NCBI RefSeq assembly: GCF_964194155.1
Contig: NC_135901.1
Span: 25,110,001 to 25,174,000 of the forward strand
Reading direction: 5' to 3'
Length of the DNA stretch: 64,000 nucleotides
Source: Cetorhinus maximus
Taxonomy: Eukaryota
Part shown: one piece after another, positions 1 to 64,000 of the stretch
Layout of the letters: each line of letters starts with the position of its first letter
Numbering within the stretch: the stretch's first letter is position 1
The notes under the pieces: generated by a model
Seen by the model: only the letters and a program-made list of their open reading frames with translations
Told to the model about the DNA's origin: nothing
Databases searched by the model: none
Translations under genes and position numbers: made by a program

Positions 1-46
1 TCAAATTACTAGTCCAGTGACATTGCTACTACGCCACTGTCTCTCC
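1..46 (-). mobile_element. 5' tRNA-derived head of a SINE, cut by window edge (same family as 27917-28259)
   Basis: Reverse complement GGAGAGACAGTGGCGTAGTAGCAATGTCACTGGACTAGTAAT matches the head at 27917 and has an A-box-like TGGCGTAGTAG. Confidence 0.7.
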
Positions 47-167
47 ATTTGATGGGCCAAATGGTCTCCTTCTGTGCTGGACCATTCCATGATGACCCAG
101 TCGAATGGTGAAACAAGCTCGGTGGACTGAATGGCCTGCTCCTGTCCCTACTGTGCGCAGTTCTCCT

Positions 168-685
168 TACCTAAGGGTATACTTGCCATAGAGGGAGTGC
201 AATGAAGGTTCACTAGGCTGATTGCTGGGGTGGCAGGATTGTCATATGAGGAGAGATTGGGCTGACTAGGCCTGTATTCACTGAAGTTTAGAAGAATGAG
301 AGGGGATCTCATTGAAACGATAAAATTCTGACAGGGCTGGACAGACTGGATGCAGGGATGATGTTTCCTCTGGCTGGTGGGGTGGTCTAGAACAAGGGGT
401 CATAGTCACAGGATATGGGGTAGGCCATTTAGGGCTGAGATGAGGAGAAACGTCTGCACTCAGAGGGTGGTGAACCTGTGGAATTCTCTACCACAGAGGC
501 TGTGGAGGTCAAGTCACTGAGCATATTTAAGAAGGAAATAGATGGATTTCTAGACTCTAAAGGCACCAAGGGGTATGGGGAGAGCACGGGAGTGTGGCGT
601 TGAGATAGAGGATCAGCAATGACCATATTGAATGGCGGAACAGACTTGAAGGGCCGAATGACCTACTCCTGCTCCTATTTTCTAT
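168..685 (+). mobile_element. CR1/HER1-type LINE 3' fragment
   Basis: Degenerate ORF2 C-terminus (YEERL..LGLYSL.FRRMRGDLIE, QRVVNLWNSLP) and tail GGGCCGAATGACCTACTCCTGCTCCTAT; two further tail fragments at 47-150. Confidence 0.9.
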
Positions 686-814
686 AGCCAGGATTTTATG
701 GCCCCACCGCGGCGTGTCTCTCCCCCAGCGGACGCGGCGAGCCATTTAAATCTCCATTTAGGTCGGCAGAACCGTAATATCAAGCCGGGCAGGAGGGGCC
801 ATAAAATCCTGGTC
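686..814. mobile_element. 129-bp MITE, PIF/Harbinger-like
   Basis: TIRs AGCCAGGATTTTATGGCCCC / GGGGCCATAAAATCCTGGTC and 3-bp TSD TAT (683-685, 815-817); inserted in a CR1 tail. Confidence 0.8.
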
Positions 815-1074
815 TATGTTTCCAAACGGTCAAGTTCAGTCTTGTGATGTTCACCAATTGCCTGGTATCTAAATGGATGACCGGAAGAGAGACCTTGTTC
901 TGGCTGTGACTGATGCGCAAGTGACTGGCTCCAGGAAGGGTAGTGGGAAAAAGACTGAGGACCTCTTTGGCGGCGGGTGGGGTCACTGAGGCGTGATGTC
1001 GGTAGCTGCGAGGCCCAACGCCCTTCAGGGCCCCCCCCGCCTATCGATAAGCAGGACCGAACTAACGGTTTTAC

Positions 1075-1353
1075 CTCCAGATAGGCAACCCAGGGCATCA
1101 TCAGCATGGCCACCAGTAGGTCTGCCACAGCCAGGCTGACGATGAGGTAGTTGGTGGTGGTCTGCAGTGCCCTCTCCCTGGACACTGCCATGCACATCAG
1201 CACATTGCCAAACACCACCACAAAGATCAGGAGGCTGAGCAATGCCGCGTAGTAATTGTAGCAATGCCTCCACTGCTCACCGGCTGAGTTGCTCCAGGGC
1301 CCCAGCTCCTTCATCTGCGAGTCATTCAGGGCAGCCACGTTTGGAGCAGCCAT
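1075..1353 (-). CDS. DRD2: First coding exon (93 codons; N-terminus, TM1, TM2) of a dopamine D2-type receptor (DRD2 or the drd2l paralogue)
   Basis: MAAPNV...[62 protein letters not shown] closely matches D2 receptor TM1-TM2; phase-0 donor CTGGAG|GTAA at 1075/1074, the usual DRD2 intron position; N-glycosylation sequon NDS. The exact paralogue cannot be resolved. Confidence 0.85.
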
Positions 1354-1491
1354 TGGCCGCGACCTCTGAACTCCAACCTCCTCAGTAGCATGCAGAGGAA
1401 AGAAGGCAAAAGATTTAACTCCAACCAAGTGGGAAAATGGTGCAACAATACCGGCCATCCAGGCACCAAGGGTAAAAAGGAAGCAATAGCG

Positions 1492-1790
1492 GCAACAACA
1501 ACTTATCTAGCGCCTTTAACATGGCAAAGCGTCCCAAGGTGCTTCATAGGAGCATTATTACATTTGACACCGAGCCACATAAGGAGATATTGTGGCCAAT
1601 AATTCGGTCAAAGAGGTCAATTTTTAAGGGGTATCTTAAAGGAGGAGAGAGAGAGAGAGAGAGAGTCTGAGAGGTTTAGCGAGGGAATTCCAGAGCTTAG
1701 GGCCCCTGGCAGCTAAAGGCACGGCCGCCAATGGTGGAGCGATGGGAATCAGGGGATGCTCAAGAGGGCAGGATTGAGGAACGCAGGGAG
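1492..1790 (-). mobile_element. L2 LINE 3' end
   Basis: Reverse complement ends ...CTTGGGACGCTTTGCCATGTTAAAGGCGCTAGATAAGTTGTTGTTG; same family at 26304-26548 and 27712-28318. Confidence 0.8.
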
Positions 1791-2741
1791 GGTTAGATCA
1801 GATGATCTGGTCATTAACCGCCTTGAAGTTGGCGGGATCTTGCTGTGTTTAATTTGGCACCTGCCTTTGGTACTTCCGTGATTTGTTGGAAAAGGCTTTG
1901 GGACATGGGCAGGTCCAAAACAATAGTTCTCTAAAGTGTTCATATAAACAACCCTCAAACAGTGCCTCTTAGTCCAATCTAGTTGGCTTTGTCCAACAGT
2001 AAAGATTATGGTCGGCAAAGGTGTCATCTCAAGATGTTCAACTGTAACTTAATCCGATTCCATTAAAACTGCCTCATCAAGACATTTATTAAATCAATAA
2101 AACCTCTTGTATGTCAAGCATTGTGCACAGACCATTAATAAGCACTAATCAGTTCACATGAGGGATGTGTGTTCACAATACCTTGAGAAGATAATTATAT
2201 GAAATCTATCAGCAGCCATGATATGAACTACACAATTGTGGTCCCCAAACTATTGTTAACTCATTCATTGTATGTCGACTGGTCTACACACAGAATTAAA
2301 TTACTCAATAGATAATGATCTGCAGAGGTAGGATTATACTCAGGGACAAAAACCCACCAGTCTGCTATGCCCCCTCCCCTCTCTCTCTCTAGATTCTTTC
2401 CCTACATAAATCCGCCTCGTCCTCTCTACTTACCTCTTTGAAGACTGCCCAATCCTCTCCTCTCTTCCTGCTAAGTGGACCTCCAAGCCCAATGTAAACC
2501 ACATGGGCCAATCTCACCGGGTATCAACCAGCCAATCCTGTCCCTCAGGCCAACCCTCGGGTACCCTCCTCTCTCTTCTGAGGTTAAAAGCAGGGGAGGG
2601 AGGAAATGCGTGAGGAAGGAACGAGGGAGAATGGAAGGGAAGGAAGGATGGAGGAATGAAAGGAATAAATTGGGGAAATTGGTTGGAAGGGAGGAAGGAA
2701 GGGAGGGAGGGAGGAAAAATATGAGGGAAGGAAAGAATAAA

Positions 2742-3090
2742 CCACTGGATTCCATCCGACCCTTTCTCTCCTCTATAACCCAATGGATTCCACCCTGACC
2801 CTCTCCCCTCTGTAAAAACAACTGGATCCCATCCTGACCCTTTCTCCTCTGTAAAAACCACTGGGTTCCACCCTGACCCTCTCTCCTCTGTAAAAATAAC
2901 TGGATCCCATCCTGACCCTCTCTCCTCTCTATAACCGACTGGATTCCACCCCGACCCTCTCTCCTCTGTATAACCAACTGGAATCCATCCTGACCCTCTC
3001 TCCTCTGCATAACCCACTGGATTCCACCATGACCCCCTTTCCTCTGCATAGCCCACTGGATTCCACCCAGACACTCTCTCCTCTGTATAA
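2742..3090. repeat. 39-bp minisatellite, about 9 copies
   Basis: Unit CACTGGATTCCACCCTGACCCTCTCTCCTCTGTATAACC; 13-aa periodicity in ORF 2514..3074. Confidence 0.9.
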
Positions 3091-3091
3091 A

Positions 3092-3610
3092 CAGGGAGAG
3101 AGAGAGAAAGAGTCGGAGGCCAGGGGAACGGGATAGAAGGAGAGAGACCAGGAGAAATGGGAGAGTGGGAGAGAAAGAGACAGAGTTGGGATTCAAACCC
3201 TCAATTTTCCAAAGGCGGGGGTGGAAGAGCGCGAAGGGAGAGGTGGGGGGGGGGGGGGGTGTGGTGGGGGGTGGGGGGAAGAGAGAAAGAGAGGGAGGGA
3301 GACAGAAAGGGGAAGAGAGAGAGAGGGAGAGAGGCAGAGGGAAGGGGGTTGAGGGGGAGAGAGGGGAGAAAGAGAGAAATTGAGGTAGAGAGGAAGAACA
3401 GATTAGAGGAGAAGGAGGGGGAGAGAGAGAGAGCAAGAAAGGGTGATGATGAATGGGGATGGAAGAAAGGGAAAGGGGAGAGAGAGAGCAGGAGGCGGGG
3501 TGGGTGAGAGAGGGAGAGAAGGAGAGGGAGACCAGGGGAAATGAGAGAGTGGGAGAGACAGAGAGGGAGACCTTGGCGAATGAGAGAGCAGGAGAGAAGG
3601 AGAGAGAGAC
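3092..3610. repeat. Polypurine (G/A) low-complexity tract with G runs
   Basis: Almost pure G/A sequence; long G run at about 3245-3259. Confidence 0.9.
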
Positions 3611-4683
3611 TTTTTTAAAAATTCATTCATGGGATTTGAGCTTCGCTGGCTGGGCCAGCATTTATTGCCCATCGCTAATTGCCCTTGAGAAGGTGGTGGT
3701 GAGCTGCCTTCTTGAACCGCTGCAGTTCCTGTGGTGCAGGTACATCCACAGTGCTGTTAGGGAGGGGGTTCCAGGATTTTGACCCAGCGACAGTGAAGGA
3801 ACGGCCGATATATTTCCAAGTCAGGATGGTGAATGACTTGGGGGGGCATTTCCAGGTGGTGGTGTTCCCATCTATCTGCTGCCCTTGTCCTTCTAGATGG
3901 TAGTGGTCTTAGGTTTAGAAGGTGCTGTCAAAGGAGTCTTGGTAAATACCTGCAGTGCATCTTGTAGATGGTACACACTGCAGCGACTGTGCATCGATGG
4001 TGGAGGGAGTGAATGTTTGTGGATGGGTTGCCAATCAAGCGGGCTGCTTTGTCCTGGACAGTGTCCAGCTTCTTGAGTGTTGAGGGAGCTGCACTCATCC
4101 AGGCAAGTGGGGAGTATTCCATCAGACTCCTGACTTGTGCCTTGTAGATGGTGGACAGGCTTTGGAGAGTCAGGGGGTGGGTTACTCATCGCAGGATTCC
4201 TAGCCTTTGACCTGCTTTGTAGCCACGGTATTTATATGGCTCCTCCAGGTCTTAGTAAGGAGGACTTAGGGTCGACGGGGCTGAGATTGCTGTTGTCGTT
4301 TCCGATGCCTATGTCAATGCCGGATGGCCCATCCAGTTTCGTTCCTTTGTCGAGACTTTGTAGTGGTTTTGAGTGGCAGCTCGGCCATTTCAGAGGGCAG
4401 TTAGGAATCAACCACATTGCTGTGGGTCTGGGGTCACATGTAGGCCAGACCAGGTAAGGATGACAGATTTCCCTCCCTAAAGGGGCATTAGTGAACCAGA
4501 TGGGTTTTTACAACAATCGACAATGGTTTCATGGTTATCGTAGGACTTTTAATTCCAGATTTTTAATAAATTCAAATTCCACCATCTGAATCCACTACCA
4601 TTCGAACCCGGGTCCCCAGAGCATTACCCTGGGTCTCTGGATGATTAGTCAGGCGACAATACCACTATGCCATCGCCTGCCCT
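3611..4683 (-). mobile_element. Internally deleted copy of the tRNA-headed CR1-group LINE (see 49766-53002)
   Basis: A box TGGCATAGTGG (4672-4662), B-box-like GGTTCGAA (4608-4601), SINE core, start of endonuclease ORF, then a jump at about 4245 to the RT C-terminus (MEYSPLAWMSAAPSTLKKLDTVQDKAARLI) and the 3' tail. Confidence 0.85.
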
Positions 4684-5330
4684 AACTGGGGAGTGGGAGA
4701 GCGGGAGAGAAGGAGAAAGAGACCGGAAAGAATGGGAGAGCAGGAGACAAGGAGGGAGAGACCGTGGAGAATGGGAGACTGGGAGAGAACGAGAGAGAGA
4801 CAAGGGGGAGTGGGAGAGTGGGAGAGAAGGAGAGAGAGACTAGAGAGAACGGGAGAGCGGGAGAGAGAGAGACCGGAGAGAATGGGAGAGCGGGAGAGGA
4901 GAGAGAGGCCATGGGGAGTGGGAGAGTGGGAGGGAAGGAGAGACCGGGGAGAATGGGAGAGCGGGAAAGGAGGAGACACCAGGGGTGTGGGAGAGAAGGA
5001 GAGGGAGACCGGTGTAGTGGGACAGCGGGAGGAAAGGAAAGGGAGACCGGGAGGGAAGGAGAGAGAGACCAGGGGAGTGGGATAGCAGAAAGAAAGGGAG
5101 GGAGGGAGACCAGGGAGTGGGAGAGCGGGAGAGAAGGAGAGAAAGGCAGACCGGTGAGAATGGGAGAGAGGGTGGGAAGGAGAGGGAGACCAGGGGGAGT
5201 GGGAAAGTGGGAGAGAAGGAGAGAGAGAACGGGGAAGTGGGAGAGCGGGAGGGAAGGAGAGAGAGAGCGGGGGGAGTGGGAGAGCGGGAGAGGAGGAGAG
5301 GGAAAATGGAAGAGCGGGAGAGGGAGGCGG
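4684..5330. repeat. Degenerate GA-rich minisatellite (GGGAGTGGGAGAGCGGGAGAGAAGGAGAGAGAGACC-like)
   Basis: Repeated purine motif; source of spurious Leu/Ser/Pro and Arg/Glu/Gly ORFs. Confidence 0.85.
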
Positions 5331-5435
5331 ATATGACAGAGAACCAGAATAAAACAGTGTAAAAAAACAAGCAAACGTGCTAGTTAGTGACTGTGGAGGG
5401 TGCACAATCCTGTGTGTGGGCAGAAATAAATGAAT

Positions 5436-5775
5436 CATAAAATCTTACAACACAGGAAAAGGCCATTCAGCCCATTGTGCCTGTGCCGGCTCTCTGAAAG
5501 ATCTATCCAATTAGTCCCACTTCCCCCAGGTCGCTCTTTCCCCCATAGCCCTGCAAACATTTCCCCTTCAAGTATTTATTCAATTCCCCTTTTTTAAAGT
5601 TCCTGTTGAATCTGCTTCCACCGCCGTTTCAGGCAGCGCCTCCCAGATCACAACAATCGCTGTGTAAAAAAAAAAAATTCCCCTCATCTCCCACTCTGGT
5701 TATTTTCCCGATTCTCTTCAATCTGTGTCCCTCTGTTCACCGACCCTCCGGCCGCTGGAAACAGTTTCTCCTTGT
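5436..5775 (-). mobile_element. CR1-type LINE 3' end
   Basis: AGGCCATTCAGCCCATTGTGCCTGTGCCGGCTC is the reverse complement of the CR1 tail; a similar copy lies at 7375-7510. Confidence 0.75.
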
Positions 5776-6087
5776 TTACTCCAGCGAAAACCCTGATGGT
5801 CGTAGGGAAGGTGTCACGATATCAATGCCCAACCATTTACAGCTCAAATAGCTGACTGTGAAGGTGCCAGGCTTTACCAGGTGTGGCAGGAGGGCACAAC
5901 AGCCGTTTCCCAGCTCCGTACTGATTTCCCCGGAGCTGTCCCCGCTCCCCTGCGAGGGAGGCAGTGCGGCACCTTCGAGAGGGAGTGGGTTACCACAGGG
6001 CGGTACAAATACATTTTGACAGGACTTAACCCAATGAGTTTGGATATAGAAAGAAAGCTTGGCAGAAATTTTGCTCCTGTTCACCAA

Positions 6088-6720
6088 ATTGTGCAGCACT
6101 AAAGGAGACCATTCAGCCCATCGAGTCCATGCCAGCACTTCTGACGAGCGATCGGGTTAGTCCCACTACCACCCCCCCCCCCCCCCCCACACCCTAACTC
6201 TTTCCCTTAAATGCTATTCACCTCGACCACTATGGGAGCGAGTTCCACATTCTCCCCACTCTCTGGGTAAATTCTCCTGAATTCCCCATTGGATTTATTA
6301 ATGACTATCTTATATTGATAACTACTAACCACCCCTACCCCCACCGCCCAGTTCTGGTCTCCTCCACACCTTCTCTACGTCTACCCGCTCGAAACCCTTT
6401 CATCATTTTAAGGACCTCGATCAGGTCACCCCCTTAGCCTTCTCTTTTCTGGAGAAAAGAGCCCCAGCCTGTTCAGTCTTTCCTGATGGGTATAACCTCT
6501 CAGATCTGGAATCATCCTTGTAAATCTTATTTGTTTTGCATCTTCTCCAGTGCCTCTATATCCTTTTTTATAATACGGAGGCCAGAACCGTGCACAGTGC
6601 TCCCATCGCTCGATATAAGGTAGAACAAAACCTCTGTTTTTCAATGCTCACCCTCTAGAAATGAAACCAAGTGCTTATAGCTCTTTTAAATGTCTCTATC
6701 AACCTGCGTCACCAACTTTT
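6088..6720 (-). mobile_element. CR1-type LINE 3' fragment
   Basis: ORF 6426..6644 RFWPPYY...RFTRMIPDLRGY..ERLNRLGLFS.EKRRLRG. Confidence 0.85.
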
Positions 6721-7632
6721 CGCCATTGGCGTTTCATTCCTGTCTGCTCCACTTGATAATTTGGTGTTGAAAATTGGGTAGCACATTCACTTCCGCTCCG
6801 TCCCGAGGCCGAGTTCCTCCTTGCAAGTCTCCTTCCGCTCTTCCTTCCCTGCAGCATCCACAGAGCGGAGAGTCTCACTCCGGTAGAGAGAGACGTTCTC
6901 GATCATTCAGGGGTGCACTAGTGCTGCCTGTACCGAACTCTCAGCACAGCCTGTCTCTCCCTTACACACACACATATACACACACACACGCACCATCAGA
7001 GACCTGCTCTCCTCAACATCATCCCTCTCCCTGACAGCTTGATGTTCTCTCACATTAAGCCAGACACCCAATCGGAATACAACTCAACAGACCAGAAATT
7101 AATTCCCCCAGCTAACCATTGCAGTCCTGGGGAGGGGTTTAAGAGTTGAGGGATCCCGCCTGTGGCTTCACACGTCCATCACTCGCCTCTTAGCAGCAGA
7201 TAAGGGTTTAGTGAGAAATCGAAGTACAGCCAGAATTAAACATTTAGCAAGGAGAGAGAATATTAAATTCGCTAAGTGTCTGTCGACTACCACTGGGTCT
7301 CACCGTGTTTCACCTTACCATTTATCTGTTTAATCCATTGGTTTCCTGCAACGAAGGGACGCCACCAAATTTATGAGAATTAGAGCACAGGTGGAGGCCA
7401 TTCGGCCCATCGTGCCTGTGCTGGTTCTTTGAAAGGTCTATCCAATTAGTCCAACTGTCCCCCCTGCTCTTCCCCCCACGGCCCTGCAAGTATTTTCCCC
7501 TTCAAGTAGATGAAGTAATTAGTTACAAGTTAGCTAATCTTAGGCAGGTAATTAGCAAGTGCTACAACTTTTAGACACAGTGATCCCGGACGAGAGCAGG
7601 AATACCCAGCTCTCACTCCTAGAGCCATAGAA

Positions 7633-7960
7633 GGTCTTGCATTTGTCTAGCGCCTTTCACTGCTTAAGAACGTCCCAAAGAACATCACAACCAATTATAT
7701 TACTTCCTGAAATGTTGTCCCTGTTGCAATGAGACACCATTTTGTGCACTGCAAGCTCCCACAAAGAGCAACGTGATAATGACCCAGATCATCGGTTGGG
7801 GATAAATATTGGCCCCAGGACACCGGGGAGAACTTCCCCCTGTTCTTCTTCCAAATAGCGGCCATGGGATCGTTTATATCCACCAGAGAAAGCAAACGAA
7901 GTGGTGGTTTAACGTATCACCTGATAAACGTCTCCAGCCGTGCAGCACTCCCTCAGTGCT
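7633..7960 (-). mobile_element. DeuSINE (Deu domain plus L2-type tail)
   Basis: Reverse complement carries Deu-domain motifs GAGGGAGTGCTGCAC...GTTAAACC...GATCCCATGGC...GAAGAAGAACAGGGGGAAGTTCTCCCCGGTGTCCTGG..CCAATATTTATCCC, followed by the L2 tail AAAGGCGCTAGACAAATGCAAG. Confidence 0.8.
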
Positions 7961-8335
7961 CACCATCCGACATTGCAGCATTCCCTCAGTACTGACCCTG
8001 CGACAGTGCGGCACTACCTCAGCACTGACCCTCCGACAGTACAGGGCTCCCTCAGTACTGTCCCTGCGACAGTGCAGCACTCCCTCAGTACTGACCCTCC
8101 AACAGTACAGCACTCCCTCAATACTGACCCTCTGACAGTGCAGCGCACCTTCATTACTGACTATCCAACAGTGCAGCTCTCCGTTGGCACTGACCCTCCA
8201 ACAGTGCCGTGCTCCCTCAGTACTGATCCTCCGGCAGTATAGCACTCCCTCAGTACTGACTCTCCGACAGTGCAGCGCTCCCTCAGTGCTGATGCTCCAA
8301 CAGTGCAGCGCTCTCTCAGTACTGACCCTCCCTCA
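7938..8335. repeat. 33-bp minisatellite, about 12 copies
   Basis: Unit CAGTACTGACCCTCCGACAGTGCAGCACTCCCT; 11-aa periodicity (STDPPTVQHSL) in ORF 7940..8242. Confidence 0.92.
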
Positions 8336-8339
8336 GTTG

Positions 8340-9280
8340 GGAGAAATGGATTTTCATTCATGAGCTACTAGCACCAACAATGGGGAAAGAGGGAACAACA
8401 GCATTGGGGTGGCCTTCACTTAAACCATACTGGGATCAGTGCCCAGGTGAATCACATAGCTGGGCTGTAGAGTGGGCTTTAAACTAAATAGTGGAGGAGG
8501 GGGCACGTTTGGGATGAAGGGAAAGTTAGAAAGTTGATGGGAAAGGACAAGGCAATAGTGCAGGCTAGCAATATGGATAATGATAACCAGAGTGTGATAG
8601 GAAGGAACAGAATGTAGAAATATAAGAGTGCAACAGCAAACAGGGTCAGAGTAGGGAAAACTGACAGAAAGACAGGTTTAAAAGCTCTTTATCTGAATGC
8701 TTCAGCATTTGTAACAAGATGTATGAATTGATGGAAGAAATAGAAATAAAGGTGTATGATATCACAGCCATTACAGGGATGTGTTTGCAACGTTATTAAG
8801 GTAGGGGGCTGAATATTCAGGAGTATTTGACATTTCTGAAGGAATGAACAAAATGAAAAATTCAAGGGGTTAGGTATGGTAATAAAGGCTGAAATCAGTA
8901 CAGTCATGAGAAATGATCTTGGCTCAGAAGATGAAGATGGGGAATCAGCTTGTTTGGAGATAATACAAGTAAGGGTAAGAAGCCACTGTTGGGAGTATTT
9001 TATATGTCACCGAGCGATCATAACATGAAAGAATGTTATATTCAATTTGACGATGAGAAACAGGGTCTGAAACAGTGTCTTAAAGTTAAATAAAGGCAAC
9101 TACAAAGGTCTGAACTCAGAGTTTGGCAGCAGTGGACCAGAAAAATATGTTGAAAGATAAGGCTGTATATAGGGAGTGGCAGATATTTAATTCATAACTC
9201 TGAACAACAATGTATTCCATTGACAAAGAATGACTCTATGAGAAGGATGCATAATCCATAGTTAACTAAGAAACTTAAGT
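8340..9280 (+). mobile_element. Old, degenerate CR1 fragment (ORF1 end and APE endonuclease region)
   Basis: LKALYLNA-like APE start at about 8680, YDITAIT and KGNYKG motifs with many disruptions. Confidence 0.6.
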
Positions 9281-10747
9281 ATGGCCACGGGGGAGGTGCC
9301 AGGGGACTGGAGAACAGCTAATGTGGTTCCGCTATTTAATAAGGGTTGTAGAGATAAGCCAGGGAACTATAGGCTAGTGAATCTCACGTCAGTGGTAGGG
9401 AAACTATTGGAGAAAGTTCCGGAGGAGAGTGCCTATCTCCACGTAAAGAGGCAAGGTTTGATCAGGGATAGTCAGCATGGCTTTGTCAGAGGGAGGTCAT
9501 GCCTAACAAATTTGATTGAATTTTTTGAGGAGGTGACCAGGTGTTTAGATGAGGGTAGTGCGGTTGATGTAGTTCATATGGATTTCAGCAAAGCTTTTGA
9601 CAAGGTCCCACATGGGAGACTTATAAAGAAGGCAAATGTACATGGGATACAGGGTAATTTGATAAGGTGGATTCAAAATTGGCTTAGTTGTAGGAGACAG
9701 AAGGTGATGACAGAAGGCTGCTTTAGTGACTGGAAGCCAGTGTCCACAGGGATCTGTGCTGGGTCCCCTATGAGTCGTCATTTATATAAATGACATCGAT
9801 GACTATGTGGGGGGTAGGATTACTAAGTTTGTGGATAACACAAAGATTGGCCGGGTGGTTAACAGTGAGGTTGAGTGTCTTGGACTACAGGAAGATATAG
9901 AAGATGGTCAAATGGGCAGATAAGTGGCAGATGGAATTTAACCCCAAAAAGTGTGAGGTGATACACTTTGGAAGGAGTAATTTCACAAAGAAGTATTCAA
10001 TGAACGGCATGACACTATGAAGTTCTGAGGAACAAAGAGACCTTGGTGTGTGTGTCCATAGATCTCTGAAGGCACAGGGGCGTGTTAGTTGGGTGGTGAA
10101 AAAAGCACATGGGACGCTTGCCTTTATCAATCGAGGCATAGATTACAAAAGTAGGGAGATCATGTTGGAGTTGTATAGAACCTTGGTGAGGCCACAGCTG
10201 GAGCACTGTGTGCAGTTCTGGTCGCCACATTAAAGGAAGGATGTGATTGCACTGGACGGGGTACAGAAGAGATTCACCAGGATGTTGCCTGGTATGAAAC
10301 ATTTAAGTTATGAAGAGAGGTTGGGTAGACTTGGGTTGTTTTCGTTGGAGCAGAGAAGACTGAGGGGCGACCTGATCGAGTGTACAAGATTATGAGGGGC
10401 ATGGACAGGGTGGATAGGAAGCAGCTGTTCCCCTTAACTGAAGGGTCAGCCACGAGGGGACATAAGGTCAAGGTGAGGGGAAAGGAGGTTTAGGGGGGAT
10501 GTGAGGAAAAACTTTTTTACCCAGAGGGTGGTGACAGTCTGGAATGCACTACCTGGGAGGGTGATGGAGGCGGGTTGCCTCACATCCTTTAAAAAGTACC
10601 TGGATGAGCACTTGGCATGTCATAACATTCAAGGCTATGGGCCAAGTGCTGGTAAATGGGATAAGGTAGGTAGGTCAGGTGTTTCTCACGTGTCGGCGCA
10701 GACTCAATGGGCCAAAGGGCCTCTTCTGCACTGTGTGATTCTGTGAT
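9281..10747 (+). mobile_element. CR1/HER1-type LINE, RT to 3' end
   Basis: ORF 9281..9793 PGDWRTANVVPLF...SQHGF.RGRSCLTNLIEFF...DFSKAFDKVPH; RPQLEHCVQFWSPH; WNALP; tail. Confidence 0.95.
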
Positions 10748-10748
10748 G

Positions 10749-10925
10749 AATCACCAGGATATTCACACTGGGGAAAGGCCATTCGTCTGTTCAATCATAA
10801 GATTGAATTCACTCATTCATCCAATCTCCAGTGGCAGTTCACACTGGGCTGAGGCTGTTCGTCTGCTCCATGTATCAGAAAGGATTCGCTCAGTCATTTA
10901 AACTTCCAACACATCAGCGAGGTGT
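10749..10925 (+). pseudogene. C2H2 zinc-finger remnant (1-2 decayed fingers)
   Basis: [14 protein letters not shown] and GGATTCGCTCAGTCA..CAACACATCAGCGAG motifs. Confidence 0.55.
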
Positions 10926-11136
10926 GTGTGTGTGTCTGAGCACATGGGTGTGCATGTGTTTGAGTTTGTGTGTGTGTGTGTGTGCTGCTTCTCATTAGCT
11001 GTAACACAAACCATCCTCTCCAAGCAGATGATGTTCCATCGAGCGATTTGAATGGTACCATTCAGGGATTCCTCTTCCAGGGTGAAACCACAGGCTGACT
11101 GCGTCCTGCGGTAAAACCTGACATCTACACAACCAG

Positions 11137-11364
11137 TAAAATAAAAGCAAAATACTCGGATGCTGAAAATCTGAAATAAAAACAGAAAATGCTGGAAAAA
11201 ACTCAGTCTTGCAGAATATGTGGAGAGAGAAACAAAGTAAACGTTTCGAGTCTGTATGATGCTTTGAAGAAGAGTCATATGGATTCAAAACATTAACTCT
11301 GCCTCTCTCTCCACAGATGCTGTTAGGCCTGCTGAGTGTTTCCAGCATCTTCTGTTTTTACCTT
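11137..11364. mobile_element. Penelope-like terminal-repeat insertion with two inverted arms and decayed hammerhead motifs
   Basis: TAAAAGCAAAATACT..GATGCTG..AAAAACTCAG...ACGTTTCGAGTC followed by an inverted copy; flanking duplication CACAACCAG (11128-11136, 11365-11373). Confidence 0.8.
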
Positions 11365-11481
11365 CACAACCAGACCTCACTTCTCCTGGAACAACATTAA
11401 GTGTCCGTTGTTTTCCAGATCCCTTTCTTTCCCCTCACTATGACCCTTAGATTTTTCACAGCTTCCTTGTGTGCATCATCC

Positions 11482-12120
11482 TCCAGAAAATGAACGGGAC
11501 CAGCCATATAAATACTGTGGCGACAAGATCAGGTCAGAGGTTGGGAACTCTGTGCAGAATAGCCCACCTCATGACTCCCCAAAGCCTGTCCATATTCTAC
11601 AAGGCACAAGTCAGGAATGTAATGGAATACTCTCCACTTGCCTGGATGAGTGAAACTCCAAAAACATTCAAGATTTTCCACACCTTCCAGGACAAAGCAG
11701 CCTGCTCGATTAATAGCCCATCCACCACCTTCAACATTCACTCCATCCACAACCGATGCACAATGGCAGCAATGTGTACCATCTACAAGATGCACCACAG
11801 CAACTCACGGAGGCTCCTTTGACAACACCTTCCAAGCCTGTGACCACTACCACCGAGGACAAGGACAGCAGATGCATGGATATACCACCACCTGGAAGTT
11901 GCCCCCCAAGCCACTCACCATCCTGATTTGGAAATATACCACCGTTCCCTCACTGTCATTTGGTCAAAATCCTGGAACTCCCTCCCTAAAAGCACTGTGG
12001 GTGTACCTACACCACATGGACTGCAGCAGTTCAATAAGCTGGTTCACCACCACTTGCTCAAGGGCAATTAGGGATGGGCAATAAATACTTAATGCCCAAA
12101 TCCCATTAATGAATAAAAAA
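11482..12120 (+). mobile_element. 3' fragment of the tRNA-headed CR1-group LINE family
   Basis: YKAQVRNVMEYSPLAWM...CTIYKMH; tail GCAATTAGGGATGGGCAATAAAT. Confidence 0.9.
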
Positions 12121-12319
12121 GTCCAATGTCTCCACTTTAAACACTTCCATTGGTCTTACTAACAGGTAGCAATGGTATTGCTGTTATCACAGGAATCAGT
12201 TCTGAAAAACTGCCACTCTGACGTTAAGGCTTCCTGGAGTAAGATACTGATCCACATCCCTATCCGTGTTCCAGATTTTAAATTGATTATTCAATGTAGT
12301 AAACATATCTAATTTAATT

Positions 12320-12456
12320 CAGTTCTGAAGAAGAGTCATATCGGATTCAAAACATTAACTCTGTTTCTTTCTCCACAGATGCTGCCAGAACTGCTGAGTT
12401 TTTCCAGCACTTTATTTTTATTTCAGATTTCCAGCATCCTCAGTAATTTGCTTTTA
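12320..12456 (+). mobile_element. Penelope-like terminal-repeat fragment with decayed minimal hammerhead
   Basis: AGTT CTGAAGA A GAGTC..GATTC AAAAC ATT AACT, then CCACAGATGCTGCCAGA..CTGAGTTTTTCCAGC. Confidence 0.8.
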
Positions 12457-12844
12457 TATATCTTTTAACCCCTTTACGTCTGATTGTTAATATCTATTAG
12501 CACTGCCAGAGATTGTCTTTGAGATTAGTTGTTTATTTATAATCTGTGGTGTTCTGAAAGTCACCTTTCTCCCTAACCTGTCATAACCCGTCTTGCCGGT
12601 TCATTTATTGAAACCAGGGACTCTCCTTGGTCAAAGGTGACATTCCTTCGCTGCCCAGTTATTGCTTTAAGTCAGCCCTTGAATTGATTGTGCTTTTATC
12701 CTCATGTTACCGCAGTTCACTAACAAATGTTGAACTATTTGCTCCACACCAACAGGGTTCATCTGTTTAAAGTTACAAACAGAAAGGTCCAGTTTTCTCC
12801 TGGAGTTTGAGACAAATCAGCTTTCAAAATGATGCGGCATTTCA

Positions 12845-13320
12845 GCCAGTGAGCGGGATCTGGGCTCAGCCCCGCCCCTCATTCACTCCGATTGGCTGGA
12901 GGATCAGCAGCTTCCGCCACAGCCCCGTCCCCTCTTCCTATTGGTCCGCAACTGCCGTCCACCAGACGGGCTATGTGATCTAGAGCATGCGCAGTGCGAG
13001 TGACGTACATGGACGGACTTTGTTCGTCGCATCTTCAGGCGGTGATTATTAGATGACACAGTGGCGTTATTAGGGGCCGTGGGTGGGCGGGAAGGTTTCA
13101 TGAACACCCATTGTAGGCGAGAAATTCCAACCAAGAGGCTACCGGCCCCGCGGCTACACCGAGCGGGAGCTATGGGCCCTTCCCCGGTTATGAAACCCGG
13201 GTTAACGGTCTCCACCTTTATCAGGGGCAAAGAACAGCAGAACGCATGCGCAGCCGCCATCTTTCTAGGGGGTAACTTGTAGCAGGGCGCATGCGCTTTC
13301 ATCACTGTCTCTGGCTGCAG
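12845..13320 (+). promoter_or_regulatory. CpG-rich ZNF promoter and first-exon module
   Basis: GC box GCCCCGCCCC, two inverted CCAAT boxes (GATTGG, TATTGG), NRF1-like GCATGCGCA and GCGCATGCGC, YY1-like GCCGCCATCTT; homologous to 19325, 31030, 49240 and 62540. Confidence 0.7.
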
Positions 13321-13321
13321 G

Positions 13322-14056
13322 AACATGTGAATGAGGAGCAGGAGCAGACCATTCGGCCCCTCCAGCCTGCTCCACCATTCAATAAGATCATGGCTGATTG
13401 TAACCTAAACCCCACATTCCTGCCTACCCCAGATAACCTTCCACCCTCTTTGCTTGTCAGGAATCTATGTAGCTCTGCCTTAAAAATAAAAGACTGCTTC
13501 CACCGCCTTTTGAGGATGAGAGCTCCAAAGACTCACAACCCTCTGAGAGAAAAAAACTCCTCATCAGTGACCCCTGGTTCTAGATTCTTCCACAAGAGGA
13601 ACCATCCTCTCCACATCCACTCTGTCAAGGCCCCTCAGGATCTTGAACAAAAGTGAAAGTACCTGGAAAAACTCAGCAGGTCTGACAGCATCTTCGGAGG
13701 GGGATAGAGTTGATGTTTCGAGTCCGTATGACCCTTCATCAGACCCTTCCCTCAGGATCTTAAAGGTTTCAACCAAGTCACCTCTTACTCTCCTAAACTT
13801 CAGTGGACACAAGCCTCGCCTGTCCAACCTTTCCTCTTAAGGCAATCTGCCCATTCTTGGTATTAATCTGGTAAACCTTCTCTGAACTGCTTCTAATGCA
13901 TTTATATCCTCCTTCAAATAAGTAGATCAAAACTGTACACTACTCCAGATCTCTCACGAGTGTCCTGTACAACTGAAGCATAGCCTCCCTACTTTTGTAT
14001 TCGATTTCCCTCACAATAAACAATAACATTGTTAGCTTTCCTAATTACTTGCTTAC
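13322..14056 (-). mobile_element. CR1-type LINE 3' fragment interrupted by a Penelope mini-insertion
   Basis: ORF 13564..13827 LKFRRVRGDLVETFKILRG...LDRVDVERM.PLV.ESRTRGH. Confidence 0.88.
13645..13748 (-). mobile_element. 104-bp Penelope-derived insertion with hammerhead core
   Basis: 13-bp TSD CCCTCAGGATCTT (13632-13644, 13749-13761); minus strand CTGATGA A GGGTC ATACG GACTC GAAAC ATC AACT. Confidence 0.85.
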
Positions 14057-14179
14057 CTGAGAGAATGTTGTGAATTTCTATCCTGGACTGACAGGGATGG
14101 ATTTTGCAAACTCCCTTTCCAGGGGGTGAGATGGGAAGGATTTACACACAGCAAACTCAAATTGAGAGATATGTTTGTC

Positions 14180-14555
14180 ATCTCTGATATAGGTCTTTAA
14201 AATTCTGGGTTGGGCAGGTAATGTGGACAGAATGTCTAACTAATTGAAGGTCTAACCAATACTGTGGGCCATGAATACACAATAGATATGAATAAATCCA
14301 AGAAGAACACAGGAGATATATGTTTCCCCAGACAGCTATGAAAATGTGGAACTCACTACTACTGGATGTGGTCGAGAAAAATAACAGATACTTTTAAAAG
14401 GAAACTAGATGAGAACATGGGAGAAAAGGGATTAGAAAGATGAGCTGAAAGCCTGAGATGGGGTTGGCAGAATGGGGGAGACTTGTGTGGAGTAGAAACT
14501 CCAGTACAGACTAGATAGACTGAATGGCCTGTTTGTATCATGTGTATTCTATGTA
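14180..14555 (+). mobile_element. Old CR1 3' fragment
   Basis: GTCTTTAAAATTCTG..TGTGGAACTCACTAC..TTTAAAAGGAAACTAGAT..GACTGAATGGCCTGTTT. Confidence 0.65.
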
Positions 14556-14578
14556 AATCTTTGTAACTTACTTTACAG

Positions 14579-16780
14579 GATAATAGAGGAGGAGGATTTG
14601 CAGTCAGGAAAAGCAAACCAAACCTCACGTCTGACAGGGTCAATCAGTTCATTGGAATCTGAAGGTTCGTACATCTGAAGGGATTTAATTGACTGCCTCA
14701 GCTGGAAACTGGTGAGAGGCTGTTCACCTGCTCCTCCTGTGGGAAGGGATTGATAGAGCTGGTAAACATGCTGACACGACAGTGAACTCGCAATAGCAAG
14801 AGACCGTTCACCTGCTCCGTGTGTGGGAAGAAATTCATGTGTTCATTCAACCTGCTGGCACACCAGCTCGATCACATTGATAAGGATCCTCTTCAATACT
14901 CTGACTCTGAGAAAAGCTTTGAAATCTCTGAGGAACTGATCCAACACCAGCGAGTTCACACTGATGAGAGACCGTTCAGCTGCTCCCACTGCGGGAAGAG
15001 GTTCAGCGAGTCAGTGCATCTAACTGAGCACCAGTGAGTTCACACCAAGGACAAGCCATTCAGCTTCTCCCAGTGTGGGAAGAGATTCGCTCAGTCCTCC
15101 CACAACACTGAGCACCAATTGGTTCACTCAGAAAAGAGACCTTTTAAATGTACTGAATGTGAGAAGACCTTCAAAAGAAGCATTAATTTGCTGAGACACC
15201 AGCACATTCACACTGGGGAGAGGCCATTCCCCTGCTCAGTGTGTGGGAAGAGATTCACTCATTCAGTTCACCTTTTGACACACAAGCGTGTTCACACCGG
15301 GAAGAGGCCTTTCCTCTGCTCTGTGTGTGGGAAGACATTCACTCGATTTTCACACCTTTTGACACACGAGAGTATTCACACTGGAGAGAGGCCGTTCACC
15401 TCCTCTGCGTGTAGGAAGGGATTCATTCAGCCAGCTGACCTGCTGAAGCGCCAGTGGGTGCACACTGGGGAGAGGCCATTCACCTGCTCGGTGTGTGGGA
15501 AGGGATTCACTCGACCCTGCTATCTGCTGAAGCACCAGCGAGTTCACACCGGGGAGAGGCCGTTCCTCTGTTCCATGTGTGGGAAGAGATTTACTTGTTT
15601 ACAACACCTGCTGAGACATCGGACTGTTCACACTGGGGAGAGGGCGTTCACCTGCCCTGTGTGTGGGAAGGGTTTCTCTGAGTCATCCAGCCTCCAGAGA
15701 CACCGATGCACCCACACTGAGGAGAGGCCGTTCACCTGCTCCATTTGTGGCAAGAGATTTGCTCAGTTGTCCTACTACACTGTACACCAACGCGTTCACT
15801 CTGATAAGAGACCTTTTCAATGTTCTGACTACAGGTAGAGCTTTAAAAGAAGCAATAACCTATTGAAACACCAACGCACCCACACTGGGGAGAGGCCTTT
15901 CCTCTGCTCTGTGTGTGGGAAGACATTCACTCGATTTTCACACCTTTTGACACACGAGAGTATTCACACTGGAGAGAGGCCATTCACCTCCTCTGCGTGT
16001 AGGAAGGGATTCATTCAGCCAGCTGACCTGCTGAAGCGCCAGTGGGTGCACACTGGGGAGAGGCCATTCACCTGCTCGGTGTGTGGGAAGGGATTCACTC
16101 GACCCTGCTATCTGCTGAAGCACCAGCGAGTTCACACCGGGGAGAGGCCGTTCCTCTGTTCCATGTGTGGGAAGAGATTTACTTGTTTACAACACCTGCT
16201 GAGACATCGGACTGTTCACACTGGGGAGAGGGCGTTCACCTGCCCTGTGTGTGGGAAGGGTTTCTCTGAGTCATCCAGCCTCCAGAGACACCGATGCACC
16301 CACACTGAGGAGAGGCCGTTCACCTGCTCCATTTGTGGCAAGAGATTTGCTCAGTTGTCCTACTACACTGTACACCAACGCGTTCACTCTGATAAGAGAC
16401 CTTTTCAATGTTCTGACTACAGGTAGAGCTTTAAAAGAAGCAATAACCTATTGAAACACCAACGCACCCACACTGGGGAGAGGCCGTTCCTCTGCTCCGA
16501 GTGTGGGAAGGGATTCGCTCATTCGTCCGGCCTGCTGAGGCACCAACGCACTCACAGCGGGCAGAGGCTGTTCATCTGCTCCGAGTGTGGGAAGGAATTC
16601 ATTGATTCATCCCGCCTGCTGAGACACCAGCGAGTTCACACTGGGGCAAAACCGTTCACCTGCTCTGTGTGTGAGAAGCGATTTACTCAGTCTTACAGCC
16701 TGCTGAAACATAAGCGGCTTCACATGTTACCGACAAAGTTAGAATCGGTTGTTGCTGCTAAGAATCACGTCCAGGACTGA
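14579..16780 (+). pseudogene. C2H2 ZNF (about 20 fingers) broken by in-frame stops
   Basis: Acceptor TTTACAG|G at 14578/14579; ORFs 14819, 15119, 15863 and 16451 with TGERPF linkers; stops at 15035-37, 15836-38 and 16424-26. Confidence 0.85.
15303..16478 (+). repeat. 588-bp (7-finger) near-perfect tandem duplication
   Basis: 15303-15890 matches 15891-16478; one visible difference (G15394 vs A15982). Confidence 0.92.
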
Positions 16781-17928
16781 ACCTTTTCTCCTTTCTAACT
16801 TTAGATTATTTCAGTTCTCAGACCTTCAGTTACTTTCATGGACAGGCCCCAGCTCCCCATACCTTCCAGAGTGTCTCTCTTAGCCTTGAGATCCAGTGCA
16901 TCAGTTTGAATATAATGATATTTTATTCAAAAAATATATTCACAGCTCAAAGGCTGAATTGTAACTTACATCAAAAAAATTCATAAAATTTAAAATATAA
17001 ACTAAACAATCAAGCTAAAAACATGGAAACGTGACAATCATGTAATGATAAAAATAGAAATATTCAGCAGGTAACAAGGGAGTGGTGAACATGATATTAA
17101 AAGAAGGAATAATGAATTAAAATTATATTAAAATTACAGACCAATACACCATTCCTATATTACAGGCTCTGAAGTATATAAATGATGACATTTATAATTA
17201 CTTCATTGAGAACCGGAACCATGTAAGGAATTACTCTGTCTGTATGATTGCAGTGCTGTTAATAAAGTCAGGAAAAGACAATCTGTTGTTGTGAGCTTGA
17301 GTATCTGGTGTCTGAAACCACAAGATTCAACATTTAGAGTCAACGAGATGAACAAGGAAACACATCACAGCCCAATACTCCAGCTCGATATTCACAGGAG
17401 AAAGTCTGTTATTGACATCTCATGCGGACAGAACAGAGAAAGATCCCAACTGTAAGAAACCCTTGAATCATTTGTAAATATCTTTCAAATGCTGACAGAT
17501 TCCAACCGTCAGTTTCCATTACATTGAAGTCAGTGGAAGGTGAGAGGGTGGTTAAAGGTTCCATATATCAACAAAACTTGATATTGTCATTGCTTTACAT
17601 TGGTAGAATCAGGAATGTCACACAAAACATTTTAAATCCTCGTATCATAATTACCATCATTTTCAGGCTTGAAACTCAAACCTGTTTCACATTCAGTCAG
17701 GAACAGATCACAGTTTTACACCAATTTCTGATTTGACAGCACGTTTCCAGCATTCACCGTTGTTCTTCCTGACTCTAAACACAGTTGCAAAGGAGCCTTC
17801 TGTGTCTAGGAGCTCTGAACATTGGAAGAGTGCGGCTGGGCCACATTTCTTACACACCTCGGGATTAACTTGCAAGTTCAGTCCTGGATGTAACTAACAA
17901 CAACAATAACAGAATCCAACTCCTGCAG

Positions 17929-18957
17929 TCAGTTGTGAACTCGCTGGTGTCTCACCAGGTGGGATGACTGAGTGAGTCCCTTCCCACACACAGAGCAGGG
18001 AACGGCCTCTCCCCAGCGTGAATTTGCTGATGTTTCAGAAGATGGTATGACTGAGTGAATCCCTTCCCACATGTGGAGCAAGTGAACGGCCTCTCCCCAG
18101 TGTGAACTCGCTGGTGTGTCATTAGGTCAGATGACTGAGTGAATCCCTTCCCACACTTGGAGCAGGTGAATGGCCTCTCCCCAGTATGAACTCACTGGTG
18201 TATCAGAAGGTGGCATGACTGAGTGAATCCCTTCCCACACCCAGAGCAGGTGAACGGCTTCTCCCCAGTGTGAACTCGTCGGTCTGTCAGAAGGTGAGAT
18301 GACCGAGTGAATCCCTTTCCACACTCGGAGCAGGTGAATGGCCACTCCCCACTGTGAAGTTGCTGGTGTGTTCGCAGATACTTCTTGCTTTTAAAGCTCT
18401 TCTCACAGTCAGAACATTTAAAAAGTCTCTGATCACTGTGTACAAGTTGATGTTCAGTAAGACGGGATGACTGAATGAATCTCTTCCCACAGACAGAACA
18501 AGTGAATGGACTCTTCTCAGTGTGAACTTGCTCATGTGCCAGCAGGTCAGATGAGTAAGCAAATGCCTTCCCGCACACACAACACCTGAACGGTTGTTCC
18601 CCGGTGTGAACTCGCTGGTGTGTCAACATACTGGATAACTGAGTGAATCCCTTCCTGCATAGAGAGCAGGAGAACGGTTTCTCCCCAGTGTGACTGCGTC
18701 AATGAGTTTCCAGCTTTGATGTGGAAATGAATCCCTTCCCACAGTCCCCACATATCCATGGTTTCTCAGCGGTCCTGGTGTCCTCGTGTATCTCCAGGTT
18801 GGACGATCAGTTGAAGCCTCATCCTCACACACCTGTATGGTTTCTTCCTGCTGTGAATGGTGATGTTTTTCAGGCTGTGTAACTGGTTAAAGCTCTTTCC
18901 ACAGCCAGTTCACTGGAACACTCACTTGGGTGTGTGAATGTCTCGGTTCTTTTCCCC
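17929..18957 (-). pseudogene. C2H2 ZNF (about 10 fingers) with a stop and a frameshift
   Basis: ORF 18192..18629 fingers; HQ*VH stop at 18192-94; frameshift near 18000; acceptor TTTTACAG at 18958. Confidence 0.85.
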
Positions 18958-19324
18958 CTGTAAAAGCAGTTTACCAGAGTTATCATTGTAAACACAGGAT
19001 AGAAATTCAGAACAGAAAATTCTAGTGTCCTCTTTCATTCCCCCCAAATCTATAAATCTCCCTCCCACACACTCCTCTCCCTCTCTGCTCACTGTTCCAG
19101 ATTCAGTGTCCAGTTTCCTACTTATTCTTTTCTCCTCTCCAGATTCTCTCTCCTCCTGTCCTTAAACTGGTGACTCAGACTGTGGATCAATTCCACTCCT
19201 TCACTCTAATTCCACCAAATACTTAGGGTCAAAACAGCAAATTATCTTTCATGTCTCTATTAGTAATTTTAAATAAACAGAAAAAACCACCTTTTCCCAA
19301 TTGGGCATTTGGTTCAGGTGGATG

Positions 19325-19780
19325 CCGAAGAGAAGCCGGAAGCGACAGATAGAGATTCCGGACCAATAGGAAGAGAGGGGCGTGGCTGGAGGACCTAGTG
19401 AGTACAGATTGTCTTCCAACAATCGGTGTGAATGAGGGGCGGGGCCTTATCTTCGCGGCATGAGCCTCGCGCAGGCGCAGTGCAGGGCACTGAGTGGACC
19501 GTGTGCAGTGCGGGTGCTGGAGCAGGATGCAGGCGGTGCTGTGGAATCTGCGGGGAGGGAGTTGACCCCGGGCAGGAGAGGAATAGAGCCAGTGGGTGGA
19601 CCGAAAGATACAAGTATCTTTTGTACGTCTCAGGATCCGAATAAGAATCTAAAGGTTCCGCGTTTTGATCAAACGCAGCAATAGCTACGGGGCTTCCTAT
19701 GACAGCCCCGGGTTAACGGCCGCCATCTTGACAGCAGGAAGGTGCAGAAATGCGCAAGCGCGGTCATCCGTCCCTGTCAG
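19325..19780. promoter_or_regulatory. CpG-rich, probably bidirectional ZNF promoter
   Basis: ETS-like CCGGAAG, GGACCAATAGG, GGGGCGGGGC (inverse of 12870-12950), GCGCAGGCGCA, YY1-like GGCCGCCATCTTG; lies between divergent ZNF genes. Confidence 0.65.
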
Positions 19781-20011
19781 GAGGAGAGAATGTTGTGCAT
19801 TTTTATCCTGGACTGACAGGGATGGATTTTGGAAACTCCTTTTACAGGGGATTAAATGGGAAAAGATTTCAGGTATCAGTGTGATTGGAATAGCACCGAG
19901 ATATTCAAAATTCTGGTCAGATCACACCTGGGGAACTGTGAGAGAGTTCTGGACACCACATCTTAAAAGGACATGCTGTGTAGGCCTTGGAGGAAGTGCA
20001 GATTTACCTTA

Positions 20012-20167
20012 ATGACGTAAAAGCAAAACACTGGGGATGCTAAGTTTGGAATGAAAATAGAAATTCTCGAAAAACTCGGCAGGTCTGGTGGCATACATGG
20101 TGAGAGAAACAGAGTTAACGTTTCAAATCCAATATGACTGTTCTCCAGTTCCAGCATTTTCTGTTTT
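20012..20167 (-). mobile_element. Penelope-derived insertion with a short inverted end
   Basis: TAAAAGCAAAACACTGG.GATGCT...GTTAACGTTTC; duplication ATTTACCTTA at 20002-20011 and 20168-20177. Confidence 0.75.
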
Positions 20168-20227
20168 ATTTACCTTACCTGAACCCGGACTGCAAGGGTT
20201 AAATTAGGATGAGTTACATAAATCAGT

Positions 20228-20995
20228 TATTACGGTACAGAAAGGCCATTCCTCCCATCAAGTCCATGCTGGCTCTCTACAGAGCAACCCAGTCAGCCTC
20301 ATTTTCCCTTCACTATACTTAAACCCGACACGTTTATTTCCCTCAAGTCTGTGTCTCGGTTCCTTTCTAAAATCATTGATGAACTCTGCTTCCACCACCC
20401 TCATTGGTAGCGAGTGCTGAGTATTCCCACTCACTGTGAAAAAAATATTCTCCCCGATATCTCCCTTGTATCCCTTACCAAAACCTTAAACGTGCTCTCT
20501 AATCCTTGTATCGTCACCTAATGGAAATAGCTTTTCCCTTGTACATTTCATCTAAATCTGTCAAAATCTTGTGCACCTCTATCAAATCTCCCCTCAGCTC
20601 CTTGGTCCAAGGAGAAACCCAGCTTCTCCAAATTAACCTTGTAGCTAAATTCCATTTTCCCTGGAACCATTCTGGTAAATCTACCGTGCATCCTCTCATT
20701 GAGCCTAATATCCTCCTTAAGGTGTGGTGAACAGAACTGGACACAAGAATCTTCTTCTGACCTAACCGGAGCTTTATAAAGGTTCAGCATATTTTCCCTA
20801 CTTTTGTACTCAATGTCTCTATTTATGAAGCCTAAGATCCCATATAATTTCCTAACTGCTCTCTCAGTCTGGCCTGCCACCTTCAAAGATCTGTGTACGT
20901 TAACTCTCAGGTCTCTCTGTCCCTGCACACTCTTTAGAACTGTACCATGTAGTGTATATTGCCTCTCCCTATTCCTTCTACCAGAATTCATCACC
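20228..20995 (-). mobile_element. CR1-type LINE 3' fragment
   Basis: ORF 20548..20994 QRDLRVNVHRSLKV...GILGFINRDIEYKS..LYKA. Confidence 0.88.
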
Positions 20996-21000
20996 TCATT

Positions 21001-21104
21001 GTGATTTCTGAAGAAGAATCATATTGGACTCAAAATGTTAACTCTGTTTCTCTCTCCACAGATTCTGCCAGACCTGCTGAGTTTTTCCAGCACTTTCTCT
21101 TTTT
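21001..21104 (+). mobile_element. Penelope-derived insertion with decayed hammerhead
   Basis: CTGAAGA A GAATC ATATTG GACTC AAAAT GTT AACT; TSD ACCTCATT (20993-21000, 21105-21112). Confidence 0.78.
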
Positions 21105-21114
21105 ACCTCATTTG

Positions 21115-21715
21115 AAGGTTATGTTCCCTGGAATTTAGAAGATTAAGAAGTGATTTGATCAAAGCTTTCAGGATGTTAATTGGAACTGGTAGGGTAGATA
21201 GAGAGAAATGACTCCCATTGTTGGGGAATCTAGGATGAGGGGACGTAGTTTGAAAGTTAGTGTCAGATTTTTCAGGAGTGAATTTGGAAACACTTCTCCA
21301 TGTAAGCTCGGTAGAAATTAGGAGCTCTACTCATCAAATGGCAGTTCATGCCAGGTCAATGTTAATTTAAAACCTGACACTGATGAATCATTGCTAACCA
21401 AAGGTATTAAGCGACACGGGGCAAAGTGTTACCGATCAGCCATCATCTCATTTCATGGTGGAACAGGCTCGAGGAGCTAAATGGCCAAATCTTAGAATCG
21501 TAGAAACTTACAGCACAGAAGGAGACCATTCAACCCTTTGTGCTTGTGCTGTCTCTTTGAAAGTGCAGTCATGTTTAGACCAACACAGCCACTTTCTGTT
21601 TGTAACCCTGTAAGTTCCTCATTCCCAAATCCCTGTCAACTTCCTTTTAAAATTCCTTATAGGATCAGATTCCAGCACCTTTTCAGGTCGAGAGTTCCAG
21701 ATCCTGACAACCCTC
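21115..21715. mobile_element. Two CR1 3' fragments, tail to tail (+ 21115-21490; - 21495-21715)
   Basis: GGAATTTAGAAGATTAAGAAGTGATTTGATC; tail GGAACAGGCTCGAGGAGCTAAATGGCC; reverse tail ACAGCACAGAAGGAGACCATTC. Confidence 0.7.
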
Positions 21716-21721
21716 TGTCAG

Positions 21722-22030
21722 TGTAGAAACTGCTGAATCCGTTATTGAGTCTGGAAGGTTGTTAAGTGCCAGATTGAAAGATGAGCTGCTGTTCCTAGAG
21801 CTCTCATTGGAACAGTTCAGGAGGCCAAGGACAGAGAGGTCAGAGTGGGAGTGGGGCAGAGAATTAAAATGACAAGTGACTGGAAACTCAGGGTCAAGTT
21901 CACAGACTGAACCGAGGTTGTTCCACAAAGTGATCACTCAATCTGTGTTCGATCTTCCCAATGTAGAGCAGACCACATGGTCAGCTCTGAATACAGAAAC
22001 TAAATTGCAAGAAGTACAAGTAAATCACTG
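21722..22030 (-). mobile_element. Penelope-like element, GIY-YIG endonuclease fragment
   Basis: Minus strand CTSCNLV..CI..CGLLYIG.IEHRLSDHFVE...DPEFPVTCHFNSLPHSHSDLSVLGL. Confidence 0.85.
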
Positions 22031-22189
22031 TTTGGTTTCATGGTTAAAAATCTTGGGAACAGCCTGAAGAAAGATTCTTTATTTGAAGAGTAAAGATTGC
22101 AAAGTCAAGCAAACTGATCATCAGAATATTAAATTCTGAATATTAAATTCTATTCCAGTTATAAGGATTTTTAATATCAATAGAAATGA

Positions 22190-22370
22190 ACCCCATTTGT
22201 CCAAATGAACACGGTTCAGTCCTGGATGTGATTAATCCAGCAGAGTCCAAGCCCTGCAGTCACTGGTGAACCGGTTGGTCTTTCAGCAGTTTGGATGATC
22301 AATTAAATCACTTCTCACACATGGAGAAGGTGAACGGTCTCTGCCCAGTGTGAACTCAGTGTTGTCTGTA
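22190..22370 (-). pseudogene. Last finger and 3' module of a deleted ZNF paralogue
   Basis: CACACTGGGCAGAGACCGTTCACC...CACCAG TGA CTGCAGGGCTTGGACTCT..AATCACATCCAGGACTGA. Confidence 0.7.
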
Positions 22371-22549
22371 TTGGACATGATGGTTTTCCCATGTACCAGC
22401 TGCCCTTGTCTTTCTGGTTGGTGGAGTTTGTTGGTTTGGGAAATTCTGTTAAAATTCTGCTTGAGGTGCAGATGGATGAAGTCCATCTCCTTTTCCCCTC
22501 TTCCAAATCTCTCTCTCTCTCTCTGTCTCTCACTCTCTCTTACCATAAC

Positions 22550-22660
22550 GGTCAGAGGCTTGTGTAGGCCCAGACTGGGTGGCAGGTTTCCTTCCCTGAA
22601 GGACATTAGTGAACCTGTTGGATTTTTAGGACAATCCAATACTTTGATGGTCACTTTTTC
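22550..22660 (-). mobile_element. SINE core fragment related to 27917-28259
   Basis: Reverse complement GGTTCACTAATGTCCTTCAGGGAAGGAAACCTGCC...GTCTGGGCCTACAC. Confidence 0.7.
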
Positions 22661-22791
22661 TTGTTTTAAATTCATTTTACAGGATATCGGAAAGGGAGGA
22701 TTTGGAAGCGGGAATCTCAAACCAAGCATCAGATCAATGCCTGACAGAGACACTCAAATCATCAGGACCTGAATACCATTGGATTTTAAAC

Positions 22792-23742
22792 ATGGAAGGA
22801 AAAAGCACCGTTCATAGTGAGGAGAAACTCTACACATGTTCTGTGTGTGGACGAAGATTCAGCCAATCATCTGGCCTTTCAAAACACAAGTGCAGTCACG
22901 ACCGGGTGAATCGTTGGAAATGTGGGGACTGTGGGAAAGGATTTAATTACCCATCTGAGCTGGAAATTCATCGGCACAGTCACACCGGGGAGAGGCCGTT
23001 CACCTGTCCTGACTGTGGGAAGGGATTCACTTGTTCATCTACCCTGCTGACACACCAGCGAGTTCACACTGGGGAGAGACCATTCACCTGCTGAGTGTGG
23101 GAAGAGATTCACTCGGTCAACCATTCTTCTGCAACATCAGCAAGTTCACACTGGGGAGAGACCTTTTAAATGCCCAGACTGCGGGAAGTATTATAGAAGT
23201 TCTGAGGAATTAATACGCCATCAACATGTTCACACTGACGAGAGACCATTCAGGTGCTCTCACTGTGGGTCAGCGTTCAGGCAATCATCCAAACACACTG
23301 TACATCAGCGTATTCATGCTGGAGAGAGACCGTTCACTTGCTCCGAGTGTGGAAAGGGATTCATTCAGTCATCCCACCTGCTGACACACCATCTAGTTCA
23401 CACTGGGGAGAGGCCATTCATCTGCTCCAAGTGTGGGAAGGGATTCACGTGTTCATCTCACCTGCTGACACACCAGCGCAGTCACATTGGTGAGCGGCCA
23501 TTCACCTGCTCTGAATGTGGGAAGAGATTCACTCAGTCATCTGCCCTGCTGAAACATCAGCGAGTTCACAATGGGGAGAAGTTGTTCACTTGCTCTGAGT
23601 GTGGGAAGGGTTTCACTCAGTCATCCAACCTGCTGACACACTGGCGGGTTCACAATGGGGAGAGGCCATTCACCTGCTCTGAGTGTGAATAGGATTCACT
23701 CAGTCATCCACGCTGCTGAGACACCAGCGAGTTCACAAGTAA
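22792..23742 (+). pseudogene. C2H2 ZNF (MEGKSTVHS subfamily, about 11 fingers), frameshifted after finger 3
   Basis: ATG 22792 [19 protein letters not shown]; frame broken at about 23092 and 23690; acceptor TTTTACAG|G at 22682/22683. Confidence 0.85.
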
Positions 23743-24074
23743 CTAGAGTGATGGAATTTTGTGACTGAACCATGTTCATTGGGGTCTGTTTCTGCTGATG
23801 TTCATGAATTCCAGCCCAGTTATAGAACATAAGGAATAGGAACAGGAGTAGACCATTCAGCCCCTCGAGCCTGCTCCGCCATTCAATAAGATCATGGCTG
23901 ATCTTCTTGTGTTTTGATTTCCACATTCCCATCTAGCCCTGATAACCTTTGATTCCCACCTTTGATTCCAATATTATGGATAAAAGTCAAATAAATCAGC
24001 TTTGTGTAAAACACGCAATGTGTTGAGTCTTGTAAATGTTTCTAACACAAGTTAGTTTATTTTGAAGGGCTCTC

Positions 24075-24290
24075 CCACTCCCCTATCTCCTCAATTCTCA
24101 CCTCCAACAACAAGTGTGAGGAGCTCGAGGAGCTTTTCTGTCACTAAGATTGAGACAGTCCGATCAGCTGCCTCTGGTGCTTCCCTCCCTTCCACTCGCC
24201 CACTGGGACAAATTGTCTCTTACGTTCTCCTGTCCTGGGACTGAACTCACAACTTTCTCTAGTTTCCCTGCGACCTCCCCTCAGGCAGGT
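24075..24290 (+). mobile_element. L2 LINE internal fragment shared by paralogous ZNF 3' flanks
   Basis: CCAACAACAAGTGTGAGGAGCTC..GTCACTAAGATTGAGAC (NNKCEEL..FVTKIET). Confidence 0.7.
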
Positions 24291-24789
24291 TTCCTTTGGC
24301 CTCTCCAGGTTGGATGATTAGACAATCAGTTGAAGCCTTGTCCACAGACAAAGCACAGAGCCCAGAGTGAGACTGGGGTGGGGGGAGGTGTAAGAGTTGT
24401 GGGAGCTAGGGAGGGGCAGGGGACGGTTAAGAGTTGTGAGAATGCAGGGGGTTGAGTTGTTTGAGCTGGGGAGGGGGGTGTGAAGCAGTCATTTTTTCAA
24501 TGGTCTTTATGATGGAGGCAGTAATGGGGCCTCAGACCTCATTCTCTGGACATGTGAATAATCACAAGAAAAGACACACTCGTAATGGAGCCTCAAACCC
24601 GATGGCAGGACTGTCCCAGCTGTGTCTCTGCTGCTATTGCTGTCCCAGAGGACATGACAGCAACTCCTCAGCCCGCAACTTCACCAGGGATTATGACCCA
24701 CAGTTTGGGAACCCCTGCTGTAAGGTCTTGTCAACATTTTTTGTTTGAGTTTTCTGTCTGCAAATCCTCTCCCTCTCCTATCCTGCAAA

Positions 24790-25220
24790 AGGAAAAGTTG
24801 GACAGGCTAGGCTTGTATCTTCTGGAGTTTAGAAGAGTAAAAGGCTACTTGATGGAAACATATAAGATCCTGAGGGGTCTTGACAGGGTCGTTGTGGAGA
24901 GGATATTTCCTCTTGTTGGAGAATCTAGAACTAGGGGTCACAGTTTAAAAATAAGGGGTCGCCCATTGAAGACAGAGATGGAGAGATTATGAAGAGAAAA
25001 AGTGAGTCTTTTGGAATTCTCTTCCTCAAAAGGCAGTGGAAACAGAGTCTTTGAATATTTTGTTTAGGCATAGGTAGATTAATTCTTGGTAAACAAGAGA
25101 GTGAAAGGTGATTGGGGTAGGTGGGAAAGTGGAGATGAGGTTACAATCAGATCAGCCATGATCTTATTGAATGGTGGAGTAGGCTTGAAGTGGCCTCACT
25201 CCTGCTCCTAATTTGTATGT
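24790..25220 (+). mobile_element. CR1 3' fragment
   Basis: KLDRLGLYLLEFRRVKG.LMETYKILRGLDRV..FPLVGESRTRGHSLKIRG. Confidence 0.88.
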
Positions 25221-25221
25221 T

Positions 25222-25895
25222 TGTCCAACAACAAGTGTGAGGAGCTCATGGACCTTTGTCACTAAGATTGAGACAATCTGATCAGCTGCCTTTGCTGCTT
25301 CCCTCCCTTCCACTAACCCACCGGGCTGAACTGCCTCTAATTTTCATCCTTGCCCGAGACCTGAACTCACGTCTTTCTTTAGTTTCTCTCCCATCTCCCC
25401 TCCTGCCCTCTCAGGGCTCATCTTCTCCATGAATCCCACCTTCTGCTCCATCGACCCTATTCCCACTAAACTGCTGACCAGCCAACTTCCCCATGTTCAC
25501 TGACTTTATTAATGGTTCTCTCTCTCAGGTACTGTCCCTCTCTCCTTCAAATTTGCCATCATCAGCCCCTCCTCAAAAAACAAACCCTTGACTCCCCCAT
25601 CCTTTCACTGACTCACCTGCAGTCTCTCTTTCCTCTCCAATGTCCTTGAACCAAAGTCCCAAATCCATGCCCACCTTTCTTGGACATGCATGTCTGAATC
25701 CCTCCAATCAAGTTTCTGCCCCTGTCACAGTGCTGAAACAGTTCTTATCAAAGTCACAAATTACATCCTATGTGACTGTGAGAAAGATAAACTTTCCCTT
25801 CTTGACTTGTCTGCAGTCTTTGACAAGGTTGACCACATCATTCTGCTCCATCACCTCTCCACTGTTGTGCAGCTGGGAGGGGCTGCTCTCTCCTG
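25222..25895 (+). mobile_element. L2 LINE RT fragment
   Basis: CSIDPIPTKLL; ESLQSSFCPCHSAETVLIKVTN..LLDLSAVFDKVDHIILL. Confidence 0.85.
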
Positions 25896-26105
25896 ACTCA
25901 GGCTATGGGTCAATCCCACTCCTTCACTCGAATTCTACCAGATAATGCAGCTCACAACCAGAAATCATCTTTAATGACTTTATTAGTAATTTTCAATGTT
26001 TGGAAAGAATCATATTTTCCAATTGTGTCCAGTGGTTAGTTCAGTCAGAGCTTCCTTCTTCCCAGGTCTGTTCCAACAAGCTGTGTTTATTTGAGTCACA
26101 TTTCT

Positions 26106-26286
26106 ACAGACTCACTCACTCGGTAAGTGATCAGATCTCACTGAACTATGACACAAGCTGTGTCTATCTGAGTTATATTTACACAGACTCATTCACTCAA
26201 TAAGTGATCAGATCTCACTGAACTATGACACAAGCTGTGTCTATCTGAGTTACATTGATACAGACTCACTCACTCGGTAAGTGATA
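26106..26286. repeat. 77-bp tandem repeat, about 2.4 copies
   Basis: ACAGACTCACTCACTCGGTAAGTGATCAGATCTCACTGAACTATGACACAAGCTG... starting at 26106, 26183 and 26260. Confidence 0.85.
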
Positions 26287-26303
26287 GTGTCTGACTGAGA
26301 TGC

Positions 26304-26548
26304 AACAACAACTTATATTTATATTGAGCTTTTAACATAATAAAATGTCCCAAGGAGTTTCACAGGAGCATAAGGACATATTAGGTCAGATGACCAAAGC
26401 TTGGTCAAAGAGCTCGGTTATAAGGAGTGTCTTAAAGGAGGAAAGTGAAGTAGAAAGGTGGACAGGTTTAGGGAGGAAATTCCAAAGCTTAGGGTCCAGG
26501 CAGCTGAAGGCGCGGCCACCAATGGTGGAGAGATTAAAATCGGGGATG
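26304..26548 (-). mobile_element. L2 LINE 3' end
   Basis: ORF 26386..26679 STIGGRAFSCLDPKLWNFLP..SSFKTLL. Confidence 0.85.
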
Positions 26549-27199
26549 AGGGACATCGGGTAATGGTGCTCCATGTATGTGGGCCTTATAGCCCAGGCCT
26601 CAAGGCCCAAATCTGAACTTTGCAACATCGTTTGACCATCCCTAGTCTCAGACAAAAGCAATTCCTCGTATGATACCATAAGAAGTTAGGACCAGTTGAG
26701 TCCTCCTGTGTACTCAATAGGGATTGACTTTAACAGATTTAAAATCCTCTGGATTTCAGTGTTACAACAGCAACATTTTAATAAAAGGAAAACATATCTA
26801 TAAATCCTGGAAAACTAAAAGAACAAAAATGGGGAAATACACAGCAGCTCAATCATTTCAAAGTGATAAATGAATGGTCACTGTTTCAGGGGGACTCCTT
26901 CAGAATGAACACTTCCCAACAGCAGCACCAACCCCCACTCTCCCTTCCCCTCCCTGTTCACTGAACACTCCTTCACCCACTCATTCACCCATTGCACATC
27001 CACCCAATGGCTCCCAGCCCGGACTGACATTCAGCACGAACCCAGTGAGAGGGTGAGCTGGCCCTCGGGATGTCAGAATGAACAGGAGCTGGAAGTGGTT
27101 CCAATCAATACATTGTCTGTGTCATTATTTAAAAAGGAAATTAATATTTTATCAAACACCCCTGTGCACCCCCTCAGTGAATTACAATTTCCAGCCCAG

Positions 27200-27710
27200 A
27201 CCCTTCCTATTGTTTCTACGTGGTGAATCCTGTGTGGTTTCAGCAGAGGGAGAGACAGGCTGCTCATATCCCTACTCTCACTGCCGAGAGGCTTGTGGTC
27301 TCCACCCTCAGGGTTTCAGAGCCCCTCAGGTTCCTGGCAAAGACTGGTCCACCTGTATCTGTGCAGGGGCAGATTCAGCTGGTGGGAGAGGGGACAGCAT
27401 GTTGGGTATTGCCTGGGGGTTTGGGAGTAATGGGTGAGAACTGGGAACACTTTGATCAGTGTTCCCACTTCCATGTCTCCTTTGTCCATCGTCCCTCTCC
27501 TGGACCAGAGTCACATCATTCCTCCCACTCTGCTGCAGACCAGTTTGGTGGAGATCAGTGACATGTTGTAAGGTCACAGATACAGTGTCTGTCATCCTGT
27601 TTAAGGCAGCAAACATCTCCTGCACGGCCGTGGTCATGACCTGCATGGACCCATTTCAGAGCCGTACTTGAAGTTCCATGGAGGCAAACACTCTCTCCAT
27701 GACAGGCAGT
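27200..27710 (-). mobile_element. Probable Harbinger accessory-ORF fragment
   Basis: 27471-27543 is nearly identical to 44984-45054, which adjoins a Harbinger transposase; helical ORF 27326..27646. The assignment is inferred from linkage. Confidence 0.45.
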
Positions 27711-27711
27711 C

Positions 27712-28318
27712 TCTGGAACCTCCTCCAGCCCTACGATCCTTCAAGCTCCCTGCGCCCCTCCAATTCTGACCCATTCCCCACACTCCCACCTACTTCAATC
27801 CACCATTGGTGGCTGTGCTTTCAGCTGCCAAGGCCCAGAGCTCTGGATTTCGCTCCCTAAACCTCTCGCCTCTTTAAAATCTATCTCTTTGACCAAGTTT
27901 TTGATCACCTGATCATGCGGAGATGGTGGCGTGGTGGTTAATTCACTGGACTAGTAATCCAGAGACCCAAGCAAATGATCTGGGGTCCCAGGTTCAAATC
28001 CCACCATGGCAGATGGTGGAATAAATCTGGAATTGAAAAGCTAGTGACCATGAATCTATCATCGATTGTTGTCCTTTAGGGAAGGTGATCTACCTCCTTA
28101 CCTGGTCTGGCCTACCTGTCATTTCAGACCCACAGCAATGTGGTTGACTCTTAACTGTCCTCTGAAATGCAAGCTACTATGTTCAAGGGCAATCAGGGAT
28201 GCACAATAAATGCTGGCCCTGCCAGCGATACCCACATCATATGAAGGAATAATAAAAAATCTGAAGCATCTTGGGACATTGTTAAAGGGTCTATATAAAT
28301 GCAACATGATGTTGTTAT
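27712..28318 (+). mobile_element. L2 3' end interrupted by a SINE
   Basis: CCACCATTGGTGGCTGTGCTTTCAGCTGCC..CTCTTTGACCAAG before the SINE; CTTGGGACATT..CTATATAAATGCAA after it. Confidence 0.75.
27917..28259 (+). mobile_element. Full-length tRNA-derived SINE sharing both ends with the LINE at 49766-53002
   Basis: A box TGGCGTGGTGG (27927-37), B box GGTTCAAATCC (27991-28001), core CCTTACCTGGTCTGGCCTAC..CCACAGCAATGTGGTTGACTCTTAACTG, tail CAAGGGCAATCAGGGATG..AATAAATGCTGGCC. Confidence 0.88.
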
Positions 28319-28600
28319 TACCCTTCATTGGTAAACTCAGGAATGTCATACCAACATTTATTTACCAAATTTTCAGGCTGGAAACTTAAACCTGCCATTT
28401 CACTTTCAGGAACAAATCACAGTTTTACACCAATCCCACATTTCCAGCATTCACCGTTGCTCTTCCTGACTCTAAACCCAGTCATAAAGGAGCCTCCTAA
28501 GCTTTGAACCATGGGACACACATTTCTTAAACATCAGTATAACTCACATGTTCAGTCCTGGATGTGAGTAACAGCAGCAATAAGACTCCAACTCCTGCAG

Positions 28601-29272
28601 TCACTTGTGAATTTGCTGGTGTCTCACAAGGTCGGATAGCTGAATGAATCCCTTCTCACATTCAGAGCAGGTGAATGGCTTCTCCCCAGTGTGAACTCGC
28701 TGGTGTCTCAGCAGGTGGGATGACTGAGCAAAGCTGTTCCTACACACGGAGCAGGTGAACGGCCTCTCCCCAGTGTGAATTCGCTTGTGTACCAGAAGGT
28801 CGGATGGCTGGGCAAATCCCTTTCCACACACGGAGCAAGTGAACGGTCTCTCCCCAGTGTGAACTCGCTCATGTCTCAGAAGGTGGGATGACTGAGTGAA
28901 TCCCTTCCCACATATGTAGCAGGTGAACAGCCTCTCTCCAGTGTGAACTTGCTGGTGTGTCAGAAGGTGTGATGACCGAATGAATCTCTTTCCACACTCA
29001 GAGCAGAGGAATGGCCTCTCCCCAGTGTGAACAAGCTGGTGTGCTACCAGATTCTTCTTGTTTTTAAAGCTCTTCTCACAGTCAGAACATTTAAAAGGTC
29101 TTTTATCACTGTGTACACGTTGGTGGTCAGTGAGGTGGGATGACTGAGTGAAGCTCTTCCCACACACAGTGCAGGTGAATGGTCTCTCTGTAGTGTGACT
29201 GCGTCGATGAGTTTCCAGCTTTGGGTAATTCAATCCCTTCCCACAGTCCCCACATTCCCATAGTTTCTCCAT
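28601..29272 (-). CDS. C2H2 zinc-finger protein, 223 aa, 8 fingers (first with a 2-aa deletion), no KRAB
   Basis: Uninterrupted ORF with TGERPF linkers; Kozak-like ACCATGG; acceptor CTTTTACAG at 29639. Confidence 0.85.
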
Positions 29273-30067
29273 GGTGCCAGAGTCCTTGTGTTTCTCCAGG
29301 TTGGACGATCAGTTGAAGATCAGTCCACACACAGAACATGTGTACGGTTTCTCCCCACTGTGAACGGGGTGATTTTTTTTCAGACTGTGTGACTGCTTAA
29401 AGATCTTCCCACAGTAAGTTCAGTGGAACACTCTCACACGGGTGTGTGTCTGTCTCGGTGCTTTTCCAGTCACACTGATGTTTGAAATCTTTTCCCACAA
29501 ACAGAACAGACAAACATTTCTCTTTCCACATTCGAAAGCTGATGATATTCAGGTCCTGATAAATTGAGCGAGTATCAGATGTTGACGTGACGTGTTTGGT
29601 TTGACTTTCCTGTCTGGAACTCCTCTCCTTCTAATACTCTGTAAAAGGAGTTGACAAAGTTCATCTCTGTAAGTGCAGGACAGAAATTCACAACAATCAA
29701 TTCCAGTTTCTATGGAACATTTTTTCCTCTCTTGTTCCCCCAAAGCTGTAAATCTCCATCCCACACACTCTCCCTGTGCTCAAATCCAAACCCATTGCAT
29801 CACCTCCATCAATTCCTTACTCCACTCCCAGTTTTCTCCCTCCCTTACTCTGGTTGTGTTCAGTTCTTCAGCTCCTGTGGGCAGAATGAGGATAAAATCA
29901 ATGAGTCAATGATTTGCTCTCCTGGTCACTGGGACCCTGAAGCCCTGTCCACTCTCTGTTCTTGCCCCACAAATTACCAGCTTCATTCAGCTGAATTTTA
30001 CAGCCTCCCTTTGTATATTTGTGAATTATCTCTCACTCCCTTTTCTTGCTTTAAACTCATTTCACAG

Positions 30068-30525
30068 CCGATTAGAAAGGGATGATTTGCAGGTGGGAAA
30101 CTCAAACCAAACATCACATAAAAATCTGATAGAGTCCCTCGAGTCCTCAGGACCTGAATATCATCAGACTTCAAACATGGACCGCAGGAGGGGATTCAGT
30201 AACAATCTGAGCTGGAAACCCATCAATGTAGTCACACAGGAGAGAGGCCATTCATCTGCTCTATGTGGGAAAGGATTCACTCGGTCATCCAATCTCTGTA
30301 CACACCAATGCGTGTGTACTGGGGAGAGGCCGTTGACCTGTTCTGTGTGTGGGAAGGGATTCACTCGTCATCCCATCTGCTGACAAGCCAGTGTGTGTGT
30401 ACTGGGGAGAGGCCATTGGCCTGCTCCATGTGCAGGAAGGGATTTAAACAATCAGCCAACCTGCTGCCAGTAACCAGTGAGTTGATTCTGCTGTTATTGC
30501 TGCTGTTAATCACATCCAGGACTGA
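30068..30525 (+). pseudogene. Short decayed ZNF (about 4 fingers)
   Basis: Acceptor TTTCACAG and conserved leader GGAAACTCAAACCAAACATCAC; frameshifted [11 protein letters not shown]; 3' module DSAVIAAVNHIQD*. Confidence 0.8.
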
Positions 30526-30856
30526 ACCATGTTCATTCTGACAGCTGGGGCTTCATTCTGCTGATTTTACTCATCCTTACAGCCGGGCAGGTGTTTATAT
30601 TCTGGCAGCTTCCCAGTGGCCAGAGAGGAATTAAAAATTTGGGTCAGAGCCCCTGTGATCTCCTCCCTTGCCTCCCTCAGCAGTCTGGGACACAAATCAT
30701 CCAGACCTGGAGATTTGTCCACTTATAAGCCTGCCAACATCTCCAATACTTTGTCACTTCCTATATCTATTTGCTCAAGAACCTCACAGTCTCTCTCCCC
30801 AAGTTCGATACCTTCATCCTCACTCTCTTGGGTGAAGACGGATGTGAAAATCTTTT

Positions 30857-31003
30857 CACCTGACATCTTTTCCCACAGACAGAACAGATAAACTTGTTTC
30901 TTTGCACATTCAAAGGTCGATGATATTCAGGTCCAGTTGAATTGATTGAACTTTGATGCAATGCTTCGCGTTTGCTGTGTGTAAATCCTCCCCTTCTGAT
31001 CCG
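30857..31003 (-). pseudogene. 5' stub of a ZNF coding exon, truncated by a CR1 fragment (30610-30850)
   Basis: CCTTTTACAG acceptor; GPEYHRPLNV..FICSVCGKR. Confidence 0.65.
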
Positions 31004-31029
31004 CTGTAAAAGGAACATTCTCTCCTGTT

Positions 31030-31420
31030 GACAGGGACAGGGATGACTGCGCATGCGCCCTACTGCACATTGCCCCCGATAAAGATGGCGACGCCACATG
31101 TGCCCTGCAGCAACGCTGCCTCCGTTAAAGATGGCGGCCCGAAAGCCCGGCCTGATGCCGAGAGAACTCTTGGTGCAAATACGGGAACAGTAGTTTCTTA
31201 CCCGGACTTCAAGGTCTGCGCCAGGTGTTTATGAAGTATCCCCGCCCATCAACCCACCCGCAGAGCGCTCCATTCTTCTCCTGCACTCGGCTGTTTCCTC
31301 TCACCCGTTGCGAATGCAACATGACCGCCTGGCACCTCCGTCGAACTCCTGCACCCGCACTGCGCATGCTCGGCACACAGCCCGGTACTGCGCCTGCGCA
31401 GATGTGCCTGCAGTGAAGAC
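31030..31420 (-). promoter_or_regulatory. CpG-rich ZNF promoter module
   Basis: TGCGCATGCGC, two AAGATGGCG (YY1-like), TGCGCATGCTC, TGCGCCTGCGCA; candidate donor CGG|GTGAG at about 31285; homologous to 62540-63070. Confidence 0.65.
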
Positions 31421-31877
31421 AGGGCACAGTCTGTCCCGCGGAGAATGCTGGGTAATATCTCTGCCATCGGATCACCCCCTTTTTGAGGAAAGCTCAGTTC
31501 CAGAGGGCCAAGATGTAACATTAATAATCAAGTCATACACATTTGATGTTTGTGGCTATGTTTCGAATTTGGTGCTCAAAACATTGCTAAAAGTAAAAAG
31601 AATACACCTGTTTTGCCAACATATATCAGTTCCTCTGATAAATGGTCTGGTACATTGAGCAGCACCAGAACCATTGCAAAACAGCAGATCATCTGGCTCA
31701 GTGTTTGCCGTGCCTTTGTAAACCTGCTGGTAATATAACCTGAATGATAATTGTGTATTTCATATATGTTACATCACAACATTTAGTCAATTTCCTTGCA
31801 GCCGATTGTTTTGTCAGAAAATATATTCCAGCAACCTTAATAACCAGTTCCAAAGAAGAATCACATGGACTTGAAAC

Positions 31878-32778
31878 TGTTATGAACAATGTATAAGTTA
31901 AAGTTGAATATATATGTGTACACATATGTATATACACAAATGGATTTAGTTTCACTTAGGTTGCTGTCAGCCTTGTGTCTGGGAGTCTGAACGGTCAGGT
32001 CTTTTGGGTTTGTTTGTATATGTAAATTTTGAATGAGATGTTACAAGCCCTGAGGTGAAAGAGATGGGTCAAATGGGGTTAAAAGTTTTGTGAGTCAGGG
32101 CCAAAAATACAAAGTAGAGAAAAAAAAAACTTTCCTGTTGCCTTGCAACAGTGATCCAGGGACAGACACAAAGAAAGACAGGAGTTGGGAGGAAGATAGT
32201 TCCGTGCATGTCAGAGAGAAGGGACAGGAATTTTAAGTTCTATGATAAGAAAACTTTTAAGGCCATTAGCACCAGTAGTTGACTGAATAGTCAGTTATAG
32301 AATTCAGAAAAGTGATCAGTTTAGCTGAGGTGCTAATGGGAGACTTTAAGAGTTTAAGGTGTCTTGGGGAGAGATACAAGTTCAGTGAAAAACATTGAGT
32401 GAATGCTCAGGAATTTATCAGAAGAAAACAATTTACAACTGTGCCACTCCCAAGCGAGAAGCCTTCATGTCAAGCTAGTGGTGACTCTTTACTGGTTTAT
32501 GTGTCAGTAAAGATATTGCTGGAGTAAAGGAATAGTGTAACTTTGAAGCATTTTCTTGTGTTTGTATTGAGATCTTTCCAACCTTTTTTTCTGGCATGAT
32601 ATAGTTCATTTTTCTTGTTTAATAAATATTTTATCCTTTGTGTTAAAAGTTAATCAGCAGTCGTGTGAATTTGTTCAGCAACTTGCCTCCATGGTTTCTG
32701 AAAAATAAGTCAGGATCAAGCCAGCTTTCACCCTGGGAGCTGACTTGTCCAGTACTAACATCAGCTGGGGTCATAACA
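31878..32778 (+). mobile_element. Solo LTR (901 bp) inserted into a Penelope hammerhead repeat
   Basis: TGTTATGA...TCATAACA termini, 4-bp TSD AAAC (31874-77, 32779-82), AATAAA near the 3' end; host repeat at 31843-31877 resumes at 32779-32855. Confidence 0.88.
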
Positions 32779-32999
32779 AAACATAAACTGTTTCTGTCGC
32801 TCCACAGATGCTGCCAGACCTGCTGAGCTTTTCCAGCACTTTCCATCTTTATTTTTAATAACTAATGTTTCTTTTATCAAGGGGTTTTCTTGCAAAGTGA
32901 ACTTTGTCAATGCTACATGAAAAATGGAGCGGTCTGAGATAATAGAGATAAGAAATAGATAAATAATGGATGGTCAGTACTGAAGGTGAGTAAGTCATC

Positions 33000-35850
33000 C
33001 TGTGCAGATGGAATGCATTCCTGGTTACTGAGGGAAGGAAGGGTAAATACTGGGGAGGCAATTAGTCACAAGTTTCCGAAACACCTTCTATATCTGGGTG
33101 AATATAGAGGACTGGAAGACTCTAAATATTACACCCTTGCTCAAAAAGGGCAGATGGATAAACCTGGTAATTAATGCTGGTCAGTTTAACGCTGGTGATG
33201 GAGAAGCTTTTAGAAACAAAAATCCAGGAAAACATTAACACCTACATTACCAAGTATAGACTGAAAAAGGAGAGCCAGCATGGAATTATTAAGGGCAAAT
33301 CATTTTTAACTAACTGGACTGACTTTTTTTGTTTGTGGGTTAACAGTGGGATGAGGAAAGTGCAGTAGATGTTGTGTATTGGGACTTTCAAAATGCAATT
33401 GGTAAAACTGGAGGTCATGGGATAAAGGCAGAAAAGGGTCAGCAGCAGTGAGATACAAAGTTGTATCAGGGTTACAAATGAGAGAGTTGTGGTGAATGAC
33501 TGTTCTTCTTACTGCAGGGAGGTATAAAGTGGCTGTCCACAAGGTTCAGTACTGCTGCTTTTTATGTACATTAAGGCTTGTGATTGGGGGTACAGGGCAC
33601 AATTTTGAAATTTTCAGCTGACAAAACTTGAAAGTGTAGATAAATCAGTGAAGAAAATAAGATTAGATTTTAATAGGACACAGACACAGCTGGGGGAATG
33701 GACAGACTCATGACGGATGACATTCAATGCAGCTAAGTGTGAGGTGATACATTTTGTCAGGAAGAATGAGAAGGCACAATACATACCCACTTCAGGCGAG
33801 ACAGGGGAGACAGGGAAGGAAGTAAAAGAGGAGGGGTTTTGGAAATCAGGCAGAAGGACTTGATATGCTTAAAGAAATTAGCATAGAAAGGGAGGAGGTT
33901 CTATGTGGTCTGACAGGCTTAAAAGTAGATAAATCTCCAGGCCCGGACAAAAGGTATCCCAGGCTGATGAGTGAGGCAAGGTAGGAGATAGCAGGGGCTC
34001 TGGCAATAATTTTCAATACCTCTCTGGCCACAGGAGAGATGCCAGAGGACTGGAAGACAGCCAATGTGTTACCGTTATTCAAGAAGGGAGGAAGGGATAA
34101 ACCAGAGAACTACAGGCCAGTCAGTATAACCTCAGTGCTGGGGAAACTATTGGAAGCAATTCTGAGGGACAGAATTAATCCACACTTGGAGAGGCAGGGA
34201 TTAATCAAGGACAGTCAGCATGGTTTTGTTAAGGGGAGGTCATGTCTGACCAATTTGATCGAATTTTTTGAAGAGGTGACTAGGTGTGTAGATGAGGGCA
34301 ATGCATTTGACGTAGTCAACTTGGACTTCAGCAAGGCAATTGATCAGGTTCCACATGGGAGACTGATAATAAAGGTAAGAGCTCATGGGATCCAAGGCAA
34401 TTTGGCAAATTGGATCCAGAATTGGCTAAGTGGCAGGAAGCAGAGGATGATAGTCGAGGAGTGTTTTTGTGCCTGGATACCAGTGCCAAGTGGAGTTCCA
34501 CAGGGATTGATGTTGGGTCCGTTGCTGCTTGTGGTATATATAAATGATTTAGACTCGAATGTAGGAGGGTTGATCAGTAAGTTCGTGGATGACACGAAAA
34601 TTGGTGGGGTGGTAAATAGTGAGGAGGATAGCCTTAGATTACAGGAGGATATAGACGGGCTGATCAGTGGCAAATGGAATTTAATCCAGATAAGTGTGAG
34701 GTGATGCACTTGGGCAGGACAAACAAGGCATGGGAATACACGGTGAAAGGTAGGATCCTGGGAAGTACTGAGGATCAGAGGGACCTTGGTGTGCATGTCC
34801 ACCAGTCCCTTTAGGTAGCAGGACAGGTAGATAAGTTGGTTAAGAAGGCATATGGGCTACTTGCCTTTATTAACCGAGGCATAGAATATAAGAGCAGGGA
34901 GGTTATGCTGGAACTAGGCCACAGCTAGAGTATTGCGTGCAGTTCTGGAATCCACATTATAGGAAGGATTTGATTGCATTAGAGAGAGTGCAAAGGAGAT
35001 TTACCAGGATGTTGCCTGGGCTGGAGAGTTTTAGTTATGAGGAGAGATTGGATAGACTGGGGTTATTTTCCCTGGAGCAGAGTAGATTGAAGGGGGACAT
35101 GATTGAGGTGTATAAAATTATGAGGGGCATAGTTAGGGTAGACAAGAAGGAACTTTTCCCCTTGGTGAAGGGATCAATAACCATGGGGCATAGATTTAAG
35201 GTAAGGGGCAGGAGGTTTGGAGGGAAAGTGAGGAAGAATTTTTTCACCCAGAGGGTGATGGGAATCTGGAACTCACTGCCTGAAAGGGTAGTAAAGGCAG
35301 AAACCCTCATAACATTTAAGAAATATTTGGATGTGCACTTGTGATGCCATGGCATACAAGGCTATGGGCCTAGTGCTGGGAAATGGGATGAGAATAGTTA
35401 GGTGCTTGTTTGACCGGCGCAGACTCGATGGGCCAAAGGACCTTTTTCTGTGCTGTAGACCTCTATGACTCTATGACATAAGAAATAGGATAATTTTAAG
35501 GGGGTGTTTATGCAGAAATATTTGAAGATGGCAGGACAGGTTAAGAAAGCAGCTAATAAAGCGTATGCAATTCTCAGCTTTATATATGGAGACATTGAGA
35601 AGAAAAGCCAGGAAATTATGCTGAACCGATGTAATTCACTAGTTCAGTACCAGCTGCATTATTGTGTCCTATTCGGAGTGCCACACTTTAGAGAAGATGT
35701 GAAGGCTTTGGAGAGGGTATGAAAGAGACTTACTCAAATGATTGCAGGTTGATGGATCACCACTGGTCTACGGACAGTCTGGAGAAGCTGGTTATGTTCT
35801 CCTCGGAACAAAGATGTCTAAGAAGAGGTTTGAGAGGGGTCTCTTGGACA
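33000..35850 (+). mobile_element. Nested CR1 LINEs: old copy (33000-33780, 35500-35850) and younger copy (33850-35475)
   Basis: ORF 34039..34704 PEDWKTANV..NYRPVS..PQG..LGP..KFVDDTK; ORF 34937..35344; tail CTCTATGACTCTATGA. Confidence 0.92.
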
Positions 35851-36075
35851 AGATGAGCTTAGACAGTGTATTATGGGAGCTGGGAGAGAAACTGGAGAAA
35901 GATGAGAGTTCAGGGCTCAGAGAAGGAGAAACTTTAGAGATAGTTTGGTTCAGTGGGATGGTGGAAGGGAGGGTCATGGCAGGGTCAACCGATTGGGTAG
36001 TCTCAATCTTAGTGATAAAGAAGTTCATGAGCTCCTTGCACTTGTTGCTGAAGGTGAGGATGGAGGAGGCAGAGG
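35845..36075 (-). mobile_element. L2 fragment in a ZNF 3' flank
   Basis: ORF 35792..36088 SNKCKELMNFFITKIET. Confidence 0.75.
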
Positions 36076-36245
36076 AGAGGGAGAGCACTTCAAAAGGAGC
36101 TAACTTGTGTTAGACATATTAAAAAGATTTGCCACAATGTGTTTGACATAAAGCTAATTTATCCAGATATTTATCCAGAATATTAACACCCATAACTGGG
36201 CTGGAGTTTGTTAATATCAGCAGAAAAAGGACTCCACTGAATATG

Positions 36246-36540
36246 ATAAAAACAAAAAGCTAAAAGCTACTGCGGATGCTGGAAATCCAAAACAAAATAA
36301 AAACAGAATTACCTGGAAAAACTCAGCAAGTCTGGCAGCATCGGCGGAGAAGAAATCAGTCAACGTTTCGAGCCCTCATGGCCCTTCAGCAGAACTGAAG
36401 CATAGTTTCAACATTTCTCCCTTGTTGAAACTATGCTTCAGTTCTGCTGAAGGGCCATGAGGGCTCGAAACGTTGACTGATTTCTTCTCCGCCGATGCTG
36501 CCAGACTTGCTGAGTTTTTCCAGGTAATTCTGTTTTTATT
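36246..36540. mobile_element. Penelope-derived insertion forming a perfect 118-bp inverted repeat
   Basis: Arms 36296-36413 and 36423-36540, 9-nt spacer; 14-bp TSD CTCCACTGAATATG (36232-45, 36541-54). Confidence 0.92.
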
Positions 36541-36598
36541 CTCCACTGAATATGGTTGTGTCCTGGATGTGATTAACAGCAAAATCCATCTCCTGAAG

Positions 36599-37805
<1,207 letters not shown>

Positions 37806-38604
37806 GTGCAAGAGTCTATGCTATTCAGATTATGATAAATTGGGCCACTCCGTCAGATCCTAACGTGATATTTGGTTTGAGTTTCTTGTCGACAATCCTC
37901 CCTTTCTAACCCCCTGTGAAATGGTGAAAGAGAGTTAATGTTTTAGGATGTGCAGATTGAATTACAGGGAAGAAAAATGGAGCATCATTTGACCGTCATT
38001 ATAAGCTCAGAAGCAGAAAATAAATGATTTCTGGTGCAGGAAAAGTAATTCGTCAGCATGGGAAGATAAAGCTGGTAAATCAGCAGTGAATAGCCTGGGG
38101 ATGGCAGTAGAAACTTCATTCGGACACAGTTTGTGGAAATAACAGTAAAATATCAGGCATGGTTAAATTACACCCATTATTAGAGGCAGACGAAGTTAGA
38201 CAGTGACAGAGAAGTGACTGGGGAGGGCAAAGGTGAAACAGATGGACATTGATTCAGATCCATGGTAAAGGAGCCACACGAGCCCCAGAGATATGGAACC
38301 ACAGCACATCACTAAAAGCTCTAAATTGTAGATGAATGCTTAATAATACTCATTTCTAAAACGATTTCACTGTTTTCACATTTAAAATCTCCTGCTGGAG
38401 ACGGCAGCTGGAAAGATATCAGAAACATTGGAGTCAGCTGAAATTCTAGCAGCTTTCAAATCTTCTAACCCCCTGTAGGAGATCTCAAATATCATAACCG
38501 TCAGTTGACGATATAAATTAAAAAGAGATGGGACATTTTGAGTTTACAGCATGTAAACCTGTGAAAAGAATTTTCAAAAGACATCAGTCAGTCCAGCATA
38601 AAAA

Positions 38605-39207
38605 TTCGAGAGGACTAGAATATAAAAGCAGGGATGTGCTGCTGAGGCTTTATAAGGCTCTGGTCAGACCACATTTAGAATATTGAGCAATTTTGGGCCC
38701 CGTATCTCAGGAAGGATGTGCTGGCCCTGGAGAGGGTCCAGAGGAGGTTCACGAGAATGATCCCAGGAATGAAAGGCTTAACATATGAGGAACGTTTGAG
38801 GACTCTGGGTCTATACTCAATGGAGTTTAGAAGGATGAGGGGGCATCTGATTGAAACTTACAGAATACTGAAAGGCCTGGATAGAATGGATGTTTCCATT
38901 AGTAGGAGAGACTCGGACCCGAGGGCACAGCCTCAGAGTAAAGGGAAGACCTTTTAGAACAGAGATAAGGAGAAACTTCTTTAGCCAGAGAGTGGTGAAT
39001 CTATGGAATTCATTGCCACAGAAGGCTGTGGAGGCCAGGTCATTGAGTGTATTTAAGAGATAGATAGGTTCTTGATTGGTCAGGGGATCAGAGGTTACGG
39101 GGAGAAGGCGGCAGAATGGGGTTGAGAAACTTATCAGCCATGATTGAATGGCGGAGCAGACTCGATGGGCCGAATGGCCTAATTTCTGCTCCTATGTCTT
39201 ATGGTCT
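38605..39207 (+). mobile_element. Young CR1 3' fragment (about 600 bp)
   Basis: RGLEYKSRDVLLRLYKALVRPHLEY..LERVQRRFTRMIPG; tail TGCTCCTATGTCTTATGG. Confidence 0.92.
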
Positions 39208-39395
39208 AAGATAAAAGCAAAATACTGCAGATGCTGGAAATCTGAAACAAAAACAAAAATTGCTGGAAAAACTCAGCAGTTCTGACAGCATCTGTGGAGT
39301 GAGAAACAGAGATAACATTTCGAGTCCAGATGACTCATCTTCAGAATGCTCTGTCAGACCTGCTGAGTTTTCCCAGCAATTTTTGATTTTGTTTC
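39208..39395 (-). mobile_element. Penelope-derived repeat with hammerhead and a partial inverted arm
   Basis: Minus strand CTGAAGA T GAGTC ATCTG GACTC GAAAT GTT. Confidence 0.8.
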
Positions 39396-39921
39396 CTGAA
39401 GGAGCTGACTCTGGCTGGGTTCAAATCCACAGTCACTGGTTTTTCTCTGATAGTTTATATTCACTGCTTTACAGAATGAAACAGCACAGATGAAAACCAT
39501 TCGGCCCATCATGCCTGTGCTGGTTCTTTTGGAAAATCTATCCAATCAATTCCACAGCCCTACTGGCAGAGACAGAACAATGAATATCTGCTGTAGTAAT
39601 GCAAGGATTAATTGAACATGTTTTCCTCTGTGTGTTTCTCAGACACACTCACCCCTGTGGAAAGATCGATTGCCCAGTGTATTAAGCAGATATTAAGGGT
39701 TCACTGGTTAGTTAAGCACATAGAATACCTGGTCGAGCTTAATTCAATAATTCTACACTCCCCACACATTATAAGTAAAGGGCCAAGTTAAGGGAGTATC
39801 TCCGGTGTGATAGAGCGGGTGAATTTTGGAGTACAGTTGTAAAGCAGTATTAACACTCTAAAATCACAAAATTACCAATTGGTTGGTGTGTTTCAGTATG
39901 AAAGAATCCCAGATGATCCCA

Positions 39922-41277
39922 GGTTATTGGAGAAAATTCTGAAGGAGAGAATCTATCTCCACTTCGAGAGGCAAGTTTTGATCAGGGATAATCAGCATGG
40001 CTTTTTCAGAGGGAGGTCATGCCTAACAAATTTGATTGAATTTTTTGAGGAGGTGACCAGGTGTGTAGATGAGGGTAGTGTAGTTCATGTAGTTTACGTG
40101 GATTTCAGCAAAGCCTTTGACAAGGTCCCACATGGGAGACTTATAAAGAAGGCAAATGCACATGGGATATAGGATAATTTGATAAGGTGGATTCAAAATT
40201 GGCTTAGTTGTAGGAGACAGAATGTGATGACAGAAAGATGTTTTAGTGACTGGAAGCCAGTGTCCAATGGCGTACCACAGGGATCTTTGCTGGGTCCCCT
40301 ATTATTCATCATTTATATAAACGACATAGATGACTATGTGGGAGGTAGGATTAGTAAGTTTGCGGATGACACAAAGATTGGCTGGGTGGTTAACAGTGAG
40401 GTTGATTGTCTTGGGTGACAGGAAGATAGAGACGAGATGGTCAAATGGGCAGATAAGTGGCAGATGGACTTTAACCCTGAAAAGTGTGAGGCGATACACT
40501 TTGGAAGGAGTAATTTGACAAGGAAGTATTCAATGAACGGCATGACACTAGGAAGTTCTGAGGAACAAAGGGACATTGGCGTGTGTGTCCATAGATCTCT
40601 GAAGGCGGAGGGGCATGTTAGTGGGGTGATGAAAAAGGCATATGGGACACTTGCCTTTATCAGTCGAGGCATAGGTTGCAAAAGTAGGGAGGTCATGTTG
40701 GAGTTGTATAGAACCTTGGTAAGGCCACAGCTGGAGTACTGTATGCAGTTCTGGTCGCTACATTATATGAAGGATATGGTTGCACTGGTGGGGATGCAGA
40801 GGAGATTCACCAGGATGTTGCCTGGGATGAAATATTTAAGTTATGAAGAGAGGTTGGATAGACTTGGGTTGTTTTCGTTGGAGCAGAGAAGACTGAGGGG
40901 CGACCTGATCGAGGTGTACAAGATTATGAGGGGCATGGACAGGGTGGATAGGGAGCTGCTGTTCCCCTTAGTTGAAGGGTCAGTCACGAGGGGACACAAG
41001 TTCAAGGTGAGGGGCAGGAGGTTTAGGGGGGATATGAGGAAAATCTTTTTACCCAGAGGGTGGTGACGGTCTGGAATGCACTGCCTGGGAGGGCAGTGGA
41101 GGTGGGTTGCCCCACATCCTTTAAAAAGTACCTGGATGAGCACTTGGCACGTCATAACATTCAAGGCTATGGGCCAAGTGCTGGTAAATGGGATTAGATA
41201 GGTAGGTCAGATGTTTCTCACGTGCCGGTGCAGACTCGATGGGCCGAAGGGCCTCTTCTGCATTGTGTGATTATGTG
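39922..41277 (+). mobile_element. CR1/HER1-type LINE, RT to 3' end (same subfamily as 9281-10747)
   Basis: GVPQGSLLGPLLFIIYINDI..KFADDTK; ORF 40437..41066. Confidence 0.95.
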
Positions 41278-41559
41278 ACGATTGAAGTGAGAGGCCGTGT
41301 CCACTGGACCTGTTGAAGCCACATTACTGTTAAACTCATTGGGGTTTATGTGGACTGTATCAGAATGGTGCTTTGTCTTTGTTTCCCCATGAGACCTGTA
41401 ACATCCTTATGAAATACCCACCACAATATCTAGCCCATAAATCTGAGGTAATTGTGATCACAGCCCTTCAAACCGTTGCAGAGAGAATCTCCAACTATTC
41501 TGAAAGATCTTTTGGTTGTAACTCCCTCAGTGAAAACCAACATCTCTGGCAAAACACAG

Positions 41560-42900
41560 CTTCTCTACAGCAGAAAGGAAGCCACTCACCCTCCAATTCA
41601 AACTCCACAGGAGTTAGTGAAGAGGTTGATGGTAATAACCAAGCAGACTGATTCAGCAGGAAAGCTGCTCCAGAGGGGATTCCATGGGATCTACCCAAAT
41701 CTCCATCATTGGCACCAGTATGACAGACTCCAGTTAATGCTGATTTGAAAACTTGTCAGGACCATGACCTGATGTGACTCTGGTCAAAGAGGCTATACAC
41801 CATAGGAAAGTCTTCCCCTCATCCCTTGCAGCAAGTAATGATTTACCCATCCTATATCATAAGGTTTTCTATCACAAGGATGGCTCTAATTTGATTTGAA
41901 TCACATCCCAATGCCTTAGAATTTTGTTTGTGAGTAAAATTAGGGGAGTGTTTCTCTGTTTCAAGTCCTCGATTTGTTACATAATTACTAATGGTGGCTG
42001 AGGATGCACCATGATGTCCATCACCACCCGAATCTGCGTCTCATCTGTGTCCAAATTAAGCCAGCTTCTGCCAAATGAAAGGTGCCATTAACATGTCCCA
42101 TCTTAATGATGTCCCTGGGAAACATTGCAGATTGATTATACAGTCCCACAACCCACAGGAAAAGGAGGTGACTGGTATATCCTCGTAGTTATATATATGT
42201 TTACCTGGTGGATTGAAGCTTTCACTGTCTGTAAAATTGATGTAGTCACTACAGTTGAGATCTTGTGGGAACAGATCTTAATCAGATGGGGCTTTCTGAA
42301 AAGGATAGAGGGTGATAATGGTTCTCATTTCACTGCAGACGTAATGCAGCAGCTCTTTCATCTTGTGGGTATGGGACAACATTTCAACATCCCCTACCAC
42401 CCAGAATCCAGTGGAATGGCCGAGAGGATTAATCACTCTTTAGAAACAACACTGAAAAAGCTATCATGAAGGGAGCTGATGATCTGGTCAAGTCCAATGA
42501 TTGGGTCACTGTCTTGCCTCTTGCCTGGCGTCTTAATGACCATTCACTCCACCCCTGTTCACTCCCCTGGTCACAGACCATTTCAGCTCATGACAGGTCT
42601 GCAAATCCAGATTGTGAATTCCCCCCACCGGGGTCCCACTCCCCACTACTATTCGACAGACTCACAAACAGTTTCTCCAGAACCTCCCTGCTAGAGGCAA
42701 TGGAGAAGATGGTGCTGCCCATCTCAAAACTCCAGGGAGAACCACCCCAGCCATTACATTAACTGTTCAATGGGAGATAATTTCACGTTAAAAACATTGC
42801 TAAAATGGGGTGGGGCTGGGAAACCAATTGGGAAGGTCTACATGATGTTCTGAACAATTGGGAGAATCAAATCTTATATTCAGTAATTGGAAACAAGGAA
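41560..42900 (+). mobile_element. Decayed LTR-retroelement/ERV pol (RNase H end and integrase)
   Basis: GNNQAD RNase H motif at about 41630; WW.RM..DV; ORF 42125..42469 QIDY...GDNGSHF...PYHPESSGMAERIN (DDE integrase core). Confidence 0.85.
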
Positions 42901-43020
42901 AGGAAACACAATATCTATATTGCCAAGGAGATCAGTGTTAACAGTGCAAAATGAAAAATCAGATAACCAGCTATAGAATAAATGCTTTGTTTGATTTTAT
43001 CCAAAAGGAACAAGATGTCA

Positions 43021-43240
43021 TAAAAGCAAAATAGTGCAGATGCCGGAAATCTGAAACAAAAACAGAGCATGCTGGAAAAACTCAGCAGGTCTGACAGCAT
43101 CTGTGGAGAGAGAAAAACAGAGTTAACATTTAGAGTCTGTATGACTCTTTCAGAGCTAAAGGGAAGTAGAAATGTGATTAAATTTATATTGTTTAAGGGG
43201 GGGGGGGGGCGTGTGCAGCAGGTGAAGCTGAATAGGACAA
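43021..43240 (-). mobile_element. Penelope-derived repeat
   Basis: TAAAAGCAAAATAGTGCAGATGCCGGAAATCTG..GAGTCTGTATGACTCTTTCAG. Confidence 0.8.
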
Positions 43241-43329
43241 GATGTGGATGGTCATCATGCCCCTGGACTGTGTTGAGACTGAAGAGTTATTCCTGCCGTA
43301 TGATCCTCCCCCCAGATTGTGGTGCGTTG

Positions 43330-43740
43330 TGACGTCCTGAGGTTGTGAACAGCATTATATCAATGCAAGTCTTTTTGCCAAGTTGCTGACAACGCGCACT
43401 CTCCTGATGTTGATGTCTGAAGATTTTGCTTTTTGCCCCATATACCCAAACCCAGGTCATTTCTCTATACTGGGGAGAGCAATGGTCCCAACACTGACCC
43501 TGGGGGACACCAGTGTTTACACCCCTCCAGTCTGAAGAACATCCATTAACCATTGCTCTGTTTTCTGTCCTTTCCCAAATTCCTACCCATGCTGCCCCAC
43601 TCCGTTTAATACCATGAGCTTTAACTTTATCAACAAGCCTCCTGTCCAGCACCTTATCAAACACCTTCTGACAATCCATCCACACAACATCTACTGGATT
43701 TCCTTGCTCACTGCACTGTGTTATTCCCTCAGATAATTCC
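43330..43740 (-). mobile_element. Old CR1 RT fragment
   Basis: MDCQKVFDKV..RL..KVKAHGI..GVPQG. Confidence 0.8.
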
Positions 43741-44239
43741 TGCTGTCTGTCCTGAATGAATCCATCTCATTAACAAATGTTGAGATTCAGGTTCAGACTC
43801 TCCCACTCAGCCCTCAAGTCCCTTTCCCTTATTCCTGTTGGTCTGAAGCTCACCTCAGACCCCAGGGCCGGGTTCATGGTGAAACTGATGGTCCTGAGCT
43901 GCCTTTTGGAAAATAACCAGCAATCCAACTTGTCAGTTACAATATTTAATCGAACAAAATTGATCAAAGGTTCTGATAAAATATTCTCCAAAGTTTTCTA
44001 ACATGGCGCTGAGATTGTTCGTGATGATTTCATCATGGTCACCATTACCTGGTGTAGCTCAGGTTTATTTTATACCCGTTCCCGCCCATCGCTGTCCCTG
44101 AGGCACTTTACCCCCACCCAGAATCCCCATCCTATTGGAGAAAACTCAGTCACTGACCTGAGATTAGGGCTTTTAATGGTGGCTCTAACAACCCAGCATG
44201 CACCAAGAGGCAGAATCAACCCTATCTCATAAACACCAG

Positions 44240-44535
44240 AGCCCAAAATAAAACAGTGAACATTATCCCCCAGACCCAAATGTAAAACAGTGAACATTAT
44301 CCCCCAGACCTGAATATAAAACAGTGAACATTATCCCCCACACCCGAATATAAAACAGTGAATATTATCCCCAGACCTGAATATAAAACAGTGAACATTA
44401 TCCCCCAGACCCGAATATAAAAGTTAACATTATCCCCCAGACCCGAATATAAAACAGTGAACATTATCCCCAGACACGAATATAAAACAGTGAACATTAT
44501 CCCCCAGCCCCGAATATAAAACAGTGAATATTGTA
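44240..44535. repeat. 34-bp minisatellite, about 9 copies
   Basis: Unit AATATAAAACAGTGAACATTATCCCCCAGACCCG. Confidence 0.9.
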
Positions 44536-45057
44536 CCCCAGATCTGGAAGCTGCCCTGAGACTGTGACATTCCAATATTCCAGATGTGCTCATTCCAGGA
44601 ACTGGATTTAAGGAACCGATTATTGGAGACCAGGGATACCCCCCTTCAAACTTGCCTCATGTGAGGAACTGCACCAATGAGGTTCAGGAATGATACCAGA
44701 GTCACATGACCACCAGGTGCATCATCGAGCAAAGCATCACAATGTTGAAGATGTGTTTCAGGTATCTGGATAGGTCTGGAGGTGATCTTCAGTATTCGGC
44801 AGCCAGGGACTCCAGAATAATAGTGATGCGCTGCACCCTCACAACATTGCATAGCAGAGGAGGAGGAAGGAACAGACTCGGCTAGTGGGAGATGAGGCAG
44901 CCTGTCAGGTACTGCCTCGGGGTGGCGGGTGAGGCTGGTTAAAGGGTCAGAAGTGAGAACGCTTTGAGTGGAGTTCCCACTTGCATGTCTCCTTTCTCCA
45001 TCATCCCTCTCCTGGACCAGCGTCACATCATTTCTCCCACTGTGCTGCAGACCAGCT
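44534..45057 (+). mobile_element. PIF/Harbinger transposase remnant (HARBI1-like DDE C-terminal half) plus adjacent element sequence
   Basis: LLGDQGYP...HMTTRCIIEQSITMLKMCFRYLDRSGGDLQYS..RIIV...LHNIA across frameshifts. Confidence 0.8.
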
Positions 45058-45500
45058 GGTATCATCCTGGTCAATCTTCTCTGCACCCTCCAGTGTCTCT
45101 ATATCCTTTTCATAATATGGTGACCAGAACCGTACGCTGTGTGGTCTCACCAAGGCTTGATACAGATTCAGCATAACTTCTGTATATTTCAATTCTATCC
45201 CTCTAGAAATAAATCCTAATGCTTGGTTTGCTTTTTTATGGCCTTGTTAACCTGGGGCACAACTTTTATTGTTTGGTGTGTTTGTACTCTGAGATCCCTT
45301 TGTTCCTCTACTCCACCCAGACTCACACCTTTTCCTACCACTGATGTGAAGCTGACTGGTCTATAATTCCCTGGGCATATTCTGTCTACCATTTTAAATA
45401 TAGGAGTTACATTAGCTATTTGCCAGTCTTCAAGCACTACACCTTTTTAATGAATGATTAAATCTGTGTAGTGAGGCTTCTGCTATCTCTTCCCTAGATT
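45058..45500 (-). mobile_element. Rearranged CR1 fragment
   Basis: EDWQIANVTPIFK..PGNYRPVSFTSVVGK joined to VEEQRDLRV. Confidence 0.8.
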
Positions 45501-45829
45501 AAAAAAAAATGTGGTTGCAATCCATTCGGATCTGGTACTTTACCCTCTGAGTTTGATTTGTTTCTTTAATACAGCCCCTTTCTGGACTTTAAATTGACTT
45601 ATCTCATGACTCATCTCATCATTCAATGTCATATCTCCCTGTTCTATCTCCCTGGTAAATACTGAAACACAATAACTATTGAATATTTCTGTCATCTCTC
45701 TATCGTTCCCTGTGGTATTATCCTGCCTAATCCATTAATGGTCCTATTCCCATTCCAGCCTTCCTCTTTTACTGATGTTGTCAACATCCTTCCACCTACA
45801 TAAGATGGTGGACGTGCAGCAAATCAAAT

Positions 45830-47060
45830 CTGTTGGGGATGGGGGAGCTTCATATGGTTCACTTTTACTGATGGCTGAAGAGACCAATCTGTGAGAGGCA
45901 GGTTCTGCCACAGATGGCACATTTGAAGAGGTTCTCAGGTGTGGTTGTGGGTTGTTGTTTTCAGTGTTGGCATCTGTTGCCAAGCCGCTGTAATGGCCAT
46001 CCTCCATCTTGTGAACGTACCCGAGCCAGTGAAGTCACCTCTGCTTGATGAGAGCCAGCATACTTGGGAGATTTGTCTTTGAGAGGACTGCCACATTCCT
46101 GATTCTGTCTCTGAGACGCCCAGAATGTGCCTCAAACAGCGAAGGTGAAAGTTGTTGAGCTTCCTTTCCTGATCACTGTAAATCGTCCATGTTTCACAGA
46201 CAGACAAGGTGCTGAGGACACAGGCGTCATAAACCAGCATCTTGATGTTATTCTATGGACGATTCGTGAGTCAGCCAGAAGTGGAACTGCTTTCCCTATG
46301 CGTGTATCGAGCTCTGTATTGAGAAACAGATTGTCTGTCACTGTGGAACCAAGGTCACAGATTTCACTGACCACTTCCAGCGGGGTGTTATTTAGTGTGA
46401 TATTTAGGGTGGAGATGTGACACCATGTCCCCAAACCACAGTTTTCTTGATGTTTACAGTAAGGGAGAACAAGTTACAGACATGGGAGAGACAGTGCATG
46501 AGTCTTTGTAGCTGAATTTCTGTGTGAGTCACTAGTATGGCATCATCACTGTAGCAGAGGTCTGTGATCGAGACAGGCTGTATTTTTTTGACTTCACTTT
46601 TAGACTGGACAGCTTGTAGAGTTGGCCAGCTGATCGAGTATGCAGGGAAACTCCTTCCATATCTGCAGGGAAGGCTAAGGTCAGGAACATGGAAAAGAAA
46701 ATACCAAACAAAGTGGGGGCTAAGACACAGCCCTGTTTCACTCCATTCTTCACCCTGAAACTGTCAGAAGTGGAGCCGTCAAACTGTACAGTACAGGGTA
46801 TGTTGTTATGAAAGGAGTGGATGAGACTGAGGAGCTTTGATGGACAAAGCTCTTGCTGCAATCTCCTCTGTCACCTTTGTTTTTGTGTATGATGATGATT
46901 TTTGTGTCACTCATGTCCTATAGAATGGATCCTACCTTCCAACAGAGAAGAAAGAAATCATGAAGATATAGCAGTAAACAGGACTTGCTGTGCTTGAGAA
47001 TTTTGCCTGGAATTCCATCCTTGTCGGGTGTCTTTCGGTTTGTCCAACTCAACCATGACA
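45830..47060 (-). mobile_element. RTE-clade LINE fragment
   Basis: PDKDGIP.KILK; F.VKNGVKQGCVLAPTLFGIFF; CVLSTL..CETWT..KLNNFHLRCLRHILG. Confidence 0.88.
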
Positions 47061-47505
47061 GGAAGCTGAGGGAAATAGTTAAACGGAGATTGAGAGATGT
47101 CCGTCTCATGAGAGTTCCTTGATAATTTAATTTCAGAATGAAGTTGTCACTGTATGTAATGTGCATGAAAGTCAGAATTGTCAGCAAGGATTAATCAGCA
47201 TTTCTGATTAGAGATGTTAATCAGACACTGAATTGTAGAGTTTGCACCAAAGATCAATTTTGGATTGAAGTAAAAATTCATAATTTTATTGTTAATAGTT
47301 CCTGGTGAGAGTTCTCGTATTAAGGGGAAAGATCACAGATGGTGCTTTTAAAAAGGGACACTACAGCCCCAAAAATCAGTGACATCTCCAGAATATTAAA
47401 CTCCAGCCGGTTAGAGGGATTGTTAATATCAGCAGAAACAAACCCAGACTATCAATCCTGGGTGTGATTAACAGCAGCAAAATGAGCAAAATCCAACTCC
47501 TGCAG

Positions 47506-48444
47506 TCACTTATGAAGTCGCTCGTGTGTCACTAGACTGCAGGAGCGAGTGAATCCCTTCCCACACACAGAGCAGGTGAACGGTCTCTCTCCAGTGTGAA
47601 CTCGCTGGTGCGCAGAGAGAGCAGATGAACATCTGAACCTTTTTCCACAGTCAGTGCAGCTGAATGGCTTCTCCTCAGTGTGAATTTGCTGGTGTGACTT
47701 AAGGGTGGACGATACAGTGAATCTCTTTCCACACACGGAGCAGGTGAATGGTTTCTCCCCAGTGTGAACTCGCTGGTGTTCAACAAGGGCATATGACTGC
47801 TTGAAACTCTTCCCGCAGGAAGTGCAGCTGAACGGCCTCTCCCCAGTGTGAACTCGCTGATGACTCACCAGACTGGATGACTGAGTAAATCCCTGCCCAC
47901 ACACTGAACAGGTGAACGGCTTCTCCCCAGTGTGAACTCGCTGATGTTCTTCGAGGCTGGATGTATACCTGAACCTCTTTCCACAGGAAGTGCAGCTGAA
48001 TGGCTTCTCCTCAGAGTGAATTCGCTGGTGAGTCACCAGGTTGGATGACTTTGTGAACCCCTTCCCACACATGGAGCAGGTGAACGGTCTCTCCCCAGTG
48101 TGAACTCGCTGATGTTGATTGAGGTCCGATGAAGACCTAAACCTCTTTCCACAGGAAGTGCAGCTGAATGGCCTCTCCTCAGTGTGAATTCTCTGGTGTA
48201 ACATTAGGCAGGTAGGCTGAGTAAATCCCTTGCCACACACGGAACAGGTGAATGGCCTTTCCCCAGTGTGAGTGCGTCGATGGTTTTCCAACCGGGATGG
48301 ATAATTGAAACCTTTACCACAGTCCTCACATTTCCATTGTTTTTCCACGGTGCCGGCCCGGGTGTGACTGCGTCGATGATATTCCAGCCGGGATCTATAA
48401 CTGAATCCTTTACCACAGTCCTCACATTTCCATGGTTTCTCCAT
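47506..48444 (-). CDS. C2H2 zinc-finger protein, 312 aa, 11 intact fingers, no KRAB
   Basis: Uninterrupted ORF with all C2H2 ligands present; acceptor CCTTTTACAG|G at 48797/48796; promoter module at 49240-49620. Confidence 0.92.
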
Positions 48445-49239
48445 GATACCAGTATCCTTTTGTCTCTCCAGGTTGAAGCCTCATCCACACACACAGAACA
48501 CGTGTACAGTTTCTCCCCGCTGTGAATGGTGTGATTAATTTTCAGGCTGTGTAACTTGCTAAAACTCCTTCCACAGTCAGTTAACTGGAACACCCACACT
48601 AGGATGTGTGTTTCTTGGTGCTTTTCCAGTTACACTGATGTTTCAAAACTTCTCCCACAGAAAGAACAGACAAACGTTTCTCCTTCCACGTTCAAAGGCT
48701 GATGATATTCAGGTCCTGATGAACCGAATGACTGTCAGTTCATGACATGAAGTTTGGTTTGAGTTTCCCATCTGTAAATCCTCCCCTAATATTATCCTGT
48801 AAAAGGAGATTACAAAAGTCATCACTTTAAATCCTGGATAGAAATTCAGAACAGACAATTCTAGTTTCGATGGAACATATTTTCCTCTCTTGTTCCCCCA
48901 AAGCTGTAAATCCCCGTCCCACACACTCTCCCTCCTCCCTAGGCTGAAATCCAAACCCATCTCACCATCTCCACCATTTCTTTCCTCCACTCCCAGTTTT
49001 CTCCCTCCCTCTCCTCTGCCTGGGTTCAGTTCTCCAGCTCCTGTCTGCAGACTGACAATAAAATCAATGAGTCTTACTGGGGGTTTGGGGCCTCCAGCGG
49101 TTGTTTCTGAATCCTCCCCGCCCACCTCCCAGGGTTTCCTTCCTTCCCACAGATCAGATTCCTCATTGATTTGAGCCCAAAGTGTAACCTCTTATTTATT
49201 GTCCCCCCTCCCCCATCCTCTGATGTGAACCATCCTCCA

Positions 49240-49620
49240 CTCGCTGACCCAGGATGGCGGCCGTTAACCTGGGCCTGTTCCCGGGGGGGGAGAAGCCCCG
49301 CAGCTGCAAACCAGGAGCTGACAATTATTCCTCAGGGTTTGCGGATCCACAAAGTGTTTCCAAATCCTCCCACCCACCGCCTCGCTCTGACTCCGCTTCT
49401 CCGGGACAAACAGGCGCCTCTTCCCGCAAGGCCATCAATCGCATTGCGCACGCGCCAAGCTTGACAAGGCGCCTGCGCACTGCTGTCCATTTCCAGTAGC
49501 CGCACTACGCATGCTCCAGCTCACAATTTGATTGATTGACGGCAGCTCCGGACCAATAGGGAGAGGGGGCGGGACCGGGGACTGCACTTCTGCCCGCGTC
49601 TCCCTCACTGGCTGAAACTC
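49240..49620 (-). promoter_or_regulatory. CpG-rich ZNF promoter module (inverted paralogue of 12845-13320)
   Basis: GATGGCGGCCGTTAACC, GCGCCTGCGCA, ACGCATGCTC, GGACCAATAGG, GGGGCGGG. Confidence 0.7.
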
Positions 49621-49765
49621 TGCATTATTTTGAAAGCTGATTTATTTCAAACTCCAGGAGAAAACTGGACCTTTCTGTTTGTGGCTTTAAACAGATGAAA
49701 CCCTGTGGGTGTGGAGCAAACATTTCAACATTTGTTTCTGAAATGTGGGAAAATAGTGAAACAAT

Positions 49766-52700
49766 GTACAAAGTAATCCAGAAACCCAGGGTAATGCTCT
49801 GGAGACATGGGCTTGAATCCCGCCATGGCAGATGGTGGAATTTGAATTCAATAGAAATCTGGAATTAAAAGTCCAGTGATGACCATGAAACCATTGTCGA
49901 TTGTTGTAAAAACCCATCTGGTTCACTAATGCCCTTTAGGGAAGGAAATCTGCTGTCCTTACCTGGACTGGCCTACTTGTGACTCCAGACCAACAGCAAT
50001 GTGGTTGACTCTGAAATGCCCCCTGAAATGGCCTAGCCAGCCACTCAGTTGTAACAACCCGCTACAAAGGCACAAAAAAGGAATGAAACCGGACGGACCA
50101 CCCGGCATCGAACTAGGCAACGGAACCGACAATGGCAATAACAGCCCTGTCGACACTGCAAAGTCTTCCTTACTAACATCTGGGGGCTAGTGCTAAAATT
50201 GGGAGAGCTGTCTCACAGATGAGGCAAGCAACAGCCTGACATAGTCATCCTCATACCTTACAGATAATGTCCCAGACTCCACCATCGCCATCCCTGGGTA
50301 TGTCCTGTCCCACCGGCAGGGCAGGCCCAGCAGAGGTGGCAGCACAGTGGTATACAGATGGGACAAAGTTGCCCTGGGAGGTCTCAACATCGACTCCGGA
50401 CCCCATGAAGCCTCATGGCATCAGATCAAACATGGGCAAGGAAACCTCCTGCTGATTACCATGTACCGCCCTCCCACAGCTGATGAATGAGCGCTCCTCC
50501 ATGTTGAACATCACTTGGAGGAAGCACTGATGCTGGCAAGGGCGCAGAAAGTACTCGGGGTGGGGGACTTCAATGTCCATCACCAAGAGTGGCTCGGTAG
50601 CACCAATACTGACCGAGCTGGCCGAGTCAAAAATGACATAGCTGCTAAACTGGGTCTGAAGCAGGTGGTGAGGGAACAAACAAGAGGGAAAAACATACTT
50701 GACCTCATCCTCACCAACCTGCCTGCCACAGATGCATCTGTCCATGACAGTATCGGTAGGAGTGACCACTGCACAGTCGTTGTGGAGATGAAGTCCCACC
50801 TTCACATTGAGGATATCCTCCATCGTATTGTGTGGCAGGACCATCGTGCTAAATGGGATAGATTTCGAACAGATCTAGCAATTTAAGACTGGGCATCCAT
50901 GAGGCACTGTGGACTATCAGCTGCAGCAAAATTGTACTCAAACACAATTTGTAACCTCATGGCCTGGCATATCCCCCACTCTACCATTACCATCAAGCCA
51001 GGAAATCAACCTTGATTCAATGAAGAGTGCAAGGGGGAAGTGCCGGGAGCAAAACCAGGCATACCTAAAAATGAGGTGTCAACCTGGTGAAGCAATAAAA
51101 CAGGACTACTTGCGTGCCAAACAGCACAAGCAGCAAGTGATAGATAGAGCTAAGTGATCCCACAACCAACGGATCAGATCTAAAGTCTGCAGTCCTGCCA
51201 CATCCTGTCGTGAATGGTGGTGGACAATTAAACGACTCACTGGAGGAGGTGGCTCCACAAATATCCCCATCCTCAATGATGGGGGAGCCCAGCACAGCAG
51301 TGCAAAAGATAAGGCTGAAGCATTTGGAACAATCTTCAGCCAGAAGTGCTGAGTGGATGATCCATCTCGGCCTCCTCCGGAGGTTCCCAGCATCACAGAT
51401 GCTAGTCTTCAGCCAATACAATTCACTCCATGTGATATCAAGAAACAGCTGAAGGTACTGGATACTGCAAAGGCTATGGACCCTGACAACATTCCGTCAA
51501 GAGTACTGAAGACTTGTGCTCCAGAACTTGCCACATCTCTAGCCAAACTGTTCCAGTACAGCTACAACACTGGCTTCCACCTGGCCATGTGGAAAATTGC
51601 CCAGGTATGTCCTGTACACAAAAAGCAGGACAAATCCAACCCAGCCAATTACTGCCCCATCAGTCTACTCTCGATCATCAGTAAAGTAATGGAAGGGGTC
51701 ATCAACAGTGCTATCAAGCAGCACTTGCTTAGCAATAACCTGCTCATTGATGCCCAGTTTGGGTTCCGCCAGGGTCACTCAGCTCCTGACCTCATTGCAG
51801 CCTTAGTTCAAACATGGGCATAAGAGCTGAACTCCCAAGGTGAGGTGAGAGTGGCTGCCCTTGACGCCAAGGCAACATTTGACCGAGTGTGGCATTAAGG
51901 GGCCCTAGCAAAACTGGAGTCAATGCGAATCAGGGGGAAAACTCTCCGTTGGTTGGGTCATACCTAGTACAAAGGAAGATGGTTGTGGTTGCTGGAGGTC
52001 AGCCATCTCAGCTCCAGGACATCACTGGAATTTCTCAGGGTAGTGTCCTCGGCCCAAACATCTTCAGCTGCTTCATCAATGACCTTCCTTCCATCATAAG
52101 GTCAGAAGTGGGGATGTTCACTGATGATTGCATAATGTTCAGCACCATTCATGACTCCTCAGATACTGAAGCAGTCCATGTCCAAATTAGCAAGACCTGG
52201 ACAATATCCAGGCTTGGGCAAGCAACATTCGCACCACACAAGTGTCAGGCAATGATCATCTCCAAAAAGAGAGAATCCAACAATCGTCCATTGATGTTCA
52301 ATAGTATTACCATCACTGAATTCCCCACTATCAACATCCTGGGGGTCACTATTGACCAGAAACTGAACTGGACAAGCTGTATAAATACTGTGGTTACAAG
52401 AACAGGTCAGAGGCTAGGAATCGTGCGACGAGTAACTCACCTCCTGACTCCCCAAAGACTGTCCACCAACTGCAAAGCACACGTCAGGAATGTGATGGAA
52501 TACTCCCCACTTACCTGGATGACTGCAGCTCCTACAACACAGAAGAAGCTTGACACCATCCAAGAAAAAGCAGTCCGCTTGATTGGCACCACATCCACAA
52601 ACATTCACTCTCTCCAGCACCGACGCACATTAGCAGCAGTGTGTACCATTTACAAGATGCACTGCAGGAATTCACCAAGGCTCCTTAGACAGCACCTTCC

Positions 52701-53002
52701 AAACCCATGACTACTATCACCTAGAAGGACAAGGGCAGCAGAAAGATGGGAACACCACCACCTGGAAGATCCCCTCCAAGTCACTCACCATCCTGACTTG
52801 GAAATATATCACTGTTCCTTCACTGTCACTGGGTTAATATCCTGGAACTCCCTTCCTAACAGCACTGTGGGTGTACCTACACCACATGAACTGCAGCGGT
52901 TCAAGAAGGCAGCTCACCACCACCTTCTCAAGGACAACTAGGGATGGGCAATAAATGCTGGCCCAGCCAGCGAAGCCTTCATCCAGTGAATGAATAAAAA
53001 TA
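49766..53002 (+). mobile_element. Near full-length single-ORF CR1-group LINE (APE plus RT, decayed) with a tRNA/SINE-derived 5' end
   Basis: TSD AAACAAT (49759-65, 53003-09); APE motifs TNIWGL, PDIVIL, GDFNVH, ILDLILTN, SDH; RT motifs NYCPISLLS, QFGFRQGHS, QGSVLGP, FTDD; SWNSLP; A-rich tail. Confidence 0.92.
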
Positions 53003-55071
53003 AAACAATTCAAGGGCTAACAAAGGAATAACTGGGCAGACAGGGAATGTCACCATTAAAACAAGGATTGTCCCTGGTTTCAATAAATGAACGGCAGAAG
53101 GGTTAGGACAGGTTAGGGAGAAGGTTCATCCTGTCATCATTCAGAACAACACAGGCCATAAAGGAAAACTGATCTAAAAGAGTAGTATGTGTGGAGGTGC
53201 TGTGCTGAATAAAGTGAAAGGGGTCAGATGTTTGCTACATCGGACAATCATGTGAAATCTAGATCTCAGGTGCGAATATGGATTGATGTTGGGTGGGAAT
53301 TTCTGGTATTACTCCAGGAAGCCTTAAAATTAGACTGACAGTATTTCAGAACTGATCCTGTAATAGCAGCAATGCCATTTTTATCTGTACGTAAGACAAT
53401 TGGAACTGTTGATGGGGCCATAGACATGTTGGAGGATGATGTGCACAAGGAATTTGTGAACTACCTGAGAATAATAGTGAGGGGGAAGGAAGGGATCTGG
53501 AAAGCAGCAGACACTTCATGTTATTACTAAGGAAATGGGACCCTGCTTTATAGATTTCAGGTTTTACGCAGCACTCACACACTCAAACTTGCAGACATAC
53601 ATGGGGACACTACCATTCTGAACAGGAGGACAACATTTTGAATCAAATCCACCAACCTGACTAATACTGGGAATAAGGGCCACAATGTTTCAGAAATTCA
53701 AATAAACATTCCCCCGTAGAGACTGTGAGAAGTTACCACCATCCTGTTCCACCCCTTTCTCTGAACCTTAAATTCATATTGAACACCTGGGACAGAAGCA
53801 ACAACAGAGCGTAAACAATGCGCAGTCTATTGCTGCACTGGGGAATCAGCCCCTATGGGAGATCATGTAAAAAACAGTTAACATCCCATGTTAATTACAG
53901 CTAATACTATCCTCTTGGTATTACAGATGATGCTAATTCCCTTTATATTGATTATCTCGGTGAAGGTCAGGCCACATAACAGAATGGATGGAAAGATGGC
54001 TACAAACTCACTGTAAATCTGACCCTCTGATTTCTGTTTTGTCGCCATCTTTCTATCCATTCTGCTGCCTGGCCCTTCAATCCACACAGGCTGGTCTTGG
54101 TCACCTTGTAGATTGTGCACACTGTTATGGATAACAAACTGGTTACAAAACAGAAAACAGAGAGAAAAGTTAAAGATTTACTATTCAGACTGGCAACATG
54201 TGGGAAGTGGTCAGAACTCCACTTTTAAAATTCGGGAGCAGAATTACAATGAATCACAGATAAGGGTTCTCAATTAACAAAACTTTATAGCACTGCTCAT
54301 TAAATCTTGAATTCAATAGTAGGCTGAACAATGACATGAGGGAGTAATTAAGTGATATATTAATTAATTTATTCATTAGCAAATTGGGAGGTACTGTTAA
54401 TACTGAGGAAGACTGCAACTAAACACTGGGATCTAACACACAAACATCAATAAAGTAAGAAATTTCTGGAAACATGCTGCAGGCCCTTCTTTATGTAGAG
54501 ACAAAATGATTGTTATATAATGGTCCAAATGGTCCAAGCAGTCAAAGGGATCCTGTGAACTCCTCCATGTGTATTTTACTACCCTGTGACTAGGAGCTTT
54601 GAAACTGGATGGTTACATAACAGTAATCAGGGATTTAGGTTTACAGGGAGTTTGTATTTTTCCATCCATTTTTCTACGTGGTCTTGGACTCCACACAGCC
54701 TGACCTTGGTCATCTTTAGATTGTATGTACTGCACAGAAGTGGCTGGGACACATTTCTTACACGCCTCCAGATTAATCCACATGGGGGCTTTGCTGTCAG
54801 TGAAGAGAGACGAGGAAGACTGAAGTGCCAATTGTCCCTGTCACTGTGACCCTAAAGGACTCTGTCCAGGCTGAAGTTCTGTTCCTGCCGTTTGATCCTA
54901 CCCCAGGTTGTCCTTTCTGAACTCCATCCAGGTGATGTTAAACACTCGGGTGGGAACGACAGAGATCTACAACAATATATTTGACATTTAGCCAGAATAT
55001 TAAAGAGCAGCCCGTTTTTATGATTTATTAAGATCAGCAGAAACAAACCCCAATTGTCAGCATGAAAGAAT

Positions 55072-55800
55072 TCAGTCCTGAACATGGTTAACACCAACAG
55101 TTACCCCAGAGTCTAACCCCTGCAGACACCTTTGAACTTCTTCATGTCAGTCAGGACCATGACTGAGTGAATCTATTCCCACACACAAAGCAATTGAACG
55201 GCCTTCCGCCAGCGTGAGCTCGTTGGTGTGTCAGCCAGGGTCATAACTGAGTGAATCCCTTCCCACACACGGAGCAGGTGAACATCCTCTCCTCAGTGTG
55301 AATTCACTGGTGTGTCAATAGTTTGGATGGTTGATTAAATCCCTTGCCACAGATAAAGCAGGTGTATGGACTCTCTCCAGAGAGAATGCATTGGTATTTC
55401 AGAAGCTTTGATAGTCGATTACATCCTGTCCCACCCATGGGGCAGATAAATTGTCTCTTCCTAAAATAAATGAGCTGGTGTGTCAGCAGGGAGGATAACT
55501 GAGTAAATCCCTCCCCACACATGGAGCAAATGAATGGCCTCTCTCCACTGTGAGCTTGCTGGTGCCTCAGAAAATTCGATGAAGGACTGAGTGCCTTGCC
55601 ACACACGGAGCAGACAACTGAACTCTGCTCAGTGTGAATGTGCTGGTGTCTCAGAAGTTTGGATGAATGAGTTAACCTCTTCCCACACACGGAGCAGGTG
55701 AACGGCCTCTCCCCAGTGTGACTGTGTTGATGAATTTCCAGTTCTGATGGGGAACCAAATCCCTTCCCACAGTCCCACATTTCCACGGTTTCTCCGTGGT
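55072..55800 (-). pseudogene. Decayed C2H2 ZNF (about 8 fingers); 5' leader split by CR1, acceptor at about 57402
   Basis: ORF 55304..55786; HQ* stop at 55304; frameshifts; C-terminal LQGLDSGVTVGVNHVQD*. Confidence 0.82.
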
Positions 55801-55990
55801 GCCAGTATCCCTATGTCTCTCCAGGTTGGATGACACAGTTTCTCCCCACTGTGAGTGGTGTGATATTTTTTTCAGATTGTGCAATTGCTTAAAACATTTC
55901 TCCTTCTATATTAAAGGTTCAATGATATCCAGCTCTTGATGTATTGAGTGATTCTGTCTGATTATGATGCGATGTTTCGTTTAAGTTTCG

Positions 55991-57375
55991 AACATGTGAA
56001 ATAGGAGCAGAAGTAGGCTATTCAGCCCGTCGATCCTTCATTCAATAAGATCATTACTGATTTGTTTGTGTTTTGAATTCCACATTACCATCTACCCTGA
56101 TAACGTTTGATTCCCTTGCCCAACAAACATTACCTACCTCTGCCTTAAAAATATTCAATGACCCCGCCTCCACTGCCTTCAGAAGCAGAGAGTTCCAAAG
56201 TTGCACAACCCTCTGAGAGAAAAAAATCTCCCCTAAAAGAGAAACCTCTAATTTTACTACATCCACCTTGTCGATGCCATTTAGGATATTATATACTGCA
56301 ATCAAGTCACCCCTCACTCTTCTAAACTCCAATGGAAACAAGTCCAGTCTGTCTAACCTTTCCTCATAAGACAAACCCACTTATTCCAACTAACAATCTA
56401 GTAAATCTTCTCTGAACCACCTCCAACACATTTACGTTCTTCCTTAAATAAGGAGACCAAAACTGCACAAAATATTCGAGATGTGGCCTCACCAATGCCC
56501 TGCATAACGGAAGCATAACATCTTTACTTTAATGCTCTATTCCTCTCGTAATGAAGGACAGTATTCCATTCGCCTTCTTAATTACTTGCTGTAACTGCAT
56601 ACTAACTTTTTGTGACTCATGCACAAGAACATCTAGATCCCTTGAACCTCACAATTCTGCAGCCATTCTCTGTTTAAGTAATACTCTGCTTTTTTATTCT
56701 TCCTGCCAAAATGAACAACTTCAAATTTTCCCAGATTAAACTCCATCTGCCAGTTTTTTGCCCACTCACTCAACCTATCTATATCCACCTGCAACCTCCT
56801 TATGCCCTCTTCACAGCATACTTTTCTATCTATCTTTGTGTCATCTGAACATTTAGCTACCATGCCTTCACTCCCCTCAGCTAAGCCATTGATATAAATT
56901 GTACAAAGATCAGCCCCAGCACAGACCCCTGCAGGACTCCACACATCACATTCTGCCAATCAGAAAAAGACCCATTTATGCATACTCTCTGTATTCTGCC
57001 AGCCAGCCAATCCTTTATCTACCCTGATATGTTAATCCCTACACCAAGAGCTTTTATTTCCCAAAATAACCTTTGATGTGGCACCTTATCAAACGCCTTC
57101 TGGAAATCCAAGCACAGTACATCTACAGGCTCCCCATTATCCACAGTGCATTTAACTCCTTCAAAGAACTCCAATAAATTGGTTAAACATGATTTCCCTT
57201 TCACAAAATCATGCTGACTGTTCGTGATTACCTTGAGTTTCTCTAAGTGGTCAGCTATAACTTCCTTAATGATCGATTCTAACACATCCCCCATGACAGA
57301 TGTCAAGCTAACTGCTGACTGTTTTCTGCCTCCCTCCCTTCTTGAGTAGAGGGGTTATATTTGCTACTTTCCCGT
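55991..57375 (-). mobile_element. CR1 LINE RT to 3' end
   Basis: SQHDFVKGKSCLTNLLEFFE..LDFQKAFDKVPH; KCSDDTK; GLSYEERLDRL. Confidence 0.92.
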
Positions 57376-57477
57376 CAGCAAGTCCTCCCATTCAAATACC
57401 CTATAAAAGGAGTTCACAAAAGTTAGCACAGGATAAAAATTCGGAACAGAATAACTCTAGTTTACTTCCTTTTTAAT

Positions 57478-58045
57478 ACTTTGTTCATGGGATGTGGACA
57501 TCACTGGCAGGACCAGTATTTATTGTCCATCCCTAATTGCTCTTGGAAGATCGTGGTGAGCCACCTTTTTGAACTGCTGTAGTACGTATGGTGTAGATGC
57601 TGTTAGGAGGGGAGTTCCAAGATTCTGACACAGCAATGGTGCAGGGATGCCAATATATTTCCAAGTCTGACTTATGGCAGAAGAAAGGTTATTGATGAAG
57701 CAGCTGAAGATGGTTGGGTCGAGGTTACCAACCTGAGGAACTCCTGCTGCGATGTATTGGGACTGAGATGCTTGACCTCCAACAACCATCATCTGTCTTT
57801 GTGCTAGACATGATTCCAGGCAAATGTTTCCACTCTGATTCCCATTGAATTGAATTTTACAGGGGCTCCATAATGCAAAACTCAGTCAAATGCTGCTGTG
57901 ACGTTAAGGACATTCACTCTCTCCTCACCCCCCAGAATTCAGCTCTTTTGTCCATGTCTGGAATAAGGCTTCAATAAGATCTGGAGCCGTGTGGCTCTGG
58001 TGGAGCCCAAACTGAGCATCATTGAGCATGTTTTTTGGTGAGTAA
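57478..58045 (-). mobile_element. Deleted copy of the tRNA-headed LINE family (RT piece joined to tail)
   Basis: MVVGGQ.SQ..IAAGVPQ...PTIFSCFINNL joined to QQFKKVAHH; tail GCAATTAGGGATGGACAATAAAT. Confidence 0.8.
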
Positions 58046-59308
58046 GAAACCAGAATTGGAGGAACATCGGGTTCATGAAATCAGCGAATGATACAATTCA
58101 GGAGGCCATTCAGCCCATCATGCCCATGCTAGTCCACTTTCCTGCCCTTTCCCCGTATACATGTATTCTTTTTACAATTCAACGATTTATGACTTTATTG
58201 AAAGTTACTACTATTGTCAATGTACATGTGAAAACTAACACGGTGCTTTTGGATGATGTCACCGAGTGGCAGCATGTAGATGAGAAATAGGAGGGACCAA
58301 GGATAGATTCTTGGGGGACACCAAATTCAAGGACTTTGGAGAGGAAAGGGAGGTTGGAGATGGGTGGTAATTTGGAAGGATGGTGATATAAAGGGTTCTT
58401 TTTTAGGATGGATGATAACAGTGGATTTAAAGTGAGAGGTACAGTACAAAGAGAGAGAGAGAACTGTTAACAATATCAGCTAAAATGTGGAAGTTGATGG
58501 TGAGCCGTTTAGTGAGAATTGAGTGAAGGGAACAGAAGGCAGATCTCATGAACAAGATGAGCTCTGGGGGAGATGGAAGACAGGAGAGAAACTGGGAAAG
58601 ATGTGAGTTCAGAGCTCAGAGAAGGATGTTAGGAAATAGAGATAGTTTAAGTGAGTTACATTTGTATTTTTTGAGTGTCAGGAATGAAATTTAACTTTAA
58701 TCTTTAAGTTTAATTTGTATTTCTGTATGTGTGTGTTAAGAAAGGTCAAATTTTACTTTAAAAAGTTTCCTGCTTTACTAATGAGTTTTATGACTCCTAA
58801 AGAGATGGTAAACAAACAAGGGTGGGAGAATTGGACTGTTGCCTAGCAACATGGGTCCAGAGACGCAGTTCCCTCCCACAGACACACAGAAAAGCCAGAA
58901 ACAGCAATTTTTTTTGGAAGCTGTTGGAGTTCAGCTGGTTTGAAAGATAGCTGCCAAACAGAAGCCACCTAAAGGGGGACAGACAACTAGTCCCAAGCTA
59001 AAGAAGAACCCCGAAATTCCAGAGGAGTGGAAGAGGGGAAAGTCCAAAGAAGGACACCTTGTCAACGGAAGGATGGGATCCTGGCAAAGGTCCTGTTAAG
59101 TGAAGTTAAGAGCAAGGAGCAGAGAGAAAGGCTCCAAATTTCAGATTTAAGGAGACAAAAGGGTCAGAAAGGAGATTTAAAGTGAGAACATCTTGCAACA
59201 GGTGAAAAGGTCCAAAGAGGCAGCTGAAAGTCTGTAACTCTTTGCTATGGGCATGTGAGGCAGTGGTACTTTTAACAGCTGAGACAGTGAGACAGAGTGC
59301 ATGGAAGA

Positions 59309-59943
59309 CCATAAGACATAGGAGCAGAAATTAGGCCATTCGGCCCATCGAGTCTGCTCCGCCATTCAATCATGGCTGATAAGTTTCTCAACCCCATTCT
59401 CCCGCCCTCGCCCCGTAACCTTTGATCCCCTTACCAATCAAGAACCTATCTATCTCGGTCTTAAATACACTCAATGACCTGGCCACCACAGCCTTCTGTG
59501 GCAATGAATTCCATAGATTCACCAATCTCTGGCTAAAGAAGTTTCTCCTCATCTCTGTTCTAAAAGGTCTTCCCTTTGCTCTGAGGCTGTGCCCTCGGGT
59601 CCTAGTCTCTCCTACTAATGGAAACATCTTCCCCACGTCCACTCTATCCAGGCCTTTCAGTATTCTGTAAGTTTCAATCAAATCCCCCTTCATTCTTCTA
59701 AACTCCATCGAGTATAGACCCAGAGTCCTCAAACATTCCTCATATGTTAAGCCTTTCATTCCTGGGATCGTTCTCGTGAACCTCCTCTGTACCCTCTCCA
59801 GGGCCAGAACATCCTTCCTGAGGTATGGGGCCCAAAATTGCTCACAATATTCTAAATGTGGTCTGACCAGAGCCTTATAAAGCCTCAGCAGCACATCCCT
59901 GCTTTTATATTCTAGTCCTCTCGAAATTAATTGACAAAAATAA
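59309..59943 (-). mobile_element. Young CR1 3' fragment
   Basis: Open ORF 59388..59990; TSD ATGGAAGA (59301-08, 59944-51). Confidence 0.93.
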
Positions 59944-60303
59944 ATGGAAGAGAACTTGAATGTATGTGGTGACCCAGGGGAGAGGAACATCAGAAGGAGA
60001 GTTCAAATCCCTGGAGGTGAGCCCTTGTGGAAGGCATCTGACAGAAAGCGTCAGTGTGGGAGAAGATTCCAAGGTGATCTCTTGGAAAGCGGAGATTGGA
60101 GCCCTTCGTGTGAAAGACAGAGTTCAGTGAGACTGGTTGGCTCAAGTTGTGACGAGTCTCTGGGGGGAGCTGAGGAGAGGTCCAAAGCATCTGGTTTAGG
60201 TGGCATCTGTCACTTGGTTTCAGAGCGTGGTGTGTCTGACCACAGGGTGCCTATTGGTTTACTTGGACTGTGTACTTACTGTGGACATTAGAGTATAAGA
60301 TAG

Positions 60304-60429
60304 AAACAAAGAACTGCTGATGCTGGAAATCCAAAACAAAAACAAAAATACCTGGAAAAACTCAGCAGGTCTGGCAGCATCGGCGGAGAAGAGCACAGTT
60401 GACGTTTCGAGTCCTCATGACCCTTCATT
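60304..60429 (-). mobile_element. 126-bp Penelope-derived insertion with hammerhead motif
   Basis: 19-bp TSD ACATTAGAGTATAAGATAG (60285-60303, 60430-60448); minus strand ATGA A GGGTC ATGAG GACTC GAAAC GTC AACT. Confidence 0.88.
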
Positions 60430-61073
60430 ACATTAGAGTATAAGATAGCTTTTGTAACCTGTGTTAGCCTTACAAATCTGTATATTTCTGTAAAGGTATA
60501 GTTGTGTGTGAAGGAGTATTGTAACATAGTTCATCTTTTCTTGTTGAATAAATGTTTTATTCTTTTGTTAAAAGTTCATCAGCTGACCCGTGTCTCAGTT
60601 CAGTAACTACTCTCCACGTATCTAAACAAACAAATAAAAGTTAGGATCTATCAATCTGGGTTCCACTCTGGGATCAGGTTTGTCCAAGGGTAAGCTCAGC
60701 GGGGATCATAACAAGGGTGAACTTTAGAGGCAGTTTAGTCCGGTGGGCCAGTGGGAGGGAAACAGCAGAGGCAGCTAATCAGATTGTTTCAATCTTAGTG
60801 ACAAAGAAGCTTCATGAGCTCCTCACACTTGTTGTTGGAGATGAGGATGGAGGAGACAGGGGGAAGTGCACTTGAAAGGGAACTAACTTTTGTCAGAGAT
60901 ATTAAAAAGACTTGACACAGTATGTTTAACACAAAGCCAATTTATTTGACTTTTATCTCAATTATTAGTTCACATAACTGGTTTGAAGTTGATTAACATC
61001 AGCAGAAGCAGACCCCAATGTACATGGATCAGTCGTGGATGTGATTGACATAAAAATCCAATCACTGCAGTTA

Positions 61074-61166
<93 letters not shown>

Positions 61167-61418
61167 TCACTGGTGTGTCAGCAGGATGGATGACTGAGTG
61201 AATCCCTTCCCACAGTCAGAACAGGTGAATGGCCTCTCTCCAGTGTGAACTCGATGGTGTACACTGAGTTGGGTTGACTGCCTGAAACTCTTTCCGAAGC
61301 AAGTGCAAATAAATGGCTTCTCCTCAGTGTGAATTTTCAGGTGTTGCATCAGCTCAGTGGACCCAATGAATCCCTTCTTACACAGGGTGCAGGGAAATGG
61401 CCTCTCCCCATTGCGAAC

Positions 61419-62360
61419 TCACTGGGGTGCAGTGAGTTGTTCTGATCCCCTGAACCCAGTCCCGCTGTTAGAGCACCTGAATGGTGTCTCATCAGTGTGA
61501 ACACGTTGATGGCGCATTAATTCCCCAGAGCCCTTATAGCACTTCCCACAGTCTGGACATTTAAAAGGTCTCTCATCAGTGTGAGCACGTTGATGGGACA
61601 TCAGTTCCCGTGAACTTTTATAGCACTTCCTGCAGTCTGGACATTTAAATGGTCTCTCATTAGTGTGGACACTCTGGTGCTTCAGCAGGGTGGATAACTG
61701 TGTGAATCCCTTCCCACACTCAGAGCAGGTGAACGGCCTCTTCCCAGTGTGAACTCGCTGGTGTGTCAACAGCGCAGATGACTGAGTGAATCCCTTCCCA
61801 CACTCATAGCAGGTGAACGGCCTCTCCCCAGTGTGAGTACGCTGATGCACAATGAGTTCGTCTGATCGCCTGAACCCAGTTCCACAGTGAGAGCACCTAA
61901 ATGGTCTCTCATCAGTGTGAACACGTTGATGGCGCATCAGGTCCAGGGAACTTTTATAGCACTTCCTGCACTCTGGGCATTTAAAAGGTCTCGCCCCAGA
62001 ATGAACTTGCTGGTGTTTCAGCAGGTCGGATGACTGAGCGAATCCTTTTCCACACTGGGAGCAGGTGAATGGCCTCTCCCCAGTGTGAACTCGCTGGTGT
62101 GTCAGCAAGTGGGATAACTGAGTGAATCCCTTCTCACATTCGGGGCAGGTGAATGGCCTCTCCCCAGTGTGAACTCGCTGGTGTTGCAGCAGGTTGGATG
62201 ACCTAGTGAATCCCTTCCCACACTCAGAGCAGGTGAACGGTCTCTCCCCAGTGTGACTGCGCCGATGAGTTTCCAGCTCAGACGGGGATCTGAAACCCCC
62301 GTTACAGTCTCCACATTTCCACGGCTTCTCTTCACTATGAACCGTGCTTTTTCCTTCCAT
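61419..62360 (-). CDS. C2H2 zinc-finger protein (MEGK subfamily), 10 intact fingers, ending at a premature TGA; about 4 further decayed fingers extend to 61071
   Basis: ATG at 62360; open frame to 61419; fingers continue in ORF 61167..61349; acceptor at about 62470. Confidence 0.75.
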
Positions 62361-62539
62361 GTTCAAAATCCGATGATTTTCAGATTATGATAAATTGGGT
62401 GACTCTGTCAGATCTGGATGTGACATCTGGTTGGAATTTCGCGACCGCAAATCTTCCCCATCTGATACCCTGTGTAATTGATTGAAAACAGAAAAAAAGG
62501 AGTGAGAAAGAACTCACATTGCCGAGCTAAACCATTCTC

Positions 62540-63070
62540 CTCTGAAGATGATGGCCGTGCATGCGCCCTGAGGCTGTTGCCCCCTCAAGGGCAACTAGGG
62601 ATGGGCAATAAATGATGACCCAGCCAGCGAAGCCCACATTCTGTGAATGAACAAAGATGGCGACCGCGCGGTCCATTGCCCCCAACAAAGATGGCAGCAG
62701 CGCTGAAACATTGCCTTCCGAAAATGGCGGTCGCACATGCGCCCTCCTGCCCATTGTCCCTAATAAAGATAGCGGCCGTGCTGGCCATGACCTCCGAGGA
62801 TAGAGGCTGCAAAATCGATCCTAACGCGAGACCGCGAGCTTCTTATTTGCGGCTTAAGTCTAACAGCCAGTGTTTATGAAACCTCCTCTTCCTACACCGG
62901 GTGCTTATGAAACGTCCCTTCTCCATCGCCCGCTCCATTCGACCTCACTCACCCGCTGCCTCCAATCAGTTCCTGCTCTCCCTGCGGCTCCAACACCAAC
63001 CCGTCCGACAACACCCATCTGCGCATGCTCCAATCAGAGCGCCATTGCGCCTGCGCAATAAGCTAATGTT
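62540..63070 (-). promoter_or_regulatory. CpG-rich ZNF promoter with clustered YY1-like and NRF1-like sites; LINE tail inserted at 62586-62652
   Basis: AAGATGGCG, AAGATGGCA, AAAATGGCGG, AAGATAGCGG; GCATGCGC, TGCGCATGCTC, TGCGCCTGCGCA; CCAATCAG twice. Confidence 0.7.
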
Positions 63071-63289
63071 ATGCAGATAGGACATATTCTGCCGCTCCGT
63101 GAATCCTGGGTAACCGCAACGCCATTGACAACCGATATTGTTAAATAAAAAATCATATTTTGTGGTCCGATTACGATTTGAATACTAGATATTAAATGAT
63201 TAGGTCAGATGATATAGCATCCAAGTTCGTGGGACCTGCTCCATCGTTCTGTATTTGATTAAAACCAATAAAAACAAATGTCAAATGTG

Positions 63290-63600
63290 AACTCACTGGA
63301 ACCTCAGCAGCTGGTGTGAACAGGCGTTTCCTTTCCACTAAGAATGTGCTGATTGTATATCAATTGCTTTGAACTTCTAAAACTGAAATGTTAACTGTTG
63401 GAAAAACTGAATAGTACACATATGAAGTATCTGAATGGCCTCCCTCCGATATGACTGCTGTTGTGCCAGTAAATGGGGTGATCAAGTGAATCCCTTTCCA
63501 CATGCAGCTGATGAACAGTGTTTCTGTGATGTGATTGTACCCGTGAGTTTCGAGCTCAGATCGACTTTGCAAACTCAATGCAACAATTTCCACATTCTCG
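63290..63600 (-). pseudogene. Highly decayed ZNF remnant
   Basis: SELETH..H...TGTGGAAAGGGATTCACT (CGKGFT) on the minus strand. Confidence 0.55.
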
Positions 63601-64000
63601 AGGTTCCCTGGCCAAGGAAAAGCAAAATACTGTGGATGCTGTTAATATGAAATAAAAATGGAAAATGCTGCAAATACTTTGAAATTGAGCAACTTCCAGA
63701 TCGGAACTAGAATTGATGTGGTGTGTTGCAGCTGTAGCATGTGAGAACTGGTGGACATCAATATGATTCACAGCAACCACACCTGCAGTAAGCATAACTC
63801 GAGGAATTTCAGCTCAGAGTTGTTGAGCTGGGGCCTGAAGTTTGGACAATGTGATACATCAGGGAGGGAGAAAGTTCCCTGGGCAATTTGATCCAGAAAG
63901 CAGTCACTCGCCTTAAATTATATAAAATCAGATTCAGTCTGTGGTCAGGAACAGGAGGGTGTGACTACTCGTAAGACAGATATGGGTATGACAGGTCGTG

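Follow-up and report, generated by a model that had tools for sequence, protein, structure and literature searches.

The analyzed window, 64,000 nucleotides of Cetorhinus maximus contig NC_135901.1 (positions 25,110,001 to 25,174,000), carries on its forward strand a LINE copy of the Zenon type at 49773..53002, an insertion of 3.23 kb with several private stops and frameshifts, whose bounds were taken from empty paralogous sites. From its 5' end, this copy contains the 3' part of a tRNA-like head (49773..49830, with an anticodon arm remnant, a second arm, and a B box at 49810-49820), a structured 5' body common to LINE and SINE that matches neither Deu nor Meta nor UCON3 (49831..50054), and a predicted hairpin (50023..50048) whose loop, 7 nt long, resembles an anticodon loop and which contains the ATG at 50028 and a TAG at 50034. 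These are followed by an in-frame TAA that is codon 9 of the dominant subfamily (50052..50054), by a conserved GCT-A in the ORF frame (50061..50064), which is a candidate pairing partner of the loop and lies in the putative start region, and by a frame-constrained Lys/Arg-rich leader measuring 111 nt from the GCT to the TNI motif (50061..50171). The family-level APE-RT frame (codons 10 to 978, 50055..52941) is broken in the window copy; it includes, with approximate limits, the APE endonuclease domain (50157..50790; Pfam PF03372/PF14529 in sister copies) and the reverse transcriptase domain (51590..52354; Pfam PF00078 in sister copies). The 3' tail, also common to LINE and SINE, ends in an A-rich tract (52928..53002). 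The preliminary description had correctly read this order, in which a head common to the SINE at 27917 runs directly into the basic leader, the TNIWGL motif (50172), and the APE and RT domains.

Several details of that description were revised. The window copy does not begin at the start of the head but is 5'-truncated, lacking its first ~35 to 40 nt and thereby the A box. The paralogous flank near 12700 was indeed without the insertion, being empty at 12699..12704 (reverse strand), and so were four of the other paralogous sites retrieved. The supposed target site duplication AAACAAT was spurious because both AAACAAT copies preexist in empty sites: four empty paralogous sites already read AAACAAT-GTAC-AAACAAT, which leaves an overlap of at most 3 nt. 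A scan of the other LINE copies for target site duplications gave only scattered short matches. Two paralogs, L263 and L266, carry the same insertion as window 49773-53002; L263 retains 6 nt of the head that are missing from the window copy, and L266 lost the 5' 1.3 kb.

Three further copies lie in the window: an internally deleted LINE with a complete head including the A box (3611..4683, reverse strand), a 5'-truncated copy of the same Zenon-type LINE (11479..12123, forward strand), and a SINE made of an older-type head, the body, and the LINE tail (27917..28260, forward strand). The first of these had been offered as an independent copy with the same junction, A box, and in-frame ATG. The junction and the A box are present, but the copy is internally deleted at ~4242/4251 and has lost almost all of APE-RT, and its ATG at 4388 is in frame in this copy only and not family-wide. 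At the 3' ends of several copies, among them this one (3611-3622, reverse strand) and L037, L045, L048, and L049, T4-T5 directly precedes the A tail and AATAAA lies ~40 nt upstream, which may reflect a terminator remnant or tail decay. The window also contains a cluster of C2H2 zinc-finger ORFs (15038-16777, 18195-18698, 22648-23689, 28604-29308, 36576-37544, 47509-48480, and 61422-62384), in a segmental duplication of which the same contig has six or more further copies, and CR1-like LINE fragments at 9272-10749, 33853-35456, 39921-41281, and 56141-57376.

Zenon membership and the tRNA-like head

By identity, judged by eye, with the first 400 nt of the consensuses that PMC13343379 assigned to Zenon, the family is the published elasmobranch Zenon (CarCar/ScyCan/RhiTyp/HypSab/SquAca_Zenon-1), which is abundant in sharks and rays. 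It has a single ORF with APE and RT, no ORF1, and a poly-A tail. In the available text of Stuart et al. 2026 (PMC13343379), Zenon is reported from five elasmobranchs; its elements there never have an ORF1, end in poly-A tails, and measure 3.2 to 3.3 kb, like the window family. Over their first 400 nt, the consensuses of white shark, catshark, whale shark, stingray, and dogfish show by eye the same head, ATG-GCC-TAG, and leader. The absence of ORF1, noted in the preliminary description, is therefore real but normal for Zenon and already published; it was inherited from Zenon and not caused by the head. The head is likewise in print but unremarked: the consensuses were printed with it, whereas neither the main text of PMC13343379 nor the preprint contains a match for tRNA, promoter, or polymerase III, and the preprint contains none for start codon. 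As printed in PMC13343379, the starts of the hagfish and coelacanth Zenon elements are not tRNA-like, the coelacanth start being poorly resolved. No head was found by nhmmer at E<1 in 80 loci of invertebrate relatives, and no relatives were found in the viral and prokaryote sequence collections. No published description of a tRNA-headed autonomous LINE was found in the open literature; a precedent may exist in Repbase, Dfam, or subscription journals.

The junction between head and endonuclease, noted at first in two copies, is family-wide and far above chance. In a genome search with 9,344 first-look candidates, it was spanned in 40/40 scored hits, and the exact junction 33-mer in its stop-stop form occurred 535 times in the genome, versus 0 for the reversed control. 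Beyond the window copy, 39 copies from the same genome were collected, most of which reach the 3' tail, and in 15 of them the start falls no more than 6 nt from the head's first base. Since the 1.5-kb upstream flanks of these 15 full-start copies have no adjacent shared DNA, the head is the 5' end of the element and there is no ORF1; a longer element with ORF1 upstream of the head was excluded on the same grounds. Together with the empty sites, the discrete start also bears out the view that head and body were inserted together, as one unit. Site-specific LINE insertion into SINEs was ruled out, because the tail continues the last codons of the ORF and headless truncated copies have the same tail. 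Pieces of the LINE also occur inside annotated shark gene models (proteins P0002, P0008, and P0012-P0019), which are probably annotation artefacts.

The A-box motif was found in 14/15 full-start copies and the B-box pattern in 5/15, the others being deleted or mutated. ARAGORN folded a cloverleaf in 4/49 LINE heads at the default score and in 13/49 under relaxed settings, mostly with anticodon AGT. Among five tRNA types compared, a set that did not include Leu, Ser, or Thr(AGT), the head was closest to tRNA-Thr. The long second arm of the head (positions ~55-80; window 49785-49806) resembles a duplicate of the anticodon arm, and by eye the dogfish consensus and the window family differ in it by two compensatory pair changes.

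Identity of the body with the Deu domain of SacSINE1 was rejected after comparison by eye with the printed Deu alignment (PMC7245038, Fig. S4). Two Deu motifs occur at chance level in the window and are absent from the head, and of the domains that the PMC7245038 supplement prints, the body resembles neither Deu nor Meta nor UCON3. SacSINE1 and the DeuSINEs, as presented in the available parts of PMC5499810 and PMC4824008, provide a tRNA-headed shark SINE similar in length to the window SINE, but in a comparison that covered the printed Deu core of the DeuSINEs, this core was not found in the Zenon body.

Origin of the SINEs

The SINE consists of head and body plus the last ~75 nt of the LINE. 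Most of the 24 SINEs examined have one common breakpoint and the older head type, while in L226 and L234 the head is that of the young LINE and the breakpoints are two different ones; a third SINE like L234 was found. There are thus three different head-tail breakpoints, and the SINE heads match LINE waves of similar type, a pattern that fits deletion from the LINE. Older LINE copies bear older head and tail types. Repeated internal deletion therefore looks like a better fit than capture of an independent SINE, and the original proposal that a retrotransposon captured a SINE as its promoter was not borne out. As part of the proposed mechanism, it is likely that internal deletions repeatedly yield matching SINEs.

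As to origin only, an independent SINE may instead have donated head and body to Zenon, as opposed to Zenon having gained a tRNA head and shed SINEs. The greater divergence of the SINE set over the shared part (9.4%, versus 6.4% for the LINE) speaks for such a donor, which is set against the three breakpoints, the older head and tail types on the older LINE waves, and a body unlike the printed Deu, Meta, and UCON3 domains; we consider a donor SINE improbable, though a sizeable minority possibility. Internal deletion from the LINE remains the preferred reading.

Two published schemes are close to this one. In the available text of PMC6740152, the lepidopteran SIDE Persaeus consists of the 5' and 3' ends of Zenon, was formed by internal deletion, and has arisen more than once; Persaeus has neither tRNA homology nor a Pol III promoter, whereas the shark Zenon LINE is itself headed, so that its deletion product is a SINE. 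The bipartite model (Kojima 2018, PMC5786205), as far as its text is available, derives the body and tail of a SINE from the 5' and 3' ends of a LINE; in that model the head is added after the deletion and the LINE stays a Pol II unit, whereas in shark Zenon the head is on the coding element.

T-run depletion on the coding strand

Vertebrate Pol III terminates at four or more T residues. The sense strand had been proposed as the place to look for such terminators, and no majority T4+ run is present there: in the majority-copy windows of 26 near-full-length copies, TTTT occurred 0 times, versus 23 for AAAA, 11 for GGGG, and 13 for CCCC, and a T5 run was found in 0/26 copies. Runs of T4+ amounted to 0.31/kb in Zenon and 3.28/kb in a CR1 family of the same genome (the family at 39925; 26 copies each), which is equally diverged (6.2%) and has as many T4+ runs as its codons predict. 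A second control LINE from the same genome was left out as too diverged.

When synonymous codons were shuffled, TTT on the coding strand was observed 4 times against 12.5 expected (0 of 2000 shuffles as low) and interrupted T tracts once against 6.6 expected (P=0.004), while A-runs were as expected. TTTT alone (0 versus 2.1 expected) was not significant in this shuffle (P=0.08-0.09); a second null gave P=0.0065 for TTTT but is not clean, since AAA was depleted in it as well. Among 80 metagenome loci, 42 intact homologous ORFs had TTT ratios of at least 0.83, compared with 0.32 in shark Zenon, and each had at least 8 T4 runs. The depletion thus goes beyond codon use, and none of 43 controls (the 42 homologous ORFs and the same-genome CR1) shows it, in a test that rests on essentially one lineage.

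This purging of T-runs from the coding strand supports Pol III transcription of Zenon and is in keeping with an autonomous LINE that has a Pol III head of tRNA type and probably makes a coding Pol III RNA. The earlier suggestion of an autonomous retrotransposon possibly using Pol III for a coding RNA stands in part: it is favored by the sharply defined 5' end, by the retention of both the A box and the B box, and by the purging of T-runs, but the capture of a SINE was not borne out. In the proposed mechanism, TFIIIC and Pol III would likely use the internal boxes to produce an uncapped 3.2-kb RNA, and U-tract terminators would have been purged because Pol III makes this RNA.

A head that is a relic or a Pol II promoter, with a capped RNA and a T-poor strand that is a compositional quirk, would be the conventional reading, as LINEs are normally Pol II units in the available text of PMC5786205; AATAAA is present in the tail, and TT is already low in the family (o/e 0.75). 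Such a reading has to accommodate copies that extend no farther than base 1 of the tRNA-like head, A and B boxes retained in the consensuses of five species although the intervening sequence varies, and a depletion that is specific to T-runs; moreover, a capped RNA would still be without a usable AUG. We judge it quite unlikely and prefer transcription by Pol III. Four lancelet-related homologs (proteins P0006, P0007, P0020, and P0021), on single-ORF contigs of 3.4 to 3.6 kb, have a Phe content of 1.65-1.85%, as low as that of shark Zenon, which limits the T-run argument; they may be other Pol III-headed LINEs.

Reading frame, start of translation, and proposed mechanism

In a survey of the frame in the 26 of 41 copies that were long enough (near full length), the ATG at 50028 was kept in 24, codon 3 was TAG (ATG-GCC-TAG) in 22, and codon 9 was a stop in 20. 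The stop-stop 33-mer had 535 exact copies, versus 8 for an open ATG-GCC-GAG...TAT variant. The stops, which had been ascribed to decay of a frame open from this ATG, are thus features of the family, and in most copies the proposed AUG is not the start. A minor sublineage (L300-L307; 8 exact copies) has a frame open from the upstream ATG.

Downstream of these stops, only two columns, both CGA/TGA CpG sites, close the frame of codons 10 to 978 (969 codons). Shared non-CpG changes in it were 27 synonymous to 26 nonsynonymous, versus 340:1333 for singletons (P=1e-6), and within 30 copies with both TAG and TAA the corresponding ratios were 28:21 and 296:934 (P=2e-6). These comparisons of the copies show that purifying selection acted on the APE-RT frame of the source elements, and since the enrichment for synonymous changes holds even within the TAG+TAA copies, stop-bearing sources made protein. 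It could be argued that most copies are passengers mobilized in trans by a rare lineage that is open (ATG-GCC-GAG) and starts at an ordinary AUG, as the 8 exact open 33-mers and two copies open from the ATG through the leader (L077 and L272) would allow. The selection within TAG+TAA copies, the closure of their frame at only the two CpG columns, and a TAG in the printed consensuses of five species make this very unlikely, and we retain the stop-bearing elements as sources.

The frame has no Met before codon 294, which lies beyond the endonuclease, and none of the usual near-cognate start codons (CTG, GTG, TTG, ACG, or ATH) is among its first 40 open codons. In 37 further copies, a set in which older subfamilies are overrepresented (65-89% identity in the body), the TAG was kept in 25 and CpG-bearing GCTA or decay forms were present in 22. 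A start at the +1 AUG (50083) followed by a frameshift was rejected, as this codon reads ATA in 18/37 older copies. An in-frame 6-nt insertion is common to 6 of the older copies. The Lys-rich linker after the GCT is 21 nt long in 28/37 older copies and strongly divergent in sequence, and a stop is present in frame 0 in 3 of these 28 linkers, in frame +1 in 16, and in frame +2 in 27; the distance from GCT to TNI was 110 nt, not 111 nt, in 10/37, with gaps at scattered positions. A comparable basic leader is present in the homologs. Because codon 9 is a stop and constraint on coding sets in at codon 12 or 13, the start would be confined to about four codons without an AUG, and we infer that it lies in codons 10 to 13. 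In the proposed mechanism, ribosomes would fairly probably be placed internally, just after codon 9. The T-run-purged coding strand and an apparently AUG-less frame under selection are new, and no description of this architecture was found in the open literature.

The preferred device for this placement is a tRNA-mimic pseudoknot. The consensus of anticodon loops is CU-NNN-AA, and the loop of the hairpin, which is well predicted, reads CUAGCAA in most copies, with one change in the window copy. The AGC of the loop could base-pair with a GCU that lies 12 nt downstream in the ORF frame, with 3 to 4 possible base pairs that are conserved; no covariation supporting this pairing was found, and RNAalifold on the decayed copies returned almost no structure and no pseudoknot support. 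By eye, the whale shark consensus (one base fewer before the GCT and three fewer after it) fits a GCU start, but the dogfish consensus, one base out of frame after the GCT, does not.

In dicistrovirus intergenic (type 6) IRESs, a start without AUG lies next to a hairpin with an anticodon-mimic loop, and Zenon is a candidate for a similar arrangement. According to the available text of PMC12221177, translation from type 6 IRESs commonly begins at GCU or ACA and does so with no initiator tRNA; the possible pairing of loop and GCU in Zenon has the geometry of PKI in these IRESs. The AUG-less ORF start, a trait of type 6 IRESs, appears to be shared by Zenon, but no counterparts of their PKII/PKIII or SLIV/SLV were identified in it, and an Rfam scan (E<1) gave no IRES match and nothing relevant. 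The possibility of an IGR-type IRES in non-LTR elements was raised in PMC3894237, as far as its text is available. A PKI-like pairing of loop AGC with the in-frame GCU is offered as the device only tentatively, at well below even chance.

The main rival to the pseudoknot step is stop and restart at AUG-GCC-UAG, in which ribosomes on a Pol III RNA would begin at AUG 50028, terminate at the conserved UAG after a peptide of two codons, and then resume in frame with no further AUG, by restart or by readthrough. AUG-independent restart is known for L1 ORF2, and a CAA after a stop, found here after both stops, is a leaky context. The retention of the ATG (24/26) and of the TAG (22/26, and 25/37 older copies) would be explained, and GAG variants would simply fuse in frame. 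The same AUG, however, lies partly within the predicted stem and behind 11 other majority ATGs, readthrough would need to pass two stops in the dominant subfamily, and noncoding SINEs bear the same motif. We regard stop and restart as unlikely.

Target-primed reverse transcription is established for LINEs, and by this route the Zenon protein would reverse-transcribe its own RNA. R2 retrotransposons, which are single-ORF non-LTR elements translated from uncapped non-Pol II RNA, resemble the Zenon proposed here; they differ from it in cotranscription by Pol I, ribozyme release, site specificity, and a different endonuclease. Judged from comparison of the copies, it is on balance probable that the window holds a decayed copy of a 3.25-kb ORF1-less elasmobranch Zenon that was transcribed by Pol III and translated without an AUG from codons 10 to 13. 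The more far-reaching claim, that an autonomous vertebrate LINE has relied wholly on non-mRNA machinery since before the shark-ray split, with a Pol III RNA and a tRNA-mimic pseudoknot, and as the parent of its own SINEs, is rather unlikely as a whole.

In the usual view, LINEs are Pol II mRNAs and SINEs are noncoding Pol III RNAs, a split that a successful, long-lived Pol III-headed LINE would break. From such a LINE, a new SINE could arise in a single step, through deletion. Zenon makes it testable in one short construct whether vertebrate cells can translate a Pol III RNA of several kilobases, and likewise how ORF2-type proteins start without an AUG, a question posed in the available text of PMC3894237. 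If the pseudoknot reading is true, an IGR-type IRES would be encoded in a vertebrate genome.
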